Notes: generated by a model not told the origin, from the letters alone. 64,000 bases of DNA from Acidimicrobiia bacterium (GCA_035637335.1 DASPXI010000030.1:634-64633), one strand, 5' to 3'. Shown: positions 1-64,000, numbered from the stretch's first letter. Program-made: numbers and translations.

Positions 1-4
1 ACGC

Positions 5-571
5 ATGGGCAGGCGTGACTACGAGAACGAGGCCGCGACCGCCGCCGTGGACGGGCATCTCTCGGAGCCGGTGGTACGGGCGCTGATCGTGGGCGCGGCC
101 GGCAGCCAGGAAGGAACGCTCGGCGGCGCGCTCAAGTCGCTATTCGGGCGGTCGCGCCGCAAGTCGGGCCTGCGACACCAGAATGCGCTCGTCCTCACGC
201 CCAGCTCCATCCGCGTGTTCACCTGCACGGGCGGCCGCGCCTGGCCGCCGGAAGTCGATGAAGAAGTCGGCGCGTGGCCCGTGACGGACGTGAAGGTCTC
301 GGCAGAAGCGGCCGAGAAGTGGGCGGCGTTCTCGGCGACCGAGAGCGGCTCGCAGACGAACCGCTTCTACAACATCGCCCTCACGGTGCCCGACGCCGAG
401 GAGCCGGTCGTGGTCCAGGTCACGCGTACGGATTCGGCGCGGGCCACGATCCAGGCGCTCGAAGACGCGACCGGCAGCAAGCCGTCACGGATCACCGCCC
501 GCCGCCGCAAGAAGCAGCAGCGCGAGGCGGCGGAGCACGAGGAGTCGGCCCGCGCAGAGGAAGCTGACTAG
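5..571 (+). CDS. hypothetical protein with a charged Lys/Arg/Glu-rich C-terminal tail; the frame is open to the window edge, so the N-terminus may be incomplete
   Basis: 188-aa ORF with non-repetitive, protein-like composition. Its stop shares a CTAG with the convergent SDR gene. No family recognised. Confidence 0.45.
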   Translation: MGRRDYENEAATAAVDGHLSEPVVRALIVGAAGSQEGTLGGALKSLFGRSRRKSGLRHQNALVLTPSSIRVFTCTGGRAWPPEVDEEVGAWPVTDVKVSAEAAEKWAAFSATESGSQTNRFYNIALTVPDAEEPVVVQVTRTDSARATIQALEDATGSKPSRITARRRKKQQREAAEHEESARAEEAD

Positions 572-1332
572 CTGCTGGCGCGGCGGCTGCGCAGGTACTC
601 GATCGAGCCCCGGAGGAACCCGTCCGGGTCGGCGACTTTGCCGGCGACGATCTCCTGGAACCACGTCGGCACGTAGATCTCGAAGGTGCCCGAGTCGAGC
701 TGGTCGACGACGGGCTGCACGAGGGCGTCGACGGGAAGCGCCATGCTCATGTCGGCGATGGGCTCGTCGTTGTCGGGCAGCCGGAACAGCTCGGTGTCGA
801 TGATGCCCGGGTTCACGACGTGGACCTTCACGCCGGTGTCGGCGAGGTCGACCGCCATCGCCTCGGAGAAGGCTGTCAGCGCCGCCTTGGACGCGGCGTA
901 CGCCGCCTCCGTCCCCGGACCGAGCCGCGCCGCGACCGACGAGATGTTCACGATGCGCCCGCTCCGCTCGACGAGACCGGGAAGGAGGGCGAGCGTCAGT
1001 CGCACGGGCGACAAGTAGTTGAGCGCCATCACGGCCTCGACCACGGCGGGTGCCAGCTTGGTGACGGGACGGCGCTTCGGGATGCCGGCGTTGTTCACGA
1101 GCACGTCGATCCCACCCAGCTCGTCATCGGCGCGGCGCGCGAACGCTTCCACGCCGTCGATCTCCGACAGGTCGACGACCCACGAGCGCGACTCGGGGGA
1201 GTGCTTGTGGACCCGTTCGAGCACGTCGCGCAGGCGGTCCTCACGCCGCGCGCAGATGCCGACAACCGCGCCGCGTTCGGCGAAGCTCTCGGCGAGCGCG
1301 GCGCCGATGCCCGACGACGCGCCCGTGATCAA
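568..1332 (-). CDS. SDR family oxidoreductase
   Basis: TGASSGIG cofactor motif, NNAG, and YAASKAA catalytic Tyr/Lys. The conserved KKVLITG strand lies upstream of the first canonical start (TTG 1332), so the true start may be the near-cognate CTG at 1371. Confidence 0.85.
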   Translation of the reverse strand: MITGASSGIGAALAESFAERGAVVGICARREDRLRDVLERVHKHSPESRSWVVDLSEIDGVEAFARRADDELGGIDVLVNNAGIPKRRPVTKLAPAVVEAVMALNYLSPVRLTLALLPGLVERSGRIVNISSVAARLGPGTEAAYAASKAALTAFSEAMAVDLADTGVKVHVVNPGIIDTELFRLPDNDEPIADMSMALPVDALVQPVVDQLDSGTFEIYVPTWFQEIVAGKVADPDGFLRGSIEYLRSRRASS

Positions 1333-1464
1333 GACCTTCTTGCTTGCAAGTGAGTAGCTCGTGCCGGGCAGCTTACGAGGGCGGTAGCCTGCGCCGCCGC
1401 GGCGACGGCGGCTTTGCCGACCGTCGCCGCAAAGCCGGAGCTTGCGACGGCGACAAGGAGAGAA

Positions 1465-2244
1465 ATGCCGCTCGAACCGTCTGCTGCACTACTGACCGAT
1501 CGCGTTGCAGTGGTCACGGGGGCAGCCGTCGGTATCGGCGAGGCGATCGCGCTCGCCTTCGCCAACTTCGGCGCCCACCTCGCGATCTGTGACCGCGACG
1601 TTCCCAACCTCGATCAGACCGCAGACGCGATCGAAGCCACGGGGCGGCGCGTCGTCGCGGCGGAGCTCGACGTGCGCGAGTCCGAGCAGGTCGACGGCTT
1701 CCTCGGTGTCGTGGGCGAGCAGTTCGGGCGCGTCGACGTCCTCGTGAACAACGCCGGCGGCGGCTTTCAGGCTGCGTACCTCGACGTGAACGCCAAGGGG
1801 CAGGACTCTCTGATACGCGAGAACTTCGTGAGCGTCACGCATTTGATTCGGGGCGTCGTCCCGTTGATGGCCGACTCCGGCGGCTCGATCGTGAACCTCA
1901 CATCGATCGAGGCGCACCGCGCCGCGCCCGGCTACGCGGTGTACGCGGCGATGAAGGCCGCCGTCGCGAACCTCACCAAGACGCTCGCACTCGAGCTGGG
2001 TGATCGCATGATTCGGGTCAATTGCATAGCGCCCGACGTGATTCCCACACCCGGCATCGGTGCGGATCTCCCGATGAACACGCCGCTGCCTCGGCGCGGT
2101 CATGTCGACGACGTCGCTGCCGCGGCCGTCTACCTGGCCAGTGACCTCGGCCGGTTCGTTTCCGGTACCACGATCCACGTCGATGGCGGCAACTACGCCG
2201 CCGGGGGATGGCGCCGCGCCGACGACGGGAGTTTCACGACGTGA
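1465..2244 (+). CDS. SDR family oxidoreductase
   Basis: VTGAAVGIG, NNAGG and YAAMKAA motifs. ATG 1465 is preceded by AAGGAGAG. The track ORF begins at 1414, but the RBS favours 1465. Confidence 0.85.
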   Translation: MPLEPSAALLTDRVAVVTGAAVGIGEAIALAFANFGAHLAICDRDVPNLDQTADAIEATGRRVVAAELDVRESEQVDGFLGVVGEQFGRVDVLVNNAGGGFQAAYLDVNAKGQDSLIRENFVSVTHLIRGVVPLMADSGGSIVNLTSIEAHRAAPGYAVYAAMKAAVANLTKTLALELGDRMIRVNCIAPDVIPTPGIGADLPMNTPLPRRGHVDDVAAAAVYLASDLGRFVSGTTIHVDGGNYAAGGWRRADDGSFTT

Positions 2245-3092
2245 AGTTCGGGATCGCCCTCGGCGCGCTCAATGCCCATTTCCACTTCGACGTCACGGAC
2301 GAGGCGGAGCGGCTCGGCTACGAGTCGGTCTGGCTGCCCGAGCACCTCGTGCTCCCCGTGCGGATGAGCCGGTCGCCGCATCCGGGGGAGGAGCACCCGC
2401 CCGTGCCGCCGACCACGCCGGTCTTCGACGCGTTCACGTACCTCGGCTACCTCGCCGGCCGCACCCGGCATGTGCGGCTGGGCACGCACGTGTACAACAT
2501 CGGGCTCCGCCATCCGTTCATCGCCGCGCGAGCCGTGCAGACTCTCGACGTCGTGTCCGGCGGCCGGATCGAGTTCGGTGTGGGGGCGAGCTGGCTCGGA
2601 GAGGAGTGGCGCGCCGCCGGACTCGACTTCGAGTCCCGGGGGCGCCGTGTCGACGAAGCCCTCGAGGTGTGCAAGCGGCTGTGGAGCGAGCCGGAGGTCG
2701 CGCACGAAGGTGAGTTCTTCCGCTTCGACGCGGTCGCGTTCGAGCCCAAGCCGGTCCAACAGCCGTGGCCGCCGATCCTGATCGGCGGCGAAAGCCCCGC
2801 GGCGCTGCGCCGCGCGGCGCGCCTCGGTGACGGCTGGATCGGCATGGGCCACACACTGGAGACGGCGGCCGCCCCGATCGAGCGCCTGCGTGAGCTACGA
2901 CGCGAGTACGGGCGCGACGACGCGTCGTTCCAGATCTGCTTGGGCGGACCGGTCGAGAAACACGACGACGTGAAGCGCTGGGAAGAGCTGGGTGTGACTC
3001 GACTCCTCGTGTCGCCGTGGCGTCGCTCGCCCGAGGCGATCGACGGATTGCGTCGATTCGCCGAGCTGGTCGGGCTCGGGCCGCTCGGCTAG
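2241..3092 (+). CDS. LLM-class (luciferase-like) F420-dependent oxidoreductase
   Basis: VKFGIAL...LGYESVWLPEHL...GGRIEFGVGASW...PKPVQQPWPPILIGG pattern typical of the family. GTG 2241 overlaps the upstream TGA (GTGA). Confidence 0.8.
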   Translation: MKFGIALGALNAHFHFDVTDEAERLGYESVWLPEHLVLPVRMSRSPHPGEEHPPVPPTTPVFDAFTYLGYLAGRTRHVRLGTHVYNIGLRHPFIAARAVQTLDVVSGGRIEFGVGASWLGEEWRAAGLDFESRGRRVDEALEVCKRLWSEPEVAHEGEFFRFDAVAFEPKPVQQPWPPILIGGESPAALRRAARLGDGWIGMGHTLETAAAPIERLRELRREYGRDDASFQICLGGPVEKHDDVKRWEELGVTRLLVSPWRRSPEAIDGLRRFAELVGLGPLG

Positions 3093-3100
3093 CCGGACAC

Positions 3101-3144
3101 GATGCGGTCTCTCAACTTCGCTATGCGAAGTTGAGAGACGCATC
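3101..3144. terminator. 20-bp stem / 3-nt loop hairpin between convergent genes; probable bidirectional terminator without a U-tract
   Basis: gatgcggtctctcaacttcgc-tat-gcgaagttgagagacgcatc pairs perfectly apart from one bulged G. It overlaps the stop codon of the minus-strand gene. Confidence 0.7.
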
Positions 3145-3916
3145 AGGACTCACGCAACAGCGCGCCGGGGTGGCGGGCGAAGTCGCGGATGCTGCCTCGA
3201 TTGCGAAACGCGACGGGCATCACCGACGGCTGCATCGTGTAGCAGACGCCGCCCATCATCGGGCCGAGCTCAGCGGCCGAGTCGTAGGCCTCCAGGTCCA
3301 TGCCCCGGCCCATGCCGATCTCGCAGGCCCGGCGCAACACGATCGCGGCCTCGGCCGTCTCGGGGTCGAACGTCTCGTCCGCCCACCGGAAGAAGCCGCC
3401 TCGCCACGGCGCCCTGTCGTACGGCGGACAGTCGACGAGCCGGGGCCGGCCGTCCCGCCACGACAGCGTCCACGCCAGCACCAGCTCGCCGTCGCGCCAC
3501 AGGCGCGGCGCTGTCATTCCGTCGACGGCGGGCGGGAGCTCGGCGTCGTATTGGCGCCGCCCGAGCCGCCGAGCAGCGTGGCTGACGCACAGGCCGGCGA
3601 GGTCGAACTGGTGGGTGCAGTTCATGCGCGGGTCGGCCACTGCGGCGATCGCAGTGCACCGAAGGGACAGCGGCATCCCCACGATCGGCGGCAGCTGGGA
3701 GGCCGCGTCGGGGCACGTGGCCCACGGCCAGCGCCGGGAGCGGGCCTCGATGCCGGTCACGCGTTCGCCGTCGTGGCGCAGCGTCACCTCGAAGTGGTGG
3801 AAGTCGTCCTCGAGCCCGCCCTCCACGACGCCGTTCTCCACCGTGGTCGTTCGGATCCGCCGCCGGTAGGACCCGCCAGGATCGCCGACGCGGACGACCG
3901 GCGCGTCGTCGCTCAC
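3143..3916 (-). CDS. DUF2889-like protein
   Basis: GLEDDFHHFEVTLRHDG...CP...CTHQFDL pattern recalled for DUF2889. GTG 3916 forms a GTGA overlap with the upstream synthetase stop. The track ORF 3143-4168 is over-extended. Confidence 0.6.
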   Translation of the reverse strand: MSDDAPVVRVGDPGGSYRRRIRTTTVENGVVEGGLEDDFHHFEVTLRHDGERVTGIEARSRRWPWATCPDAASQLPPIVGMPLSLRCTAIAAVADPRMNCTHQFDLAGLCVSHAARRLGRRQYDAELPPAVDGMTAPRLWRDGELVLAWTLSWRDGRPRLVDCPPYDRAPWRGGFFRWADETFDPETAEAAIVLRRACEIGMGRGMDLEAYDSAAELGPMMGGVCYTMQPSVMPVAFRNRGSIRDFARHPGALLRES

Positions 3917-5484
3917 GCGCTCCGGTTCCTGCCACCCGGGTAGCCGCCCCCGCCGAACTGGGCGTCGAGGGCGTCGTAATCGACCGCGAAGCCCTGGCGG
4001 GGCAGCTTCTCGACGAACTCCACCGTGCGCGGCTTCTTGTACGACGCGATGTGCGTACGCGAGTGCTCGATGATGTCGTCGGCGGTCGCGGTCGTGCCGT
4101 CCTTCAGGACGACGATCGCCTTCACGCACTGCGTCCACCGTTTGTCGGGCACGCCGATGACCGCGCACTCGGCGATGGCGGGATGCTTGGCGATGGCGCC
4201 CTCGACCTCGGCCGGGTAGATGTTCTCCGCCGCCGACTTGATCATGCGCGTCGCCGGCCCGATGAACGTGATCGTCCCGTCGGTCTCACGCCGGCCGAGG
4301 TCGTTCGTGTGATGCCAGCCGTAGCGTTGACGGCGCGCGTTCTCCTCGGGGCGGTTCCAATAGCCGTTCATGACGGTCGGCCCACGCGCCACGATCTCGC
4401 CCGTCTCACCCTGCGGCACCTCCTGGTCGTTCGGGTCGACGATTCGGACCTGGACGACCGGCGACGGGCGGCCGTGCGTACCGACCGCGGCGTCGGCGAG
4501 CGTGTTGAACGTCAACATGCCCATGACCTCGGTCTGGCCGTAGCCGCCCGGATTACGCGCCCACGGGCTCGTGTCGATGGTGATCATCTCGTTCCATGCG
4601 CGCTTGCCGCGGAAGCCGCGCAGTGTCTTGAGGTCGTAACGGTGGTCCTTGTTCACTTCGAGGATCTGCTCGAGGGTCGGCCCCATGAGGAACGCGCCCG
4701 TGCAGCGCTCCGCCTCGATGAGCCGGCACAGCTCCTCGGCGTCGACCCGCCGGCTGAACACGTTGGTGCCGCCGGCGACGAACGTCGCCAGCGTGGTCAT
4801 GAACGTGGCGATGTGAAACAGGGGACCACAGTTCAAGTACACGTAGTCGGCACCGATGTCGGCGAGGTGCCCCATCACGACGCCCTGGGTGATGAGCGCG
4901 GTGTGGCTGAGCATGGCGCCGTTGGGACGGCCGCTGAAGGCAGCCGTGTAGATGAGGAGTAGCGACGCCGCCGGATCGATGAGGTCTCCGCGGTCGACGC
5001 TCGGCGCGTCGGCCATGAACTGCTCGTAGCTCCCGTCGCCGTCGGCGTCGTGCCGGAGCCACAACGCCGAAGATCCCGCGAGCTCGCGAGCGCTACGGAC
5101 GGCGTCGCCGATCTCCTCGTCCTGCCAGATGACGACCTTGGCGTCGACGTCGTCGATGGCGAACGCCATCTCGTCGGCGCTCTGGCGCCAATTGGCGGGG
5201 CAGAACATCGCACCGAGCTTCGCCGCCGCCGCCAGCCCTTCGACGACGCGGAACGAGTTCTGGCCCAGCCACAGCAGCCGGTCACCGGGACCGACCCCGG
5301 CGGTGGCCAAGGCGTGCCCGAGCCGGTTCGCGCGGTCGTCGAGCTCGGTGTAGGTGAGCCGGACGTCGCGGCCGAAGTCGCGATCGACGACGGCGGGCTT
5401 CTGGGGCCAGCTTCGCCGGTGCTCGCGCAGCACGTCGGCGAACGTGAGCCCGTGCAGCACGTCCACCGCGGCATCTTCCCACAT
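3913..5484 (-). CDS. acyl-CoA synthetase (AMP-binding family)
   Basis: The C-terminal 523 aa of track ORF 3913-6657 are real. Evidence is the YTAAFSGRPNGA P-loop variant, GYGQTE and HTNDLGRRETDG...RMIKSAAENIYPAEVE. The ATG at 5484 (MWEDAAV) lies opposite the divergent gene at 5536. Confidence 0.85.
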   Translation of the reverse strand: MWEDAAVDVLHGLTFADVLREHRRSWPQKPAVVDRDFGRDVRLTYTELDDRANRLGHALATAGVGPGDRLLWLGQNSFRVVEGLAAAAKLGAMFCPANWRQSADEMAFAIDDVDAKVVIWQDEEIGDAVRSARELAGSSALWLRHDADGDGSYEQFMADAPSVDRGDLIDPAASLLLIYTAAFSGRPNGAMLSHTALITQGVVMGHLADIGADYVYLNCGPLFHIATFMTTLATFVAGGTNVFSRRVDAEELCRLIEAERCTGAFLMGPTLEQILEVNKDHRYDLKTLRGFRGKRAWNEMITIDTSPWARNPGGYGQTEVMGMLTFNTLADAAVGTHGRPSPVVQVRIVDPNDQEVPQGETGEIVARGPTVMNGYWNRPEENARRQRYGWHHTNDLGRRETDGTITFIGPATRMIKSAAENIYPAEVEGAIAKHPAIAECAVIGVPDKRWTQCVKAIVVLKDGTTATADDIIEHSRTHIASYKKPRTVEFVEKLPRQGFAVDYDALDAQFGGGGYPGGRNRSA

Positions 5485-5488
5485 GCAC

Positions 5489-5504
5489 CTGACACCAGTG
5501 TCAG
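5489..5504. promoter_or_regulatory. palindromic operator candidate CTGAC-N6-GTCAG
   Basis: caCCTGACaccagtGTCAGcc lies in the 51-bp divergent intergenic region, 5 nt from the synthetase ATG. Confidence 0.6.
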
Positions 5505-5535
5505 CCGCGCGTGGTGACGGGTATCCTCCCCGCGC

Positions 5536-6699
5536 ATGAACGCTACGGAAGTCATCGACTGCGACCAGCACCTGTTCGAGTCGCGAACACTGTGGGCCGA
5601 CTACTCCGACCCGAGCGATCGCGACAAGGCGCTCCAGATCGTGGACGACGAGGCCGGCAATGCTTGGCTGCGTTGGCAGGGCCGCCGCATGGTGCTCGCG
5701 GACGTGACCATTCCCGGCGAGACCGACGAGGTCGGTGCCCGGCTCCAGCGCGCGTTGGCGGGAAAGCCGCCCGAGCACCGGTACGACGACATCCTCCCGG
5801 TCGAGTACTGGCAACCGAGCGCTCGCGTCTCCGAGCTCGACCGTCTCGGTCTCGCGGAGGCGTTCCTGTTCCCGAACTATGGGCTCGTGTGGGAGCACAA
5901 CCTGGTCGGTGACCTCGAGGCCTCGAAGACGAACATGGGCGCGTGGAACCGCTGGGCGCTCGAGGTCGCGGCCGAGGGCAAGGGCCGGTTGCACCCTGTC
6001 GCGCACCTGACGCTCCGCGACCTCGACTGGCTCGATCAGCAGCTCACGGCGCTGGCTTCCGGCGGAGTCCGGCTGGCGATGATCGCGCCGGCGCTCGTCG
6101 ACGGTCGCCCGCTCTCGCACCCTGACCTCGACCGCGCCTGGGCTGCGTTCATCGAGCACGACGTCGCGCCTGTATTCCATGTCGCCAATCAGCAACGGCC
6201 GTTCGACGAGGCCTGGTACGCCTCCGACCCCGAGCCGACGAACCCCGTGTTGTCGTCGGTGTTCCTCTGGGTGCCGGCCGCGCTCGCCATCTCGGACCTG
6301 GTCGTGAACGGCGTGCTCGAACGCCGCCCCGAGCTGCGCATCGGCGTCATCGAGCTGTCGGCGGTCTGGATGCCGATGTTCCTCATGTACCTCGACGGCG
6401 GCGTGCGGTTCGTCACCCGACTGCACGGCAAGGCGGTGGCCGAAGTGCCGTTGGCGCCCAGCGAGTACGTGCGCCGCCAGGTGCGTGTCGCGGCGTTTTC
6501 GTATGAGCGTCCCGAGCGGCTGATCCAGCGCGTCGGCGACTTGTTCATGTGCTGCAGCGACTACCCGCACTCCGAAGGGACCGCGCACCCGCTCGACGAC
6601 TACCGGGCTCTCGACGACACGACTTCCGATCCCGCGAGCGCGCGCGGGCTGTACCACGACAACGCGGCGTGGCTGCTCGGGCGGGGCAACGGCGCGTGA
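5536..6699 (+). CDS. amidohydrolase_2 (ACMSD-like TIM-barrel metal hydrolase) family protein
   Basis: N-terminal VIDCDQHLFE metal motif and C-terminal CCSDYPHSEG motif. 387 aa. Confidence 0.8.
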   Translation: MNATEVIDCDQHLFESRTLWADYSDPSDRDKALQIVDDEAGNAWLRWQGRRMVLADVTIPGETDEVGARLQRALAGKPPEHRYDDILPVEYWQPSARVSELDRLGLAEAFLFPNYGLVWEHNLVGDLEASKTNMGAWNRWALEVAAEGKGRLHPVAHLTLRDLDWLDQQLTALASGGVRLAMIAPALVDGRPLSHPDLDRAWAAFIEHDVAPVFHVANQQRPFDEAWYASDPEPTNPVLSSVFLWVPAALAISDLVVNGVLERRPELRIGVIELSAVWMPMFLMYLDGGVRFVTRLHGKAVAEVPLAPSEYVRRQVRVAAFSYERPERLIQRVGDLFMCCSDYPHSEGTAHPLDDYRALDDTTSDPASARGLYHDNAAWLLGRGNGA

Positions 6700-7589
6700 C
6701 GACGGCCAACGCCGAGTTCGAGTTCCTCGCTCCTCGCCACGACGTTCCCACCGGCGGCCGCAGCGGCTTCACGATCGTCGACGAGCGACAGGTCCACTAC
6801 CTCGAGTGGGGCCCCAGCTCGGCGCGCCCGGTCGTCTGCCTGCACGGCGGCGGCCAGACCGCGTACATGTGGGAGGAGCTGGGCGCGACCTTGGCGCCCA
6901 CGCACCACGTGCTCGCGCCCGACCTGCCTGGTCACGGCGATTCGGACCCCATCGACGAGATGGACCGCCATTCGCTCGCGGCCACGATCCCGCCGCTCTT
7001 GCACGAGTTCGGCCTAGAGCGCGCCGCGTTCGTCGGCGCGTCGTTGGGCGGGATCGTGAGCCTCACGCTAGCCGCCCGGAAGCCCGAGGTTGCCGTTGCC
7101 ATCGCGCTCATCGACATCGGCCATCGACTCGAGGACGAGGGCGTCAATCGCATCATCGACTTCATGACGCGCCACGAGTCGTTCGGCTCGCTCGAGGAGG
7201 CGGCGGCCGAGGTGGCGCAGTACCTGCCGCATCGCAGGCAGGTGAAGGTCGACAACCTACGTCGCAACCTTCGTCAACGTCCCGACGGGCGGTGGGAATG
7301 GAAGCACTCGTACGGGCGGCGCCTGCGCTCCGCCGGGCAGCCACCGGGCGGATGGCGCCAGCTGCTCGCCGGTCTCGATTCCGAGGTCACCGGGCTCACG
7401 TGCCCGGTGCTCGTCTTGCGGGGCGCGAAGAGCGATGTGCTCTCGAGCGAGGGCGCCGAGGAGGTCGCTGCGTTGATTCCCGACGCGCGCCTGGCAACGG
7501 TCGGCAGCGCCGGTCATCACGCCGCCGGCGACAACCCCGAGACGACGGTCAGCCTCGTGCGGGCGTTCCTGTCCGAGACCGGTTGGTGA
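6696..7589 (+). CDS. alpha/beta hydrolase
   Basis: VVCLHGGGQTAYMW, PDLPGHGDS and the nucleophile elbow GASLGG. GTG 6696 overlaps the upstream TGA (GTGA). Confidence 0.8.
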   Translation: MTTANAEFEFLAPRHDVPTGGRSGFTIVDERQVHYLEWGPSSARPVVCLHGGGQTAYMWEELGATLAPTHHVLAPDLPGHGDSDPIDEMDRHSLAATIPPLLHEFGLERAAFVGASLGGIVSLTLAARKPEVAVAIALIDIGHRLEDEGVNRIIDFMTRHESFGSLEEAAAEVAQYLPHRRQVKVDNLRRNLRQRPDGRWEWKHSYGRRLRSAGQPPGGWRQLLAGLDSEVTGLTCPVLVLRGAKSDVLSSEGAEEVAALIPDARLATVGSAGHHAAGDNPETTVSLVRAFLSETGW

Positions 7590-8117
7590 CCGCGAAAGCA
7601 GTCGGCTCGACCGGGAACCCGACCGACGCCTGGAGGCGTTCGCTCTCGGCCCACAGCCGATCGGCGATGCCGTCGTCACGGGCTGCCCTGCTCATGCGGC
7701 GAGGGCGGCGGCGCACCCAGAAGCCACCCGTCCTGCCCTCCAGTGAGGGAGCAGGGCCGTCAGGTAGAAGTGGCCGAGGTGGTTGACGCCGAACGTCTGC
7801 TCGAAGCCCTGCACGGTCGTGCGCCGCTCCGTCCAAATCCCGCCGGCGTTGTTGATCATCACATCGAGGCGTGTCCATAACCGCTTGATCTCTTCGGCGC
7901 ACGCGCGGACGGTTGCCAGGTCGGCGAGATCGAGCCTGACGACGTGGACGTCGTCGTTCCCGGACCGTTCCCTCACGTCGGAGGCGGCAGCAGCGGCCTT
8001 GTCCTGGGTGCGGCAGGCCAGGACGACGGGGGCGCCCATCGACGCCAGCGCCACCGCGGTCTCTTTGCCGATACCGATGTTCGACCCGGTGATGGCGACG
8101 ACCTTGCCGTCCATCAT
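7549..8117 (-). pseudogene. SDR remnant (retinol-dehydrogenase-like) with a large internal deletion
   Basis: The N-terminal 120 aa are intact (VAITGSNIGIGKE...INNAGG...GVNHLGHFYLTALL). The frame then changes near 7750 and only the family C-terminal tail remains (EGRTGGFWVRRRP...ARDDGIADRLWAESERL). The catalytic Ser/Tyr/Lys region is absent. Confidence 0.7.
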
Positions 8118-9047
8118 TCCGAAAGCGGGGTTCCGTCCCTGCGCACACCGGCAACGCGCCGCCACGGCCGCGGGATACGCCCCGGCTTGATGACGTCGGC
8201 GTCGATCAGAGCCTTGAGGACGGCGCGCGCGCATTGCCGGCGTAGCTCCAGGCGTCGTGGCAGTCGGCGAACCTTGCGCCAGGTGCGGAACGCAGGCAGC
8301 CCGACGGTTTGGTACACGAACGGCTGCACCATGAAATCGAACATGCCGACGATCCCGAAGGGCACGATTCGGCGCACCGCGAATCGATCGGTCCACGTTG
8401 CCTTCCGATAGTGCTCCCCGACGGTCGTGCGGGCGAAGGCGATGTGGCGGGCTTCCTCCAAGCGGTGGTAGCGGCTGACGTCGCGCACATAGTCGTCGGT
8501 CTCGGGATGCTCGGCTGCGAGCTTCTGGAAGAGGTCGGGGATCTCTTCGCCCGCCAGCACGAAGGCGTCGAGTGTTGCCGGGCGGCGCAGCAGCAACGGC
8601 AGCATGCGCGAGCGGATGCGAGCAGCGAGGGGACTCTCGAACGGGTTGCGCTGCTGAGGCTCGAGCTGGTCGACGAGGCGCACGAACAGGCGGGAGTGAC
8701 GCGTCTCCTCGCCGAGCTCGTGGAGCGCCGTACGTGAACCGGGCGTCGGTGACGTCAGTGCTCAGCGCGAGCTGGTACCCGAAGCCGGAGATGAGGATCG
8801 CCTCGAACAGGATCCCGAAGCGCACGATCGAAGCCATCTCCTCCCGGGCGAGCGTGGCGCGCTGTTCGGGGGTGAGATCGAGGTCGAGCCCGTCGATCGA
8901 GAGGAGCTCGTCCGGGATCACCTGCTGCTTGGTCAGGCTGCCGGTGACCTCTTCGTCGGGCTCGATGATCCGGCGCAGCGATGCCCGGTTCAGCTGCTCG
9001 ATCCGAGCCGTGCTGTCCTTCGGACGGGCGGTCTGTGTCGCTGTCAT
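8114..9047 (-). pseudogene. AurF-like diiron oxygenase, frameshifted near 8726
   Basis: The N-part (MTATQTARP...ILFEAILISGFGYQLA...FTYG) and the C-part (LHELGEETRHSRLF...YHRLEEARHIAF...) are in different frames. The total span is 934 nt, which is 3n+1. There is a good RBS (GGGAAG) before ATG 9047. Confidence 0.7.
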
Positions 9048-9156
9048 GGCTTGTCTTCCCTGGGCTCGAGGACGTCGAGATCGGTTGGTGGCGGCCCGCC
9101 GATAACGCCCAAACCGGGCGGTACCGACCGCACCTAGTCGCCTAATGTAAAGGATC

Positions 9157-9179
9157 TGAGGAATTGATGCAATCCCTCA
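9157..9179. promoter_or_regulatory. imperfect palindrome, candidate TetR operator
   Basis: TGAGGAATT-gatgc-AATCCCTCA (8 of 9 arm positions complementary) sits in the AT-richer divergent region between the oxygenase and the TetR gene. Confidence 0.45.
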
Positions 9180-9201
9180 TTTCAGGAGTTATGCTCTGAT
9201 C

Positions 9202-9810
9202 ATGGCGCAGCGAAACCCGTCGATGACCAAGGGCGAGCGCACCCGCCAGGCGTTGCTGGACGCGGCGATCGCCCGTTTCGGCCGTGACGGCTACCGCGGG
9301 ACCTCGGTCGCCGAGGTCGCCCGCGACGCGCGGCTGAGCGGCACCGCGGCGTACGTCTACTTTCCCAACAAGGAGGCGCTGTTCCTCGCCGCCGTCGATG
9401 AGGACGCCGCCGCCGTCGTCGACGAGGGGTTGGCCAGCCTCACCGACGCCGTGGATCTCGACCACTGGCGGGGGACGTTGATCTTCACGCTCCTGTCCGC
9501 GCTCGACCGCCATCCCCTGGCGCGGCGAGTCCTCACCGGCCTGGAGCCCGAGTTCACCGTGCGCCTGATCACGATCCCGGCGCTCGAGCAGCTGCGCAAG
9601 GAGTGCGGTGAGCGGATACGCGCCCAACAGCTCGCCGGGCAGGTCCGAACCGACATCGACGCCCAGCAGATCGCAAACGGACTGGTGACGATCGTGTTGT
9701 CGTTGCTCATGTCCTTGCTGCAGACGGGCACCGACCCGGCGACGCTGCTCGGCGCCGACGTCGCCGACGTCGCCGCCGTCGTCGAGGCCGCCCTCAGCCC
9801 GCCGCGTTAG
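9202..9810 (+). CDS. TetR family transcriptional regulator
   Basis: N-terminal HTH pattern ALLDAAIARFGRDGYRGTSVAEVARDARLSGTAAYVYFPNKEALF. Confidence 0.9.
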   Translation: MAQRNPSMTKGERTRQALLDAAIARFGRDGYRGTSVAEVARDARLSGTAAYVYFPNKEALFLAAVDEDAAAVVDEGLASLTDAVDLDHWRGTLIFTLLSALDRHPLARRVLTGLEPEFTVRLITIPALEQLRKECGERIRAQQLAGQVRTDIDAQQIANGLVTIVLSLLMSLLQTGTDPATLLGADVADVAAVVEAALSPPR

Positions 9811-9818
9811 CTGTCGCC

Positions 9819-10361
9819 GTGAGCGCGTCACCGGAGCGACGTTCGCTGGTCGGCCCGGTGCTCGTCAGCCTGGGGTTCGTCCTGTTCGTCGGCCCTGGAC
9901 CGCTCATCGTGCTCGTGCCGTGGCTCCTGTCGGGCTGGGAACTGCACGAGCCTTTGCTCGGATGGAGCTGGCTGCGGGGGCTCGGGATCGCCCTCATCGT
10001 CGTCGGGGTCCCGGTGCTCGCCGAGTCGATCGTCCGCTTCGTGTGGAAAGGTCGGGGAACGCTCACGCCGGCGGTTCCGACCCAGCATCTCGTGATCAGC
10101 GGCCTCTACCGGTTCGTCCGGAACCCGATGTATCTCGGAGTGGTCACGATCATCGTCGGCGAGGCGTTACTGCTCGGCAGTGGTGACGTGCTGATTTATG
10201 CCGCCGTTGTCGCCCTCGGCTTCCATCTCTTCGTCGTGCTGTACGAGGAGCCAACGCTGCGCCGGACGCACGGGTCCGAGTACGACGGGTATTGCAAGCA
10301 GGTCCGGCGCTGGATCCCCCGGTTCATACCCGTTCAACCATCCACGGGGACCGACACCTAA
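9819..10361 (+). CDS. isoprenylcysteine carboxyl methyltransferase (ICMT)-like membrane methyltransferase
   Basis: Multi-TM protein with LVISGLYRFVRNPMYLG...EEPTLRRTHGSEYDGY. It starts 9 nt after the TetR stop. Confidence 0.7.
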   Translation: MSASPERRSLVGPVLVSLGFVLFVGPGPLIVLVPWLLSGWELHEPLLGWSWLRGLGIALIVVGVPVLAESIVRFVWKGRGTLTPAVPTQHLVISGLYRFVRNPMYLGVVTIIVGEALLLGSGDVLIYAAVVALGFHLFVVLYEEPTLRRTHGSEYDGYCKQVRRWIPRFIPVQPSTGTDT

Positions 10362-10453
10362 ATGCGCTCGCTTCGGTCGCCTCTCACAGCCCCGTCGATG
10401 AGTTCACTCGGCATGGCACTTCCCGTACTTCAACGACGAAATGGGCGCCGCCC

Positions 10454-10764
10454 GTGGCGCGGTACATGGTCTCTTGGAGAGCGAATCCGTCCGCTTGGCC
10501 CACTAACCCGAAAGAAGTGCTTGGTGTTCTGGAAGCCGCGACTGGTGGTGGCGATCAACTGCTTGCGGGAGGAGCGCTGAAGGAGCTCGGCTGGTTCACG
10601 CCCCAGGAGGGCTTTGGCATCTTTGAGGCGGACTCGAAAGAGAGCGTCCTCGGGATGGTGCAGGGGTTCTTCCCTACTACGGAATGGATGTCCAAGAAAT
10701 CGTGCCGTGGGAGACGGGCAAGAAAGCGATTCTCGACAGCGCCCGTCAGGCTGCCGCTCGCTGA
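10454..10764 (+). pseudogene. small DUF3303-like protein, frameshifted at a C-run (10672-10674)
   Basis: (MAR)YMVSWRANP...GMVQGFF continues sensibly only in the -1 frame (PYYGMDVQEIVPWETGKKAILDSARQAAAR-stop at 10762-10764). Four Cs are needed but three are present. Confidence 0.55.
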
Positions 10765-10769
10765 GAAGT

Positions 10770-11444
10770 TCAGGAGGGTCGGACCAGAAGGGCGCGCTCC
10801 TCGTCGACGATTGCCCGGCAATAGCAACCCTCGAGGTGGTCGTTGACGAGTCCCAAGGCCTGCATGGCCGCGTAGACGGTCGTCGGACCGACGAAACGAA
10901 AGCCGCGGCGGTGCAACTCCTTGGACAACTCCTTTGCTTCTGGTCTGAACGGAGGAAGCTCGGGAAGGGTGCGGAAAGGACCCATCGGCAGCGGTTCGTA
11001 GCGCCAGACGAGTGCGGCGAGCGATCCCTCGCTCGCCTGCACCTCGAGCACGGCGCGCGCGTTCGCGACCGTGGCCTCGATCTTGCCTCGGTGGCGCACG
11101 ATGCCGGCGTCACCCAGGAGGAGATCGACGTCGCTCTCGTCGAAGGCGGCGACCTTGTCTGGCTCGAAACCGTGGAAGGCGCGACGGAAACCCTCCCGTT
11201 TCCGGAGAATGGTCAGCCACGCCAGCCCGCTCTGGAAGCCTTCGAGGCTCAGCTTCTCGAAGATGCGCACGTCGTCGATGACCGGGCGACCCCACTCCTC
11301 GTCGTGGTAACGCCGATATTCCTCGAGTTCGATGCCCCACGGGCACCGCTTCAAGCCATCGCCGGACTCCAGAACCTTGTCTTCCACGAGGTCATTGTGG
11401 TACCACCGCCATCCCGACGTGTGATCCCGCGGTACGGGACGCAA
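10770..11444 (-). CDS. tag: DNA-3-methyladenine glycosylase I
   Basis: RCPWG...YHDEEWGRPV...FEKLSLEGFQSGLAWLTILRKRE...VGPTTVYAAMQALGLVNDH are hallmark Tag motifs. The start is uncertain and the N-terminus may be shorter. Confidence 0.85.
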   Translation of the reverse strand: MRPVPRDHTSGWRWYHNDLVEDKVLESGDGLKRCPWGIELEEYRRYHDEEWGRPVIDDVRIFEKLSLEGFQSGLAWLTILRKREGFRRAFHGFEPDKVAAFDESDVDLLLGDAGIVRHRGKIEATVANARAVLEVQASEGSLAALVWRYEPLPMGPFRTLPELPPFRPEAKELSKELHRRGFRFVGPTTVYAAMQALGLVNDHLEGCYCRAIVDEERALLVRPS

Positions 11445-11542
11445 CGAATCGGTGGTCGTCAGCGTCTCTTCTTCTGAGCCCTGGGGATAGTGGGCGCAGG
11501 CCGAAGCGCCTGCCTGGGCTGCACAGTACAGAGAGCGGTGTC

Positions 11543-11959
11543 ATGACGGACGTGGACGAAGCCCAGACTGAACTGATGCGGCAGACGGTTCCATTCGCGG
11601 CTGCGCTCGGGATCGAGGTCATCACGAGCCGCCCCGAAGAAGTACGGGCGCGCGTGGCCTGGCAGCCGGATCGGTGCACAACCGCCGGAGTCCTGCATGG
11701 GGGCGTGATCATGAGCCTCGCCGACACCACCGGCGCCACCTGCGCCGTTCAGAACCTCCCCGCTGACGCGGCCGGTACGACCACGGTCGAGAGCAAGACC
11801 AACTTCCTGCGCGCCGTGCGCGATGGCTACGCGGAAGCGGTCTCCCGTCCGCTGCACGCTGGCCGCACGGTGGTGGTCATCGAAACCGACGTCACTGACG
11901 CCGATCGGCGGCCGGTCGCGAAGGTGCTGCAGACGCAGGCGGTACTGCGCGCCACATGA
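11543..11959 (+). CDS. PaaI-family hotdog thioesterase
   Basis: 138 aa with GVLHGGVIMSLADTTGA...TTVESKTNFLRAV...GRTVVV pattern. Confidence 0.8.
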   Translation: MTDVDEAQTELMRQTVPFAAALGIEVITSRPEEVRARVAWQPDRCTTAGVLHGGVIMSLADTTGATCAVQNLPADAAGTTTVESKTNFLRAVRDGYAEAVSRPLHAGRTVVVIETDVTDADRRPVAKVLQTQAVLRAT

Positions 11960-11968
11960 CGCGCTGCG

Positions 11969-13396
11969 TCACGCGCCGACGAGACGCTCGATCAGGTCGA
12001 GGTACTGCATGAGGCTGCGCACCGGCAGGAACTCGTCGCGCACGCGCTCTTGAGCTTCCCGGCCGAGACGCCGGGCGCGCTCGGGATCTCGGAGCAGGCC
12101 GAGCACGGCGGCCCCGTAGGCGGCGAGATCGAAGGGGTCGTCGAGCAGAAGGCCGCTCACCCCGTCGACGATCTGGTCCTGGATGCCGCCGATGCGGCTG
12201 GCGACGACCGGTCGCGCCTTCCACATCGCTTCCGCGACCGTGAGCCCGAAGCCCTCGGCGATGCTCTTCTGCACGACGACGTTGGCCCGGCGCTGCAGCG
12301 CGTTCACGATGGCCGCGTTCTCCTCGAGATCGTCCATCGGCAGGCACGCGAGGTGCAAGCGCGGTTGCACCTCGGCCGGCGACCGCTCGTAGAGCTCGTG
12401 AACCTCTTCGAGGACGGCTTTGCCCTCCGGGTCGTCCGCCACTGCAGCGACCGACGGCCCTGCGTACACGAGATGGGCGTCGGAGGCGGGCGCAATGTGG
12501 TCGACGAACCCCTGAATGACACCCACCGGGTCCTTGAGGCGGTCCCAGCGCGAGACCTGCAGGACCATCGGGTCGTCGGCCCGCAGCGGTCCGCCCTCGA
12601 CGATCTCCGCCCGGCGTTCAACCCACCCGGTGCTGCCGTCTTCTCGCGTGAATCGTGGATCGCCGCCGGGGCGGTCTGCGTCGAAGCCGGTGACACCGAG
12701 GATGGCTCGCACCGTCGCCGGGTCGAGTTCCTGATTCTTCGGCGAGAACGCGTCGATCACCGGCGCGATCAGCTCAATCTTCGCGTCGTCGAGTCCCTCC
12801 CACACGAATGCGCGCCGCGAGAACACGTACGCATCGGCCGGCTCGACGTAGGGGATGAGGAATCGCCAGGCGCGCCGGGCCACGTCACTCGGAATGTCAA
12901 TGCCGACGTGGCAACGCCAGATGACCGGCACGCTCAGTTCCTTCTTGAGCTCGGGGATCAGTCCCGCCGGCTGGGGATCGTGGACGATCACGACGTCGTC
13001 CGGGCGGACCCGCTCCACGAGCTCGGCGAGGTTCGGCGCCAACGCCGACTCATACACCTCCCGCTCGGCGTCGCCGAGGGGGCCGCCGTCACCGGGTGCC
13101 GAATGCAGGTTGTTGTGAATACGTTTGGTGATCTCGAAGAAGGCCTCATTGCCACTGATGACTTCCCAACGCGCATCGACGCCGGCGGCGTGGGCGTAGG
13201 CCAGGAGCGAGATCAACATCTCGGCCACTCCGCCGCCGCGGGCCGTCGAGTTGATATTCCACACGGCTCGATTACCGATGACCCGATGCGCGCGTTCCAC
13301 AGCCTCGAGCACCTGGGCGTAGCGGTCGGGCGGGAGGATCGCCTTGAAGCGCTCGAAGGGAAGCGAGCCGATGGGAACGGAGGTGAGGGCGGTCAC
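11969..13396 (-). CDS. treT: GT4 glycosyltransferase closely resembling trehalose glycosyltransferring synthase
   Basis: Blocks match my memory of archaeal TreT: INSTARGGGVAEML, ARWEVISG..FFEITKRIHNNLH, HDPQPAGLI, WRCHVGID, QVSRWD and SIAEGFGLTVAEAMWKARPVV..RIGGIQDQIVDG. Confidence 0.7.
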   Translation of the reverse strand: MTALTSVPIGSLPFERFKAILPPDRYAQVLEAVERAHRVIGNRAVWNINSTARGGGVAEMLISLLAYAHAAGVDARWEVISGNEAFFEITKRIHNNLHSAPGDGGPLGDAEREVYESALAPNLAELVERVRPDDVVIVHDPQPAGLIPELKKELSVPVIWRCHVGIDIPSDVARRAWRFLIPYVEPADAYVFSRRAFVWEGLDDAKIELIAPVIDAFSPKNQELDPATVRAILGVTGFDADRPGGDPRFTREDGSTGWVERRAEIVEGGPLRADDPMVLQVSRWDRLKDPVGVIQGFVDHIAPASDAHLVYAGPSVAAVADDPEGKAVLEEVHELYERSPAEVQPRLHLACLPMDDLEENAAIVNALQRRANVVVQKSIAEGFGLTVAEAMWKARPVVASRIGGIQDQIVDGVSGLLLDDPFDLAAYGAAVLGLLRDPERARRLGREAQERVRDEFLPVRSLMQYLDLIERLVGA

Positions 13397-13422
13397 GTGG
13401 TCGGACCTGTCGGGCGCCGCGC

Positions 13423-13932
13423 TTAGCTCGGCGGTCGGGCGTTGATGACGAGCGTGAAGATCGATGTCACGACCGGCTCACCGGAGTCGGGGTCCTTCCA
13501 GTCGGTCTCGGTCACGTAGAACTCGAGCTTCCCGCCGTTGGACCGTTCCTTCTCGTAGACATCAGTGATCACCGTCGTGCCCTCGAGAACGTCACCGACC
13601 TTCGGCCAGCGGTGGTATTCGAACGCCTGCTCGCCGTGGAGGATGGCGCGACCCGGCCCGCGGAGACGGTCGATGGGCAGGCCGGCGGCGCCGCCGGTGC
13701 CGAGCGAGCCCCAGTACGGCATCACGAACGGGAAGGTCGGCGGCACGGGCGCGCCGTCACGGGTGTATGCCTCGCTGGTGTCTCCGAGCGCCTCCGCAAA
13801 CACGCGCACCGGGCCGCGCTCGATGACGACCTTCTGCGTACCCGTCCGCTGTCCCTTGAGCTCGGTCAATGCCAATGCATCTCCGATCGCCGTCGCAAGC
13901 TCCGGCTGCGTTTTCTCCTGTCGCCCTCGCAA
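13423..13932 (-). CDS. MaoC-like dehydratase, N-terminal-type hotdog subunit
   Basis: Paralog of 42069-42563 (VVIERGPV..FAEALGD..., LHGEQAFEYHRWPKVGDV...). The start is uncertain; TTG 13869 matches the paralog length better than TTG 13932. Confidence 0.75.
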   Translation of the reverse strand: MRGRQEKTQPELATAIGDALALTELKGQRTGTQKVVIERGPVRVFAEALGDTSEAYTRDGAPVPPTFPFVMPYWGSLGTGGAAGLPIDRLRGPGRAILHGEQAFEYHRWPKVGDVLEGTTVITDVYEKERSNGGKLEFYVTETDWKDPDSGEPVVTSIFTLVINARPPS

Positions 13933-13966
13933 GGCTCAGGCTTTGCGGCAACGGCGGCAAACTAGC

Positions 13967-14503
13967 TCAGAGGCCCAGGCGTTCGTTCGCTTCCTCGAAG
14001 ACGCGCCACGGCGGTCCGACCTCGTGCGCCTCCCGGAGCGTGTCCGGCTCCCATTGCGACACGTCGCGGTTGAAGAAGTCGCCACCGTAGACGTGGATGG
14101 ACCCGGTGCACTCACCGAGTGGGTTGTGCACGGCGTGGATCACATCGTCGCCGAGGAGCACGACGTCGGCGGCCGACAGCTCGCGGGTGCGGCGAGGCTC
14201 GATGCTGTCGTCGGCCCGCCGGTAGAACGTGTTGTCCTCCTGCCCGGTATAGATCCCGATCGCCGCCCACATGCTGTGGTCGTGGGGCCAGATGCTCATG
14301 CCCGGCGCCCATACGACCTTCAGCACGGTGAGCTCGGGGGAGTGGTGCAGCGTCGTCAACTCGGCGCGCTCTGCCGGCAGCGCGGTATCGCAGCCCGACG
14401 CCGGGTCGACGGTCCGTTCGAGGAGGTCCGCGATCGCGAGGCGAGGCTCCGCCTCAGCAAGACAGCCCCGACACTCCGCGACGAACGCTTCGACATCCAG
14501 CAT
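13967..14503 (-). CDS. cupin-fold metalloprotein (double-stranded beta-helix, cysteine-dioxygenase-like)
   Basis: 178 aa with WAPGMSIWPHDHSMWA...IHAVHNP His-rich cupin motifs. Confidence 0.6.
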   Translation of the reverse strand: MLDVEAFVAECRGCLAEAEPRLAIADLLERTVDPASGCDTALPAERAELTTLHHSPELTVLKVVWAPGMSIWPHDHSMWAAIGIYTGQEDNTFYRRADDSIEPRRTRELSAADVVLLGDDVIHAVHNPLGECTGSIHVYGGDFFNRDVSQWEPDTLREAHEVGPPWRVFEEANERLGL

Positions 14504-14512
14504 GTGACCAGG

Positions 14513-16063
14513 CTACGCCGGACGCGCCGCGGCCGCCTCTCCCGCGGCGCGCTCGACGAGTCGGTGCTTCATGACCTTGCCAGTCGCGTTTCGCGGCAGT
14601 ATGTCGATGAACGTGACTTGGCGGGGCCGCTTGTAGTCGGCCAGATGCAGAGCACAGAAGTCCTTCAGCTCGTCCTCACTGATGGTGGTGCCGGGCTTGC
14701 GGACCACGAACGCGGCGATGTCCTCGCCGAGGACGTCGTGCGGCACGCCGACGACGGCTGCTTCTTGCACGCGCGGATGCTCGAGGATCACGCTCTCGAT
14801 GTCGGTCGGGTAGACGTTGTGGCCACCCCGGACGATCAGGTCCTTCTTGCGCCCGACGAGGTACAGGAACCCGTCCTCGTCGAGATAGCCGAGGTCACCG
14901 CTGCGCAACCAGCCGTCACTCGTCCACGTGTTCGCCGTGGCTTCCGCGTCCCTGTAGTACTCGCGCCGGTAGCCGCGCAATCGCGTGAGCAGCTCACCGA
15001 CCTCGCCCACCTCGCAATCATTGTCGGCCTCGTCGACGATCTTGATCTCCATCGGCGGGATCGGCTTCCCCACCGAGCCGATGCGCTTCGTCACGTCCTC
15101 CTTCGGCATGACGATGTACGCAGGGCCCGCTTCGGTCATGCCATACGAGTTCGACACGGTCGCGTTCGGGAGCCGCTCTTGCAGCGCAAGCAGCGTGTTC
15201 GGGGCAAGCGGTGCGCTGCCGATCGAAACTGCCTGCAGGCTGTCGAGGTCCGCGGTCGGGAAGTCGGGATGAGCGACGAGTAGCTCGGCCATCGCCGGCA
15301 CGAGGAACGCCATGCTCGGACGTTCACGCGCGACGATCCGCAGCCATTCGCCGGCGTCGAACTTCGGTTGGTACAGACCGCGCATGCCCATCTTCATCGG
15401 GTTGTAGATGAAGGAGATGCCCGCGAACGTGAACAAGGGCGCGCCATGGAGCCAGCCCGCGCCTGTCCACGGCGGCTCGTTGTTGGGGATCATGGCGATG
15501 TTGCCGTGCCGGACGGCGACCCCCTTGGGCAGGCCAGTGGTGCCCGAGGTGTACATGATGTCGGCGAGGTCGTCGGGCCCGACTTCCGTCCGGTATTCGC
15601 CGTCGTCGGCGTCGAAGGCGTCGTCCCAGGCGACGTCGCCTTCTTCGGCGCCGTCGCTCACGAGGAGCTCGATCGATGGCAGCGCTCGTGAAACGTCGCG
15701 CGCATTGCCGAGTAGGGATGCAGACGTCAGCAGCGCGCGAACCTCGGCGTGCCCGAGGATCGCCGTCAGCTCCCGGACCGACAGCCGGGTGTTCGTCGGC
15801 ACCGTCACCGCGCCCGCCTTGTGCACGGCCGCGTAGGCGACGACCCAGCGGATGCACTCCTCGCTCGGCAGGTAGATCGAGACGCGGTCGCCCGACCGCA
15901 CACCTCGCCCGGCGAGACCGCGGGCCAGTGCATTCGAGCGGGCGTCCCAGTCACCGAACGTGATCGCACCGTCCGAACCCAGGTCGCGGTACGCGATCTC
16001 GTCGCCGAAGCGCCGCGCCATGAAGCGCAGCTGATCGACGAGGAGGTCCCCCCAGTCGGGCAT
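14513..16063 (-). CDS. acyl-CoA synthetase (AMP-binding family)
   Basis: IMYTSGTTGLPKGV, YGMTEAG and GWLRSGDLGYLDEDGFLYLVGRKKDLIVRGGHNVYP. ATG 16063 lies 2 nt after the upstream stop. The track ORF is over-extended to 16198. Confidence 0.9.
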   Translation of the reverse strand: MPDWGDLLVDQLRFMARRFGDEIAYRDLGSDGAITFGDWDARSNALARGLAGRGVRSGDRVSIYLPSEECIRWVVAYAAVHKAGAVTVPTNTRLSVRELTAILGHAEVRALLTSASLLGNARDVSRALPSIELLVSDGAEEGDVAWDDAFDADDGEYRTEVGPDDLADIMYTSGTTGLPKGVAVRHGNIAMIPNNEPPWTGAGWLHGAPLFTFAGISFIYNPMKMGMRGLYQPKFDAGEWLRIVARERPSMAFLVPAMAELLVAHPDFPTADLDSLQAVSIGSAPLAPNTLLALQERLPNATVSNSYGMTEAGPAYIVMPKEDVTKRIGSVGKPIPPMEIKIVDEADNDCEVGEVGELLTRLRGYRREYYRDAEATANTWTSDGWLRSGDLGYLDEDGFLYLVGRKKDLIVRGGHNVYPTDIESVILEHPRVQEAAVVGVPHDVLGEDIAAFVVRKPGTTISEDELKDFCALHLADYKRPRQVTFIDILPRNATGKVMKHRLVERAAGEAAAARPA

Positions 16064-16065
16064 GG

Positions 16066-16989
16066 CTACATCGAGAAGGCCATGCCCGGGATGGCGCTGC
16101 CGTTCTCGGCCGGTGCGAACAGCTCGGCCTTGTGAGCGATGAGCTCGTCGACCGTCCAGCGTTTCGCGCCCGCGCCGAGCTCGTTGACGAGCGACCAACC
16201 GCGCATCAGGTAGACGCGATCACCCCACATGACGAAGACCTGTCCGCTCACGTCGCCGGCGGCGTCGCTGGCGAGGAAGCCGATGAGCGGCGCCATGTTG
16301 TCCGGGTCCCAGGCGTCGAACTCGCCTTCCTTTGCCGCCATGAGCTGGTCGGCGCCGGCGACGGTCTCGGTCAGGCGTGTGCGGGCGCGCGGCGCGATTG
16401 CGTTCACGGTCACCCCGTACTTCTGGAGCTCGCGCGCCAACACGATGGTCATCGACGCGATCCCGGCCTTCGCTGCCGCGTAGTTCGACTGGCCCGCGTT
16501 CCCGAACAGGCCCGACTCACTCGACGTATTGATGATCCGTCCAGCGACCGGCTGACCCGCTTTGGCAAGCTCACGCCAGTACTTGGCGGCGAACCGGCTC
16601 GGTGCGAAATGACCCTTGAGGTGCACGCGGATGACGGAGTCCCAGTCCTGCTCGGACAGGTTGAAGCTCATGCCATCGCGCAGGATGCCGGCGTTGTTCA
16701 CGAGGATGTCGAGCTTGCCGAACGTCTCGATCGCCTGTCCGACGAGCGACTCGGCGCCGGACCATGACGCGACGTCGTCGTAGTTGGCGATGGCCTCGCC
16801 GCCTCCGGCGACGATCTCGTCGGCCACCTCCTGCGCGGGCGTCTTGTCGGCACCCTCGCCCTCTCGCGCGCCACCGAGGTCGTTGACGACCACCTTGGTG
16901 CCTTCGCCGGCGAGCAGCAGCGCCTCCCCTCGACCGATCCCGCGGCCGGCGCCGGTGACGATGGCGACCTTGCCATCGACCGTTCCCAT
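16066..16989 (-). CDS. SDR, MFE-2-type 3-hydroxyacyl-CoA dehydrogenase-like
   Basis: GKVAIVTGAGRGIGRGEALLLA..VVVNDLGG...NNAGILRD...SNYAAAKAG. ATG 16989 is preceded by GGAAGGGAG. Paralog of 40997-41932. Confidence 0.85.
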   Translation of the reverse strand: MGTVDGKVAIVTGAGRGIGRGEALLLAGEGTKVVVNDLGGAREGEGADKTPAQEVADEIVAGGGEAIANYDDVASWSGAESLVGQAIETFGKLDILVNNAGILRDGMSFNLSEQDWDSVIRVHLKGHFAPSRFAAKYWRELAKAGQPVAGRIINTSSESGLFGNAGQSNYAAAKAGIASMTIVLARELQKYGVTVNAIAPRARTRLTETVAGADQLMAAKEGEFDAWDPDNMAPLIGFLASDAAGDVSGQVFVMWGDRVYLMRGWSLVNELGAGAKRWTVDELIAHKAELFAPAENGSAIPGMAFSM

Positions 16990-17040
16990 GCACGCTCCCT
17001 TCCTCTCTCGACTGCCCACGATCTCCGGACGGCGACATTA

Positions 17041-17056
17041 CTGACTTGGACGTCAG
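17041..17056. promoter_or_regulatory. palindromic operator candidate CTGAC-N6-GTCAG
   Basis: ttaCTGACttggacGTCAGgta lies in the divergent region between the SDR operon (16989) and the thiolase (17102). Confidence 0.6.
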
Positions 17057-17101
17057 GTACGCTCCTCGCAGATCGCGCACCGAACGCCGGAGGGGATCAC
17101 C

Positions 17102-18292
17102 ATGGGTGACGCCGTCATCGTGTCCGCCGCCCGCACCGCCATCGGGACGGCGCGGAAGGGCTCGCTCGCCGACGTCGACGTGTTCGAGCTCGCCAAGGCG
17201 TCGATCGGCGAGGCCCTGAAGCGCTCGAGCATTCCCGCCGAGGACGTCGACGACATCATCATGGGCGAGTCGCTCCAGGGCGGCGGTTGCGTGGCGCGCT
17301 ACGCCGCGGTCGACCTCGGGCTCACCGATATCCCCGGGCTCGCGCACAACCGGCACTGCGCGTCGGGCATGGCGCCGATCCAGACCGCCGCCGCGAGCAT
17401 TCGCGCCGGCATGGACCGCGTCGTCATCGCCGGTGGCGTCGAGAGCATCACGCAGAGTCCGGTGGTGATGAAGAAGCTGCCCGGGTCGTACTCGGGTGTG
17501 CAGCCGTGGCTGTCACCCAGCCACCCGGCGACCCCTGACGCCCCGACGATGGACATGTCGATCACCGTCGGGTGGAACACCGCGGTCACGGCCGGCGTGA
17601 GCCGCGAGGAGCAGGACGACTGGGCGTACCACTCGCACATGCGTGCGGTCGCCGCCACCGACGAAGGCCGGCTCCGCGACGAGATCTTCGCCATGGAGGT
17701 GCCCGTGCCGGGCGCGCGTGGCGAGACCCGCACCTTCGACGTCGACGAGCACCCGCGGCGTGACACCACACCCGAGAAGCTGGCGAAGCTCCCGCCACTC
17801 CACCCGGAGATCGAAGGCTTCAGCATCACCGCCGGCAACTCTTCCGGGCTGAACGACGCGGGGTGCGCGGTGGTCGTCACCGACGGCGACTACGCGCAGG
17901 AGAACGGGCTCGAGCCGATGGCCGTCGTCCGATCGTGGGCGTCGGTCGGCGTGCCGCCCCGCGACACCGGGCTTGCACCGACGCTCGCGATTCCCAAGGC
18001 GGTCGAGCGCGCCGGGATCTCGCTCTCGGACCTCGACCTCGTCGAGATCAACGAGGCGTTCGCGTCGATGGCGGTGGCCTCGAGCCGCATCCTCGGCTTC
18101 CCGCACGAGATCGTGAACGTGAACGGCAGCGGCTGCAGCCTCGGCCACCCGGTCGCGGCCACGGGCGCCCGCATGGTCACGACGATGATCTACGAGCTGC
18201 GGCGCCGCGGCGGCGGACTTGGCTGCGTGAGCATGTGCGCGGGTGGCGGCATGGGCTCCGCCACGGTGCTCGAAGTACTGCCGCCGTCGTAG
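17102..18292 (+). CDS. acetyl-CoA C-acyltransferase (thiolase)
   Basis: Active-site NRHCASGM, GSGCSLGHPVAATG and MCAGGGMG. GGAGGGG RBS. Confidence 0.9.
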   Translation: MGDAVIVSAARTAIGTARKGSLADVDVFELAKASIGEALKRSSIPAEDVDDIIMGESLQGGGCVARYAAVDLGLTDIPGLAHNRHCASGMAPIQTAAASIRAGMDRVVIAGGVESITQSPVVMKKLPGSYSGVQPWLSPSHPATPDAPTMDMSITVGWNTAVTAGVSREEQDDWAYHSHMRAVAATDEGRLRDEIFAMEVPVPGARGETRTFDVDEHPRRDTTPEKLAKLPPLHPEIEGFSITAGNSSGLNDAGCAVVVTDGDYAQENGLEPMAVVRSWASVGVPPRDTGLAPTLAIPKAVERAGISLSDLDLVEINEAFASMAVASSRILGFPHEIVNVNGSGCSLGHPVAATGARMVTTMIYELRRRGGGLGCVSMCAGGGMGSATVLEVLPPS

Positions 18293-19080
18293 GTTCTCAG
18301 CTCATCGACCCTGACCTCGCGTTCGCACTCGAGCTCGCCGACGCCGCCGACGAGATGACGGTGCCGCGGTTTCGCGCCCGCGATCTCGTCGTCGAGAGCA
18401 AACCCGATCTCACGCCGGTGACCGAGGCCGATCGTGCCGCGGAGAAGGCATTGCGGGCCCGGATCGAAGCCGAGCGTCCCGCCGACGGCGTGATCGGAGA
18501 GGAGTATGGCGATACGACGGGAAGCGGGAACCGTCGCTGGATCCTCGATCCCATCGACGGGACCAAGAGTTTCGTACGCGGCATCCCGGCGTGGGGAACC
18601 CTGATCGCGCTCGAGCGCGACGGCGGGATCGTCGTGGGTGTCGTGTCGGCGCCGGCGCTGCGCCGCCGGTGGTGGGCGGCGCGGGGCGAGGGGGCGTTCG
18701 CGGATGGCGAACGGATACACGTGTCTCGTGCCAACGCCATCGAGGACGCGCTCATGTGTTTCACGTCAGTGACCGCGTTCGATGACTACGGACTAGGAGA
18801 ACAGTTCCGTACGCTCGCCGGCCGGTGCTGGGAGACTCGGGGCTTCAGTGACTACTGGGCTCACGTGCTCGTTGCCGAAGGGAGCGCCGACATCGCCGTC
18901 GAGCCGGCGATGAATCTGTGGGACAACGCCGCGCTCCAGGTGATCGTCGAAGAGGCGGGTGGTCGTTTCACGGACCTCGAAGGCACCCCGCGCGTCGACG
19001 GCGGCGACGCCGTGACCACGAACGGACTCTTGCACGACGAAGTGCTCTTGATCATGCGAGGTAAGGGCCGAGGCCGATGA
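18235..19080 (+). CDS. hisN: histidinol-phosphatase, inositol monophosphatase family
   Basis: Near-colinear with my memory of mycobacterial HisN: KPDLTPVTEADRAAE, WILDPIDGTKSFVRGIPAWGTLIAL, SAPALRRRWWAARGEGAF and TTNGLLHDEVL. The start is uncertain because no canonical start sits next to the conserved N-terminus. GTG 18235 would overlap the thiolase by 58 nt. Confidence 0.8.
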   Translation: MRGWRHGLRHGARSTAAVVGSQLIDPDLAFALELADAADEMTVPRFRARDLVVESKPDLTPVTEADRAAEKALRARIEAERPADGVIGEEYGDTTGSGNRRWILDPIDGTKSFVRGIPAWGTLIALERDGGIVVGVVSAPALRRRWWAARGEGAFADGERIHVSRANAIEDALMCFTSVTAFDDYGLGEQFRTLAGRCWETRGFSDYWAHVLVAEGSADIAVEPAMNLWDNAALQVIVEEAGGRFTDLEGTPRVDGGDAVTTNGLLHDEVLLIMRGKGRGR

Positions 19081-20411
19081 CCGAGGTGACCGTGGGCATT
19101 GACATCGGCACGTCATCGGTGAAGGCCGTCGCCGCCGACGGCGACGGCAACGTCGTCGCGTCGGCGCGCGTCCCGCATCGCTTCCGCGTGCCGACACCGC
19201 TGCGTTTCGAGCACGACGCCGACGAAGCGTGGCGGCACGGCCCGCAAGCGGCGCTCGACGCGCTCGGCGACACGGTCCCCGCGGGCGTGTGCGTGGCTGC
19301 GATGGTCCCCTCGCTGACTGCCGTCAACGCGGCGGGCGTGCCGATCTCGCCGGGTCTGCTCTACGGCGACGAACGCGGTCACCACGGCGCGCGCGCCGGC
19401 CATCCGGCCGAGAGCGGCGAGCTACTCGCATTCCTGCGTTGGACGGTAGGGGAGGCGCCCGACGCCGCCGGCTACTGGCCCGCGCAGGCGGTCGCGAACC
19501 ACGCTCTCGCCGGCGAGCCCGTGCTCGACACCACCACCGCTGCGACCGCGTACCCGCTGTTCGACTGGACAGGCTGGGATCCGAAGCTCGCCGCCGATGT
19601 CGGTGTAACGCCCGAGCAGCTGCCCAAGCTCGCACCGACGGGGCAGGCGTGCGGGCGCGTCGGCGGTGCGGATGGTCCGGCGTTGGCGTCGGGATGTATC
19701 GACGCGTTCGCAGAGCAGCTCGTGGCCGGGGCCGACGATGACGGCGACGTGCTGATCATCTTGGGCACGACGCTGATCGTGTGGGCGGTCACGTCACGCG
19801 ACGAGCCCGTACCGGACCATTACCTGATCCCGCATACGGCGCCGGGCAAGATGCTCGTCGGCGGGCCGAGTAACGCGGGCGGGCTGTTCCTGAACTGGGT
19901 GACGGGTCTGGTCGCGGAAGGGGAGCCGCCCACAGACCCCGGTCGCGTTCCCGTGTGGGCGCCGTTCCCGCGCGGCGAACGCGTGCCACTCAACGACCCC
20001 GAGCGCCGCGCCGTCCTCGCCGGCCTCGACCTCACGAACACATCTGGGGCGGTGCGACGCGCCGCGTTCGAGGCGTCGGGGTTCGTCGCTCGCCGCATGC
20101 TCGAGGCGACCAAAGTGGAAGCGCGCCGCATCGTCGCGACCGGCGGTGGAACTCGTGTGGACGATTGGGTGCAGGCGCTCGCTGACGCGACGGCTATGCC
20201 TGTCGACTGCGTCGCCGTCCCCGAAGGAGGCGCCCTCGGATCGGCCTGGCTGGCGCGGATCGCGGCCGGGCTCGAGGAGTCCACGGCGATGCCCGAGGGT
20301 CGGCGCTGGGCCCGCACCGGCCGCCGAGTCGAGCCCGACGCGCGCTGGGCGCCGGTGGTGGCGGAACGCTACGAGCAGTTCCTCGGCCTCACCGGGTTGG
20401 GCCGGCCCTGA
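19077..20411 (+). CDS. FGGY-family carbohydrate kinase (xylulokinase-like)
   Basis: VGIDIGTSSVKAV N-terminal motif, 444 aa. ATGA overlap with hisN. Confidence 0.75.
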   Translation: MTEVTVGIDIGTSSVKAVAADGDGNVVASARVPHRFRVPTPLRFEHDADEAWRHGPQAALDALGDTVPAGVCVAAMVPSLTAVNAAGVPISPGLLYGDERGHHGARAGHPAESGELLAFLRWTVGEAPDAAGYWPAQAVANHALAGEPVLDTTTAATAYPLFDWTGWDPKLAADVGVTPEQLPKLAPTGQACGRVGGADGPALASGCIDAFAEQLVAGADDDGDVLIILGTTLIVWAVTSRDEPVPDHYLIPHTAPGKMLVGGPSNAGGLFLNWVTGLVAEGEPPTDPGRVPVWAPFPRGERVPLNDPERRAVLAGLDLTNTSGAVRRAAFEASGFVARRMLEATKVEARRIVATGGGTRVDDWVQALADATAMPVDCVAVPEGGALGSAWLARIAAGLEESTAMPEGRRWARTGRRVEPDARWAPVVAERYEQFLGLTGLGRP

Positions 20412-21803
20412 TCACGGGTGGGGGTCGATCGGGGTCAATGTGCCGAGGGCGCGCTCGACCTCCCAGGCCGCGGTGAGGCAGACGTCTTCGCGGTAGCGAG
20501 GGCCGATGAGCTGGACGGCGATCGGGAGCCGGTTGTCGATGCCGGCCGGCACCGCCACCGCGGGCAGGCCGACGCAGTTGCACAAGAGCGTGAGGTCCAA
20601 CGACCGGCGAATGCGGTCGACCGCTTCGGGTCCGTCGAGGTCGGTTCCCACCAAGAACGGCAGGTCGGTGGCGACCGGTCCCAACACGAGCGGGTGGTCG
20701 CTCTGGAACTGCGACCAGGTACGGGCGATTCCCTGCCTGGCTACGAAGGCGGCGGCGTAGGCGGCTTGGTCGAGCGGTGGTGACAGTGTGAGCGCGTCCT
20801 CGAGGAAGCGCCGGGCGTCGGCTCCGATGATGGTCTCGAACAGGGGCCACAACGTCCGGATCTCGGCGAGGACAAGCTTCAGCCAGACCTCGGAGGCGTC
20901 GGTGACCGCCGGGAGCGTGGCGTCCTCCACCGCGTAACCGGCGTCCGCGAGCGCGTCGGCGACACGTCGCACGCCGGCGGCGACGGCCGGGTCGCAAGAT
21001 TGCGTCGAGGTCGCGACGCGGATCGGGTTGGGGACCGCCCGACCGGCGACGGGAACCGGGGCGTACCACGGGTCGCGGTCGCTGGGACGGCTCATGATCT
21101 CGAGCGCGACGCGCAGGTCGAGCGCGCCGCGCGCCATCGGGCCGTGGACCGTCATCAGCTGCATCGTGATTGGCGCGTCGGCGGGCTCGAGCGACGTCGC
21201 GGCGGGAATGCGGCCGAGCGTGGGACGCACCGCCGTCGTGCCGCAGCACGCCGACGGCCAACGCACTGATCCGCCGAGGTCGGAACCGACACCCAGCGGC
21301 GTCATCCCAGTAGCAAGCGCGGCTGCCTCGCCGCCGCTCGAGCCGCCGGGCGTGCGTGCCGGATCCCAAGGGTTGCGAGTCGGCCCTCGCAGCTCGTTGT
21401 CGGTGTGCCAGCGGAGCCCGATGTCCGGCAAGTTCGTACGCGCGAACGGAATCGCGCCGGCGGCGCGCAGGTGCGCGATCGCGGGCGCGTCGAGCGGCGG
21501 AACCATGCCCGCGAGCGCAGTGACGCCCTGGGTCGTCGGCGATCCGGCGAGGTCGATGTTCTCCTTGACCGTGAACGGCACTCCGTGGAGCGGACCGATC
21601 ACTTCACCGCGTGCGGTCGCGGCGTCGGCGGCGTCGGCGGCTGCCCGCGCCTCGTCGCCGAGTGTCACGGTTACCGCGTTGATCGCGGGATTGACGGCTT
21701 CGATGCGCGCAAGATGCGCCTCGACGACCTCGCGACTCGAGACCGTGCCATTGCGGATGGATGCGCCCAGCTCGAGCGCGCCCAGCTCCCAGAGGTCGCT
21801 CAT
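20412..21803 (-). CDS. amidase (amidase-signature family)
   Basis: GGSSGGEAAALATGMTPLGVGSDLGGSVRWPSACCG signature. Confidence 0.9.
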   Translation of the reverse strand: MSDLWELGALELGASIRNGTVSSREVVEAHLARIEAVNPAINAVTVTLGDEARAAADAADAATARGEVIGPLHGVPFTVKENIDLAGSPTTQGVTALAGMVPPLDAPAIAHLRAAGAIPFARTNLPDIGLRWHTDNELRGPTRNPWDPARTPGGSSGGEAAALATGMTPLGVGSDLGGSVRWPSACCGTTAVRPTLGRIPAATSLEPADAPITMQLMTVHGPMARGALDLRVALEIMSRPSDRDPWYAPVPVAGRAVPNPIRVATSTQSCDPAVAAGVRRVADALADAGYAVEDATLPAVTDASEVWLKLVLAEIRTLWPLFETIIGADARRFLEDALTLSPPLDQAAYAAAFVARQGIARTWSQFQSDHPLVLGPVATDLPFLVGTDLDGPEAVDRIRRSLDLTLLCNCVGLPAVAVPAGIDNRLPIAVQLIGPRYREDVCLTAAWEVERALGTLTPIDPHP

Positions 21804-21819
21804 CGCCCCAGGATGGGCG

Positions 21820-23061
21820 TCAGCGGCGGAGTCCAGCCGCGTGCGGGCTGCCGGGCGGCGGCAGCGGGTGGCGGAAGAGCGTCGCTGCGTTCTCGTGGCT
21901 GATCATCGCGATCTCTTCAGGCGGCAGGCCGCCGTAGAACTTCTCGAACACGGCCTGCGAGTCGGGCCACGTGCCGTCCCCGTGTGGGTAGTCGGTCTCG
22001 AACATGATGTGGTCGACCCCGACCGTGCCCCGGGTGCAGATCGTCGACGGGTCGTCGATCGTGCAGAACCAGAAGTTGCGGTGCAGCACTTCGGCCGGAC
22101 GCATGTCGCCGGGGAAGTAGTCGCCGTATCCCGATCGGTCGATGATGTTCTCGAGCCGGTCGTGCAGCATCGCGACCCATCCGATGCCGCCCTCCGACAT
22201 CGCGATCGAAAGGCTCGGGTGCTTCACCGCGTAGCCTGACCACAGCCATTCAGCGCACGCGGCCAGCGACAGCTGGCCGAAGAGCGTTGCCCCCAGCGGC
22301 ACCATCGGCGAGCCCGGCGGCATGTCGGCCACGCCGGTGGAGCCGACGTGCAGACAGATGACGGTGCCGGTCTCGGCGCAGGCGGCGATGATCGGGTCCC
22401 ACCAGCCCGAGAAGAGGTTGGGCATGTCGACGCGGTGCGGTTGCTCGGGCAGCGTCACGGCCACGAACCCGCGATCGGCGTTGCGGCGGATCTCATCGGC
22501 ACCCTGCTCGGGGTCGCCGAGATACGTGATGCCCATCGGCACGATCCGTTCGGGGTACGGGCCGTACCACTGCTCCGCGAACCAGTCGTTCCACGCCCGT
22601 GTGACCGCGAGGCCCAGCTCCGGGTCAGAGCACTGCGAGAACACGCGACCACAGAATCCGGTGATCTGCGACGGGAAGTTCACCGACGCCCACACGCCGT
22701 TGATGTCCATGTCCTTGACGCGGGCATCGATCTCGTAACAGCCGGCGCGCATCTCCTCGAAGCGGGTGGGCTCGACCTTCCAGTCCTCTCGTTTGCGACC
22801 GACGACCGCGTTGAGGCCGACCTGGAAGTACAGCTGCCCGTCGAACTCCCACACCTCGTGACCCTCGGCGGTCTCCACGATCTTCGGCGCGAGATCTTGG
22901 AAGTGACGTGGCAAGCGACCCTCGAACATGCCCGGCGGCTCGACGAGGTGGTCGTCGACCGAGATGATCGTGTACTTGATCTCGCGCGGCTCGGGATCGG
23001 GCAGGAGGCCGTGCGTCTCGCTCTTCTTCCAGTGGAGCTTCGGCTTCTCCGTCGCAGTCAC
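21820..23061 (-). CDS. amidohydrolase_2 family protein
   Basis: ISVDDHLVEP...FETDYPHGDGTWP motifs. GTG 23061 (VTATEKPK). The track ORF is over-extended to 23268. Confidence 0.8.
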   Translation of the reverse strand: MTATEKPKLHWKKSETHGLLPDPEPREIKYTIISVDDHLVEPPGMFEGRLPRHFQDLAPKIVETAEGHEVWEFDGQLYFQVGLNAVVGRKREDWKVEPTRFEEMRAGCYEIDARVKDMDINGVWASVNFPSQITGFCGRVFSQCSDPELGLAVTRAWNDWFAEQWYGPYPERIVPMGITYLGDPEQGADEIRRNADRGFVAVTLPEQPHRVDMPNLFSGWWDPIIAACAETGTVICLHVGSTGVADMPPGSPMVPLGATLFGQLSLAACAEWLWSGYAVKHPSLSIAMSEGGIGWVAMLHDRLENIIDRSGYGDYFPGDMRPAEVLHRNFWFCTIDDPSTICTRGTVGVDHIMFETDYPHGDGTWPDSQAVFEKFYGGLPPEEIAMISHENAATLFRHPLPPPGSPHAAGLRR

Positions 23062-23080
23062 GCCCGTTACCCTACGAGCC

Positions 23081-23290
23081 GTGGCGCTGGAGATCGAGAT
23101 CAACCGCGAGCAGTGCATGGGCTCGGGCAACTGCTCGTTCTGGGCGCCGGGCGTTTTCGACCTCGACGACGAGGGCATCTCCGTCGTGCTCGACCCGACC
23201 GCGCAGCCAGAAGACAAGATCATCCTCGCCGCCCAGGGCTGCCCGACGCAGGCGATCTCGGTCGTCAAGGACGGCGAGAAGATCGCCTAG
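23081..23290 (+). CDS. small ferredoxin (single-cluster, P450-partner type)
   Basis: 69 aa with CMGSGNCSFWAPGVFDLDDEG...CPTQAI. GTG 23081 is only 19 nt from the divergent amidohydrolase start. Confidence 0.75.
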   Translation: MALEIEINREQCMGSGNCSFWAPGVFDLDDEGISVVLDPTAQPEDKIILAAQGCPTQAISVVKDGEKIA

Positions 23291-24028
23291 CTAGTTCGGT
23301 AGCGGGAGCGCGGTTCCCTGCGGTGCGGTCCGTTCCGTGTTGGTGATCTGCAACGCGCGGCCCTGGTCGTCGAGCGCCGACGTCGTTTTGGCGCACCCGC
23401 CGTCAGCATGCGCCTGGTAGTTCACGACGAGCGCGGTCGGTGTGATCCGCTCGCCACGCTCGGTCACGACCTCGAAGTCCGACCATCGCACGGTCACGGA
23501 CGGGTCGTCGCACCGCGCGAACACCTCCGACCAGACCGTCGGCTCGGCGAGATACGGAGAGGCGGCGATCAGGTCGCGCACGGTCGTTGCTTCCCCGGCT
23601 GCGACGTCGGCCACCTCGCCCCGCCACACGCCGTCATAGACGCTATGCACGCGCAGCCGACAGGCGCGTTCCGGTTGCCAGGGGTAGTCGCGAGTATTCG
23701 GATCGCCCGGCGTGCTCCGCAGTGGTGACTCCGTCCCAGGCAGCAGTGAGCCATCTACCGCGTAACCGCCCCAGTTGGCGGCGCCGTAGCCGGGGAAGGC
23801 GCGGTTCCATTGGAGCCCGAGGTGTGCGCCGCCGGCGCCGGGGAACCCCACCTGGAGGGCCCAGAAGTAGAGGTGCTCGACGACCGGCGCGTGCGTCACC
23901 TCGAGCGTGACCGCGGCCTCGACGAGGTGACCGGCATCTACCGGTAGTCGCCAACCGAGATGAAACGATGACGCGCCGTTTCCCGACGGCGGAACGCCAC
24001 GCGTACGCGCCCGTCGCCGAATCGACAC
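23291..24028 (-). CDS. hypothetical protein (possible beta-sandwich; YFWALQVGF..GGAHLGLQW region)
   Basis: 245-aa ORF with protein-like composition. No family confidently recognised. The start is uncertain. Confidence 0.5.
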   Translation of the reverse strand: MSIRRRARTRGVPPSGNGASSFHLGWRLPVDAGHLVEAAVTLEVTHAPVVEHLYFWALQVGFPGAGGAHLGLQWNRAFPGYGAANWGGYAVDGSLLPGTESPLRSTPGDPNTRDYPWQPERACRLRVHSVYDGVWRGEVADVAAGEATTVRDLIAASPYLAEPTVWSEVFARCDDPSVTVRWSDFEVVTERGERITPTALVVNYQAHADGGCAKTTSALDDQGRALQITNTERTAPQGTALPLPN

Positions 24029-24052
24029 GGCTGCGAGCCTATGCAGGGAAAC

Positions 24053-24068
24053 CTGACGCTCGTGTCAC
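24053..24068. promoter_or_regulatory. palindromic operator candidate CTGAC-N6-GTCAC
   Basis: aaCCTGACgctcgtGTCACta lies 20 nt upstream of the fused ACAD ATG. The core and spacer are identical to the 60649 site. Confidence 0.6.
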
Positions 24069-24087
24069 TACGCGTAGGATCCACGGC

Positions 24088-26253
24088 ATGCCGATCGGAA
24101 TCACGGAGGAGCACGAAGCGCTGCGGCAAGCGGCGCGCGGGTGGGCGGAACGCCACTGCGCGCCGGCCGTCCCGCGCGCGCTGCTGGACGCCCAGGCCGA
24201 GAAGCTGCCGCCGTTCTGGGGAGAACTGACGGCGCAGGGCTGGCTGGGGCTGCACCTCGACGAGGCCCTCGGAGGAGAGGGGTACGGGCTTCCCGAGCTC
24301 GCGGTCGTCCTCGAGGAGCTGGGACGGGTGTGCGCGCCGGGCCCGTTCGTCCCCACCGTGCTCGCCGCCGCCGTCATCCAGGCGGCGGGCAAGGAGATCG
24401 CGTCGGGCATCGTGCCCGCATTGGCGTCCGGCGAGGCCGCCGGCGCGGTGGCCCTGAACGGCGCGCTCGACGCCGAAACAGACGGCGATGCACTGCAGGT
24501 GCGCGGCACGCTGCGACCAGTGCTCTCGGCGCACCTGGCCGGGGTGCTCGTTGCCCGGGCGGGTGATGGATGGTGCGTGCTCCACGCCGACGAGTTCACG
24601 GCTACGGAGCTGTCGAGCCTCGACGCCACACGCCGCGTCGCCGAAGTGCACGTCGACGGCGCGGTCGTCCCGCTGGCGCGCCGGCTCGGAGATGTCGATA
24701 CATCACGCGTACGCGACCTGGCTGCCGTGGTGTTCGCGGCCGAGTGTGTTGGTGTCGCCCAATGGTGTGTCGACACCGCGGCCGCGTACGCGAAGGTGCG
24801 CGAGCAGTTCGGCCGTCCCATCGGCCAGTTCCAGGGCGTGAAGCACAAGTGCGCCGACATGCTCGCCGAGACCGAGCTTGCCCGCGCCGCGGCATGGGAC
24901 GCGGCTCGTGCGGCCGACGAGCCCGCGGTGGCGCCGCTCACCGCCGCTGCGGCCGCGAGCCTCGCGATCGATGCCTCGTACCGCGCCGCCAAGGATTGCA
25001 TCCAGGTGCACGGCGGCATCGGCTTCACGTGGGAGCACGACGCGCACTTGTACCTGAAGCGCGCGACCACGACTCATCAGCTCCTCGGCCCGACCTCGAC
25101 TTGGCGTATGCGAGCCGCCGAAGCAGCGCGGGGCGGCGCGCGCCGGCGTCTCGCCGTCGACCTGCCGCCCGAATCGGAGGCGTTGCGCGGGGAGGTCGGA
25201 GCGTTCGTTCGGGAGGTGAAAGACCTCGACGCCGTAGAGCAACGACGCCGGATCGCCGACGCCGGATATCTCGCTCCGCAGTGGCCGAAGCCTTGGGGGC
25301 ACGACGCCGGCGCCTTGGAACAGCTCGTCATCGACGACGAGTTCCGCAAGGCGAAGCTGCGTCGCCCGAACCTCAGCGTCGGGGCGTGGGCGTTGCCGCC
25401 GTTGATGGTCTACGGGACGGAGGAGCAGCAACAGCGGTGGATCCCGGCGACGCTCCGGAGCGAGATCACCTGGTGCCAGCTGTTCAGCGAGCCGGGCGCC
25501 GGATCCGATCTCGCGGCGCTCACGACGCGCGCCGACCGCGACCAAGGCGGCTGGATCGTCAACGGCCAGAAGGTCTGGACCTCGATGGCGCAGGACGCAG
25601 ACTGGGGGATCCTGCTCGCCCGCAGCGATCCCGACGCGCCGAAGCACGAGGGCATCAGCTTCTTCATGCTCGACATGAAGACGCCCGGCATCGACATTCG
25701 CCCGCTCCGAGAGCTCACCGGCGAGGCATGGTTCAACGAGGTCTTCTTCAACGACGTGTTCATTCCCGACGACTGCCTCGTCGGCGCCGAGCACGACGGG
25801 TGGCGGGCAGCCCGTACGACGCTCGCCAACGAGCGCGTGTACATGGGAAGCGGGTCGTCGATCGGCTACGGGGTCCAGGGCGTGCTCCGCCTCCTCGACG
25901 CGACCGGCCTCGCATCCGATCCGGTCGCGCTCGACGAGGCCGGCGGTCTGGTGGCCGAAGAGCACGCGCTGAGCGTCGTCGGATTCCGACTTACGTTGCA
26001 GGCGCTCGGCGGCGCCGACCCCAGCGGATCGGAGGCGGCGGTGCGCAAGCTGCTCGGCGTCGAGCACGACCAGCGTGTGCAAGAGGTCGGTCTCGCGTTG
26101 CTCGGCGGCGAGGGCACGGTTGCGGACGGGGAGGCCGCGATGTGGGTGCGCGGGTTCCTGTTCAACCGCTGCCTCACGATCGCCGGTGGCACGAGCGAAG
26201 TGCAGCGCAACGTGATCGCCGAGCGCCTGCTCGGCCTGCCGCGCGATCCGTAG
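24088..26253 (+). CDS. fused two-module acyl-CoA dehydrogenase (small-subunit-like N-half + catalytic large-subunit-like C-half)
   Basis: The N-half ends ...VHGGIGFTWEHDAHLYLKRA. The C-half carries FSEPGAGSDLAAL and TIAGGTSEVQRNVIAERLLGLP. ATG 24088 (MPIGITEEHEAL). Confidence 0.85.
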   Translation: MPIGITEEHEALRQAARGWAERHCAPAVPRALLDAQAEKLPPFWGELTAQGWLGLHLDEALGGEGYGLPELAVVLEELGRVCAPGPFVPTVLAAAVIQAAGKEIASGIVPALASGEAAGAVALNGALDAETDGDALQVRGTLRPVLSAHLAGVLVARAGDGWCVLHADEFTATELSSLDATRRVAEVHVDGAVVPLARRLGDVDTSRVRDLAAVVFAAECVGVAQWCVDTAAAYAKVREQFGRPIGQFQGVKHKCADMLAETELARAAAWDAARAADEPAVAPLTAAAAASLAIDASYRAAKDCIQVHGGIGFTWEHDAHLYLKRATTTHQLLGPTSTWRMRAAEAARGGARRRLAVDLPPESEALRGEVGAFVREVKDLDAVEQRRRIADAGYLAPQWPKPWGHDAGALEQLVIDDEFRKAKLRRPNLSVGAWALPPLMVYGTEEQQQRWIPATLRSEITWCQLFSEPGAGSDLAALTTRADRDQGGWIVNGQKVWTSMAQDADWGILLARSDPDAPKHEGISFFMLDMKTPGIDIRPLRELTGEAWFNEVFFNDVFIPDDCLVGAEHDGWRAARTTLANERVYMGSGSSIGYGVQGVLRLLDATGLASDPVALDEAGGLVAEEHALSVVGFRLTLQALGGADPSGSEAAVRKLLGVEHDQRVQEVGLALLGGEGTVADGEAAMWVRGFLFNRCLTIAGGTSEVQRNVIAERLLGLPRDP

Positions 26254-26261
26254 ACGGCTCC

Positions 26262-27080
26262 TTACACCGGCGGGAGCTCGATCACCTCGCCCGGGTACAC
26301 GAGGTCAGGGTCCCCGGAGCGCAGTCCTGGCCGGTTGTGCTCGACGACGCGCCGCCAGTACGGCGCGATGTCAGCGGGCGTCAGGTCGGCGCTCGAGCGG
26401 CCCCTACCGGCGGCGAGATGCCGCGCCGCGATCGACCACAGGTGCTCACCAGGCGCGATGACGTGGCGCGCGCCGGCGAATGACGTCGGCGGGGGAGTGT
26501 CGGGCGCGGGCGGGGGCGTGACGGGCGCGGACGGCGGAGGCGCGGGCACGGTTGGGGACGGCGCGCTGCCATTGCGTCCGGTGCGGACGCTCGGCGCCGG
26601 GGCGTACGGGATGCTCGGCCGGTCGCGGTGATCGAGATCGATGACTACCGGCGGCGGTGCTGCGCTCGTCGGGGGCGACGGATCGGCGGCCGCGGAACGA
26701 GTGAGCGCGAGCGCGCTCGCGGCCACGATCGAAACCGCGGCAGCCCGGTCGGCCCAGCACCGTACCACCGGGAGCATCGCCCAGCCGATCGCGCTTGCCG
26801 CGCCGTGCAGATCGGCCAGTCGGGCGGCCAGGTAGAGGAGCGTCGTGATGAGCAACCACCACGCGGCGATCAGCGCCGCAAGGCGGATGCCGGCGAGGAG
26901 CACGTCCTCGCTCGGCGTCTCGCGCAGCCACCGACCGAAGTCCTGCCGGGGGATCGCGAAGCCGTCGATGCTGCCCAGACGGTGCAACGCTGCGACGGCC
27001 AGAGCCTCGCCCCCCACGAGCAGCGTGAGACCTCGACGCGCTCGGCGGCCCCCGTCCACGCCGGAGCACGGTATGGGCAC
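26262..27080 (-). CDS. membrane-anchored Pro-rich protein with a C-terminal LysM-like domain
   Basis: TM segments (LLAGIRLAALIAAWWLLITTLLYLAA), a Pro-rich linker, then HVIAPGEHLWSIAARHL...LVYPGEVIELP. The start is uncertain. Confidence 0.6.
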   Translation of the reverse strand: MPIPCSGVDGGRRARRGLTLLVGGEALAVAALHRLGSIDGFAIPRQDFGRWLRETPSEDVLLAGIRLAALIAAWWLLITTLLYLAARLADLHGAASAIGWAMLPVVRCWADRAAAVSIVAASALALTRSAAADPSPPTSAAPPPVVIDLDHRDRPSIPYAPAPSVRTGRNGSAPSPTVPAPPPSAPVTPPPAPDTPPPTSFAGARHVIAPGEHLWSIAARHLAAGRGRSSADLTPADIAPYWRRVVEHNRPGLRSGDPDLVYPGEVIELPPV

Positions 27081-27099
27081 ACCATGAGACGTGTCAAGG

Positions 27100-27116
27100 T
27101 CTAAGAACGTCTTAGA
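27100..27116. repeat. perfect AT-rich palindrome TCTAAGA-acg-TCTTAGA
   Basis: 7-bp arms with a 3-nt spacer in the 45-bp gap between the putative selenoprotein stop and the LysM gene start. A TTGACA hexamer lies adjacent on the minus strand. Confidence 0.5.
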
Positions 27117-27125
27117 TTGTGTAAC

Positions 27126-28202
27126 TCAGAAATCGAGCGGAGCGTAGTAGCGCTCGGCGCCGGCGGCCTTGATGTCGGTGAGCCAGTCACCGTCGTAGTG
27201 CTCGCTCGGGCCCTGGAGTCCCGGGGAGACGAGCTCCCAGGCGTTGCGCTTGTAGGTCCAGTTCTCGGGTTGGAGGCGGTGCGCGGCGCGGAAGTGCGGT
27301 CGGGCGTCGTCGACGTGACCGGCGTGATGGAGATGCTGGCCGAGCTCGAACTCAGCCTCGGCCTCGGCCACTGAAGACGGGCGCGATGCCGATCGCCGCA
27401 CGACTTCATCGGGTGTGAGCGCGAACTCGCTCGCAGCCCCCTTCTCGACCCAATCGCGCAGGGCTGCGACGTAATGATCGGCGTCGAAGCGCGGGATGCG
27501 CTTGACCTGCTCGAGCATGTCGCGTACGTGCCGGTCGATGTCCTCCGGCAACCCCTCCGGCGCCTTGAGCTTGCTCCAGTCGTACCGCTCGACCGAAGCG
27601 GCGTGCGGAGGGCGGACGATCATGCCGTCCTCGTCGACCCACACCGCAGTGGGGACGTTCACGATGCCGAGCAGCTCGTCGAGCTTGTGCGCGGTGTCGA
27701 CGAGCTGCGGGTGCTCAGCTCCCGACCGCTCGATCCAGGACCGGGCTGCGTCGACCTCGAGGTCGAGCGCGACGGTGACGATCTCGAGGCCCTCCGGGTG
27801 AAGCTCCGACCGCAGTTGCCGCCACACGGGCAGCGACATTCGGCATCCTCACCATGACGCCCACGCTGCGATCAGCACTTTCTCGCCGCGCAGCGACGAA
27901 AGATCGAATGGCCGGCCGTCGACGTCGGCGAGCCTGATCGGGGGCAGCTCGGCCGACTCCAGCACCCGATCAGTGGATTCCGGGCCCAGCGCCCAGAGGT
28001 CGTAGCGGTCGTCGTGCACCAGCGGCATACCGAGTCGCTCGGCGACGGCTCGCACGTCGACGCGGCCGTCGGTAGTTGCTGCCGCCGGCAGCGGAACGCA
28101 GCGCGCCTCTTTACAGAGCCCTTCGGGCTTCAGCTCCCACCCCGTCTGCCGCTCGAGCTCTTCGGGCGTGACGTCGAGCCGGTCGAGGATCACGGGTAGC
28201 AC
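27126..28202 (-). CDS. thioredoxin-fold (ResA/TlpA-like) protein with an in-frame TGA at the redox site; candidate selenoprotein, alternatively a nonsense pseudogene
   Basis: Track ORFs 27849-28319 and 27126-27839 are in the same frame, separated only by TGA 27851-27849. The read-through gives ...KVLIAAWASW-U-GCRMSLPVWRQL..., which is the position of WCxxC in TlpA/ResA proteins. GTG 28202 is the likely start. Confidence 0.6.
27815..27837 (-). other. candidate bacterial SECIS hairpin
   Basis: The mRNA GUCGCUGCC-CGUGU-GGCGGCAAC starts 11 nt after the UGA. It forms a 9-bp stem with one C.A mismatch and one G.U pair. The apical loop lies 20 nt from the UGA with G at loop position 2. A possible 4-bp lower stem is GCCG/CGGU. 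Confidence 0.45.
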
Positions 28203-28247
28203 CCTACCCCGCCGTGCTACGTTCCCCGGCGTTCTCGAGGAGGGGGT

Positions 28248-28997
28248 GTGTGCATGCTGGCCTCGGCGCTCGACATCTTCACGCGTGATGGGTACGCGTA
28301 CTTGTCCCGCTGGTCGCACGTCTTCGTCGGTATCGCCTGGATCGGGTTGCTCTATTTCTTCAACTTCGTCCAGGTTCCGGCCTACGCCGAGATGGAGGCG
28401 AGCGCTCGCAACAACGCTATCGACAAGCTCACGTCACGGGCCTTGTGGTGGTTCCGGTGGGCTGCGGCGGCGACACTCGTCAGCGGCATCCTGATCATCA
28501 TCTTCCAGAAGCAGTACGAGAACGACTTCATCAAGACCGCCCAGGGCGTGAGCCTGTACGCCGCCGTGCTCCTCGCCGTGACCATGTTCCTCAACGTGTG
28601 GCTCGTCATCTGGCCGCTGCAGAAGAAGGTCATCGCCAACGCCCGGAATGTCCAGGCGGGTGGTCAGCCCGACCCCGACGCGCCGGCGGCGGCGCGCCGG
28701 GCGTTGATGGCATCGCGCATGAACATGATCTATTCGCTGCCCATGCTCGTCTTCATGGTCGGCACGTCACACTTTCCGTACAAGATCATCTCGACGACGG
28801 GAAGTTCGCGGGCGGTGTTCTGGGTCATCTGGATCGTGATCTGGGGCGTGCTCGAATTGAACGCGCTCGGTCTGATCGGTGGGACGGCGCCGGGCGGCCC
28901 GCGCATCATCTACGACAACCACCGCAACGCGATCATCACGTCGTTCCTCTACTCGTTGGTCGCGCTAATCCTGTTCTCGCTCATCTTGATGGACTGA
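28248..28997 (+). CDS. integral membrane protein (resembles the membrane domain of the PuuD-type urate hydroxylase family)
   Basis: Multiple TM helices with WSHVFVGIAWIGLLYFFNFVQ motif. Visibly lower GC than the flanks. The start is 28248 (GTG) or 28254 (ATG). Confidence 0.5.
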   Translation: MCMLASALDIFTRDGYAYLSRWSHVFVGIAWIGLLYFFNFVQVPAYAEMEASARNNAIDKLTSRALWWFRWAAAATLVSGILIIIFQKQYENDFIKTAQGVSLYAAVLLAVTMFLNVWLVIWPLQKKVIANARNVQAGGQPDPDAPAAARRALMASRMNMIYSLPMLVFMVGTSHFPYKIISTTGSSRAVFWVIWIVIWGVLELNALGLIGGTAPGGPRIIYDNHRNAIITSFLYSLVALILFSLILMD

Positions 28998-29009
28998 GAA
29001 TCTGCGCGA

Positions 29010-30140
29010 CTAGAGCCCGATCAGGTCGGCAACCCGGGCGCGGTGCTGAGCCGCGTTCCCGAACAAAGTCGCGTTCGACTTCACGCGGCGCACGTAGAGG
29101 TGCATGTCGTGCTCCCACGTGTAGCCGATGCCGCCGTGGATCTGGATGCCCTCCTTGGCGAGCAGCGCCGCGCAGTCGCCCGCGGCCGCCTTCGCCATCG
29201 ACGCCGCCAGTGATCGGCGTTCGTCGTCCTCGGCGATCGTGAGCGCGGCGAAGTAGCTCGTGGCCCGGGCGCGCTCGAGGGCGACGAGCATGTCGGCGAA
29301 CTTGTGCTTGATGGCCTGGAAGGACCCGATCGGGACGCCGAACTGCTCGCGTTGCTTCGCGTACTCGAGCGTCACGTCGAAGATCGCCTCGGCAGCGCCG
29401 ACGATCTCCACGGCGAGCGCGGTCACCGCGACCTCCACGGCTCGACGGATCGCTGCCGCGGATCCCGGCCCCGGTTCGCCGAGCACGCGGTCGCTGTCGA
29501 CGCGCACGCCGTCCAGCGTCAAGTGGGCCAAAGGCCGGCTGGCGTCGAGAGCCTCCACAGGTTCCACGCCGACCTCGACCCGAGGCACCACGAACGCGCC
29601 GACACCGTCGTCTCCGTCCGTGCCGCGAACTCGGGCGACGACCGCGATCTGGTCGGCCGCTGTCGCCTCGACAACCATCGATTTCGCACCGTGGAGCACG
29701 AAGCCGGTGCCATCCGGGTCAGCAGTGGCGGTGACGTGCGCGGGCTCGAGGTCGCCACTCGACTCGACCAGCGCGAGGGTTCCGGTCAGCTCGCCGGCGG
29801 CGACCGCGCCAAGCAACGCGTGCTGCTGTTCGGGTGTTCCCGCTTCGGCGACGACCGGCGCGAACTGGGTGACGGTCGGGACGAACGGTCCGGGCGCGAC
29901 TGCACGACCGAGCTCCTCGACAACGACGGCCAGCTCGACGGCGCCCATGCCGAGGCCGCCCGCGGACTCGGGCACGGTGAGTGCCGGCCAACCGAGCGCG
30001 ACCATCCGGCTCCAGAGCGCGTCGGCGGTGGTGCCCTTCTCGACGACCTCGCGTACCAAGCTCATCGGGCACTCGCCGATGAGCACCGTTCGGACGCCGT
30101 CGCGCAGCTCGTCCTGCTCGGGGGTGAACTCCAGGTGCAC
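29010..30140 (-). CDS. acyl-CoA dehydrogenase, small/non-catalytic-subunit-like
   Basis: 376 aa, similar to the N-half of the fused ACAD (ELAVVVEELGRAVAPGPFVPTV..., IHGGIGYTWEHDMHLYVRR). It lacks the SEPxAGSD and GGxxE C-terminal motifs. Confidence 0.8.
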   Translation of the reverse strand: MHLEFTPEQDELRDGVRTVLIGECPMSLVREVVEKGTTADALWSRMVALGWPALTVPESAGGLGMGAVELAVVVEELGRAVAPGPFVPTVTQFAPVVAEAGTPEQQHALLGAVAAGELTGTLALVESSGDLEPAHVTATADPDGTGFVLHGAKSMVVEATAADQIAVVARVRGTDGDDGVGAFVVPRVEVGVEPVEALDASRPLAHLTLDGVRVDSDRVLGEPGPGSAAAIRRAVEVAVTALAVEIVGAAEAIFDVTLEYAKQREQFGVPIGSFQAIKHKFADMLVALERARATSYFAALTIAEDDERRSLAASMAKAAAGDCAALLAKEGIQIHGGIGYTWEHDMHLYVRRVKSNATLFGNAAQHRARVADLIGL

Positions 30141-30161
30141 GGCCGCGCTTTCCTGCGAAAC

Positions 30162-30177
30162 CTGACGGGTGTGTCAC
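30162..30177. promoter_or_regulatory. palindromic operator candidate CTGAC-N6-GTCAC
   Basis: gaaaCCTGACgggtgtGTCACggtatcg lies 22 nt upstream of the ACAD start and overlaps the synthetase stop. It shares the flanks GAAA and GGTATCG with the 41961 site. Confidence 0.6.
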
Positions 30178-31676
30178 GGTATCGGCTGGCTCGATTCGCT
30201 CACAACCTCGCGCAGCATGTTGCGGTCGACCTTCTCCATCGCGGTGAGTGGGAGGGCGTCGACAAGCCGGATCGCCTCCGCAAGCTTGTGCGCCGCGAGA
30301 TGCGGGGCGGCGAACTCGCGCAGCTGCGCGAGCGACGGAGGCGCACCAGCATCGTGCGGGACGACGACCGCCATTCCGATCTCGCCCATGACCGGGTCGG
30401 GCGCGGGCGCGATCGCGATCGCGGCCACGGCCGGATGAGTCGACAGCACCGCCTCCACCTCGACGGGGAACACGTTGTAGCCACCGCGCACGTACATCTC
30501 CCTGGTGCGCCCCACGAGGCGCAGCCGCCCCCGGTCGTCGATCCAGCCGAGGTCGCCCGTGCGCACGAACCCGTCGGCCGTGAATGCGGCCCGGGTGGCG
30601 TCGGCGTCGCGCCAGTACCCGCTCATGATCGCGGGGGAGCGCAGACACACCTGGCCGACGTCGCCGGGCTTCACGGGCCGGTCTTCATCGTCGAGCACCG
30701 CGACGTCGACCGACGGATGCGGATGGCCGACGCTCACGACGGCGTCCTCGTCGGGGTCGTCGAACGCGGTGCCGAGCCCGATGCCGGCCTCGGTGCACGA
30801 GTAGCGGGTGGCGAGCGCAGCCCGAAAGCGGGCGCGGGCCTCTGCCGCGAGACCGGGTGTGATCGGGCCGCCTCCGATGACGAGGAAGCGGACGCTGTCG
30901 AGGTCGTAGGCATCAAAGTCGGGTTCGCGCAGCATCAGCGCGAGCTGTGTCGGGACGCCGGCGACGGTTGTCATGCGTTGCTCGGAGGCGAGACGGAGGG
31001 CGTCGGCGGCTCGCCATCGCCGCATGATGAAGCTCGTGCCGCCGCGCCGCAGGTTGCCAGGCAGCTTGGTCATGAACCCGAGATGCGCCATGGACGTGCC
31101 GACCAGTCCGCGGCCACCGCCACCCCAGGCATCGCCGACGTCGGTGGCGGTGACGAACTCGAGCTGTCGGTTGCAGTAGAGCGCTCCCTTGGGCAAGCCG
31201 GTCGTACCGGACGTGAAGACAATGGCGACCGGCCTTTCGGGCTCGGGTGCAAGCGGCGGTGGTGCCTGGGCCCGTACGCGCAGCTCGCGCAGCAGCGCGC
31301 CGGCGTCGGGTGCCTGCTCGACGAGCTCGACGTCCCAGTCGCCTTCGATCGCGAGCGCTGGATCGGCGAGCACGAGTCGCGGGCCGGCCGTACGGAGCAC
31401 ACCGGCGCGTTCGTCCGCAGTGAGCCGGTCGTTCACACCTGCGGTGATCGCACCGAGCTTCGCCGCCGCGAGATATGCCAGGAGATACTCGGGACCCTGC
31501 GGAAGCGCGAGCGCGAGCACCTCGCCGGCGGCGAGGCCGCGGCGGCTCAATCCGACGGCAAGCTCGTCGGAGACGCGATCAAGATCGCGATAGCTCAGCG
31601 CCCAGCCGTCCGGCGCGACGTAGGCGATAGCATCCGCAAAGCGTCGGCCGGCCTCACGCGCGGTCGCGGGGAGCAT
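30174..31676 (-). CDS. acyl-CoA synthetase (AMP-binding family)
   Basis: IVFTSGTTGLPKGA, YSCTEAG and GFVRTGDLGWIDDRGRLRLVGRTREMYVRGGYNVFP. ATG 31676 (MLPATAREAG). The track ORF is over-extended to 31799. Confidence 0.9.
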   Translation of the reverse strand: MLPATAREAGRRFADAIAYVAPDGWALSYRDLDRVSDELAVGLSRRGLAAGEVLALALPQGPEYLLAYLAAAKLGAITAGVNDRLTADERAGVLRTAGPRLVLADPALAIEGDWDVELVEQAPDAGALLRELRVRAQAPPPLAPEPERPVAIVFTSGTTGLPKGALYCNRQLEFVTATDVGDAWGGGGRGLVGTSMAHLGFMTKLPGNLRRGGTSFIMRRWRAADALRLASEQRMTTVAGVPTQLALMLREPDFDAYDLDSVRFLVIGGGPITPGLAAEARARFRAALATRYSCTEAGIGLGTAFDDPDEDAVVSVGHPHPSVDVAVLDDEDRPVKPGDVGQVCLRSPAIMSGYWRDADATRAAFTADGFVRTGDLGWIDDRGRLRLVGRTREMYVRGGYNVFPVEVEAVLSTHPAVAAIAIAPAPDPVMGEIGMAVVVPHDAGAPPSLAQLREFAAPHLAAHKLAEAIRLVDALPLTAMEKVDRNMLREVVSESSQPIP

Positions 31677-31677
31677 C

Positions 31678-32358
31678 GTGGCGAGATCGTACAAGTTGAC
31701 GACGAGAAACCGATCGGGCGACGGGGCGTCGAACAGCGGGCAAGGCACGCCGGCGCAGCAACGCGAGTTGCGCGCGCAGGGCCGTCGCACGATGCGCAAG
31801 CTCTTGGATGCCGGGATGCGCGTGTTCGCCGAACGCGGCTATCACGCGGCCCGCGTCGACGACATCGTCCGTGCTGCCCGCACCTCGCACGGCACCTTTT
31901 ATCTGTACTTCGCCAACAAAGAGGACCTGTTGCGGGCGTTGGCGGTGGATTGCGCGGAAGCCCTCGAGAGGCTCGCCGACGACATCGGACCGATCACACC
32001 GGATGAGCAAGGCTTTCGCGAGCTGCGGTCGTTCCTTGCCGATTTCGTCACTACGTACCGGCGCTACGGCCCGGTCATCCGGGCATGGATGGAGGACCAG
32101 GTTGCCGACCGCGAGATCGACCGCCTTGGCGTGAAGGCGTTCACCGACATCGGCACCCGCCTCGGCCAGCGCATGCGCGAGGTCGGCGCCGACGTCGCCG
32201 AGAACGAGACGGCGGCCGTCGGCGCGCTCATGGCGATGCTCGAGCGCTTCAACTACGCGCTCGCGTCACGCCGCCTCGTCCTGGACGAGGACGCGATGCT
32301 CGACACCCTCGCCCACATCATCCATCGGGGCTTCTTCGGCGCCCCAGCGAGCCGCTGA
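31678..32358 (+). CDS. TetR family transcriptional regulator
   Basis: MRKLLDAGMRVFAERGYHAARVDDIVRAARTSHGTFYLYFANKEDLL HTH region. The start is uncertain: GTG 31678 or in-frame TTG 31768. Confidence 0.85.
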   Translation: MARSYKLTTRNRSGDGASNSGQGTPAQQRELRAQGRRTMRKLLDAGMRVFAERGYHAARVDDIVRAARTSHGTFYLYFANKEDLLRALAVDCAEALERLADDIGPITPDEQGFRELRSFLADFVTTYRRYGPVIRAWMEDQVADREIDRLGVKAFTDIGTRLGQRMREVGADVAENETAAVGALMAMLERFNYALASRRLVLDEDAMLDTLAHIIHRGFFGAPASR

Positions 32359-32994
32359 TCACGGACTGGGCGTCGGCTTCATGCTCCCGCCGGTAGGCGC
32401 CTCGTACCGAACTCTGCGCACGATGATGTCGTTGGCTGGGTCGACCACCTGGTAGTCGCGAGAGCCTCGGTTGTAGTCGTCGTCGTCCTTCTCCTTGACC
32501 TTTACGACCCAGATCGGCTCCTCCTCCGGCAGTGGCTCCCTCGAGTGCTCCCGGTTGGCCCCCTCGCCTGGCGGAGGGGGCGTGAAAACGATCACCGTGA
32601 CTTGCTGAGGGCTCTCGGAGAAATACACCTGGAACTCGCCTTCGTTGGCGCAGACCCAGAGTGATTCGATCGGCTTCTCCACACGTTCGGCATGTTCGAT
32701 CGCGGCCTTGTAGCCGGCACGCAATACCTCCTCCGCGTGCTTGCCGGGCCACCAGGCATCGGCCCCGCCATCGAGCCAGTGGTCCCGAAAGTGGCGGGCG
32801 TCCCCAGAGGTGAGCCCGGCGCGGCCTGGGCCCGGCTGGCCGGCTGCGTGCTGATCGGCCAGGTCGGCGAGCGGGTCGTCGATCTCCTGCAGTACGGCAC
32901 GGTATGCCGTCAGGTAGTTCGGGACGCCGAACTGTTGGTCGAGCAGGCCGAACTGGCGACCCTTTCCCACGAAGTAAATGGGCATCGACGGCAT
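32359..32994 (-). CDS. hypothetical protein, co-transcribed with the ATPase-TPR-cyclase gene
   Basis: 211-aa ORF. ATG 32994 is preceded by GAGAGGAG, 15 nt after the cyclase stop. Acidic Lys/Asp-rich C-terminal region. No family recognised. Confidence 0.6.
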   Translation of the reverse strand: MPSMPIYFVGKGRQFGLLDQQFGVPNYLTAYRAVLQEIDDPLADLADQHAAGQPGPGRAGLTSGDARHFRDHWLDGGADAWWPGKHAEEVLRAGYKAAIEHAERVEKPIESLWVCANEGEFQVYFSESPQQVTVIVFTPPPPGEGANREHSREPLPEEEPIWVVKVKEKDDDDYNRGSRDYQVVDPANDIIVRRVRYEAPTGGSMKPTPSP

Positions 32995-33009
32995 GCGCCG
33001 CTCCTCTCG

Positions 33010-36000
33010 TTAGGTGCTTGCTGTCTCAGTGGACACTGCGTACAGACGGTGGGGGTCGGTGATGCCTTTGAGCTGGTGCAAGCCGCGATCGTCGAACACG
33101 GTGCCGGCCGAGGTGCGGGCGAGGCTCCGGACGGTCTCGGAGACAAGCGTCTGGCCCGCCGCGGCCTGGCTGCACACCCTGGCGGCGATGTTGACGGCGC
33201 CGCCGTACACGTTGTTTGCAGATCGAATCACGTCTCCGGCGTGGATGCCGACGTGAAGACGGAAACCCACCCCACGGGCACTTTCGTGCATACGGCTCGC
33301 GCAGTCAATGGCGCGTCGAGCCGACGGGAACACGGCCAGGTTGCCATCACCCAGCGTGATGCCCTCGACCACATCACCGCCGCAGTCGTGTACCAGGGAA
33401 CGCACCGACGCGTCGAGTTGGTCGGCTTGTGCTCGGTAGGCGAAATCACCGAGTCGTTCGGTTAACGACGTGGAGTCGGCGATGTCGGTGAACAGGATCA
33501 CGAACATGTCCATCCCAGTCCGGGCGGGCGCAGCTGCGGCGCGCGCGGGCTCCTTGCCGCGCAGCCGGTCGGCCAGTTCCGACGCCTGCTGCTCGAAGGC
33601 CGGCATGTCGAGCTCGTCGAACACCCCTCTCGCCTCCTGCGCGAGCTGGCCGGCCTGGGCGCGGTCGCCGTCCGTTGCCAGCATCTGCGCCAGTTCGAGC
33701 GACGCTCGACCGAGCTCCGGTCGCAGGCCGCGCGCTCTGGCCACTTCGACGGCCTCCCGAAGGAGCGAGTCGGCCTCTTCGAGCCGGCCCTGTCGTCGCG
33801 CCAGCGCGCCGCGGACGCGGGGCACGAGCACGACCGGCCCGTCGGTGATCACCATGCCGTGTTCGGCAACACGGGCGAGTCCGCGCTCGATCCGGTCGAG
33901 CGGGAGGTCGACGTCCACGAGCAGTGCCAGCTCGGCGAGGTACGCGAACCACCCCGTTGCACCGATGAAGGGTGGCCACCGGCCCGAAACGCGTTCCGGA
34001 TGCGCGGCGACAGCGGCGCGGACCTCGTCGTGCTGCCCGGCATGGGCACGCGCGATCTGCCGCGCGAGCCACACGGTCTCCTCTTCGACGACCATGTCGT
34101 CTTGGGACTCGCTGAGCTTGTCGAGTGCGAGCTCCGACGGGCCGAAAGCCCCGCGTAGCAGCCGTGCGGAAGCTACCGCGGGAAGAAAGAAGGAGCAGCT
34201 CCACAGGTAACGCGACAACCGGGACGCGTTCCACGCCTCCTCGCCGTACCGCTCGGCCTCCCGGAAACGGCCACGGGCCAATGCGACGGCGGTGAGCGCG
34301 GTCAGCGCCAGGCTGCGTTCGGCGGCGTCGCCGGTGAACTCCGTTTCCTCACGCGCCTCGGCCGCCACCTTCTCGGCGCGGTCGGGGTCGCCGAGCCACA
34401 GCTGTGTCAGCGCCAGGCGAGGTGACGGAAGGCCGAGCAACCAAGGATCGTCTTGGGCCTTTGCATGGGTGAGCGCATCCTCGAATCGTTCCTCGGCCCC
34501 GCGCAGGTCGAGCCGCATCCAATCGATGACCCCCAGCGCGTTGAGGGCCCGCGTGCAGGCACGGTGATCATCGACTTGACGCCCGATCTCGAGGCCCCGG
34601 GTCGACAACTCGGTGCCGCGCTCGAGATCGCCCTGCGCCCAGGCAACCTCGCCGAGCTGGGCGAGCAGGCGCGCCTCGAGGACGGGATCCGTGTCGTGAA
34701 GCGCTTCGAGCGCCTCGTCGAGGCCTGACGTATCGATGGCAGTCCCGAACCGCGCCTCGTGCAACCGGGCGTGAGCCTGCTCGACGAGCGCGACGGCAAC
34801 ACGCCGAACATCGCCGGCAGCGCGGTAGCGGTCGATGGCAATGGCAATGTGCTTCTGGCCCAGCCTCACGTCCATGTGTCGATAGTGCGAGTCGCCGGCT
34901 CGGAAGTGGAGATCGGCGATCAAGCCGTCCGGTTCCCCTAGCTCCTCGGCCGCGGCGGCGGCCGCCTCGTAGCACCGGGCGGCGTCGGCCCAGGCGAGCA
35001 CGTCCCAGGCCCGGTTGCCCGCCGCGGCCGTGTATTCGAGGCGCTCGCGCGCGGTGGCGGCGGGCCCAGCCTCGATGAGGTGATGGGCGACTTCGAGAAT
35101 CGGTCGGTCACCGCTCTCGTCAAGAGCCCGTGCGATGGCCGCGTGGAGCTCTCTCCGGCGCGCCGGTCCCGGAGCGGCATACGCCACGCGCGCGTAGAGC
35201 GGATGTTCGAACCACCAACGGGTCCCATCAGCGGTGATGAGCCCGTGCGCAGCCGCCTCCTCGAGCGCGGCCAACAGCTCGTGCTCGGGTTGCTTGGTGA
35301 CCGCACCGACGGCCTCGGCCGAGAATGAGCGCCCGAGAAACGCCGCCGCCGTGAGAACCGTTCGGGCGGCCTCGCTCACCTCGTCCAGCCGTGCCCCGAT
35401 GGCGTTCGTGAGCTCAGGTGGCCCGGACAGGTCGATATCGGCAGCTGCCGCGGTCGAGAGATCCTCCGCCCCCTCCGCCCGGCGCGCGATCTGGCGCACG
35501 AGATTCTCCAGGAACAACGGGTTGCCGCTCGAGGCTTCGTGCAGGAAATGGCCGAGCTGTCGGGACGATCGATGAAGGCCGAGGGAGTCAACGAGAACGG
35601 CCGACTCCTCGGTGTTGAGGCCCTCGAGATCGATGCGCCGGCACAATCCTTCGCGAGCAATCCGCGCGAGCTCGCCCGCCACGTGCTCGTCGACGTCGGG
35701 ACGGTGCGTAGCGATGATCATGAACGAAACCGGTTCGAGCACGCTGGCGTCGGCGATCCCGAGCGCGAGGTACGTGAAGAGGTCCAGGGAAGCGCGGTCG
35801 ACCCAGTGGAGGTCGTCGAGCACGAGCAGGAGTGGCCTGGTCCGGGTCAAGGCGACGGTCGCGCCTGTCACCGCCAGGAACAGCCACGTCTTCTCCTGCT
35901 CCGGCATCGCATCGTCTGCGAGCGGGGGCCGCGACGCCGAGTCCGGGCTCGGCGCCCGCCCGAGCAGCCGGCTGATGACCGATGCCGACCCTCCCTGTGC

Positions 36001-36291
36001 AGGGTCGGTCCCCGTGAGGGACTCCAGCCGGGGCAGCAGCGAGCTCGCGAACGGCAGGTAGGGGAGACCGAGATGCTCACGGCATCGGCCCGTGCACACC
36101 TCGACGCCGCGCTCGGCGACCGCCCACTGCTGCAACTCGTGGACGAGCCGAGACTTGCCGACACCCGCGTCGCCCGAGACGAAGACGACCCGGGGTTGGC
36201 CTGACACCGCCTCGTCGAGCCACCGCTCGAGGAGCTCCAACTCCTGCCTGCGTCCGACGAAACGAGGCGTGCTCGACTCCTGATTCACCAC
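33010..36291 (-). CDS. AAA-ATPase (AAA_16/STAND-like) + TPR-like repeat protein with a C-terminal class III adenylate/guanylate cyclase domain
   Basis: Walker A GDAGVGKSRL, Walker B LLLVLDDLHWVD, a long helical-repeat middle region, and a C-terminal cyclase core FVILFTDIADST...LGDGNLAVF...GIHAGDV...GGAVNIAARV. Confidence 0.8.
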   Translation of the reverse strand: MVNQESSTPRFVGRRQELELLERWLDEAVSGQPRVVFVSGDAGVGKSRLVHELQQWAVAERGVEVCTGRCREHLGLPYLPFASSLLPRLESLTGTDPAQGGSASVISRLLGRAPSPDSASRPPLADDAMPEQEKTWLFLAVTGATVALTRTRPLLLVLDDLHWVDRASLDLFTYLALGIADASVLEPVSFMIIATHRPDVDEHVAGELARIAREGLCRRIDLEGLNTEESAVLVDSLGLHRSSRQLGHFLHEASSGNPLFLENLVRQIARRAEGAEDLSTAAAADIDLSGPPELTNAIGARLDEVSEAARTVLTAAAFLGRSFSAEAVGAVTKQPEHELLAALEEAAAHGLITADGTRWWFEHPLYARVAYAAPGPARRRELHAAIARALDESGDRPILEVAHHLIEAGPAATARERLEYTAAAGNRAWDVLAWADAARCYEAAAAAAEELGEPDGLIADLHFRAGDSHYRHMDVRLGQKHIAIAIDRYRAAGDVRRVAVALVEQAHARLHEARFGTAIDTSGLDEALEALHDTDPVLEARLLAQLGEVAWAQGDLERGTELSTRGLEIGRQVDDHRACTRALNALGVIDWMRLDLRGAEERFEDALTHAKAQDDPWLLGLPSPRLALTQLWLGDPDRAEKVAAEAREETEFTGDAAERSLALTALTAVALARGRFREAERYGEEAWNASRLSRYLWSCSFFLPAVASARLLRGAFGPSELALDKLSESQDDMVVEEETVWLARQIARAHAGQHDEVRAAVAAHPERVSGRWPPFIGATGWFAYLAELALLVDVDLPLDRIERGLARVAEHGMVITDGPVVLVPRVRGALARRQGRLEEADSLLREAVEVARARGLRPELGRASLELAQMLATDGDRAQAGQLAQEARGVFDELDMPAFEQQASELADRLRGKEPARAAAAPARTGMDMFVILFTDIADSTSLTERLGDFAYRAQADQLDASVRSLVHDCGGDVVEGITLGDGNLAVFPSARRAIDCASRMHESARGVGFRLHVGIHAGDVIRSANNVYGGAVNIAARVCSQAAAGQTLVSETVRSLARTSAGTVFDDRGLHQLKGITDPHRLYAVSTETAST

Positions 36292-36375
36292 GCCTGCCCC
36301 CGCACTCTCGTTCCTGGAGAAGGCTAGGGCATCAACGCCCGTACGGCGACGGTTCAGACTCCTCCCACCGTGGGG

Positions 36376-36669
36376 TCAACGGAGAGCGGCTCCGGAGGGT
36401 CGGGGCTCGACGGGCCGGCTCCAGGTGCCCAGAAGCTCGAACACGAGCCGATCGGGCAATGCCGCCAGCCGGAGCGCGACGTCGCCACAGTTCGGGCAGC
36501 GCATGACGATGCCGGCGCCTTGATAGCTGCGGTGTGACCCAGCCGGGTTGCGATCGCCGCACGACTGGCACGTGCGCTCGAGCGTCGTGAACTCGGCGAC
36601 GAAGATCTCCTGGAGCAGCCCGGCAATCGCGTTCCCGTCAGTGTGCAGCTCGTCTGCTTCCATGGTCAT
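36376..36669 (-). CDS. DUF6510-like small Cys-cluster protein
   Basis: MTMEADELHTDGNAIAGLLQEIF...CQSCG...RCPNCG. ATGA overlap with the upstream reductase. Confidence 0.65.
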   Translation of the reverse strand: MTMEADELHTDGNAIAGLLQEIFVAEFTTLERTCQSCGDRNPAGSHRSYQGAGIVMRCPNCGDVALRLAALPDRLVFELLGTWSRPVEPRPSGAALR

Positions 36670-37451
36670 CCTCCCGTCGGTCCAAAGCGCTCGGTCTTGA
36701 TCGCGTGCGGGTCGTGACCGAGCTGCACGAGCAGGTCGGCGACGTGCTCGACGAAGCCGGTCGGTCCGCAGACGTAGACGCGGGCGTGCCGGTTGGGCTC
36801 GGCGCCGAGCTCGCTCAGCATCTCCGCGTTCACTCGCCCCGCCCAGCCGGTCCAGCCGGGTGGCTGCTCGCGAGTGAGCGTGTAGCGAACCATGACGCCG
36901 TTCTCCGCGAGCGTGGTCAGCTCCTCGCGGTAGAGCACGTCGTCCAATGACCGCGCCGACACGAGCAGCGTTGCGTCCACGCTGCTCGTCGAGTCGACGC
37001 GGTGGCGCAGCATGGCCATGAGCGGGACGAGACCGGAGCCGCCGCCCAGGAGCAGGAGAGGGCCACCGTCGCCGATCTGCCACGTGAAGTAGCCACCGAT
37101 CGGGCCTCGCAGCTCGAGCGGGTCGCCCGGACGCAGCTCACTCGTGAGATAGGGCGAGACCTCACCGTCTTCGATGCGCTCGACTGTGAGCGCGAGCTGC
37201 GAATCTTGGGGCGACGACGCGATCGAGTACGAACGCTCGGCCTGATACCCGTCCTCGGCGGTCAAGCGCACGTCGACGTGCTGACCGGCGAGGTGCCCGG
37301 GCCAGTCGGGAACGTCGAGTACGAGCGTCGTCGCTGATGGCGTTTCAGGTTGCAGCCGGGCGAGGGTTGCGATGCGCCACGTGAGCGGAACGCGGCGCGG
37401 GCTCAAATAGTCGCCCTCGCAAGCTCGGGCTCCTGCTCCGGCGGTCGGCAA
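36666..37451 (-). CDS. ferredoxin-NAD(P) reductase-type FAD/NAD-binding oxidoreductase
   Basis: RSYSIASSP (RxYS FAD motif) and LLLLGGGSGLVPLMAML NAD motif. The start is uncertain: TTG 37451 or TTG 37406. Confidence 0.75.
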   Translation of the reverse strand: MPTAGAGARACEGDYLSPRRVPLTWRIATLARLQPETPSATTLVLDVPDWPGHLAGQHVDVRLTAEDGYQAERSYSIASSPQDSQLALTVERIEDGEVSPYLTSELRPGDPLELRGPIGGYFTWQIGDGGPLLLLGGGSGLVPLMAMLRHRVDSTSSVDATLLVSARSLDDVLYREELTTLAENGVMVRYTLTREQPPGWTGWAGRVNAEMLSELGAEPNRHARVYVCGPTGFVEHVADLLVQLGHDPHAIKTERFGPTGG

Positions 37452-37470
37452 AGCCGCCGCCGTCGCGGCG

Positions 37471-38076
37471 TCAATCGCTCCAATAGCGCGCTTCCTTCCA
37501 GGGATCACCGTGGTTGTTGTACCCGTTGCTCTCCCAGAAGCCGGGCTCGTCGTGGTCCCGCAGGTCGAGGCCGCGAACCCACTTGGCGCTCTTCCAGAAA
37601 TAGAGGTGAGGCACGAGCAGCCGCGCCGGCCCGCCATGGATGGGTTCGAGCGGCTCGCCGTTGTACTCGTACGCGACCCACGCCTGCCCGTCGGTCATCT
37701 CGGCGAGGGGCAAGTTGGTCGTGTAGCCACCGTCGCAGAAGGCGAGCGCGAAGTCGGCTGATGTGTCGACGTTGTCGAGCAGGACGTCGACTGAGACGCC
37801 CTTCCACTCGGTGTCCAGCTTGGACCACTTGGTCACGCAGTGAATGTCCTTGCGGACCAGCTCGCTGGGCAGCGCGAGGAATTGTTCCCACGACCAGGTC
37901 ACGGGTTCGTCGACGAGGCCGGTGATCGAGAATGTCCACTCATCGAGCTGTGTGTACGGGGTCGGGCCGGCCGACAGCACCGGGAAGTCGTCGACGAGGT
38001 ACTGACCGGGCGGGATCCGACTCGGGTCGACATCGGTGCGACGCCGGCCGAAGAAACCGCGCGAGATCGGGGGCAC
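37471..38076 (-). CDS. sulfite-oxidase-like molybdopterin-binding oxidoreductase (short form)
   Basis: IHCVTKWSKLDTEWKGV...YNGEPLEPIHGGPARLLVPHLYFWKSAKWV. GTG 38076 is the likely start. The upstream part of track ORF 37471-38499 is antisense to a better gene. Confidence 0.75.
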   Translation of the reverse strand: MPPISRGFFGRRRTDVDPSRIPPGQYLVDDFPVLSAGPTPYTQLDEWTFSITGLVDEPVTWSWEQFLALPSELVRKDIHCVTKWSKLDTEWKGVSVDVLLDNVDTSADFALAFCDGGYTTNLPLAEMTDGQAWVAYEYNGEPLEPIHGGPARLLVPHLYFWKSAKWVRGLDLRDHDEPGFWESNGYNNHGDPWKEARYWSD

Positions 38077-38211
38077 GTCGCAACGATACGTCTTGTTATT
38101 GAGCGAGGATCTGGGCGGGATCCCTGAGACGACCGGCCGCGACCGGGTTTCGGTCTCCGTCAATGCTGGGTACGCGTTCACGGCCCCGTCTTTCGACCTC
38201 GAGGTTCTCTC

Positions 38212-38493
38212 ATGTTGGCCGTGACCGAAAACGCTGTGTCCGTGATCTGTCAGCTCACCGATCGTCCCGAATTGCCGGACGGCGCTGGCCTGCGGATCGC
38301 CAGCTCCGGTGAGGCGCCGAACCTGACCGTCTCGCCCGCCGGCAGTCCCGAGGCAGGCGACCAGGTGGTCGAGAGCGAAGGCGCGCGCGTGTTCCTCGAG
38401 CCGGAAGCAGCGGCGATGCTCGACGACAAGGTCCTTGACGCACGCGTCAACGACTCGGGCGGTGTCGAGTTCCTCGTAGCGAGCCAGGCATAG
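38212..38493 (+). CDS. HesB/IscA-family protein (no C-terminal Cys pair visible)
   Basis: 93 aa with MLAVTENAVSVI...GLRIASS...VFLEPEAAAMLDDKVLDA... pattern. GAGG RBS. Confidence 0.65.
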   Translation: MLAVTENAVSVICQLTDRPELPDGAGLRIASSGEAPNLTVSPAGSPEAGDQVVESEGARVFLEPEAAAMLDDKVLDARVNDSGGVEFLVASQA

Positions 38494-38523
38494 CGCCACA
38501 TCCCGCCCACGGCGGGAGTCAGG

Positions 38524-38910
38524 TCAAACGTCGCCCACCACGTGGGAGCTGTTGATCGTCACGCGGTAGCCGTTCGGGTCCCGGACGGTGAACGAGGCGT
38601 GGATTCGGCCGTGTTCGATCGGTGACGGGTCCAACCCACGGGCCTTCCACTTGGCGTGCGTCGCGTCCAGGTCCTCCACCATGAGGTCGAAGGGCGCGTC
38701 AGTGGTATCGGATGGTGTGCCGGGCACGAGCACGAGATGCGTGCCTCCCCGGAGCTCGAGCACCGCGACGTGAGGATTCCGCTCGACCTCGCGCATGCCG
38801 ATCCCGCGCCAGAAGTCTGCCGAGCGGTCCACATCGCTGACGGTCAGCACGGCGTGCCCGATCCAGACCGGCGGACGTGCGTCCATCTCCGCAGTGTGAC
38901 ACGAAGGCAT
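38524..38910 (-). CDS. VOC/glyoxalase-family protein
   Basis: IGHAVLTVSDVDRSADFW...FTVRDPNGYRV pattern, 128 aa. The start may instead be at M9. Confidence 0.7.
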   Translation of the reverse strand: MPSCHTAEMDARPPVWIGHAVLTVSDVDRSADFWRGIGMREVERNPHVAVLELRGGTHLVLVPGTPSDTTDAPFDLMVEDLDATHAKWKARGLDPSPIEHGRIHASFTVRDPNGYRVTINSSHVVGDV

Positions 38911-39002
38911 TGGTCGTTTTGCGGGGTTTGCTACGTTTCCCGCCGTGATTCGGCGGTCCCGGACCCTTCACAGGCTGAGGTCTGCGGGCGTCGGAGGGCG
39001 CG

Positions 39003-40148
39003 CTACTCGACGCCAAGGATGGCCGTGCTGGCCGACGAAAACCAGCCGCCCGTCCCGTTCACGCACGCGAGCTCGGCACCGGGCACCTGACGATCACCGC
39101 ACTCGCCGCGTAGCTGACGAACGGCCTCGACGAGCAGGAAGATGCCCCGCATCCCGGGATGGCACGCCGACAGCCCGCCGCCGTCGGTGTTGGTGGGGAG
39201 TGCGCCGTCGACGCGCATCGTCCCGCCCTCGACGAACGGTCCGCCCTCGCCCTTCTTGCAGAACCCGAGCGCCTCGAAGCTGAGCAGCACCATGGGCGTG
39301 AACGCGTCGTAGATCTCGCAGACGTCGATGTCGTCGGGGGTAACGCCCGCGCGCTCGAACGCGAGCGCCCTGGAACGGACGGCAGGCGACTCGGTGAAGT
39401 CATCCCACTCGCTCATCGTTGTGTGGGACACGGCCTCGCCGGTTCCGAGCACCCACACCGGTCGCGCTGCAAGGTCACGAGCCCGTTCCTCCGAGGTCAG
39501 CACGATGGCGCCGCCGCCGTCGGAACGGATGCAGCAGTGCAACTGCGTCAAAGGATCGGCGATCATCGGCGAGCGCGCCACGTCCTCGATCGTGATCGGC
39601 TCGCGGTAATACGCGTCGGGATTCAACGACGCGTTGTAACGCGTCGACACGGCGATCTCCGCCAGCTGGTCGATCGCCGTGCCGAACTCGTTCATGTGGC
39701 GCCGCGCCGCCATCGCGTATTTGGCGATCAGCGTGTGCCCGTACGGCGCGTCGAACTGGACCGGGCCGCGACTGCCGAACGAAAGATTTGCGCGGCGCTC
39801 GCGCCGCTTGAGGTCGGCACGCGCCGTCGACCCGTACGCCAGGACGACGACCTCGGCGTTGCCCTCGGCGATCGCCGCCGTCGCGTGCTCGACCATGAAT
39901 TCCCACGTGCTGCCGCCGACGCCGGTGCCGTCCACCCACGTCGGCCGGAGACCGAGGTACTCGGCGACCTCGATCGGTGCGAGCAAGCCGGTGCCGCTCG
40001 ACGCGAACCCGTCGACATCGCCTTTGTCGAGTCCCGCATCGGCGAGAGCCCGGCTCGCGGCCTGGAAGTGCAGCTCGAATGGCGAGACGTTGTCGAGCCG
40101 CCCTGTGTCGGAGAGCGCAGCCCCGACGATCGCGACGCGCCGGCCCAC
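39003..40148 (-). CDS. thiolase-like lipid-transfer (SCP-x/Ltp-type) protein
   Basis: MGRRVAIVGAALS...VVVLAYG...LPTNTDGGGLSACHPGMRG pattern. No adjacent DUF35 gene. Confidence 0.8.
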   Translation of the reverse strand: MGRRVAIVGAALSDTGRLDNVSPFELHFQAASRALADAGLDKGDVDGFASSGTGLLAPIEVAEYLGLRPTWVDGTGVGGSTWEFMVEHATAAIAEGNAEVVVLAYGSTARADLKRRERRANLSFGSRGPVQFDAPYGHTLIAKYAMAARRHMNEFGTAIDQLAEIAVSTRYNASLNPDAYYREPITIEDVARSPMIADPLTQLHCCIRSDGGGAIVLTSEERARDLAARPVWVLGTGEAVSHTTMSEWDDFTESPAVRSRALAFERAGVTPDDIDVCEIYDAFTPMVLLSFEALGFCKKGEGGPFVEGGTMRVDGALPTNTDGGGLSACHPGMRGIFLLVEAVRQLRGECGDRQVPGAELACVNGTGGWFSSASTAILGVE

Positions 40149-40158
40149 TCCCGGCTCG

Positions 40159-40986
40159 CTACCTCAGGCGCCAGTCGATGCGCGTGCCCGACTCGAACAG
40201 CTTCTGGCCCTCGGCGATCGAGTTCTGATCCGTCCCGAGCCCGACATACGCGTAGCCCAGCCGCAGGGCCTGCCGCTGCCCGAGCTCGCGCGCCGCCCAG
40301 ATGGCGCGCACGGTGCCCTCGATCGCGAGGGCCGGTTGCGACGCGATCGCGTTGGCGGCCCAGGCCGTCCGCTCGTGCAGCTCCTCTTTCGGCGCGACCT
40401 CGGACACGAGGCCGATCTCATATGCCCGTTGCGCGGACAGGCGCTCGTAATTGCCGAGCAGCGAGAGTCGCATGATCTCGCCGAACGGCATGATTCCCGA
40501 CATGTGGATGGGCTCGAACGCGGCCGTCATTCCGTACGTGACGTGCGGGTCGAAGAAGGTGGCGTGGTCGGCGGCGATGATGAACTCGACCTCACCCAGC
40601 ATGTAGAACGCGCCGCCGCAGGCCATGCCGTTCACGGCCGCGATCACCGGCTTCCAGAGATCCGAGCTCTTGGGACCGAGGTTGTCGCCGGGATCGTTGA
40701 ACATGAACGGCGTCGATCCCGACCCGACGACATCCGGGTCGGTCGTGTCGTCGGCGGCGTCGCCCATCTGCTCCATGCGGTCGATGCCGGTGCAGAACGC
40801 CTTGTCACCCGCGCCCGTGAGCACGATGCAGCGCACGTCGTCGTGACGACGCAGACCTCGCCAGAGGTTGTGCAGCTCGCGCTGCATCAGGGAGTTGAAC
40901 GCGTTCAGCCGGTCCGGGCGGTTGAGCGTGACCCACGCGACACCGTCCCGCTCCTCGTACAGGAGCGTGTCGAAGTCGGTGTTCAC
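40159..40986 (-). CDS. enoyl-CoA hydratase/isomerase (crotonase) family
   Basis: VAWVTLNRPDRLNAF...VLTGAGDKAFCTGID...IAAVNGMACGGAF. Confidence 0.85.
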   Translation of the reverse strand: MNTDFDTLLYEERDGVAWVTLNRPDRLNAFNSLMQRELHNLWRGLRRHDDVRCIVLTGAGDKAFCTGIDRMEQMGDAADDTTDPDVVGSGSTPFMFNDPGDNLGPKSSDLWKPVIAAVNGMACGGAFYMLGEVEFIIAADHATFFDPHVTYGMTAAFEPIHMSGIMPFGEIMRLSLLGNYERLSAQRAYEIGLVSEVAPKEELHERTAWAANAIASQPALAIEGTVRAIWAARELGQRQALRLGYAYVGLGTDQNSIAEGQKLFESGTRIDWRLR

Positions 40987-40996
40987 GTCGTTGAGG

Positions 40997-41932
40997 TTAC
41001 CTGCGCTGTTGCGCCGCGATACCCGGGTTGACCGAACCGAAGGCGTACTTGTTGAGGATGTCGCCGACGTCGGCGGCGTCCCAGCGGGCGGGCTTTCCCT
41101 CGGCGTCGGTGGCGAAGAACTCCTCGCCCATCTGCCACGGCTGGTACACGCAGAGCGAGTTGCCGACCATGCGCAGCACCTGACCCGTGGTCGGCTTCGA
41201 GTCGTCCGAGGCGAGCCAGGCGACGGCGGGCGCCGAGTTGGCCGGGTTCATGGCGTCGAACTCCGTGTACTCCTCGGGATTCTTGATCGTGATGTCCTGC
41301 CGGGCTTGGCCGACCATCCGCGTGAAGCCGCCGGGGCCGATGCAGTTGGCGCGGACGCCGTAGCGCGTGAGCTCGAGGCTGGCGATGATCGTCATCGCGG
41401 CGATGCCGGCCTTGGCGGCGCCGTAGTTCGACTGGCTGGCCTGGCCCTGCAGCCCGGCGCTCGAGACCGTGTTGATGATCGACGCGCTCGGCTGCCGGCC
41501 CTCCTTGGACTCGGCGCGCCAGTACACCGAAGCGTGGTGCATGGTGTTCCAAGTGCCTTTGAGGTGCACCCGGATGACCGAGTCGAAGTCCTCCTCGGCC
41601 ATCGTGAACAGCATCTTGTCGCGCAGGATCCCGGCGTTGTTCACGAGCACGTCGAGCTTCCCGAACGACTCGAGCGCGGTGTCGATGATGCTCTTGGCGC
41701 CGTTGAAGTCGGCGACGTCGTCGTAGTTCGGGACCGCCTCACCGCCGCGACCCTTGATGACATTGACGACCTCGTCGGCATTGCGCTTGTCGGCGCCCTC
41801 GCCGGTGACTGAGACGCCGAGGTCGTTGACGACGACCTTCGCTCCTTGGTCGGCCAGCTCGATGGCCTCACCACGTCCGACTCCGTTGCCGGCTCCGGTG
41901 ACGATCGCGACCTTGCCGTCGAGAAGCCCCAT
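40997..41932 (-). CDS. SDR, MFE-2-type 3-hydroxyacyl-CoA dehydrogenase-like
   Basis: GKVAIVTGAGNGVGRGEAIELA..VVVNDLG...NNAGILRD...SNYGAAKAG. Paralog of 16066-16989. Confidence 0.85.
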   Translation of the reverse strand: MGLLDGKVAIVTGAGNGVGRGEAIELADQGAKVVVNDLGVSVTGEGADKRNADEVVNVIKGRGGEAVPNYDDVADFNGAKSIIDTALESFGKLDVLVNNAGILRDKMLFTMAEEDFDSVIRVHLKGTWNTMHHASVYWRAESKEGRQPSASIINTVSSAGLQGQASQSNYGAAKAGIAAMTIIASLELTRYGVRANCIGPGGFTRMVGQARQDITIKNPEEYTEFDAMNPANSAPAVAWLASDDSKPTTGQVLRMVGNSLCVYQPWQMGEEFFATDAEGKPARWDAADVGDILNKYAFGSVNPGIAAQQRR

Positions 41933-41960
41933 TTGCGCGTCCTTCTCCCCGCGTTGAAAA

Positions 41961-41976
41961 CTGACGTCGGCGTCAC
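41961..41976. promoter_or_regulatory. palindromic operator candidate CTGAC-N6-GTCAC
   Basis: gaaaaCTGACgtcggcGTCACggtatcg lies 29 nt upstream of the SDR start in the divergent region shared with the MaoC gene. Confidence 0.6.
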
Positions 41977-42068
41977 GGTATCGCGGTCGTTCACGCGCCC
42001 GTCAACCCGAACACGCCGAGTTGCGCGCGACCGACCACACGAGCCCATGAAGACGGAGGCAGCAACGG

Positions 42069-42563
42069 ATGGCCCTCGACACCAGCGTCATCGGGAAGCC
42101 GACCGGCGCGCACCGCGTCGTCGTCGAGCGCGGCCCTGTCTCCAACTTCGCCCGCGCGCTCAAGGACGAGAACCCCGTCTACCACGACCCGAATGCGGCC
42201 AAGGCGGCCGGATTCGCCGATATCCCCGCCCCGCCGACGTGGTCGTTCGCCATGCCCTTCTGGGGCCGGTTCGCCGAGGAGCAGCCGGAGGACCCGACCG
42301 GTGGCGAGAACCCCATGCACGAGGTGATGGGGGAGCTGTTCGCCAAGGGCGGTCTGGTGCTGCACGGTGAGCAAGAGTTCGAGTACCACAGGCCGATCGT
42401 CGTCGGCGACGTGGTGGTCGGCGAAGGGCGCATCGTCGACCTGTACGAGAAGGAGAGCAAGGGTCGCACGATGACCTTCGTCGTGACCGAGACCGTGTGG
42501 CGGGACGAGAAGAGCGGCGAGCCGGCCGTGACCGAGCGGTTCAACCTCATTCATCGTTCGTAA
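42069..42563 (+). CDS. MaoC-like dehydratase, N-terminal-type hotdog subunit
   Basis: 164 aa, paralog of 13423-13932. GGAGG RBS. Confidence 0.75.
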   Translation: MALDTSVIGKPTGAHRVVVERGPVSNFARALKDENPVYHDPNAAKAAGFADIPAPPTWSFAMPFWGRFAEEQPEDPTGGENPMHEVMGELFAKGGLVLHGEQEFEYHRPIVVGDVVVGEGRIVDLYEKESKGRTMTFVVTETVWRDEKSGEPAVTERFNLIHRS

Positions 42564-42589
42564 CGGGTCAGGACAGGGGGGACTCCAGC

Positions 42590-43366
42590 ATGGGTCGACT
42601 CGACAACAGGGTCGCGATCATCACCGGCGCCGGTCAGGGCATCGGGCTCGCCTACGCAAAGCGCTTCCTCGACGAGGGCGCCAAAGTCATCGTGGCCGAG
42701 ATCAACGAGGACCGCGCCAACTCGGCGATGGAGCAGCTCGAGAAGCTCGGCGACGCCGCCTTCGTGCAGACGGACATCTCCGACGAGCAGTCCGCGCTCG
42801 CGTGCGCGGCGAAGACCAAGGATCAGTTCGGCGGGATCGACATCCTCGTCAACAACGCCGCGCTCTACTACGACATCGACAACGAGAACAACGACTACGA
42901 CTACCTGCAGAAGGTTTTCAGCGTGAACCTCCACGGCGCCTGGCTCATGGCCCGAGCGTGCGCGCCGACGATGGTGGAGCAGGGCTGGGGGCGCATCATC
43001 AACCAGTCGTCGGACGCCGCGTACCTGTACAACATCGTGCCGCCCGGTGAGTTCCAAGAAGTCAGCGCGTTCACGTACAGCCAGACGAAGTGGGGCGTGC
43101 TCGGGCTCACGAAGTTTCTCGCTGCCCAGCTCGGTCAGTACAACATCACGGTCAATTGCATCGCACCGGGTGTGACGATGACCGAGGCGACGCGGAAGAT
43201 CGTCCCCGAGAGCATCATCGACCTGCTCCCGGCAATGAGCGCGATGAAGCGCAAGCTCGAGCCCGAGGACCTCGCCGGCACGGCGGTGTTCTTCGCCAGC
43301 GACGACGCCGCCCTGGTGACCGGTCAAGTGCTGTGCGTCGACGGCGGCTCGATCATGCCCGCGTAG
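42590..43366 (+). CDS. SDR family oxidoreductase
   Basis: RVAIITGAGQGIG, NNAAL and YSQTKWG. ATG 42590 is preceded by a GGGGGG run. The track ORF start at 42497 is over-extended. Confidence 0.85.
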   Translation: MGRLDNRVAIITGAGQGIGLAYAKRFLDEGAKVIVAEINEDRANSAMEQLEKLGDAAFVQTDISDEQSALACAAKTKDQFGGIDILVNNAALYYDIDNENNDYDYLQKVFSVNLHGAWLMARACAPTMVEQGWGRIINQSSDAAYLYNIVPPGEFQEVSAFTYSQTKWGVLGLTKFLAAQLGQYNITVNCIAPGVTMTEATRKIVPESIIDLLPAMSAMKRKLEPEDLAGTAVFFASDDAALVTGQVLCVDGGSIMPA

Positions 43367-43373
43367 CCGTGAG

Positions 43374-44594
43374 CTAGCGCGTGACGAGAGCGGCGCTGTC
43401 GAGCCGGCGCGTCTTGACCGAATAGGCGTGGCCGCCTGAGTCGACGGCGTCGACTCGACCAGTGGCTGTCGCGACGAAGAGCCACCGTCCGTCGCGGCTC
43501 CAGGCCAGCGCGGGACGGGTGCTCGCGACCGGCTCGGCCACGAACGGCGTCAACGACTCGGTGGTGGTGTCGATGAGCGTCCCCTGGGAGCGGTCGCCGT
43601 CGCTCTCGACGACGGCGAGGCGGCGACCGTCGTCGCTGAACGCAGCAGCGGCGACACCACCCCGTCCCAGCGCATTGCCAATGACGCGCTGGCGACCCGT
43701 GGAAAGGTCGTCGAGGTAGAGGTCGCAACGCCGGTCGGCACAGGCTGCGTCCCGACTGGCGACGACGTCCCGTCCGGCGGCGACGAAGAGCGCCCCCATG
43801 CGGAACGTCACCGGCGCGTCTGCCGGCCGCTCTGGGTCCCAGGTGGCGAGCGCACGCGTGCCGTCGGCGATGAGTCGCTCGATCACCAGGCCACCTGCCG
43901 CCGCAGTGCGCACGGTCGCGCTTCCGCCTAATACCGCCGGTGGTGTCGTCTCGACACCGGCGAGGTCGACCTCCCGCGCCGCCACGGAGCCGTCGGGAGG
44001 ATAGGTGAGCAGCCATACACGCCCGTCGCGCTGCGACGGGAACACCTCGACCGCCGAGCCGATCCCGGCGGCCGGGCCGTCGAGCGACAACGGGACGACA
44101 TAGGCCCGGTGGTCGACGACGAGGACGGCGTGGTCGCCGCTCGTAGCCGCGGCCGTGACCGCGCCGACCGGGAGCTCGGCGATCGCGCCGCTGCGGGCCT
44201 GGCGGCGGTCGACGTCGAGCGTGTTGACGCCGTCGGGCGAAAGCACGAGCAGCGACGTGCGCGTCGCCTTGCTCAGCGTGGGCAGCGCACCGGCGGTGAC
44301 GTCTCGCGATGGCGTGGCGCGGTCGCGAGGAGACTGCTGAAGCCACGCGCCGACGAGAAAGAGCAGGAGGAGCCCGGCCAGGATGGCGATCGGGATGCGC
44401 GCCGAGTCGCGGTGCACCCGGCGCGGGATCCACTTCGGCCCGGGTGGGACGTACGCGTACCGGTCCTCGGTGCGGATGCCGAGCTCGTCGTCCTCGAGCT
44501 CGACGACCGGCAGCGCCTCGCCCGCATCGGCGTCGCACGCCGGGCAGCCCCGCACGTCGTCGGCGAGCTCGCTCCCGCACCCACGGCACCGCAT
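43374..44594 (-). CDS. zinc-ribbon / single-TM / extracytoplasmic beta-propeller-like protein
   Basis: MRCRGCGSEL..CPAC, then the TM helix IPIAILAGLLLLFLVGAWL, then about 300 aa of repetitive beta-strand-like sequence (TolB/WD40-like: SPDG, SDDGRRLAV, SRDGRWLFV). Confidence 0.6.
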   Translation of the reverse strand: MRCRGCGSELADDVRGCPACDADAGEALPVVELEDDELGIRTEDRYAYVPPGPKWIPRRVHRDSARIPIAILAGLLLLFLVGAWLQQSPRDRATPSRDVTAGALPTLSKATRTSLLVLSPDGVNTLDVDRRQARSGAIAELPVGAVTAAATSGDHAVLVVDHRAYVVPLSLDGPAAGIGSAVEVFPSQRDGRVWLLTYPPDGSVAAREVDLAGVETTPPAVLGGSATVRTAAAGGLVIERLIADGTRALATWDPERPADAPVTFRMGALFVAAGRDVVASRDAACADRRCDLYLDDLSTGRQRVIGNALGRGGVAAAAFSDDGRRLAVVESDGDRSQGTLIDTTTESLTPFVAEPVASTRPALAWSRDGRWLFVATATGRVDAVDSGGHAYSVKTRRLDSAALVTR

Positions 44595-44666
44595 ACGCCC
44601 AGTATCGCCGCGTCGGGCCTGATGCGTGCACGGACGACCGCGGTCATGGTCGACGCACGCATCGGT

Positions 44667-44681
44667 CTGACGAAGCGTCAG
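44667..44681. promoter_or_regulatory. 15-bp variant palindrome CTGACG-aag-CGTCAG
   Basis: gtCTGACgaagcGTCAGtt lies 16 nt upstream of ATG 44697. It has the same half-sites as the 16-bp motif, with a spacer 1 nt shorter. Confidence 0.45.
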
Positions 44682-44696
44682 TTACGGTTGCCCCTC

Positions 44697-45536
44697 ATGC
44701 AGCTCGGCGTGACGATGTTCGGGACCGACCTGTCGATGCGGCCGGACGAGCTCGCGCGTGAAGCCGAGAACCGCGGCTTCGCGTCGTTATACCTGGCCGA
44801 GCACACGCACATCCCGGTGAGCCGGCGAACGCCGCCGCCGACCGGGGACGACGTCTTACCGGAGTACTACTCGCGCTCCTTCGACCCGTTCGTCGCGCTC
44901 GCGATGGCCGCGGCCGCGACGGACCGGCTCCGGGTGGGGACCGGCATCTGCCTCGTTGCCCAGCGCGACCCAATCGTGACGGCCAAGGCCGTGTCGAGCC
45001 TCGATCACTTGTCGGGGGGCCGGTTCGTCTTCGGGGTGGGCTTCGGTTGGAACGAGGACGAGATCGAAAACCATTGCGTACCGATGGCGCGCCGCCGCGA
45101 CGTCGCCCGTGAGCACATGCTCGCGATGCAACGTCTGTGGGCCGACGAGCAAGCCAGCTTCGACGGGGAGTTCGTGCAGCTACCGCCGAGCTGGTCGTGG
45201 CCCAAGCCCGTGCAGCGGCCGTGGCCGCCCGTGCTGATCGGCGGCGCGGCCGGACCGACGGTCTTCGAGCACGTGGCCGAGTACGCAGACGGCTGGATGC
45301 CCATCGGCGGCGCCGGCGTCCGCGCCGCCTTGCCGGAGCTGCAACGAGCGGCGGAGGCACGCGGGCGGGACCCGTCGACGGTTCGCATTGTCCCGTTCGG
45401 GACGATCCCCGATCCGGGCAAGCTCGACTACTACGCCGGGCTCGGCATCGACGAGGTCGTCCTGCGCGTGCCAGTCGGCGGACGCGAGGTCGCCCTCCCG
45501 GTGCTTGACGAGTACAGCCGACAGGTCAACGCGTGA
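44697..45536 (+). CDS. LLM-class F420-dependent oxidoreductase
   Basis: GFASLYLAEHTHIP...GGRFVFGVGFGWN...PKPVQRPWPPVLIGG. ATG 44697. The track ORF 44109-45536 is over-extended. Confidence 0.8.
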   Translation: MQLGVTMFGTDLSMRPDELAREAENRGFASLYLAEHTHIPVSRRTPPPTGDDVLPEYYSRSFDPFVALAMAAAATDRLRVGTGICLVAQRDPIVTAKAVSSLDHLSGGRFVFGVGFGWNEDEIENHCVPMARRRDVAREHMLAMQRLWADEQASFDGEFVQLPPSWSWPKPVQRPWPPVLIGGAAGPTVFEHVAEYADGWMPIGGAGVRAALPELQRAAEARGRDPSTVRIVPFGTIPDPGKLDYYAGLGIDEVVLRVPVGGREVALPVLDEYSRQVNA

Positions 45537-46549
45537 CCGACGCTGACCGGGTGCGCTTCGGGACGCTGGGAGCGGCGCGTATCACGCCCAACGCGTTGAT
45601 CCGACCGGCTCGACAGGTACCGGATGCCGAAGTCGTCGCCATCGCGGCGCGCGACCCGAGTCGCGCGGAGAGATTCGCGCGGAAGCACGACATCGCGAAT
45701 GTGCACGCGACGTACGACGACGTCATCGCCGATCCCGACGTCGACGCCATCTACAACCCTCTTCCGAACAGCCTGCACGCGGAGTGGACGCTCAAGGCGA
45801 TCGCGGCCGGGAAGCACGTGCTGTGCGAGAAGCCGTTCACCTCGAACGCCGCCGAAGCCGAGATGGTGCGGGATGCGGCCGATGGCAGCGGGCTGGTCGT
45901 GATGGAGGCGTTCCACTACCGCTACCACCCGCTGGCCCAGCGCATGCACGACGTCGTCGCCGGCGGCGAGCTCGGCGCGCTGCAGCACATCGAGACGTGG
46001 ATGTGCATCCCGCTGCCGATGTTCAAGGACATCCGGTACCAGTACCCGCTCGCAGGCGGCGCCGCGATGGACGTCGGCTCATACACGGTCCACCAGCTAC
46101 GCCTGCTCGGCGGGGACGAGCCCGAGGTTGTCGACGCGCGAGCGCGGCTTCAGTCACCGAACGTCGACCGGTGGATGCAGGCCGACGTGCGCTGGCCGGT
46201 AGGTCACACGGGTCGCATGACGTGTGCGCTGTGGTCGAGTACGCCCCTGAAGCTCGCGATCCGCGCTACGGGCGAACGGGGCGAGCTGCGCGTGTTCAAC
46301 CAGACGGGCCCGCAGTTCTACAGCCGCTTCTCCGTGTTGAGCGACGGCAGGAGGCGCCGCGAGAAGTTTCCGCGCAAGGCCACCTACACGTATCAGCTCG
46401 AGGCGTTCATCAGCGCGGTATTGCGCCGCACGCCGGTGCTGACACCGCCTTCCGACTCGGTGCAGAACATGCGCGTCATCGACGCCGTCTACCGCGCCGC
46501 CGGCCTCCCGCGACGCGGGGAGAACGTCACAGGCGTTCGAGGATCGTGA
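45533..46549 (+). CDS. Gfo/Idh/MocA family oxidoreductase
   Basis: VRFGTLGAARI...EKPF pattern. GTGA overlap with the upstream gene. Confidence 0.75.
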   Translation: MTDADRVRFGTLGAARITPNALIRPARQVPDAEVVAIAARDPSRAERFARKHDIANVHATYDDVIADPDVDAIYNPLPNSLHAEWTLKAIAAGKHVLCEKPFTSNAAEAEMVRDAADGSGLVVMEAFHYRYHPLAQRMHDVVAGGELGALQHIETWMCIPLPMFKDIRYQYPLAGGAAMDVGSYTVHQLRLLGGDEPEVVDARARLQSPNVDRWMQADVRWPVGHTGRMTCALWSSTPLKLAIRATGERGELRVFNQTGPQFYSRFSVLSDGRRRREKFPRKATYTYQLEAFISAVLRRTPVLTPPSDSVQNMRVIDAVYRAAGLPRRGENVTGVRGS

Positions 46550-47678
46550 CGTTGGCCTGACCGCCGCCTTCGCACATCGTCTGGAGGCCGAAGCGGCCGC
46601 CGGTGCGCTCGAGCTCGTACAGCAGCGTGGTCATCAAGCGGGCGCCGGTGGCGCCGAGCGGGTGGCCGAGGGCGATGGCACCTCCGTTCACGTTCACCTT
46701 GCCGAGATCAGCGCCGGTCTCCTTCTGCCACGCCAGCACGACTGATGCGAACGCCTCGTTGATCTCGACGACGTCGATGTCGTCGAGCGACATGCCGGTG
46801 CGCTCGAGCGCGTACGCGGTGGCGGGGATCGGCGCGGTCAGCATGAAGATCGGGTCCGCGCCCCGGACGCTCAGGTGGTGGATGCGCGCCCGCGGCGTCA
46901 GGCCGTGCTCCTCGAGGGCACGCTCCGACACGACGAGCATGGCCGCGGCCGCATCCGAGATCTGGCTCGACACGGCCGCGGTGAGCCGGCCGCCTTCGAC
47001 CAGCGGTGGGAGGGAGGCCATCCGCTCGAGCGACGTATCGCGCCGCGGGCCCTCGTCGGCGGTGACGTCGCGGTAGGGGAGGATCTCGCGCTCGAAGCGT
47101 CCCTCGTCGATCGCGGTGACGGCGCGCCGGTGGCTCTCGAGCGCGAACGCCTCCATGTCGTCGCGCGAGATGCCCCACTTCTCGGCGATTATCTCCGCGC
47201 CCCGGAACTGCGACACCTCCTGGGTGCCGTAGCGGGCGCGCCATCCCTCGGAGCCCGTGAACGGGTCGTCGAAGCCCATGGGCTGCGCGACCGTCATGGC
47301 CGACGAGATCGGGATCATGCTCATGTTCTGCACACCACCGGCGACGATCACGTCGTTCGTGCCGCTCAGGACGGCCTGGGCGGCGAAATGCACTGCCTGC
47401 TGCGATGAACCGCACTGCCGGTCGACAGTCGTGCCCGGCACGTCGTCGGGCAGGCCGGCGGCGAGCCAGCACGTGCGCGCGATGTCGCCTGCCTGCGGGC
47501 CAATGGTGTCGACACAGCCGAACACGACGTCCTCGACCGCGGCCGGATCGATCCCGGTGCGGTCCAGGAGACCGGTGATGACGTGGGCGCCAAGGTCCGC
47601 TGGGTGCACGGCGGCCAGCCCGCCGCCCTTCTTGCCCACTGGCGTTCGCACGGTGTCGACGATGTAGGCCTCGGCCAT
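46527..47678 (-). CDS. acetyl-CoA C-acyltransferase (thiolase)
   Basis: DRQCGSSQQAV, NGGAIALGHPLGATG and CEGGGQA. ATG 47678 shares its A with the upstream TGA. The 3' end overlaps the convergent Gfo gene by 23 nt. Confidence 0.9.
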   Translation of the reverse strand: MAEAYIVDTVRTPVGKKGGGLAAVHPADLGAHVITGLLDRTGIDPAAVEDVVFGCVDTIGPQAGDIARTCWLAAGLPDDVPGTTVDRQCGSSQQAVHFAAQAVLSGTNDVIVAGGVQNMSMIPISSAMTVAQPMGFDDPFTGSEGWRARYGTQEVSQFRGAEIIAEKWGISRDDMEAFALESHRRAVTAIDEGRFEREILPYRDVTADEGPRRDTSLERMASLPPLVEGGRLTAAVSSQISDAAAAMLVVSERALEEHGLTPRARIHHLSVRGADPIFMLTAPIPATAYALERTGMSLDDIDVVEINEAFASVVLAWQKETGADLGKVNVNGGAIALGHPLGATGARLMTTLLYELERTGGRFGLQTMCEGGGQANVTILERL

Positions 47679-48667
47679 CACTGCTCCTCTGCAGCTGTCT
47701 CGCCGTCCAGGATCGCGCGTCCCACCCGCTCGCGGTGCCAGGCGGCGTCGCCCCATGATGCCGCGAGCGCCCAGGCCCGCTTCATCCAGAGGTGGAGGTC
47801 GTACTCGGTCGTGTACCCGATGGCGCCGTGTACTTGAAGGGCGACTCGCGCCGCGAGGAGCGCAGCCTCCGAGGCCCGTGCCTTTGCCGTCGAGACGTGG
47901 ACCGATCGCTGGGAATCACGGCGCGCGAGCGAATGCGCTGCCCGGTAAATGAGCGGACGGGCGAACTCGAGTGCGAGCGCGACATTGGCGAGGTGGTGCT
48001 TCACGGCCTGGAACGAGCCGATCGGCACGCCGAACTGGTGGCGTTCCTTCGCGTAGTCGACGGTCGTGTCGAGCATGTGCTGTGCCAGCCCGATCAGCTG
48101 CGCAGCAACGCCGAGTGCGCCGCGGTCGAACGCGAGCGCGGCATCGCGCACATCGCCGACCTTCGTCGCACGACTTGGGTCCCACTGCACGCTGCTGAGC
48201 CGCCGTGACCGGTCGACGGAAGCACGCGGTGTGAGCGTCGCGGCGGCCGGGTCCACGAGATAGAGGTGCTTGTCGCGTTCGAGCAGCAGCGCGGTGGCCG
48301 ACGTTGCGTACGGCACAAGCGGACCGCCGGCGACGAAGAGGCTGGATTCCGTCACGGCGTCGGGGACGTGCTGGGCGACCGCCGGCAGCGCGACGGCGGT
48401 GTGCTCGACGATCGGCTCGGGGAGGGCGAACCGTCCCGTCTCCTCGAGGATCAGCGTGACCGCGATCTCGTCGACGCCGAGGTTTCCGGCAACGTCGGGA
48501 TGACTGAGGCCGGTGACGCCCATCTCGGACAGCGCGTCCCAGGCGCCACTCCGGCCGTCGGAATTCGTCCACGCTTCACGCACGCGGTCAGGCGGACACT
48601 CCTTCTCGAGGAGATCGTGCACGGCGTCGCGAAACGCGAGCTGCTCGTCGGTGAACGCGAACCTCAC
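47678..48667 (-). CDS. acyl-CoA dehydrogenase, small/non-catalytic-subunit-like
   Basis: 329 aa with VHGAIGYTTEYDLHLWMKRA. It lacks the SEPxAGSD and GGxxE motifs. It sits immediately downstream of the catalytic-type ACAD, a heteromeric alpha/beta arrangement like the mycobacterial FadE pairs. Confidence 0.8.
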   Translation of the reverse strand: MRFAFTDEQLAFRDAVHDLLEKECPPDRVREAWTNSDGRSGAWDALSEMGVTGLSHPDVAGNLGVDEIAVTLILEETGRFALPEPIVEHTAVALPAVAQHVPDAVTESSLFVAGGPLVPYATSATALLLERDKHLYLVDPAAATLTPRASVDRSRRLSSVQWDPSRATKVGDVRDAALAFDRGALGVAAQLIGLAQHMLDTTVDYAKERHQFGVPIGSFQAVKHHLANVALALEFARPLIYRAAHSLARRDSQRSVHVSTAKARASEAALLAARVALQVHGAIGYTTEYDLHLWMKRAWALAASWGDAAWHRERVGRAILDGETAAEEQ

Positions 48668-48671
48668 GCGG

Positions 48672-49823
48672 TTATCTCCTGGGCAGCCCGAGCACCCGCT
48701 CGGCCACGACGTTGCGCTGGATCTCGTTCGTGCCCGCGTAGATCGGGCCCGACAACGCGAACTGCCAACCCTTCATCCACGCCGCGTCATCACCGTCGAC
48801 CAGCTCGGCGTCGGCGCCGAGCAGGTCGAGCGCGGTGGCGTGGAGCCGGACGTCGAGCTCCGACCAGAAGATCTTCACCAGGCTCGCCTCCGGCCCGGTG
48901 CGTCCGCCCTCCATGAGCCGGGTGACGGTCCAGAACGTCTGCCAGCGGTACGCGTCGGCGTCGATCCACGCGCGTATGACGGCGTCGCGCACCGTCGGGT
49001 CGGCGTCACCCGCATGCGCGCGGTAGAGCTCGATCAGTCGCGCCGCGGTGGCCATGAACCGCCCCGGGCTCCTGAGCGTGAGCCCGCGCTCGGAGCCGGT
49101 GGTCGCCATCGCGACGCGCCAACCTTCGTGCACACCGCCGAGCACGTCGCGGTCGGGCACGAACACGTCTTCGAGGAACACCTCGGCGAAGCCCTCGTCA
49201 CCGTCGAGGCGCTCAACGGGTCGCACGGTGACGCCGTCGGCGTGGAGGTCGACGAGAAAATAGGTGAGCCCGTGGTGCCGCTCCGCCTCGGGATCGGTGC
49301 GAAACACGCCGAACATCCGGTCGCAGAACGCGCCCCGTGTCGTCCACGTCTTCTGCCCCGACAGGCGCCACCCGCCGTTCGCCTCATCACGCACGGCCCG
49401 CGACTTGATGCCGGCCAGGTCGCTGCCCGCGTTCGGTTCCGACCAGCCCTGGCACCACGTCTCCTCGGCCGACGCCATCTTCGGCAGGTTGCGGTCCTGT
49501 TGCTCCTTCGTGCCCAGCTCGAACAGCGTGGGCGCGAGAAGGAAAATGCCGTTCTGGGTCACGCGCTGCGGACCGCCGGCGCGGTAGTACTCCTCCTCGA
49601 AGATCAGCCACTCCATGAGGCTGGCTTCGCGTCCGCCGTACTCCCGCGGCCATGACACGACCGCCCACCGGGCGTCGAACAGGGCGCGCTCCCATTCCTT
49701 GTGGAGCGCGAATCCTTCACGCGTATCGCCGGACGGCAACGCGGGCCGGGGCACGTTCGCCTCCAGCCACGCGCGCGCCTCGGCGCGGAACGCCTGCTCT
49801 TCTTCGGTGAAGGTGAGGTCCAC
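48672..49823 (-). CDS. acyl-CoA dehydrogenase, catalytic large-subunit-like
   Basis: WSEPNAGSDLAGI and IYAGTNEIQRNVVAERVLGLP. GTG 49823. Confidence 0.85.
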   Translation of the reverse strand: MDLTFTEEEQAFRAEARAWLEANVPRPALPSGDTREGFALHKEWERALFDARWAVVSWPREYGGREASLMEWLIFEEEYYRAGGPQRVTQNGIFLLAPTLFELGTKEQQDRNLPKMASAEETWCQGWSEPNAGSDLAGIKSRAVRDEANGGWRLSGQKTWTTRGAFCDRMFGVFRTDPEAERHHGLTYFLVDLHADGVTVRPVERLDGDEGFAEVFLEDVFVPDRDVLGGVHEGWRVAMATTGSERGLTLRSPGRFMATAARLIELYRAHAGDADPTVRDAVIRAWIDADAYRWQTFWTVTRLMEGGRTGPEASLVKIFWSELDVRLHATALDLLGADAELVDGDDAAWMKGWQFALSGPIYAGTNEIQRNVVAERVLGLPRR

Positions 49824-49829
49824 GCCCGT

Positions 49830-51023
49830 TCAGCGGGTGAGGATCACCGACGAGCCGTGCCCGAAGAGGCCCTGGTTGACCGTGAGCCCGACCTTCGCGC
49901 CTTCGACTTGCCGGTCGCCGGCGTCGCCCCGCAGCTGCCACGCGATCTCGCACACCTGCGCCAGCGCCTGCGCCGGGACGGCCTCGCCGAAGCACGCCAG
50001 GCCGCCGCTCGGGTTCACCGGGATACGGCCGCCGACCGTCGTCGCGCCGTCGTGCACGAGCTTCTCGGCCTCACCGGGACCGCAGAGCCCGATGTTCTCG
50101 TACCAGTCGAGCTCGAGCGCGGTCGACAGGTCGTACACCTCGGCCACGTCCAGGTCGTCGGGCCCGAGGCCGGCTTCGGCGTAGGCCTGGTGTGCGATCG
50201 CGTCGCGGAAGGTGACCGGCCCGGCGGGCACCGCGGTGGCCGAGTCGGTGGCGAAGTCGGGCATCTCGATCACGGTGTTCGGATACGACGGGGTCACCGT
50301 CGAGATCGCGGCGACGCGCACCGGGGCTGTGACCCCCTTGCGCTTCGCATAATCCATGCTCGACACCACGACGGCCGCGGCGCCGTCGCTCGTCGCGCAG
50401 ATGTCGAGCAGTCGGAGGGGCTCGGCGACGACCGGCGACGCCATCACCTCTTCTTCGGTGACGGCCTTGCGGTACCGCGCGTTGGGGTTCGACAGCCCGT
50501 GGGCCGCGTTCTTCACCTTGACCTTGGCGAAGTCGGCGGGCGTGGCGCCGAAGAGCTCCATGCGACGACGGGCATAGAGCGCGAAGTACGTGGGGTTCGT
50601 CGCGCCGAGCAGCCGGAACCGCAGCCAGTCGGGATCGTCACCACGCTCGCCCGCGGTGGGGGCGAGGAAGCCCTTCGGCGTCGTGTCGGCGCCGACGACG
50701 AGCGCGACGTCGCAGAGGCCGGACAGGATCTGCGCCCGCGCCGCGTTCAACGCCGTGGCCCCCGACGCGCACGCCGCGTAGCTGCTCGCCACGGGCGCGC
50801 CCTGCCAGCCGAGCGCCTGCGCAAACGTCGCTCCCGACACGTAACCGGGATAGCCGTTGCGGATCGTGTCGGCGCCGGACACGAACTGGATGTCACTCCA
50901 GTCGAGGCCGGCGTCGGCGAGTGCGGCGCGACTGGCTTCGATGCCGTACTCGACGAAGTTGCGGCCCCACTTGCCCCACGGGTGCATTCCGACCCCGAGG
51001 ACGGCGACGTCGTGATCAGCCAT
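49830..51023 (-). CDS. thiolase-like lipid-transfer (Ltp/SCP-x-type) protein
   Basis: MADHDVAVLGVGMHPWGKW...YAACASGATAL...IPVNPSGGLACFGEA. It overlaps the DUF35 stop by 8 nt. Confidence 0.8.
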   Translation of the reverse strand: MADHDVAVLGVGMHPWGKWGRNFVEYGIEASRAALADAGLDWSDIQFVSGADTIRNGYPGYVSGATFAQALGWQGAPVASSYAACASGATALNAARAQILSGLCDVALVVGADTTPKGFLAPTAGERGDDPDWLRFRLLGATNPTYFALYARRRMELFGATPADFAKVKVKNAAHGLSNPNARYRKAVTEEEVMASPVVAEPLRLLDICATSDGAAAVVVSSMDYAKRKGVTAPVRVAAISTVTPSYPNTVIEMPDFATDSATAVPAGPVTFRDAIAHQAYAEAGLGPDDLDVAEVYDLSTALELDWYENIGLCGPGEAEKLVHDGATTVGGRIPVNPSGGLACFGEAVPAQALAQVCEIAWQLRGDAGDRQVEGAKVGLTVNQGLFGHGSSVILTR

Positions 51024-51468
51024 CGGCCCGCGCTCCCTCGATCGGCTTCCACTTCCAGACGACGTACTCGTGCTCGTCGTCCTCGACCAGCGTGCCCAGC
51101 GTGAGCTGGACCTCGTCGCCCACACGAAGGGCGGCGGGGTCGACGCCGTCGGCGATCTGTCCGAGCACGACCATCTTCTCCTCGGGCAGCTCGACCGCCG
51201 CCACCGAGAACGGCTCGAACGGATCAGCGGCGACGTACGGCGCCGGCGGCGCGTAGTGGTTGGTCGTGAACGACCAGATCGTCCCCCGGTTGGACAGCGG
51301 CACCTCGTCGAACTCGGTGCCGTCGCAGCCCGGGTTCCGGCAGAAGCCCGACGCCTTGGGGAAGAAGTAGCTGCCGCATCTCGTGCAGCGGTTGCCGAGC
51401 AGACGCGGGTCGGCGTCGTCGAGCGTGAACCAGCCGTCGACTGCCGGGACGCGGTCCTTCGTGGTCAT
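51016..51468 (-). CDS. DUF35 OB-fold/zinc-ribbon protein (Ltp partner)
   Basis: LLGNRCTRCGSYFFPKASGFCRNPGC zinc ribbon followed by an OB-fold region. ATGA overlap with ipdC. Confidence 0.8.
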   Translation of the reverse strand: MTTKDRVPAVDGWFTLDDADPRLLGNRCTRCGSYFFPKASGFCRNPGCDGTEFDEVPLSNRGTIWSFTTNHYAPPAPYVAADPFEPFSVAAVELPEEKMVVLGQIADGVDPAALRVGDEVQLTLGTLVEDDEHEYVVWKWKPIEGARADG

Positions 51469-52532
51469 GCCTCGCCCTTCTCGAGCCGGTTCAACGTCTG
51501 CTCCGCTTCGTCGACGATCCTCGCGACGAGCTCGGCCACCGTGGGCAGCTCGTCGATCACGCCGACGCCCTGGCCCGTGGGCAGTATGCCGGTCTCGAGC
51601 CGTCCATCGACCATGGTGGCCTTGGTGAGCATGGGCGCGTTGGCGGCCATCGCCACCTGCGACCACGTCAGCCCTTCCTTGCGCTTCATGGCCAGACCCT
51701 CGCGCGCGAGCGCCCGCAACGACGTGCCCGTCAGCTTGCGGAAGGCGAGCGCGTTGCGCAGGGCGCGGGGGAGGGCGGTGAGCCTTCCCGCGTGCTCGAG
51801 ATGGTCGACGACGTCGGTGCGGATCACGCGCTGCGGATAGCCGTCGATGCGCTGCGTGACGACGGTGCCGGTGACCGCAGTGTCGAGGTACACGTCCTTG
51901 ACCGTGTCGGGCACGGTGCTCTCCTTGGTGAGCAGGAACCGCGTGCCCATGGCCACGCCCGCCGCGCCCCACGCGAGGGCGGCGACGAGGCCGCGGCCGT
52001 CGGTGAACCCGCCGGCGGCAAGCACCGGGATGTCGACGGCGTCGACGACGGCGGGGAGCAACAGCGAGGTCGGAATGGTGCCGGTGTGGCCGCCGCCCTC
52101 GGCGCCCTGGGCGATGAGCGCGTCGACGCCCCACGCCGCCACCTTCTCGGCGTGACGTGGCGCGCCGACGGTCGGCATGGTGACGACGCCCGCGTCGCGC
52201 AATCGCTTCACGAGACGCTCGCCGGGCGCCTGGGCGAAGCTGGCGACGCGGACGCGCTCGCGGACGAGCATGTCGATGCGCTGGTCGACGTCGTCCCGGT
52301 CGGCGCGCAGGTTCACGCCGAACGGCTGGTCGGTGCGTCCCTGCACCTCGTGGATGGCGTCCTCGAGCTGGTCGTACGTCATCGTCGCCGACGCGAGGAT
52401 GCCGAGGGCGCCAGCCGCGCTCGTCGCTGACGTCAGGCGCGCACCGGCCACCCAGCCCATGCCCGTCTGCACGATCGGGTACCGGACGCCGAACAGATCG
52501 CATGCACTGGTGTGGAGCGCGGGGTGGGTCAT
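51465..52532 (-). CDS. ipdC: nitronate monooxygenase-family flavoprotein, syntenic with mycobacterial IpdC
   Basis: YPIVQTGMGWVAGARL and AQGAEGGGHTG motifs. It sits directly downstream of ipdAB as in the mycobacterial locus. ATGA overlap with ipdB. Confidence 0.7.
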   Translation of the reverse strand: MTHPALHTSACDLFGVRYPIVQTGMGWVAGARLTSATSAAGALGILASATMTYDQLEDAIHEVQGRTDQPFGVNLRADRDDVDQRIDMLVRERVRVASFAQAPGERLVKRLRDAGVVTMPTVGAPRHAEKVAAWGVDALIAQGAEGGGHTGTIPTSLLLPAVVDAVDIPVLAAGGFTDGRGLVAALAWGAAGVAMGTRFLLTKESTVPDTVKDVYLDTAVTGTVVTQRIDGYPQRVIRTDVVDHLEHAGRLTALPRALRNALAFRKLTGTSLRALAREGLAMKRKEGLTWSQVAMAANAPMLTKATMVDGRLETGILPTGQGVGVIDELPTVAELVARIVDEAEQTLNRLEKGEA

Positions 52533-53290
52533 CCCGGGAATTCCTTGGTGCGCATATCGTTCGGGTCCAGCACGTCGCGGATGAGTAACAGCTCCTCGGC
52601 GTTGGGAGCACGCGATTCCGGAACACCATCGGGTATTTGCAATTCGAACCCGGTGGCGGCGACGACCTCATCCACGGTGACACCGGGATGCACGGACCGC
52701 AGACGCATCGTGTGTGCCGGCGTCTCGAAGTCGAAGGTGCCGAGGTTGCTCACGACACGAGGGATGCGGTGGAAGCGCGCCGCTTGCGAACCGAGCTTGC
52801 CGGCGCGGTCGTACCCGATGCCGGTGACGACGTCGACGTGCTCGACGAAGACCTTCGGCGAGTGGTTCGGCACCCAGTAGCTCGTGGGGTCGTTGATGGT
52901 GTTGCCCGGCGCGCCCCGGAAGCCGAGCATCTGCACCTTCGGCGCGTCGAGCGGCCCGATCGACGCGATGTTCTGGTTGCCGAAGCGGTCGATCTGGGTC
53001 GCCCCCATCATCACGTGGCGGCATCCCGACCACGTGATCTCCAGCATCATCCGGTACGGGTTCCACGCCTCGATCACCTTCGGAGCGTCGGGCACGCCTA
53101 TCGGCAGATCGTTACTGATGAACAGCGCCTCGCCGTCGGTGAGGAGCAGGTCGGGCTCGAACGTCGCCCGCGCCAGCCGGCCGCCAAGCATCGGGATCGT
53201 GCCAATCGGGTTGGCCACGATCTCGCCGTCGCCGCGGAACGCGTCGGCGCAGGCGACGACGCACACCTCGGCCCGGCTGAAGTCGCTCAC
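52529..53290 (-). CDS. ipdB: CoA-transferase-fold ring hydrolase, subunit B
   Basis: 253 aa. GTG 53290 forms a GTGA overlap with ipdA. Glutaconate-CoA-transferase-like beta-subunit pattern (MGATQIDRFGNQN). Confidence 0.75.
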   Translation of the reverse strand: MSDFSRAEVCVVACADAFRGDGEIVANPIGTIPMLGGRLARATFEPDLLLTDGEALFISNDLPIGVPDAPKVIEAWNPYRMMLEITWSGCRHVMMGATQIDRFGNQNIASIGPLDAPKVQMLGFRGAPGNTINDPTSYWVPNHSPKVFVEHVDVVTGIGYDRAGKLGSQAARFHRIPRVVSNLGTFDFETPAHTMRLRSVHPGVTVDEVVAATGFELQIPDGVPESRAPNAEELLLIRDVLDPNDMRTKEFPG

Positions 53291-54138
53291 GACAACCCGA
53301 CCTGGGCGAGGTAGGCGGCGTGGTTCGGGAGGTCGACGTACTTCGCCCGGAACGCGTCCCAAGCTTCCGGCGACTTGGCGCTGGCGGCGTACTGGCGCTG
53401 GAACGCCTCGTCGCGCTCGTAATCGGGCGCACAGGACGTGAAGTGCGCGCCGTACGGGGCTTCGACGACGGCGTCGGTCAGGTGGCGCGGCAGACGCAGG
53501 CTTTCGACCGGTCCTTCGGCGAGGAAGTCCTCCGTGCCGACGATCTGCTCCACCGACATGAAGCGCTTCGTCGCCGCCCGGAGCATGAGGTCGTCCATGT
53601 AGGGGTCGACACTGAGGAACTGTCCGTTGCCGCGCTGGTCGCCCCGGTTGACGTGCACGATGGCGGCGTCGAGCACGATCGCCGGCGCGGCCACGAGCTC
53701 CTCGCCGTCGTCGTACGGCGAGCGGATGGTCCGCAATCCGGGATGGGCGCGGAACAGGTCTGACCCCAGCCCGATCCGGGTCGGCAGGAAGGGGACGCGC
53801 CAGGCTGCGGCCTGGAGCCCGAGATAGAACGTGCCCTCGTCGTGCTGCACGGTCGCGATCCGCCGTGACTCGACCGCGGCCCGGAAATGCGGCTCCAGTG
53901 GGATGGAGTCGAGCGAGACGAACGCGAACACGACCTTGGCGACCTTTCCGGCCGCACACAGGAGTCCGACATCGGGTCCGCCGCACGAGACGACCGTGAG
54001 GTCGGAGAGGTCGGACCGCGCGATGGCGCGCACCACGCTCATGGGCTTGCGGCGCGAGCCCCACCCGCCGATTCCCAGCGTCATGCCGTCGTGCAGCTCG
54101 GCGACGACATCGTCTTCTGTCGCGCGCTTGTCCGTCAT
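53287..54138 (-). CDS. ipdA: CoA-transferase-fold ring hydrolase, subunit A
   Basis: GMTLGIGGWGSRRKPM, DLTVVSCGGPDVGLLCAAGKV, FVSLDS and EAPYGAHFTSCAPDYERDEAFQRQYA match my memory of mycobacterial IpdA block for block. Confidence 0.8.
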   Translation of the reverse strand: MTDKRATEDDVVAELHDGMTLGIGGWGSRRKPMSVVRAIARSDLSDLTVVSCGGPDVGLLCAAGKVAKVVFAFVSLDSIPLEPHFRAAVESRRIATVQHDEGTFYLGLQAAAWRVPFLPTRIGLGSDLFRAHPGLRTIRSPYDDGEELVAAPAIVLDAAIVHVNRGDQRGNGQFLSVDPYMDDLMLRAATKRFMSVEQIVGTEDFLAEGPVESLRLPRHLTDAVVEAPYGAHFTSCAPDYERDEAFQRQYAASAKSPEAWDAFRAKYVDLPNHAAYLAQVGLS

Positions 54139-54882
54139 CTACTTCTTGTCGACGAACGCGTCGCGTGCCTCGTCGGCGACGCCGGTGAGATTGAGCTCGA
54201 ACGTGTATCCCTGCTCGTACCGATACGACTTCTTGACGTCGACAGGGTCGATGCCGTTCAGCGATTCCTTGGCCGCCCGGATCACCATGGGGTCCTTTTC
54301 GGCGATGCGGCGGGCGAGGGCGTAGGCGGCGTCTCGCAGCCGGTCGTGCTCGACCACGGCGAGCACGGAGCCGTAGTGGTGGAGCTCCTGCGCCGTCACG
54401 GTGGTCGCCGTGTACACCATCTCCCGCATCTTGTGCTGGGGAACGAGACGGGCCAGATGCGTGGCCGCGCCGAGCGCCCCCCGGTCGACCTCGGGGAGCC
54501 CGAAGGTGGCGTCGGTCGTGGCGAGGATGATGTCGGCGTTGCCGGCAAGACCGACGCCGCCACCGAGGCAGTAGCCGTGGACGGCGGCGATCACCGGCAC
54601 CGCGCATTCGTACACGGCCGCGAAGGCGGCGAAGCAACCGCGATTGGCGCCGACGAGGGCATGAAAGCCTTCGGTGCGCTGCATCTCCTTGATGTCGACG
54701 CCGGCGTTGAAGCCCTTGCCCTCGGCGCGCAGGATCACGACGCGGACGCGCGGGTCGTCGCCGAGCCCGCGTATCGTGTCGGCGAGCTCGAACCATCCGG
54801 CGACGGTCAACGCGTTGACCGGCGGGTTGTCCATCACGACCTCGGCGATGCCGTCGCCGTCGACCGCGTGCGAGATGCCCAT
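54139..54882 (-). CDS. echA20: enoyl-CoA hydratase-family protein, syntenic with EchA20
   Basis: Crotonase motifs (VVILRAEGKGFNAGVD, IAAVHGYCLGGG). It is the first gene of the echA20-ipdA-ipdB-ipdC order. Confidence 0.7.
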   Translation of the reverse strand: MGISHAVDGDGIAEVVMDNPPVNALTVAGWFELADTIRGLGDDPRVRVVILRAEGKGFNAGVDIKEMQRTEGFHALVGANRGCFAAFAAVYECAVPVIAAVHGYCLGGGVGLAGNADIILATTDATFGLPEVDRGALGAATHLARLVPQHKMREMVYTATTVTAQELHHYGSVLAVVEHDRLRDAAYALARRIAEKDPMVIRAAKESLNGIDPVDVKKSYRYEQGYTFELNLTGVADEARDAFVDKK

Positions 54883-54894
54883 GCGTTCCTGAAT

Positions 54895-54909
54895 CTGATG
54901 GCCCGTCAG
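54895..54909. promoter_or_regulatory. 15-bp variant palindrome (aATCTGA-tggcccg-TCAGATg)
   Basis: Lies in the 49-bp divergent region between echA20 and the SDR at 54932. Read as CTGAt-ggccc-GTCAG, it resembles the 44667 variant. Confidence 0.45.
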
Positions 54910-54931
54910 ATGTGAGGGCTACCTTATCCGC

Positions 54932-55711
54932 ATGGCGGATCCGCTGGACATGGCGGACAAAGCGGTGATCGTCACCGGCGGGTGTCGCGGCGTGGGGCGC
55001 GGGATCGCGGAGCGGTTCCTCACAGCCGGCGCGCACGTCGTCGTCTGCTGCCGGCACGAGCCCGAGACGTTGCCGCGCGGCGGTGATCGCGACGCGGCGT
55101 TCGTCGCCGCCGACGTGCGGGAGCCGGCGGAGATCGACAAGGTCATCGGGTTCGCGACTGTGCGATTCGGGCGGGTCGACGTGCTCGTGAACAACGCCGG
55201 GGGGTCGCCGCCCGCCGACTCGGCCACTGCGTCACCGAAGTTCTCGACTGCGATCATCTCGCTCAACCTCATCGCGCCGCTCGTGTTCGCGCAGAAGGCG
55301 AACGCGGTCATGCAGGAGCAGGCGGACGGCGGGGTCATCATCAACATCGCCAGCGTCAGCGGGCTCCGCCCATCGCCGGGGACCGCCGCCTATGGCGCGG
55401 CCAAGGCGGGGTTGCTGAACCTGACCGAGACGCTCGCGGTGGACTACGCGCCAAAGGTGCGGGTCAACGCGGTCACCGCAGGGCTCGTGAAGACCGAGCA
55501 GTCACACCTCTTCTACGGCGACGAGGAGGGCCTGAAGGCCGTGGGCGCGACTGTGCCGCTGGGCCGGATGGCCGAGCCGTCCGACATCGGCGACGTGTGC
55601 CTGTTCCTCGCATCGCCCCTCGCCAGCTACGTGAGCGGCGAGAGCATCGTGGTGCATGGCGGCGGCGAGCGCCCTGCCTACCTCGACGCCGCGAAGAACC
55701 TGTCTTCTTGA
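54932..55711 (+). CDS. SDR family oxidoreductase
   Basis: AVIVTGGCRGVGRGIA, NNAGG and YGAAKAG. Divergent from echA20, as SDR genes are in the mycobacterial locus. Confidence 0.85.
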   Translation: MADPLDMADKAVIVTGGCRGVGRGIAERFLTAGAHVVVCCRHEPETLPRGGDRDAAFVAADVREPAEIDKVIGFATVRFGRVDVLVNNAGGSPPADSATASPKFSTAIISLNLIAPLVFAQKANAVMQEQADGGVIINIASVSGLRPSPGTAAYGAAKAGLLNLTETLAVDYAPKVRVNAVTAGLVKTEQSHLFYGDEEGLKAVGATVPLGRMAEPSDIGDVCLFLASPLASYVSGESIVVHGGGERPAYLDAAKNLSS

Positions 55712-55752
55712 TGCGTCCCAAAGGGCCCAAATAGTCCCCTGTGGGACGCATC
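55710..55752. terminator. hairpin between convergent SDR genes; probable bidirectional terminator
   Basis: GATGCGTCCCA...TGGGACGCATC forms a perfect 11-bp stem, extendable by aGGG/CCCt inside the loop. Confidence 0.65.
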
Positions 55753-55754
55753 CC

Positions 55755-56537
55755 TTACGGGTGCTGGCTGCTGACGGAGACGACCTCGCCGGTCATGTAG
55801 CCGGAGTAGTTGCTGGCGAGGAAGACGATCACGTTGGCGACCTCCCACGGCTCCGCCGAGCGACCGAAGGCCTCGCGCGTCACGAGCTCGTCGATGGTCT
55901 CCTGGGGCATGACCTTCGCCAGGTGCTCGTGGACGGCCAGGCTCGGAGCGACGGCGTTGACGCGCACGTTGGCGGGCGCGGCCTCGATCGCCGCGCACCT
56001 GGTGAGCGCCATCACCCCGGCCTTGGCTGCCGCGTAGTGCGCCTGTCCTTCCTGCGCCCGCCAGCCGAGCACCGACGCGTTGTTGACGATGACGCCATGG
56101 CGGCGCGGCAGCATGTACTGCAACGCGGCCCGGGTGCAGCGAAACGTCCCGTTGAGGGTCACGTCCAGGACGCGCGACCACTGCTCGTCGGTCATCTCGA
56201 CGAGAGGAGCGGTCCCTCCGAGCCCGGCGTTGTTGATCACCACGTCGAGGGCGCCTGTCGTCCCGATCGCGGTGTCGAACAGCGCGTCGACCTGCCGCTG
56301 GTCGGTCACGTCGCACACCGCCGTCGCCGGGCGCACACCCGTGACGTTCTCGAGCTGCTCCGCGGCTTCGCCGAGGCGGCGCTCGTGCTGGTCGCTCAGC
56401 ACCACGACCGCGCCTTCCTCGGCGCAGCGCTTCGCGGTCGCGAACCCGATGCCGGTGCCCGCGGCCGCCGTCACCAACACGCTCTTGCCATCCAGGAGCG
56501 CGTGGGAAGCCGGGTACGGCGGTACCGAGGAAGTCAC
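55755..56537 (-). CDS. SDR family oxidoreductase
   Basis: VLVTAAAGTGIGFATA, NNAGLGG and YAAAKAG. GTGA overlap with the upstream ACAD. Confidence 0.85.
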   Translation of the reverse strand: MTSSVPPYPASHALLDGKSVLVTAAAGTGIGFATAKRCAEEGAVVVLSDQHERRLGEAAEQLENVTGVRPATAVCDVTDQRQVDALFDTAIGTTGALDVVINNAGLGGTAPLVEMTDEQWSRVLDVTLNGTFRCTRAALQYMLPRRHGVIVNNASVLGWRAQEGQAHYAAAKAGVMALTRCAAIEAAPANVRVNAVAPSLAVHEHLAKVMPQETIDELVTREAFGRSAEPWEVANVIVFLASNYSGYMTGEVVSVSSQHP

Positions 56538-57721
56538 GCCGTCACCTTGGGCTCCGGCGGCAAACCAAGCGCGCGCTCGCCGATTACATTGCGCTGAATC
56601 TCGTTCGAACCGCCATAGATCGTGTCGGCCCGCGTGAACAGGAACAATCGCTGCGCCGGGCTCAACTCGTACCGCGCCGCCGGAACGACAGCCGCCTCGG
56701 GGCCGAGCACGTCGACCGCGAGCTCACCGAGTCGCTGGTGAAAGCCCGCCCAGTACAGCTTGTGGATCGCGGTCTGGGGAGTGAGATCGCCGCGAGCCAT
56801 CGACGTCAGGCTCCGCAGGGCGTTGTACCGCATGATGCGCAAACCGATCCATGCCTCCGCCAGCCGCTGCCGGATGACCGTGTCGGACGAGCGCCCGTTC
56901 TTCTTTGCGGTCTCGGTGATCTCCGTCAACTCGTTCTCGAACGACAGCTGCTGCCCGAGCGTCGACGCGCCACGCTCGAACGCAAGCGTGCCCATCGCGA
57001 CCTTCCAGCCCCCGTTTACCTCGCCGACGACGTTGCCGGCGGCGGTGCGTGCGCCGTCGAAGAACACCTCGTTGAACTCCGATGTCCCCGTGAGCTGCAC
57101 GATGGGACGGAGCTCGATCCCCGGCTGACGCATCGGGACGAGCAGGTACGAGATGCCGCGATGGCGCGGCGCGTCCCGATCGGTGCGGCACAGCACGAAG
57201 CACCAGTCAGCCCAGTGCGCCAGCGACGTCCAGATCTTCTGGCCCGTGATCACCCACTCGTCGCCGTCGCGCTCGGCTCGTGTCTGGACGTTGGCCAGGT
57301 CGGAACCGGCGTCGGGTTCCGAGTACCCCTGGCACCACACCTCCTCGCCCGACGCGATCGGCGGGAGAAAGCGGCGCTTCTGCTCATCGGAGCCGAAGTG
57401 CAGGATCGTCGGGCCGATGAGTCCTTCGCCGACGATTCCGACCCGGCCCGAGCCGCCGGCGCGGGCGTACTCCTCGTAGAAGATCACCTGCTGCAGCAGC
57501 GACGCGTCGCGCCCGCCGTACTGCTCGGGGAAGGACAGGCACGCCCAGCGCCCCGCACCGAGCGCGCGCTCCCACGCCAGGCGCTCCTCGAACAACGCAT
57601 GCTCGTCGCCCGGGCCGCCCCGTCCGCGCACGCTCGCGAACCGGCCCGTGAGCTGGTCGGTCAGCCACTCGCGCGCCTCGGCGCGAAACGCCTCGTCCTC
57701 GGGCGCGTACCGGAGGTTCAC
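56534..57721 (-). CDS. acyl-CoA dehydrogenase, catalytic large-subunit-like
   Basis: YSEPDAGSDLANV and IYGGSNEIQRNVIGERALGLP. GTG 57721 (VNLRYAPEDEAF). The track ORF is over-extended to 57907. Confidence 0.85.
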   Translation of the reverse strand: MNLRYAPEDEAFRAEAREWLTDQLTGRFASVRGRGGPGDEHALFEERLAWERALGAGRWACLSFPEQYGGRDASLLQQVIFYEEYARAGGSGRVGIVGEGLIGPTILHFGSDEQKRRFLPPIASGEEVWCQGYSEPDAGSDLANVQTRAERDGDEWVITGQKIWTSLAHWADWCFVLCRTDRDAPRHRGISYLLVPMRQPGIELRPIVQLTGTSEFNEVFFDGARTAAGNVVGEVNGGWKVAMGTLAFERGASTLGQQLSFENELTEITETAKKNGRSSDTVIRQRLAEAWIGLRIMRYNALRSLTSMARGDLTPQTAIHKLYWAGFHQRLGELAVDVLGPEAAVVPAARYELSPAQRLFLFTRADTIYGGSNEIQRNVIGERALGLPPEPKVTA

Positions 57722-57762
57722 GCGGCAAAAGCTACTCGGGGGTCTGCTAGAAGCTGCTGCCG

Positions 57763-58299
57763 ATGCGTTCTCTTCGTCGCTATTTCGTGTTCGGACCCCT
57801 GATCGCCGCAGCCGTTGCATTCGCCGATGCGGCGCCGGCGGCAGCGAAGGACACCGGCGTCTGCACCCTGTTGACGCGCTCGGAGGCCGGGAAGCTCCTC
57901 GGGGCAAAGGTCGTGAAGACCGAGAAGAAGACGAGCAAGATCAACGACGCCCAGGAGTGCACCTACAAGACGAACAAGGCCCAAAAACAGTTCAAGGATC
58001 GCGGTGCGAAGATGCAGCTCGAGGTGACCGTACAGCCCGTCACGGACAAGCTGCGGGCCGAGCTGCAGCGCATCCCGACCAACGAGGGGGAGCGGGTCGA
58101 AGGTCTCGGCGACGAGGCGTACGCGACGAAGTTCGACTATGTCATAGCCGTCTCCGGCAACACCGCCGTGCAGGCGAAGCTGCAGAACTACCAGGGCTCG
58201 CCGACGAAGTTCCGCAGCGTGTCGGAAGGCGCAGTACGCATGGCGTTGCCGCGCCTCGACCGGGTATCGGTGAAGCCGCCAAGCAGCGCGCCGAGCTAG
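57763..58299 (+). CDS. secreted protein (DUF3558-like, two conserved Cys)
   Basis: Signal peptide MRSLRRYFVFGPLIAAAVAFADA. The mature part is Lys-rich, with GVCTLLTRSEAGKLLG and ECTY. Lower GC than the flanks. Confidence 0.65.
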   Translation: MRSLRRYFVFGPLIAAAVAFADAAPAAAKDTGVCTLLTRSEAGKLLGAKVVKTEKKTSKINDAQECTYKTNKAQKQFKDRGAKMQLEVTVQPVTDKLRAELQRIPTNEGERVEGLGDEAYATKFDYVIAVSGNTAVQAKLQNYQGSPTKFRSVSEGAVRMALPRLDRVSVKPPSSAPS

Positions 58300-60632
58300 T
58301 CGAGCGCGCCGTCGCGCTCGAGCTCTTTGCGTTCGGCCGGCGAGAGCCCGAGTACTTCGCCCAGCGCCCAGTCGTTGTCCTGGCCGAGCGTCGGACCCGA
58401 GCGGCTGTAGCCGTGCGGCGCGTCGCTCAGCCTGATGCCGTTGCGCTCGTACAGCCCTTCGCCCATGAACGGGTGCGTGAGCCGAACGAAGTGCGCACGC
58501 GACGCGACTTGGGGGTCGTCGTGCACGTCGCCGAAGTCCCACACGGGGACGGCTTCGATGCCGGCGGACTGGAGCAGGTCCGCGACCTCCTCGCGCGTGC
58601 GCGTCGACGTCCAAGCTCCGACGGCGGCCTCGACGTCGTCGACGCGCTCGAGCCGCGCCGTCAGCGTGGCCAGGGACGGATCGTCGAATCCGATGATGCC
58701 CGACAGGCGTGTCCATTCGTTGTCGGTCCAGCACGCGATGGCGACCCAACGATCGTCACCGCGGCACGCGAAGACTCCGTGCGGGACGGCGCGTGTCGAC
58801 CGGTTGCCCATGCGCGTGCCGATCACGCCGTCGAGCTCGTACTCGAGGAGCCACGGGCTCAGTGAGTAGCTCCCCGCCTCGACCTGGGCGAGGTCGAAGT
58901 AGACACCCCGCCCGGTCCGCCGCCGGTACAGCAGCCCGGCGGCCAACGCCGAGGCGACGAAGCGAGGCCCGAGCGAATCGGTGATCGTGCCGTACGGCCC
59001 GACCGGCTCCCGGTCGGGCCAACCGGTGAGCCAGTTGAACCCCGACAGCGCCGCGCCCTGCCCCCCGAACCCCGGGTAGTCGCGATGCGGGCCGGTCTGC
59101 CCCTGCAGGCACGAGCTCACCATCACGAGATCGGGTTTGACCGACGCGAGCGTGTCGTAGCCGAGTCCGAACCCGCGCATCGCCCGCGGCGCGAAGTTCT
59201 CGACGACGGCATCCGCCCATTCGCCGACGAGCCGCTTCACCACGTCGATCGCCTTGGGATGCTTGAGGTTCAGCGTGAGGCTGCGCTTGCCGACGTTGAG
59301 GCCGTCGAACATCGGCGCCCCCTCGAGCCCGTGCGGGTTGTCAGGGCCGAGCGCGTACACGCGCAGGAAGTCCGGGCGGCTGCGCGATTCGACCCGCAGC
59401 ACCGTCGCGCCGTGCTCCACGAAGTAGCGCGTCGCGATCGGCCCTGCTGCCCCCGACCCGAACTCGATGATGTTCGTGCCGTCCCACGCCGGCCCCCCGG
59501 CGCGTTGGGACACGATGTGGGTGCCGGGAGCCGCATCGTGTCCCAGCGTGGGGGTGCCCGAGCCCAACTCGGGCGCAGGACCCGACGGGCGTGCGGGCGC
59601 CGCCTCGCCGTCGCGGCTGGAGACGATCACGAACGACCGCGGGAACCGGGCGACGTCCCCGAGCGGACCGAAGAACTCGCGCGCCGCAAGCTGGGCGCTG
59701 GCGTAGATCTCACGGGGTGAGTTGCACGGGGCGAGCATGAGGTTGGTCTCGCACGCGATCTCGTACAGCTCCTGCATCGTGTGACGGGCGAAGTACTCGG
59801 CGACCGGCTCCTCGATTGCTTTCAGCTCCTCGTCGGAGGCGGTCGTGTGCGAGAAGTCGTGCCAGTCGCGTTCGGTCAAAGCGCGCGCGTCGATGCCGTC
59901 GTCGACCGCCAGGCGCGTGAGTGTCTGGAGGCTGGGCATCCGTGCCTTGCCGCCGCGCAGGCCGAAGGAGACCCACCCGTCCTTGCACGGCCAGATCTCG
60001 CGCGTGCGGCCGATGTTGGCGCCGCGCCGCGCGCCCCGGTGCCCGGTCTTCGGGAACGACGCGAGCCCGACCATGTTGGAGACGAACACGACCTCCTGCA
60101 TCGAGACGTCGACGCGCTGTGGAGCACCCGACGCCAGCGCGGTCAGCACCGCGAACGCGGTCTCGGCGCCGACGTGCGAGTAGCCGGACGGCTCGCTGCA
60201 GCGCACGGGCGGGCGATCGGGGTCGCCGGTGGCGAACATGTTCCCGCTCGATGCCATGACCCCGAGGTCAGAGGCACTCCAGCCGGCGCGCGGCCCGGTC
60301 CGACCGAACGGCGTGACGCTCACCCAGACCGCGTCGGGCGCGCGCGCCGGGTCGAGCTCGGTCGCGCCCGGAAAGCCGGGCGTTTCGATCACGGCGTCGG
60401 CCATTGCGAGCAGCTCGTCGAGACGTGGGTCGTCGGGCCCGTCGACCGCGACGCTCGACTTGCCCGCGCCCCAGGCGAGGAAGCGGCGGGGGAGCGCGCG
60501 CAGCGGGTGACCGTCCGGCGGTTCGACGAGGATCACGGCGGCACCGAGGTCGGCCAGGATGCGCCCCGCCATCGCGGCCGGCTCGCCGGCGAGATCGACG
60601 ACGCGGGTGCCGGCCAAGAGTGCTTCGGTCAT
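58296..60632 (-). CDS. tandem (two-module) family III CaiB/BaiF CoA-transferase
   Basis: Two consecutive modules each start with the family N-terminal pattern (GTRVVDLAGEPAAMAGRILADLGA... and GTNIIEFGSGAAGPIATRYFVEHGA...). 778 aa. Confidence 0.8.
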   Translation of the reverse strand: MTEALLAGTRVVDLAGEPAAMAGRILADLGAAVILVEPPDGHPLRALPRRFLAWGAGKSSVAVDGPDDPRLDELLAMADAVIETPGFPGATELDPARAPDAVWVSVTPFGRTGPRAGWSASDLGVMASSGNMFATGDPDRPPVRCSEPSGYSHVGAETAFAVLTALASGAPQRVDVSMQEVVFVSNMVGLASFPKTGHRGARRGANIGRTREIWPCKDGWVSFGLRGGKARMPSLQTLTRLAVDDGIDARALTERDWHDFSHTTASDEELKAIEEPVAEYFARHTMQELYEIACETNLMLAPCNSPREIYASAQLAAREFFGPLGDVARFPRSFVIVSSRDGEAAPARPSGPAPELGSGTPTLGHDAAPGTHIVSQRAGGPAWDGTNIIEFGSGAAGPIATRYFVEHGATVLRVESRSRPDFLRVYALGPDNPHGLEGAPMFDGLNVGKRSLTLNLKHPKAIDVVKRLVGEWADAVVENFAPRAMRGFGLGYDTLASVKPDLVMVSSCLQGQTGPHRDYPGFGGQGAALSGFNWLTGWPDREPVGPYGTITDSLGPRFVASALAAGLLYRRRTGRGVYFDLAQVEAGSYSLSPWLLEYELDGVIGTRMGNRSTRAVPHGVFACRGDDRWVAIACWTDNEWTRLSGIIGFDDPSLATLTARLERVDDVEAAVGAWTSTRTREEVADLLQSAGIEAVPVWDFGDVHDDPQVASRAHFVRLTHPFMGEGLYERNGIRLSDAPHGYSRSGPTLGQDNDWALGEVLGLSPAERKELERDGALD

Positions 60633-60648
60633 CGTCCCTCTCGTCGAC

Positions 60649-60664
60649 CTGACGCTCGTGTCAG
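60649..60664. promoter_or_regulatory. palindromic operator candidate CTGAC-N6-GTCAG
   Basis: gaCCTGACgctcgtGTCAGac lies 17 nt from the CoA-transferase ATG and 54 nt from the amidohydrolase ATG. Confidence 0.6.
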
Positions 60665-60717
60665 ACTACTGTGACGCACGTCGTCCCGAGCCGAGCCTCG
60701 CACGGGAGGAGTCCGGC

Positions 60718-61884
60718 ATGCCCAAGTACCGCATCGTCGACGCCGACTGCCACATCCTCGAGCCGCCCGACATCTGGCAGAACTGGCTGCCCGAGGGCTA
60801 CCAGGACAAGGCGCCGAAGCTCGTCAAGGACGCCGAAGGCGGCGACGCGTGGCTGACCGCGGTGGGCGGCGATCCCGACCCGATCGGCCTGGTGTCGACG
60901 CCGGGGATGCCGTTCGACCAGTTCCGGTGGATGGGTGTCGCGTACGACGAGGCGCGACGCGGTTGCTACAACGGCGCGGCGCGCGTCGAGGACATGGACA
61001 TCGACGGTGTCGACGCCGAGGTGCTGTTCCCGCCCCAGCGCACGATGAGCCACTTCCTCGGCGACGAGGACCCCGACTTCGTGCTCGTAGGCGTCGAGGC
61101 GTACAACAACTTCCTGTTCGAAGAGTTCTGCGCGCCTGATCCGACTCGACTCATCGGTATGGCGCAGATCCCCTCGCTCGGCATCGACTCGGCGATCGAC
61201 GGGCTGCGCAAGGCCAAGGCGCGCGGCGCCAAGGGCGTAGTGATCTCGAACTGGCCGTCCGGTGGAGAGAGCGTCTCGACGGCCGACGACCCGTTCTGGG
61301 CTGGCGCCGTCGACGAAGGCATGCCTGTCACGGTGCACATCAACATCATCAGCCGCGACCAGCGGATGCGGCAGCGTCAGGCGGCGGCGAAGGCCGGCAA
61401 CAAGATGTACGGCGGCAAGGGCGAGGGAGCGAAGGCCAAGGCCGTCGGCAGTCTGAGCCACGTCTTCTCCATGTCGGCCGGCAACATCTCACAGATGATC
61501 TTCACCGGCGTGTTCGACCGGTTCCCGGAGCTGCACGTGGCGTGGATCGAGATCGGCGTGGGGTGGCTCCCGCACTTCATCGAGATGCTCGACGACAAGT
61601 ACTGGCGCAACCGCTCGTGGGGCGAGCTTCCGATCGGCGAGCCGCCGTCGTTCTATTGGCGGCGCAACAACAGCGCCACGTTCATCACCGACCGGTCCGG
61701 TATCGAGCTGCGCGAGCGCGTCGGAGTCGACACCATCATGTGGTCCAGTGACTATCCGCACCACGGCAACGACTGGCCGTACTCGCGGAAGGTCATCGAG
61801 GACACGATGGGCAACATCCCGGCCGACGAGCGCGACCGCATGATCGGCGGGAACGCAGTGCGCATTTTCGGACTCGACGACTAG
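60718..61884 (+). CDS. amidohydrolase_2 family protein
   Basis: IVDADCHILEP...MWSSDYPHHGNDWP. GGGAGGAG RBS. The track ORF start at 60559 is over-extended. Confidence 0.85.
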   Translation: MPKYRIVDADCHILEPPDIWQNWLPEGYQDKAPKLVKDAEGGDAWLTAVGGDPDPIGLVSTPGMPFDQFRWMGVAYDEARRGCYNGAARVEDMDIDGVDAEVLFPPQRTMSHFLGDEDPDFVLVGVEAYNNFLFEEFCAPDPTRLIGMAQIPSLGIDSAIDGLRKAKARGAKGVVISNWPSGGESVSTADDPFWAGAVDEGMPVTVHINIISRDQRMRQRQAAAKAGNKMYGGKGEGAKAKAVGSLSHVFSMSAGNISQMIFTGVFDRFPELHVAWIEIGVGWLPHFIEMLDDKYWRNRSWGELPIGEPPSFYWRRNNSATFITDRSGIELRERVGVDTIMWSSDYPHHGNDWPYSRKVIEDTMGNIPADERDRMIGGNAVRIFGLDD

Positions 61885-62330
61885 CGCAGCCAGTCGGCGA
61901 CGCGCATCCAGCGGGGGAGGACGACGTCCTCCACCCGCTGGAAGACCACGCGCACCGGGTCGCCGATCCGGATGGTGGCCGGGTCGACCTCGTTGATCGG
62001 CCCGTCGGGGTGGGCGACGAGGTTGCCGACCATGCGCAGTCTCGGGTCTTCGTCGAGGGCGACGACGATCACGTTGTACGGCGCGAGCTGCTGGTAGGCG
62101 GGCAGCAGCGGCGGGTGCGGCACGATGAACGACCAGATCGTGCCCCGCCCCGACATCTCGTCCCATCGGAACTTCAGCGACCGGCATCGTGGGCACATCG
62201 GCCGCGGCGGCATGCGGCGCAGACCGCAATCTGCGCACGTCTGCATGAGCAGGTCGCGGCGGCCGCACCCGGCCCAGAACTCGGCCGCGTCCGAATCCTC
62301 GACGTCGGGCAGTAGGAACTGGGCTTCCAG
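61881..62330 (-). CDS. DUF35 OB-fold/zinc-ribbon protein (Ltp partner); start codon unresolved
   Basis: CADCGLRRMPPRPMCPRCRS zinc ribbon plus OB-fold. The conserved N-terminal segment (DSDAAEFWAGCGRRDLL) lies upstream of the first canonical start (ATG 62246). The only candidate there is CTG 62330. Confidence 0.65.
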   Translation of the reverse strand: MEAQFLLPDVEDSDAAEFWAGCGRRDLLMQTCADCGLRRMPPRPMCPRCRSLKFRWDEMSGRGTIWSFIVPHPPLLPAYQQLAPYNVIVVALDEDPRLRMVGNLVAHPDGPINEVDPATIRIGDPVRVVFQRVEDVVLPRWMRVADWLR

Positions 62331-62335
62331 TGGGC

Positions 62336-63493
62336 CTACCTCCGCAACAGGAGCGCGCTCGTCGGCACGCCCTCACCGCTCGTGACCAGGCACGTCTCGG
62401 TCCGTTCGACCTGGCTGGTCGACGTGCCGCGCATCTGGCGGACGCCCTCGAGCACGAGATTGAACCCGTGCACGTACGCCTCCGACATGCCGCCGCCCGA
62501 CGTGTTCGTCGGCAGCCGGCCGTCGGGCCACTCGAGCGCACCGTCATCCGTGAACGCCGCGCCCTCACCCCGCGCGCAGAACCCGTAACCCTCGAGCGAC
62601 AACGGGATCAGCGGGCTGAACGCGTCGTAGATCTGGGCGACCGTCACGTCATCGGGCCTGACGTCGGCCTGCGCCCACAGGCGTTCCGCGCACGCGTACG
62701 ACGGGCCGAGCAGGGGGTCGTCGTTGAAGTAGTTGGTCATGACCTGGTGCTGCCGAGGGATGCTCTGCGCGAATGAGTGCACGTACGCAGGCGGGTGCGG
62801 CAGGTCCTTCGCGCGGTCCGCCCCGACGATCACCGCCGCCAGCGCGCCGTCCGTCTCCAGGCAGTTGTCGTAGAGGCACAGCGGCTCGGAGATCCAGCGC
62901 GCATCCATGTACTGCTCGCGGGTGAGCGGCTTCTCGTACATCGTCGCGGCCGGATTGCGGTTGGCGTGCTTGCGGAACGCGACCGCGACGTTGGCCAGGT
63001 GTTCGCGCGTGGCGCCGAAGTCGTGCATATAGCGCCGCGTGAGGAGCGCGATCTCGTCGACCGGGCGCAGCACTCCGAAAGGACGGCTCCACTGCCAATG
63101 GCTCGTGACGCGCCGGCTCACCTGGGACCAGGGACGGCTCGTCTTGGCGGCGCGCTTGCGGGCGCGCCACGCCACCGCCACGTTGCACTGTCCCGTCGCG
63201 ACCGCCATCGCCGCGTGTCCGATCGTCCCGCAGCCCGCGCCGCCGCCGTACCCGATCTCCGAGAAGAACGTGATGTCGCCGAGGCCCACGCTGCGCGCCA
63301 CCTCGACCTCGCGGCCTTCCTCCATCGAGAACATCGCGAGGCCGTCGACCTCGCTCGGCGCGATGGCGGCGTCGTCGAGTGCGGCCGAGATCGCCTGACA
63401 CGCGAGCGACAGCTCCGAGTCGGGCAGGCCCTTGGCGAACCCGGTCTGCCCGATGCCCACGATCGCAGTGCGGTCTGCCAACGGTCCCGCCAT
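62336..63493 (-). CDS. thiolase-like lipid-transfer (Ltp/SCP-x-type) protein
   Basis: MAGPLADRTAIVGIGQTGF...LPTNTSGGGMSEAYVHGF. ATG 63493. The track ORF is over-extended to 63703. Confidence 0.8.
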   Translation of the reverse strand: MAGPLADRTAIVGIGQTGFAKGLPDSELSLACQAISAALDDAAIAPSEVDGLAMFSMEEGREVEVARSVGLGDITFFSEIGYGGGAGCGTIGHAAMAVATGQCNVAVAWRARKRAAKTSRPWSQVSRRVTSHWQWSRPFGVLRPVDEIALLTRRYMHDFGATREHLANVAVAFRKHANRNPAATMYEKPLTREQYMDARWISEPLCLYDNCLETDGALAAVIVGADRAKDLPHPPAYVHSFAQSIPRQHQVMTNYFNDDPLLGPSYACAERLWAQADVRPDDVTVAQIYDAFSPLIPLSLEGYGFCARGEGAAFTDDGALEWPDGRLPTNTSGGGMSEAYVHGFNLVLEGVRQMRGTSTSQVERTETCLVTSGEGVPTSALLLRR

Positions 63494-63501
63494 CTGCCCG
63501 G

Positions 63502-64000
63502 CTACCAACCCTTGAACTCGGGCGACCGGCGCTCCATGAAGCTCTCCATTCCCTCTTTCGCGTCCTCGGTGCGCGAGAGGAGCTCCTGGGCGTACGCCTC
63601 GTCCCAGAACGAGCCCGCCCGGTCCGTCTCCAGCGAACGGTTCGTGAGCCACTTCGTGAACGCGATCGCACGCGTTGGCGCCTTGGCGAGCCGCCCCGCC
63701 CACTCGTTGAGCGTCTTGTCGAGCTCGGCCCGGGGCACGACCTTGTTCGCGATTCCGATGCGCTCGGCCTCCGCCGCCGGCACATCGTCGCCGTAGAAGA
63801 ACAGCTCCTTCGCCTTCTGCGGGCCGACGAGACGTGTGAGCAGATAAGCGCCACCGGCGTCGGGCGCGATGCCGCGCCGGATGAACACCTCGATGAAACG
63901 CGCTTCCTCGGCCATGATCACGAGGTCGCAGGCGAGCGCGAGATGCATGCCACCGCCGGCGGCGGTGGCGTTCACGCCCGCGATCACGGGCTTTTCGCAG
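63502..64000 (-). CDS. enoyl-CoA hydratase/isomerase family protein, 5'-truncated by the window edge
   Basis: IAGVNATAAGGGMHLALACD...C-terminal FMERRSPEFKGW. The frame is open to position 64000. Confidence 0.8.
   Translation of the reverse strand, partial: CEKPVIAGVNATAAGGGMHLALACDLVIMAEEARFIEVFIRRGIAPDAGGAYLLTRLVGPQKAKELFFYGDDVPAAEAERIGIANKVVPRAELDKTLNEWAGRLAKAPTRAIAFTKWLTNRSLETDRAGSFWDEAYAQELLSRTEDAKEGMESFMERRSPEFKGW

Follow-up and report, generated by a model that had tools for sequence, protein, structure and literature searches.

A nine-gene operon of the ring C/D (HIP) catabolic type in an acidimicrobial actinobacterium includes a conserved DUF35-Ltp gene pair

The nine minus-strand genes that extend from position 54882 to position 46527 in an uncultured soil actinobacterium of the class Acidimicrobiia form a genuine operon, probably for the degradation of the final two rings of steroids, in which seven genes are standard and two (g5 and g6) represent an extra, conserved and co-regulated pair. 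This pair, consisting of a stand-alone DUF35 protein and an SCP2-thiolase-like protein, is the sole unusual component of the operon. All positions refer to the window, i.e. the complete stretch of 64,000 nucleotides that was analysed. The region as a whole is likely to be a compact HIP (ring C/D) catabolic cluster, its nine genes being expressed as a single transcript of which g5-g6 would be an integral and co-regulated part, probably acting in C-C cleavage.

Gene content and ring-opening module

The gene set was obtained by stop-to-stop ORF analysis and start mapping (Table 1), while an independent gene caller applied to a public contig of identical sequence (ENA ERZ27253196) yielded the same nine genes with the same lengths. 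From g1 to g9, the junctions are an abutting TAG/ATG, GTGA, ATGA, ATGA, an overlap of 8 nt, gaps of 6 and 4 nt, and finally TGATG; the nine genes and all eight junctions listed in an earlier note on this DNA are thus exact. GC3 amounts to ≈0.9 in the corresponding frames, and a scan for sigma-70-like promoters and intrinsic terminators, being weak for high-GC actinobacteria, returned neither within the operon. At the Pfam level, g1 to g4 correspond to a crotonase, the CoA_trans alpha and beta families and an NMO/FabK-like protein, and g5 to g9 to a DUF35 protein, an SCP2-thiolase-like Ltp, a full ACAD, a short ACAD without middle domain and a thiolase.

Table 1. Positions and assignments of the operon genes, the upstream neighbours and the putative operators
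Feature	Position	Strand	Length (aa)	Assignment	Basis
g1	54139-54882	-	247	EchA20-type crotonase (ring D hydrolase type), at the head of the operon	NCBIfam PRK07938, 421 bits (equivalog cut-off 260)
g2	53287-54138	-	283	IpdA-type alpha subunit (COCHEA-CoA hydrolase type)	309 bits to 6co6_A vs 97 to glutaconate CoA-transferase
g3	52529-53290	-	253	IpdB-type beta subunit	284 bits to 6co6_B, 270 to Mtb 6con_B vs 54 to GctB
g4	51465-52532	-	355	IpdC-type FMN reductase (NMO/FabK-like)	Pfam NMO, 279 bits
g5	51016-51468	-	150	Free-standing DUF35 protein (zinc ribbon + OB fold) paired with g6	Pfam zf-ChsH2 + OB_ChsH2_C
g6	49830-51023	-	397	SCP2-thiolase-like 'lipid-transfer protein'	NCBIfam PRK06059, 721 bits (equivalog cut-off 424)
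g7	48672-49823	-	383	Alpha-type ACAD, putative FadE31 equivalent	All three ACAD domains; reciprocal best match to the fadE31-position pNL2 ACAD
g8	47678-48667	-	329	Short beta-type ACAD, putative FadE32 equivalent	N- and C-terminal ACAD domains only, no middle domain
g9	46527-47678	-	383	Canonical degradative thiolase, putative FadA6 equivalent, at the end of the operon	PRK07801, 719 bits (cut-off 591)
Putative operator TCTGATGGCCCGTCAGA	54894-54910	.		Palindrome within the 49 bp that separate g1 from the divergent SDR gene	
Divergent SDR	54932-55711	+		Rv3549c-position equivalent	NCBIfam PRK07856, 379 bits (equivalog cut-off 255)
SDR	55755-56537	-		IpdF equivalent	NCBIfam PRK07831, 432 bits (equivalog cut-off 336)
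ACAD	56534-57721	-		Alpha-type, FadE30 (IpdE1) equivalent	Reciprocal best match to the fadE30-position pNL2 ACAD (53%, 419 bits)
Second operator copy TCTGACGAAGCGTCAGT	44666-44682	.		5' end of the luciferase-like monooxygenase / GFO oxidoreductase unit	

The first four genes had been read in the earlier note as an echA20-ipdA-ipdB-ipdC module, and this module is genuine: g1 passes the EchA20 equivalog, being 63-74% identical to the echA20-position gene of Nocardia, Tsukamurella, Streptomyces and Nonomuraea, and g2 and g3 match the solved IpdAB structures of RHA1 and Mtb. In the comparison set beforehand between IpdAB-like proteins and glutaconate CoA-transferase, IpdAB was favoured (309/284 against 97/54 bits), which leaves this reading unrefuted. 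Glu101 of g2 (DEG motif) aligns with the Glu in 'MDEG' of RHA1 IpdA, and g3 displays the IpdB-type TDGEA motif at the position of VESG in GctB; both subunits are ≈54-62% identical to their actinomycete orthologs. The g4 protein shares 58-62% identity with the product of the actinomycete gene next after ipdB, and 46% with the pNL2 counterpart.

Upstream of the operon, the fadE30-ipdF unit (whose two genes overlap by 4 nt) and the divergent Rv3549c-like SDR would complete the cluster. With the SDR that diverges from echA20 in Nocardia and Tsukamurella, the divergent SDR shares 55-58% identity, while the IpdF-like SDR shares 66% with the ipdF-position SDR of pNL2 and only 30% with the Rv3548c-position SDR. 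The FadE30-like ACAD scored 193 bits against T. curvata IpdE1 (6wy9_A), as compared to 135 bits for g7, and no IpdE2/FadE33 partner was identified for it.

Active site of the DUF35-Ltp pair

The closest sequence relatives of known activity of the g5-g6 pair are the SCP2/SCPx type-1 thiolases and the benzoylsuccinyl-CoA thiolase BbsAB, as g6 scored 190 bits against SCP2-thiolase, 169 against BbsB and 114 against Ltp2 in the PDB, and BbsA is the top NCBIfam match of g5 (53 bits, below the cut-off). These thiolases favour alpha-substituted 3-oxoacyl-CoAs. The DUF35 subunit BbsA is free-standing like g5, and the nucleophile Cys is common to g6 and the BbsAB/SCP2 enzymes; g6 differs from them in having YDLS for HDCF and GEA for GHP, and therefore two of the three catalytic residues, namely the thiolase His and the acid/base Cys, are missing. 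Because of their absence, thiolase activity of g6 is not assured; the Tyr of a YD motif is the residue used by the aldolases. The resulting signature (Cys85 / Tyr297-Asp-Leu-Ser / Gly-Glu347) is invariant in 241 orthologs and differs from that of canonical SCP2 thiolases as well as from those of the aldolases Ltp2 and Sal.

Of the steroid aldolases, the characterised Ltp2 and Sal each act as a complex with a DUF35 domain (PMC12329534). Similar to g5-g6, the Ltp2-ChsH2 and Sal-Shy assemblies combine a thiolase-superfamily protein with a DUF35 zinc-ribbon/OB module and have Tyr as the first residue of the YDxx motif, yet their DUF35 domain is the tail of a MaoC hydratase rather than a free-standing protein. 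The earlier designation of g5-g6 as a 'DUF35-Ltp aldolase pair' holds for the pairing, while the aldolase label is unproven, since g6 is devoid of the signatures of Ltp2 (YDHF with Tyr344) and Sal (YDCY with Gln352) and has retained the nucleophilic Cys of thiolases.

Within a HIP operon, the pair might nevertheless act as an Ltp2/Sal-like retro-aldolase on a 3-hydroxyacyl-CoA, e.g. delta2-MOODA-CoA or the HIP side chain in their hydrated forms, with Tyr297 as base and Glu347 as acid, thereby bypassing a dehydrogenase and thiolase pair. Tyr297 does occupy the position of the catalytic Tyr in Ltp2 (Y294DHF) and Sal (Y302DCY), Glu347 that of Tyr344 and Gln352, respectively, and the loss of the thiolase His and acid/base Cys agrees with such a role, as does the DUF35 partnership; however, the invariant Cys85 is replaced by Gly in Sal, g6 is closer to true thiolases than to Ltp2, and the reaction would release an aldehyde, for which no aldehyde dehydrogenase is present in the operon or its conserved neighbourhood, so that we hold this activity to be rather unlikely.

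As candidate function we favour the thiolytic cleavage of a 3-oxoacyl-CoA that is bulky or 2-methyl-branched by what would most likely be a DUF35-flanked dimer, in which the non-canonical Cys85/Tyr297/Glu347 set would be used in place of Cys/His/Cys. A possible substrate is 2-methyl-3-oxoadipyl-CoA, to be cleaved into propionyl-CoA and succinyl-CoA, an alternative one being the HIP side chain in its 3-oxo form; g5-g6 would thus perform a C-C cleavage that is without a dedicated assigned enzyme in Mtb.

A second canonical thiolase is encoded in the window at positions 17045-18289; it could serve the HIP side chain, which counts against this proposal for g5-g6.

The ACAD pair, the thiolase and the proposed route

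By domain content and profile matches, g7-g8 represent a heteromeric-type ACAD pair and g9 a thiolase, as the earlier note had it. Their pairing with known genes was performed by reciprocal tblastn with the HIP operon annotated on Novosphingobium aromaticivorans pNL2, the gene order of which is that of CNB-2 and Sterolibacterium denitrificans (Table 1 of PMC5380842). The g7 protein matched the fadE31-position ACAD (55%, 420 bits; the upstream ACAD reached 268 bits), and g8 had its best match in the fadE32-position ACAD (39-41%, as compared to 31% for the fadE33 position); among NCBIfam models g8 was best matched by IpdE2, below the equivalog cut-off (119 bits against 450). The g9 protein carries the Cys / NEAF / GHP / CEGGG motifs and is 65% identical to the fadA6-position thiolase of pNL2 and 74-79% to the Streptomyces and Nonomuraea counterparts. 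On these sequence matches, g7, g8 and g9 are assigned as the fadE31, fadE32 and fadA6 equivalents of the ring C/D (HIP) pathway, FadE31/32 being named by position in the proteobacterial operon.

The earlier note had instead assigned the ACAD pair and thiolase to side-chain degradation and seen in their linkage to ring-opening genes an unfamiliar coupling. Read in this way, the operon would be a hybrid in which the ring-opening genes are joined to an ACAD pair of igr-like type, a DUF35-associated aldolase of Ltp2 type and a thiolase of FadA5 type, and its substrate would not be steroid-derived HIP but a bicyclic or alicyclic acid that resembles HIP and bears an alkyl side chain. Although the protein families are the same as those of side-chain enzymes, g7 being nearly equidistant from ChsE4 (134 bits) and IpdE1 (135 bits) and g9 scoring 304 bits against FadA5, and although ksh, kstD and hsa genes are lacking nearby, this interpretation is largely refuted, and we consider it very unlikely: g9 was rejected as FadA5 (399 bits with model PRK07850, cut-off 515) while passing PRK07801, g7 to g9 are reciprocal best matches to the corresponding positions of a bona fide HIP operon, and g6 is without the Ltp2 and Sal signatures. 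Considering these pairings and the published order, the arrangement is therefore the normal proteobacterial layout, in which fadE31-fadE32-fadA6 come after the ring-opening genes on the same strand, with the fadE30/ipdF equivalents next (Comamonas testosteroni CNB-2/TA441, S. denitrificans, pNL2), and no new coupling; the earlier observation stands, with its ring-opening module but not its side-chain origin. The proteobacterial operons differ in the placement of echA20 relative to ipdAB, in an extra crotonase between ipdB and ipdC, in additional NTF2, MaoC, KSI and second canonical thiolase genes, and in being devoid of the DUF35-Ltp pair.

The same HIP-CoA enzyme set is encoded by the KstR2 regulon of M. 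tuberculosis and R. jostii RHA1 (Rv3548c-Rv3565: echA20, ipdAB, ipdC, fadA6, ipdF, fadE30-33, fadD3), with which the present cluster shares the local orders divergent SDR / echA20-ipdA-ipdB-ipdC and fadE30-ipdF. In contrast to that regulon, fadE31-fadE32-fadA6 are here joined to the echA20 transcript, a fdxB/Rv3555c-type insertion is lacking, no adjoining fadD3 or fadE33 was identified, the DUF35-Ltp pair lies within the operon, and another palindromic operator is present, the window containing neither a kstR2 gene nor a KstR2 box.

By homology to the Mtb and RHA1 pathway, we infer a five-step route for the encoded EchA20, IpdA, IpdB, IpdC, FadE31-/FadE32-type subunits and FadA6-type thiolase, which would be translated from one transcript together with the DUF35 and SCP2-thiolase-like proteins. 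IpdF and IpdC would convert 5-OH-HIC-CoA to HIEC-CoA, the five-membered ring would be hydrolysed by EchA20 and the six-membered ring by IpdAB to give a beta-keto thioester, from which FadA6 would take off acetyl-CoA to generate MOODA-CoA, whose beta-oxidation would be begun by FadE31-FadE32. The substrate, presumed here to be of steroid origin, may be HIP derived from steroids or another bicyclic acid. The earlier statement that the window is without ksh, kstD or hsa holds at the Pfam level, as scans of ≈55 ORFs revealed no Rieske oxygenase, KstD-type flavoprotein or HsaC-size extradiol dioxygenase, nor were such enzymes found within ≈9 kb beyond either window end; given the lack of kshA, kstD, hsa or a clear fadD3 in ≈80 kb around the operon, the use of steroids by this organism is unproven.

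Operators and linkage of the pair to the cluster

The palindrome upstream of g1 is kept in orthologous intergenic regions with the consensus aTCTGACG-N3-CGTCAGAt. In 80 loci, its core, TCTGACG-N3-CGTCAGA, was counted 141 times, as compared to 2.7 times in shuffles; of these sites, 128 are located upstream of cluster genes, including 14 upstream of g5: where g5-g6 are transcribed separately, they carry the palindrome as other cluster units do. This single 5' operator would control the operon and substitute for the KstR2 box in this lineage. A KstR2 box (≤1 mismatch) is present in the SDR/echA20 intergenic region of Nocardia, Tsukamurella and one of two Streptomyces loci, both of the latter also having such a box upstream of the fadE30-like gene.

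Among 55 classifiable Acidimicrobiia loci, 45 have the pair in or beside the cluster, near ipdB, and ten lack it within 8 kb. Its placement follows at least four patterns: it comes immediately behind ipdC in 28 loci, lies upstream in divergent orientation in 11, lies downstream beyond an insertion in three, follows g9 in two and occupies another position in one. In Streptomyces and Nonomuraea the other operon orthologs (most with 59-79% identity) are clustered without g5-g6, an ortholog of the short g8-type ACAD (37-38%) being present only in the Streptomyces clusters. The Nonomuraea g6 ortholog (72.6% identity), directly preceded by a g5 ortholog (45.5%), is located ≈3 Mb away from the ipd cluster; it is preceded by AGCAAGCGCTTGTG, and in Planobispora, Streptosporangium and Thermoactinospora the pair has an identical box in front of it, while AGCAAGCGCTTGGT precedes the fadA6-like and fadE30-like genes of Nonomuraea. 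Co-localisation, the shared lineage operator and this KstR2-type box in Streptosporangiales tie g5-g6 to the HIP pathway.

That the pair is a general lipid-metabolic or housekeeping function merely located in the cluster could be argued from its high conservation across two actinobacterial classes, its setting amid unrelated genes in Streptosporangiales (subtilase, Opp transporter, SAM hydroxide adenosyltransferase) and the ten loci that lack it near the cluster, but is scarcely credible given that linkage is kept through the different arrangements, that the separate pair has the cluster-specific operator, and that the KstR2-type box, which also marks the Nonomuraea fadA6-like and fadE30-like genes, is the only conserved upstream element in the four Streptosporangiales genera.

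The PRK06059 equivalog match, the model length and the adjacent DUF35 gene indicate that g5-g6 probably belong to the family of M. tuberculosis Rv1628c-Rv1627c, with which they share the two-gene architecture (DUF35 protein and 'lipid-transfer protein') and the NCBI product name. The rv1627c gene has been predicted as required for cholesterol utilisation. This mycobacterial pair is far from the Mtb KstR2 cluster and has a KstR rather than a KstR2 box, the KstR motif upstream of Rv1628c being a predicted operator (PMC1995591).

From the second copy of the palindrome at its 5' end, the luciferase-like monooxygenase / GFO oxidoreductase unit may belong to the same regulon as the operon.

Gene content and assignment of the operon

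The nine genes considered here (g1 to g9) constitute a HIP operon (steroid ring C/D catabolism) of a known kind, for which both the lineage and the operator are new and which includes a conserved accessory enzyme pair; the observation made in the earlier note was confirmed, and its interpretation was supported in part. ORF mapping of the window (G+C content ~69%) reproduced the minus-strand operon together with every junction listed for it, these being, from g1 to g9, TAG directly abutting ATG, GTGA, ATGA, ATGA, an overlap of 8 nt, gaps of 6 and 4 nt, and TGATG, and the same nine gene calls were obtained on a public metagenome contig of identical sequence. The widest intergenic gap is only 6 nt, which leaves no room for internal promoters, and a consensus scan, which is weak for this genome type, detected no promoter or terminator inside the operon. 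No terminator-like structure was detected at the convergent overlap between g9 and a GFO-type oxidoreductase gene.

Pfam and NCBIfam assignments identify g1 as a crotonase, g2 and g3 as CoA-transferase alpha and beta, g4 as an NMO/FabK-like flavoprotein, g5 as a free-standing 150-aa DUF35 protein, g6 as an SCP2-thiolase-like "lipid-transfer protein" (Ltp), g7 as a full acyl-CoA dehydrogenase (ACAD), g8 as a short ACAD without the middle domain and g9 as a canonical thiolase. Based on comparison of sequences, the module g1-g4 is considered to be a genuine ring-opening module (echA20-ipdA-ipdB-ipdC), as had been proposed. The g2 product scores 309 bits against 6co6_A (IpdA of R. jostii RHA1) and 294 bits against M. 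tuberculosis IpdA, compared with 97 bits against GctA, and the g3 product 284 bits against 6co6_B (RHA1 IpdB) and 270 bits against M. tuberculosis IpdB, compared with 54 bits against GctB. Because both score far higher to IpdAB than to glutaconate CoA-transferase, g2-g3 are assigned to the IpdAB type (the predicted COCHEA-CoA hydrolase clade), and the grouping with generic CoA-transferases that would have spoken against the module was not seen. In the alignment, Glu101 of g2 (HDEG) falls on the Glu of MDEG in RHA1 IpdA, and we take this conserved DEG-motif residue to correspond to the catalytic Glu105 of that enzyme. In g3, TDGE lies under VESG of GctB, a Gly taking the place of the CoA-transferase catalytic Glu, and the TDGEA motif is identical in g3, RHA1 IpdB and M. 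tuberculosis IpdB. Finally, g1, which abuts ipdA, passes the NCBIfam equivalog PRK07938 (421 bits, cut-off 260), presumably corresponding to Rv3550, and the g1-g4 products share 54-74% identity with those of the same-order genes in Nocardia, Tsukamurella, Streptomyces and Nonomuraea.

The two ACADs and the thiolase (g7-g9), previously viewed as side-chain type, were compared by reciprocal tblastn with the HIP operon of the Novosphingobium aromaticivorans plasmid pNL2, the fadE, fadA6 and ipdF labels denoting positions in that operon (see table). Its annotated order is ipdA-ipdB-ECH-ipdC-ECH-ACAD-ACAD-thiolase-NTF2-SDR-ACAD-ACAD-SDR-MaoC-KSI-thiolase-FadD3, which equals the order ipdC, echA20, fadE31, fadE32, fadA6, Rv3548c, fadE33, fadE30, ipdF reported for Comamonas CNB-2 and S. 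denitrificans (Crowe et al., PMC5380842). As a FadA5 side-chain thiolase g9 was rejected, being below the cut-off of the FadA5 equivalog PRK07850 (399 bits, cut-off 515), passing PRK07801 (719 bits, cut-off 591) and having its best match at the pNL2 fadA6 position. Adjacent g7 and g8 show the FadE31-FadE32-type arrangement of a three-domain alpha and a short beta subunit and are reciprocal best matches of the respective pNL2 genes; the assignment of g7 relies on these synteny-based matches because its PDB scores are tied between IpdE1 (135 bits) and ChsE4 (134 bits). T. curvata IpdE1 scores 193 bits against the upstream ACAD and 135 bits against g7. The g8 product was rejected as IpdE2 (FadE33), as it failed NCBIfam equivalog NF050027 (119 bits, cut-off 450), and for the FadE30-like ACAD a partner of the FadE33 type was not found.

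On these matches, g7-g9 are predicted to belong to the HIP pathway as fadE31, fadE32 and fadA6 equivalents and not to side-chain degradation. The supposed coupling of ring-opening to side-chain-type genes accordingly falls away, since ring-opening genes immediately before fadE31-fadE32-fadA6 are ordinary in proteobacterial HIP operons. The divergent SDR shares 55-58% with the actinomycete SDR at the Rv3549c position. Because of the reciprocal pNL2 and actinomycete matches, the region is predicted to represent a compact KstR2-regulon gene set, with the order fadE30-ipdF / SDR <-> echA20-ipdA-ipdB-ipdC-(DUF35-ltp)-fadE31-fadE32-fadA6.

Acidimicrobiia are an abundant, mostly uncultured class of soil and aquatic bacteria. 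Among 185,579 species genomes, the nearest relatives of the IpdB-like protein are almost all Acidimicrobiia MAGs (65-88% identity), with one cultured relative, Actinospongicola halichondriae, and contigs sharing window proteins originate from soil metagenomes. When the related loci L002-L081 are compared with the window, the most conserved cluster proteins across Acidimicrobiia are g6 and g9 (median identity 78%) and the least conserved are g8 (53%) and g5 (59%). Two of these loci, L010 and L056, come from MAG contigs with the labels Burkholderiales and Spirochaetales and carry an Acidimicrobiia-type cluster (66-72% IpdB identity); the taxon labels are probably due to mis-binning.

Positions of features in the window and their matches in pNL2 (empty cells: no entry)
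Feature	Position (strand)	pNL2 match	Remarks
CTGAC-N6-GTCAG palindrome	5489-5504		divergent region, AMP-ligase and amidohydrolase
Amidohydrolase_2 gene	5518-6699
MaoC-like hydratase, 181-aa unknown ORF, AMP-ligase, SDR, divergent canonical thiolase	13426-18289	AMP-ligase: FadD3-family ligase, 35%; SDR: SDR at Rv3548c position, 49%
CTGAC-N6-GTCAG palindrome	17041-17056		divergent region, SDR and thiolase
Amidohydrolase_2 gene	21823-23286
Fused two-module ACAD	23911-26253 (+)		~710-780 aa; N half IpdE2-like (beta), C half pimC-large-like (alpha)
AAA_16 / TPR / adenylate-guanylate cyclase domain protein	33013-36375 (-)		1121 aa; mid catabolic island
Thiolase-like protein	39006-40163		GYGGGAG or GVGGSTW; YDAF
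Luciferase-like monooxygenase	44646-45536
Second N5 operator copy	44666-44682		TCTGACGAAGCGTCAGT; 5' end of the luciferase-like/GFO-type unit
GFO-type oxidoreductase	45533-46549
Overlap of 3' ends, g9 and GFO-type oxidoreductase gene	46527-46549		23 nt, convergent
Nine-gene operon	46527-54882 (-)		g1 to g9
g7		fadE31 position, 55%, 420 bits
g8		fadE32 position, 39-41%
g9		fadA6 position (SARO_RS19665), 65%, 490-512 bits	second pNL2 thiolase only 33%
Divergent SDR	54932-55711	SDR upstream of ipdA, 54%
SDR	55755-56537	ipdF position, 66%
Upstream ACAD	56534-57721	fadE30 position, 53%
Protein with two family III CoA-transferase modules	58299-60635 (-)		778 aa; adjoins amidohydrolase_2 gene
CTGAC-N6-GTCAG palindrome	60649-60664		divergent region, CoA-transferase III and amidohydrolase
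Amidohydrolase_2 gene	60718-61884
DUF35 partner of thiolase-like protein	61884-62372
Thiolase-like protein	62339-63496		GYGGGAG or GVGGSTW; YDAF

A different operator in Acidimicrobiia

The KstR2 regulon is characterized by the KstR2 box and a kstR2 gene, whereas neither was found near the operon in the window, where another palindrome is present instead. A window search revealed no KstR2 box (AnCAAGnnCTTGnT) or KstR box near the operon, and the 80 Acidimicrobiia loci contain no exact match to the KstR2 box. The 49 bp that separate g1 from the divergent SDR contain TCTGATGGCCCGTCAGA, the consensus of which, aTCTGACG-N3-CGTCAGAt, is kept in orthologous intergenic regions. Its core, CTGAY-N5-RTCAG, occurs at 141 sites in 1.26 Mb of loci compared with 2.7 in shuffled sequences, and 128 of the 141 sites are located at most 200 bp upstream of cluster genes (more than 46 at g1/SDR, 25 at ipdC, 22 at g7, 14 at g5, eight at the fadE30-like gene and five at g9). 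Thus, where relatives have split the cluster, every unit, including DUF35-Ltp, carries the operator. A different palindrome takes the place of the KstR2 box in Acidimicrobiia, and the ring C/D cluster of this class, complete and compact, follows a regulatory code of another kind.

Two TetR proteins encoded in the window were rejected as KstR2 (an HTH-only match of 25 bits to 2ibd and no homologs in related loci), as were the 178-aa and 406-aa hypothetical proteins beside operator-bearing regions as conserved regulators, neither being conserved in related loci. The luciferase-like monooxygenase/GFO-type oxidoreductase unit, which carries the second N5 operator copy, is divergent from the 406-aa zinc-ribbon/membrane protein without a Pfam family, and may be part of the same regulon as the operon. 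Three further palindromes, each in a divergent region flanked by catabolic units, consist of the operon operator half-sites with a spacer longer by one base (N6); in related loci N5 spacing is found at 141 sites vs seven for N6, and the N6 palindromes may represent a second operator class or the target of a paralogous regulator.

The DUF35-Ltp pair

The pair formed by g5 and g6 is the one unusual element of the operon. Orthologs of both genes occur near ipdB in 45 of the 55 Acidimicrobiia loci of sufficient length to be classified, being placed after ipdC (28 loci), upstream on the opposite strand (11), downstream with an insertion (three), after the thiolase (two) or elsewhere (one), and were not found within 8 kb in the other ten. 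This linkage survives rearrangement, which argues for a shared function. The pair is absent from the HIP clusters themselves in Streptomyces and Nonomuraea. Nonomuraea gerenzanensis has orthologs of g5 and g6 (the latter with 72.6% identity) ~3 Mb away from its ipd cluster, g5 upstream of g6 and with unrelated neighbours; AGCAAGCGCTTGTG precedes this pair, and in the same genome AGCAAGCGCTTGGT is found before the fadA6-like and fadE30-like genes. In Planobispora, Streptosporangium and Thermoactinospora a box identical to AGCAAGCGCTTGTG is found before the pair, the upstream sequence having otherwise diverged. As a control, a KstR2 box with at most one mismatch was recovered between the SDR and echA20 genes in Nocardia, in Tsukamurella and in one of two Streptomyces loci, and upstream of the fadE30-like gene in both Streptomyces loci. 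Linkage in Acidimicrobiia, the shared operator and the KstR2-type box of Streptosporangiales, in another class, are three independent lines that tie the pair to the ring C/D pathway, a predicted role which is thereby newly supported.

The g6 product passes the NCBIfam equivalog PRK06059 (721 bits) and, among solved structures, scores 190 bits against SCP2-thiolase, 169 against BbsB and 114 against Ltp2. In an alignment with 6hsj and at least 40 HDCF/GHP representatives, g6 keeps the nucleophile Cys (AAC85ASG), HDCF being replaced by Y297DLS and GHP by G-E347-A, and none of these residues varies among 241 orthologs drawn from the two classes. Ltp2 is characterized by Y294DHF and a second catalytic Tyr344, and Sal by Y302DCY (Tyr302, Cys304), Gln352 and a Gly at the nucleophile position (PMC12329534). 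The g6 product was rejected as a Sal-type bile-acid aldolase (Leu at Cys304, Glu at Gln352, Cys nucleophile kept), as an Ltp2-type steroid aldolase (Y297DLS, Glu347 and Cys85 instead of YDHF and Tyr344) and as a canonical SCP2-type thiolase (nucleophile Cys only; YDLS for HDCF and GEA for GHP). Its residue set, as aligned, differs from those of SCP2 thiolase, Ltp2 and Sal and thus fits none of the three characterized active sites. Of the "DUF35-Ltp aldolase pair" named in the earlier note, the DUF35 and Ltp partnership stands and the aldolase designation lacks an Ltp2- or Sal-type signature in g6.

Architecture, DUF35 adjacency, product name, model length and the PRK06059 equivalog suggest that the pair is a putative member of the Rv1628c-Rv1627c family. 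A KstR motif is reported in the Rv1628c/Rv1629 intergenic region (PMC1995591), and rv1627c is listed in the literature among genes predicted as required for cholesterol utilisation. Homolog searches from g6 and its Nonomuraea ortholog returned close relatives only, with no Mycobacterium sequence.

HIP (ring C/D) catabolism in M. tuberculosis is linked to virulence, and several of its steps are without an assigned enzyme. The substrates of SCP2-type and BbsAB enzymes are 3-oxoacyl-CoAs with a substituent at the alpha position. The HIP pathway needs several C-C cleavages, for which FadA6 alone is assigned in the M. tuberculosis KstR2 regulon; the identity of the thiolase has been called unclear (Crowe et al., PMC5380842). 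Because of these cleavages without assigned enzymes and the substrate preference of SCP2-type and BbsAB enzymes, a thiolase-like reaction that cleaves a bulky or branched 3-oxoacyl-CoA is preferred as the function of the pair, in which Glu347 and Tyr297 of g6 would replace the thiolase His and Cys and candidate substrates would be 2-methyl-3-oxoadipyl-CoA or the oxidised HIP side chain. The main rival would be a retro-aldol role of g5-g6. We tentatively propose, with somewhat less than even confidence, that the DUF35 and Cys/Tyr/Glu pair (probably the Rv1628c-Rv1627c family) constitutes a conserved, unrecognised actinobacterial HIP enzyme with a catalytic set unlike those of known thiolases and steroid aldolases, responsible for one C-C cleavage without an assigned M. 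tuberculosis enzyme, e.g. that of 2-methyl-3-oxoadipyl-CoA to propionyl-CoA and succinyl-CoA, and that Acidimicrobiia operate the HIP pathway under a regulator with the new operator TCTGACG-N3-CGTCAGA. If true, this would explain the need for rv1627c during growth on cholesterol, and it offers a testable role for a gene family reported as required on this substrate, the function of which was never assigned. Should the pair have nothing to do with the pathway, what would remain is an ordinary HIP operon from a new lineage.

Other catabolic genes in the window and in related loci

In agreement with the earlier note, no ksh, kstD or hsa genes were found in the window, nor just outside it, and the same applies to a convincing fadD3. 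When the flanks of 80 loci were searched with pNL2 queries for KstD-, HsaC-, KSI- and FadD3-like genes, a KstD-like gene was found only in L056; it shares 46% with a FAD-binding protein of pNL2 and, like a FadD3-like ligase gene, is next to the cluster. The AMP-ligase of the MaoC-like hydratase/SDR gene group matches the FadD3-family ligase of pNL2 better than any other protein in the window and scores below the FadD3 NCBIfam cut-off; this group is possibly an "upper HIP" beta-oxidation module.

The two further thiolase-like proteins, one having its own DUF35 partner, are unlike g6 in that they have no nucleophile Cys, and their motifs look aldolase-like by sequence. The M. tuberculosis adenylyl cyclase gene Rv1625c adjoins rv1627c, and an effect of cAMP on cholesterol use has been reported (bioRxiv 10.1101/2021.08.03.454881); the presence of a cyclase domain protein in the window may be a coincidence. 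The fused ACAD, which combines a beta-like and an alpha-like half, would in effect be a single-chain heteromeric steroid-type ACAD.
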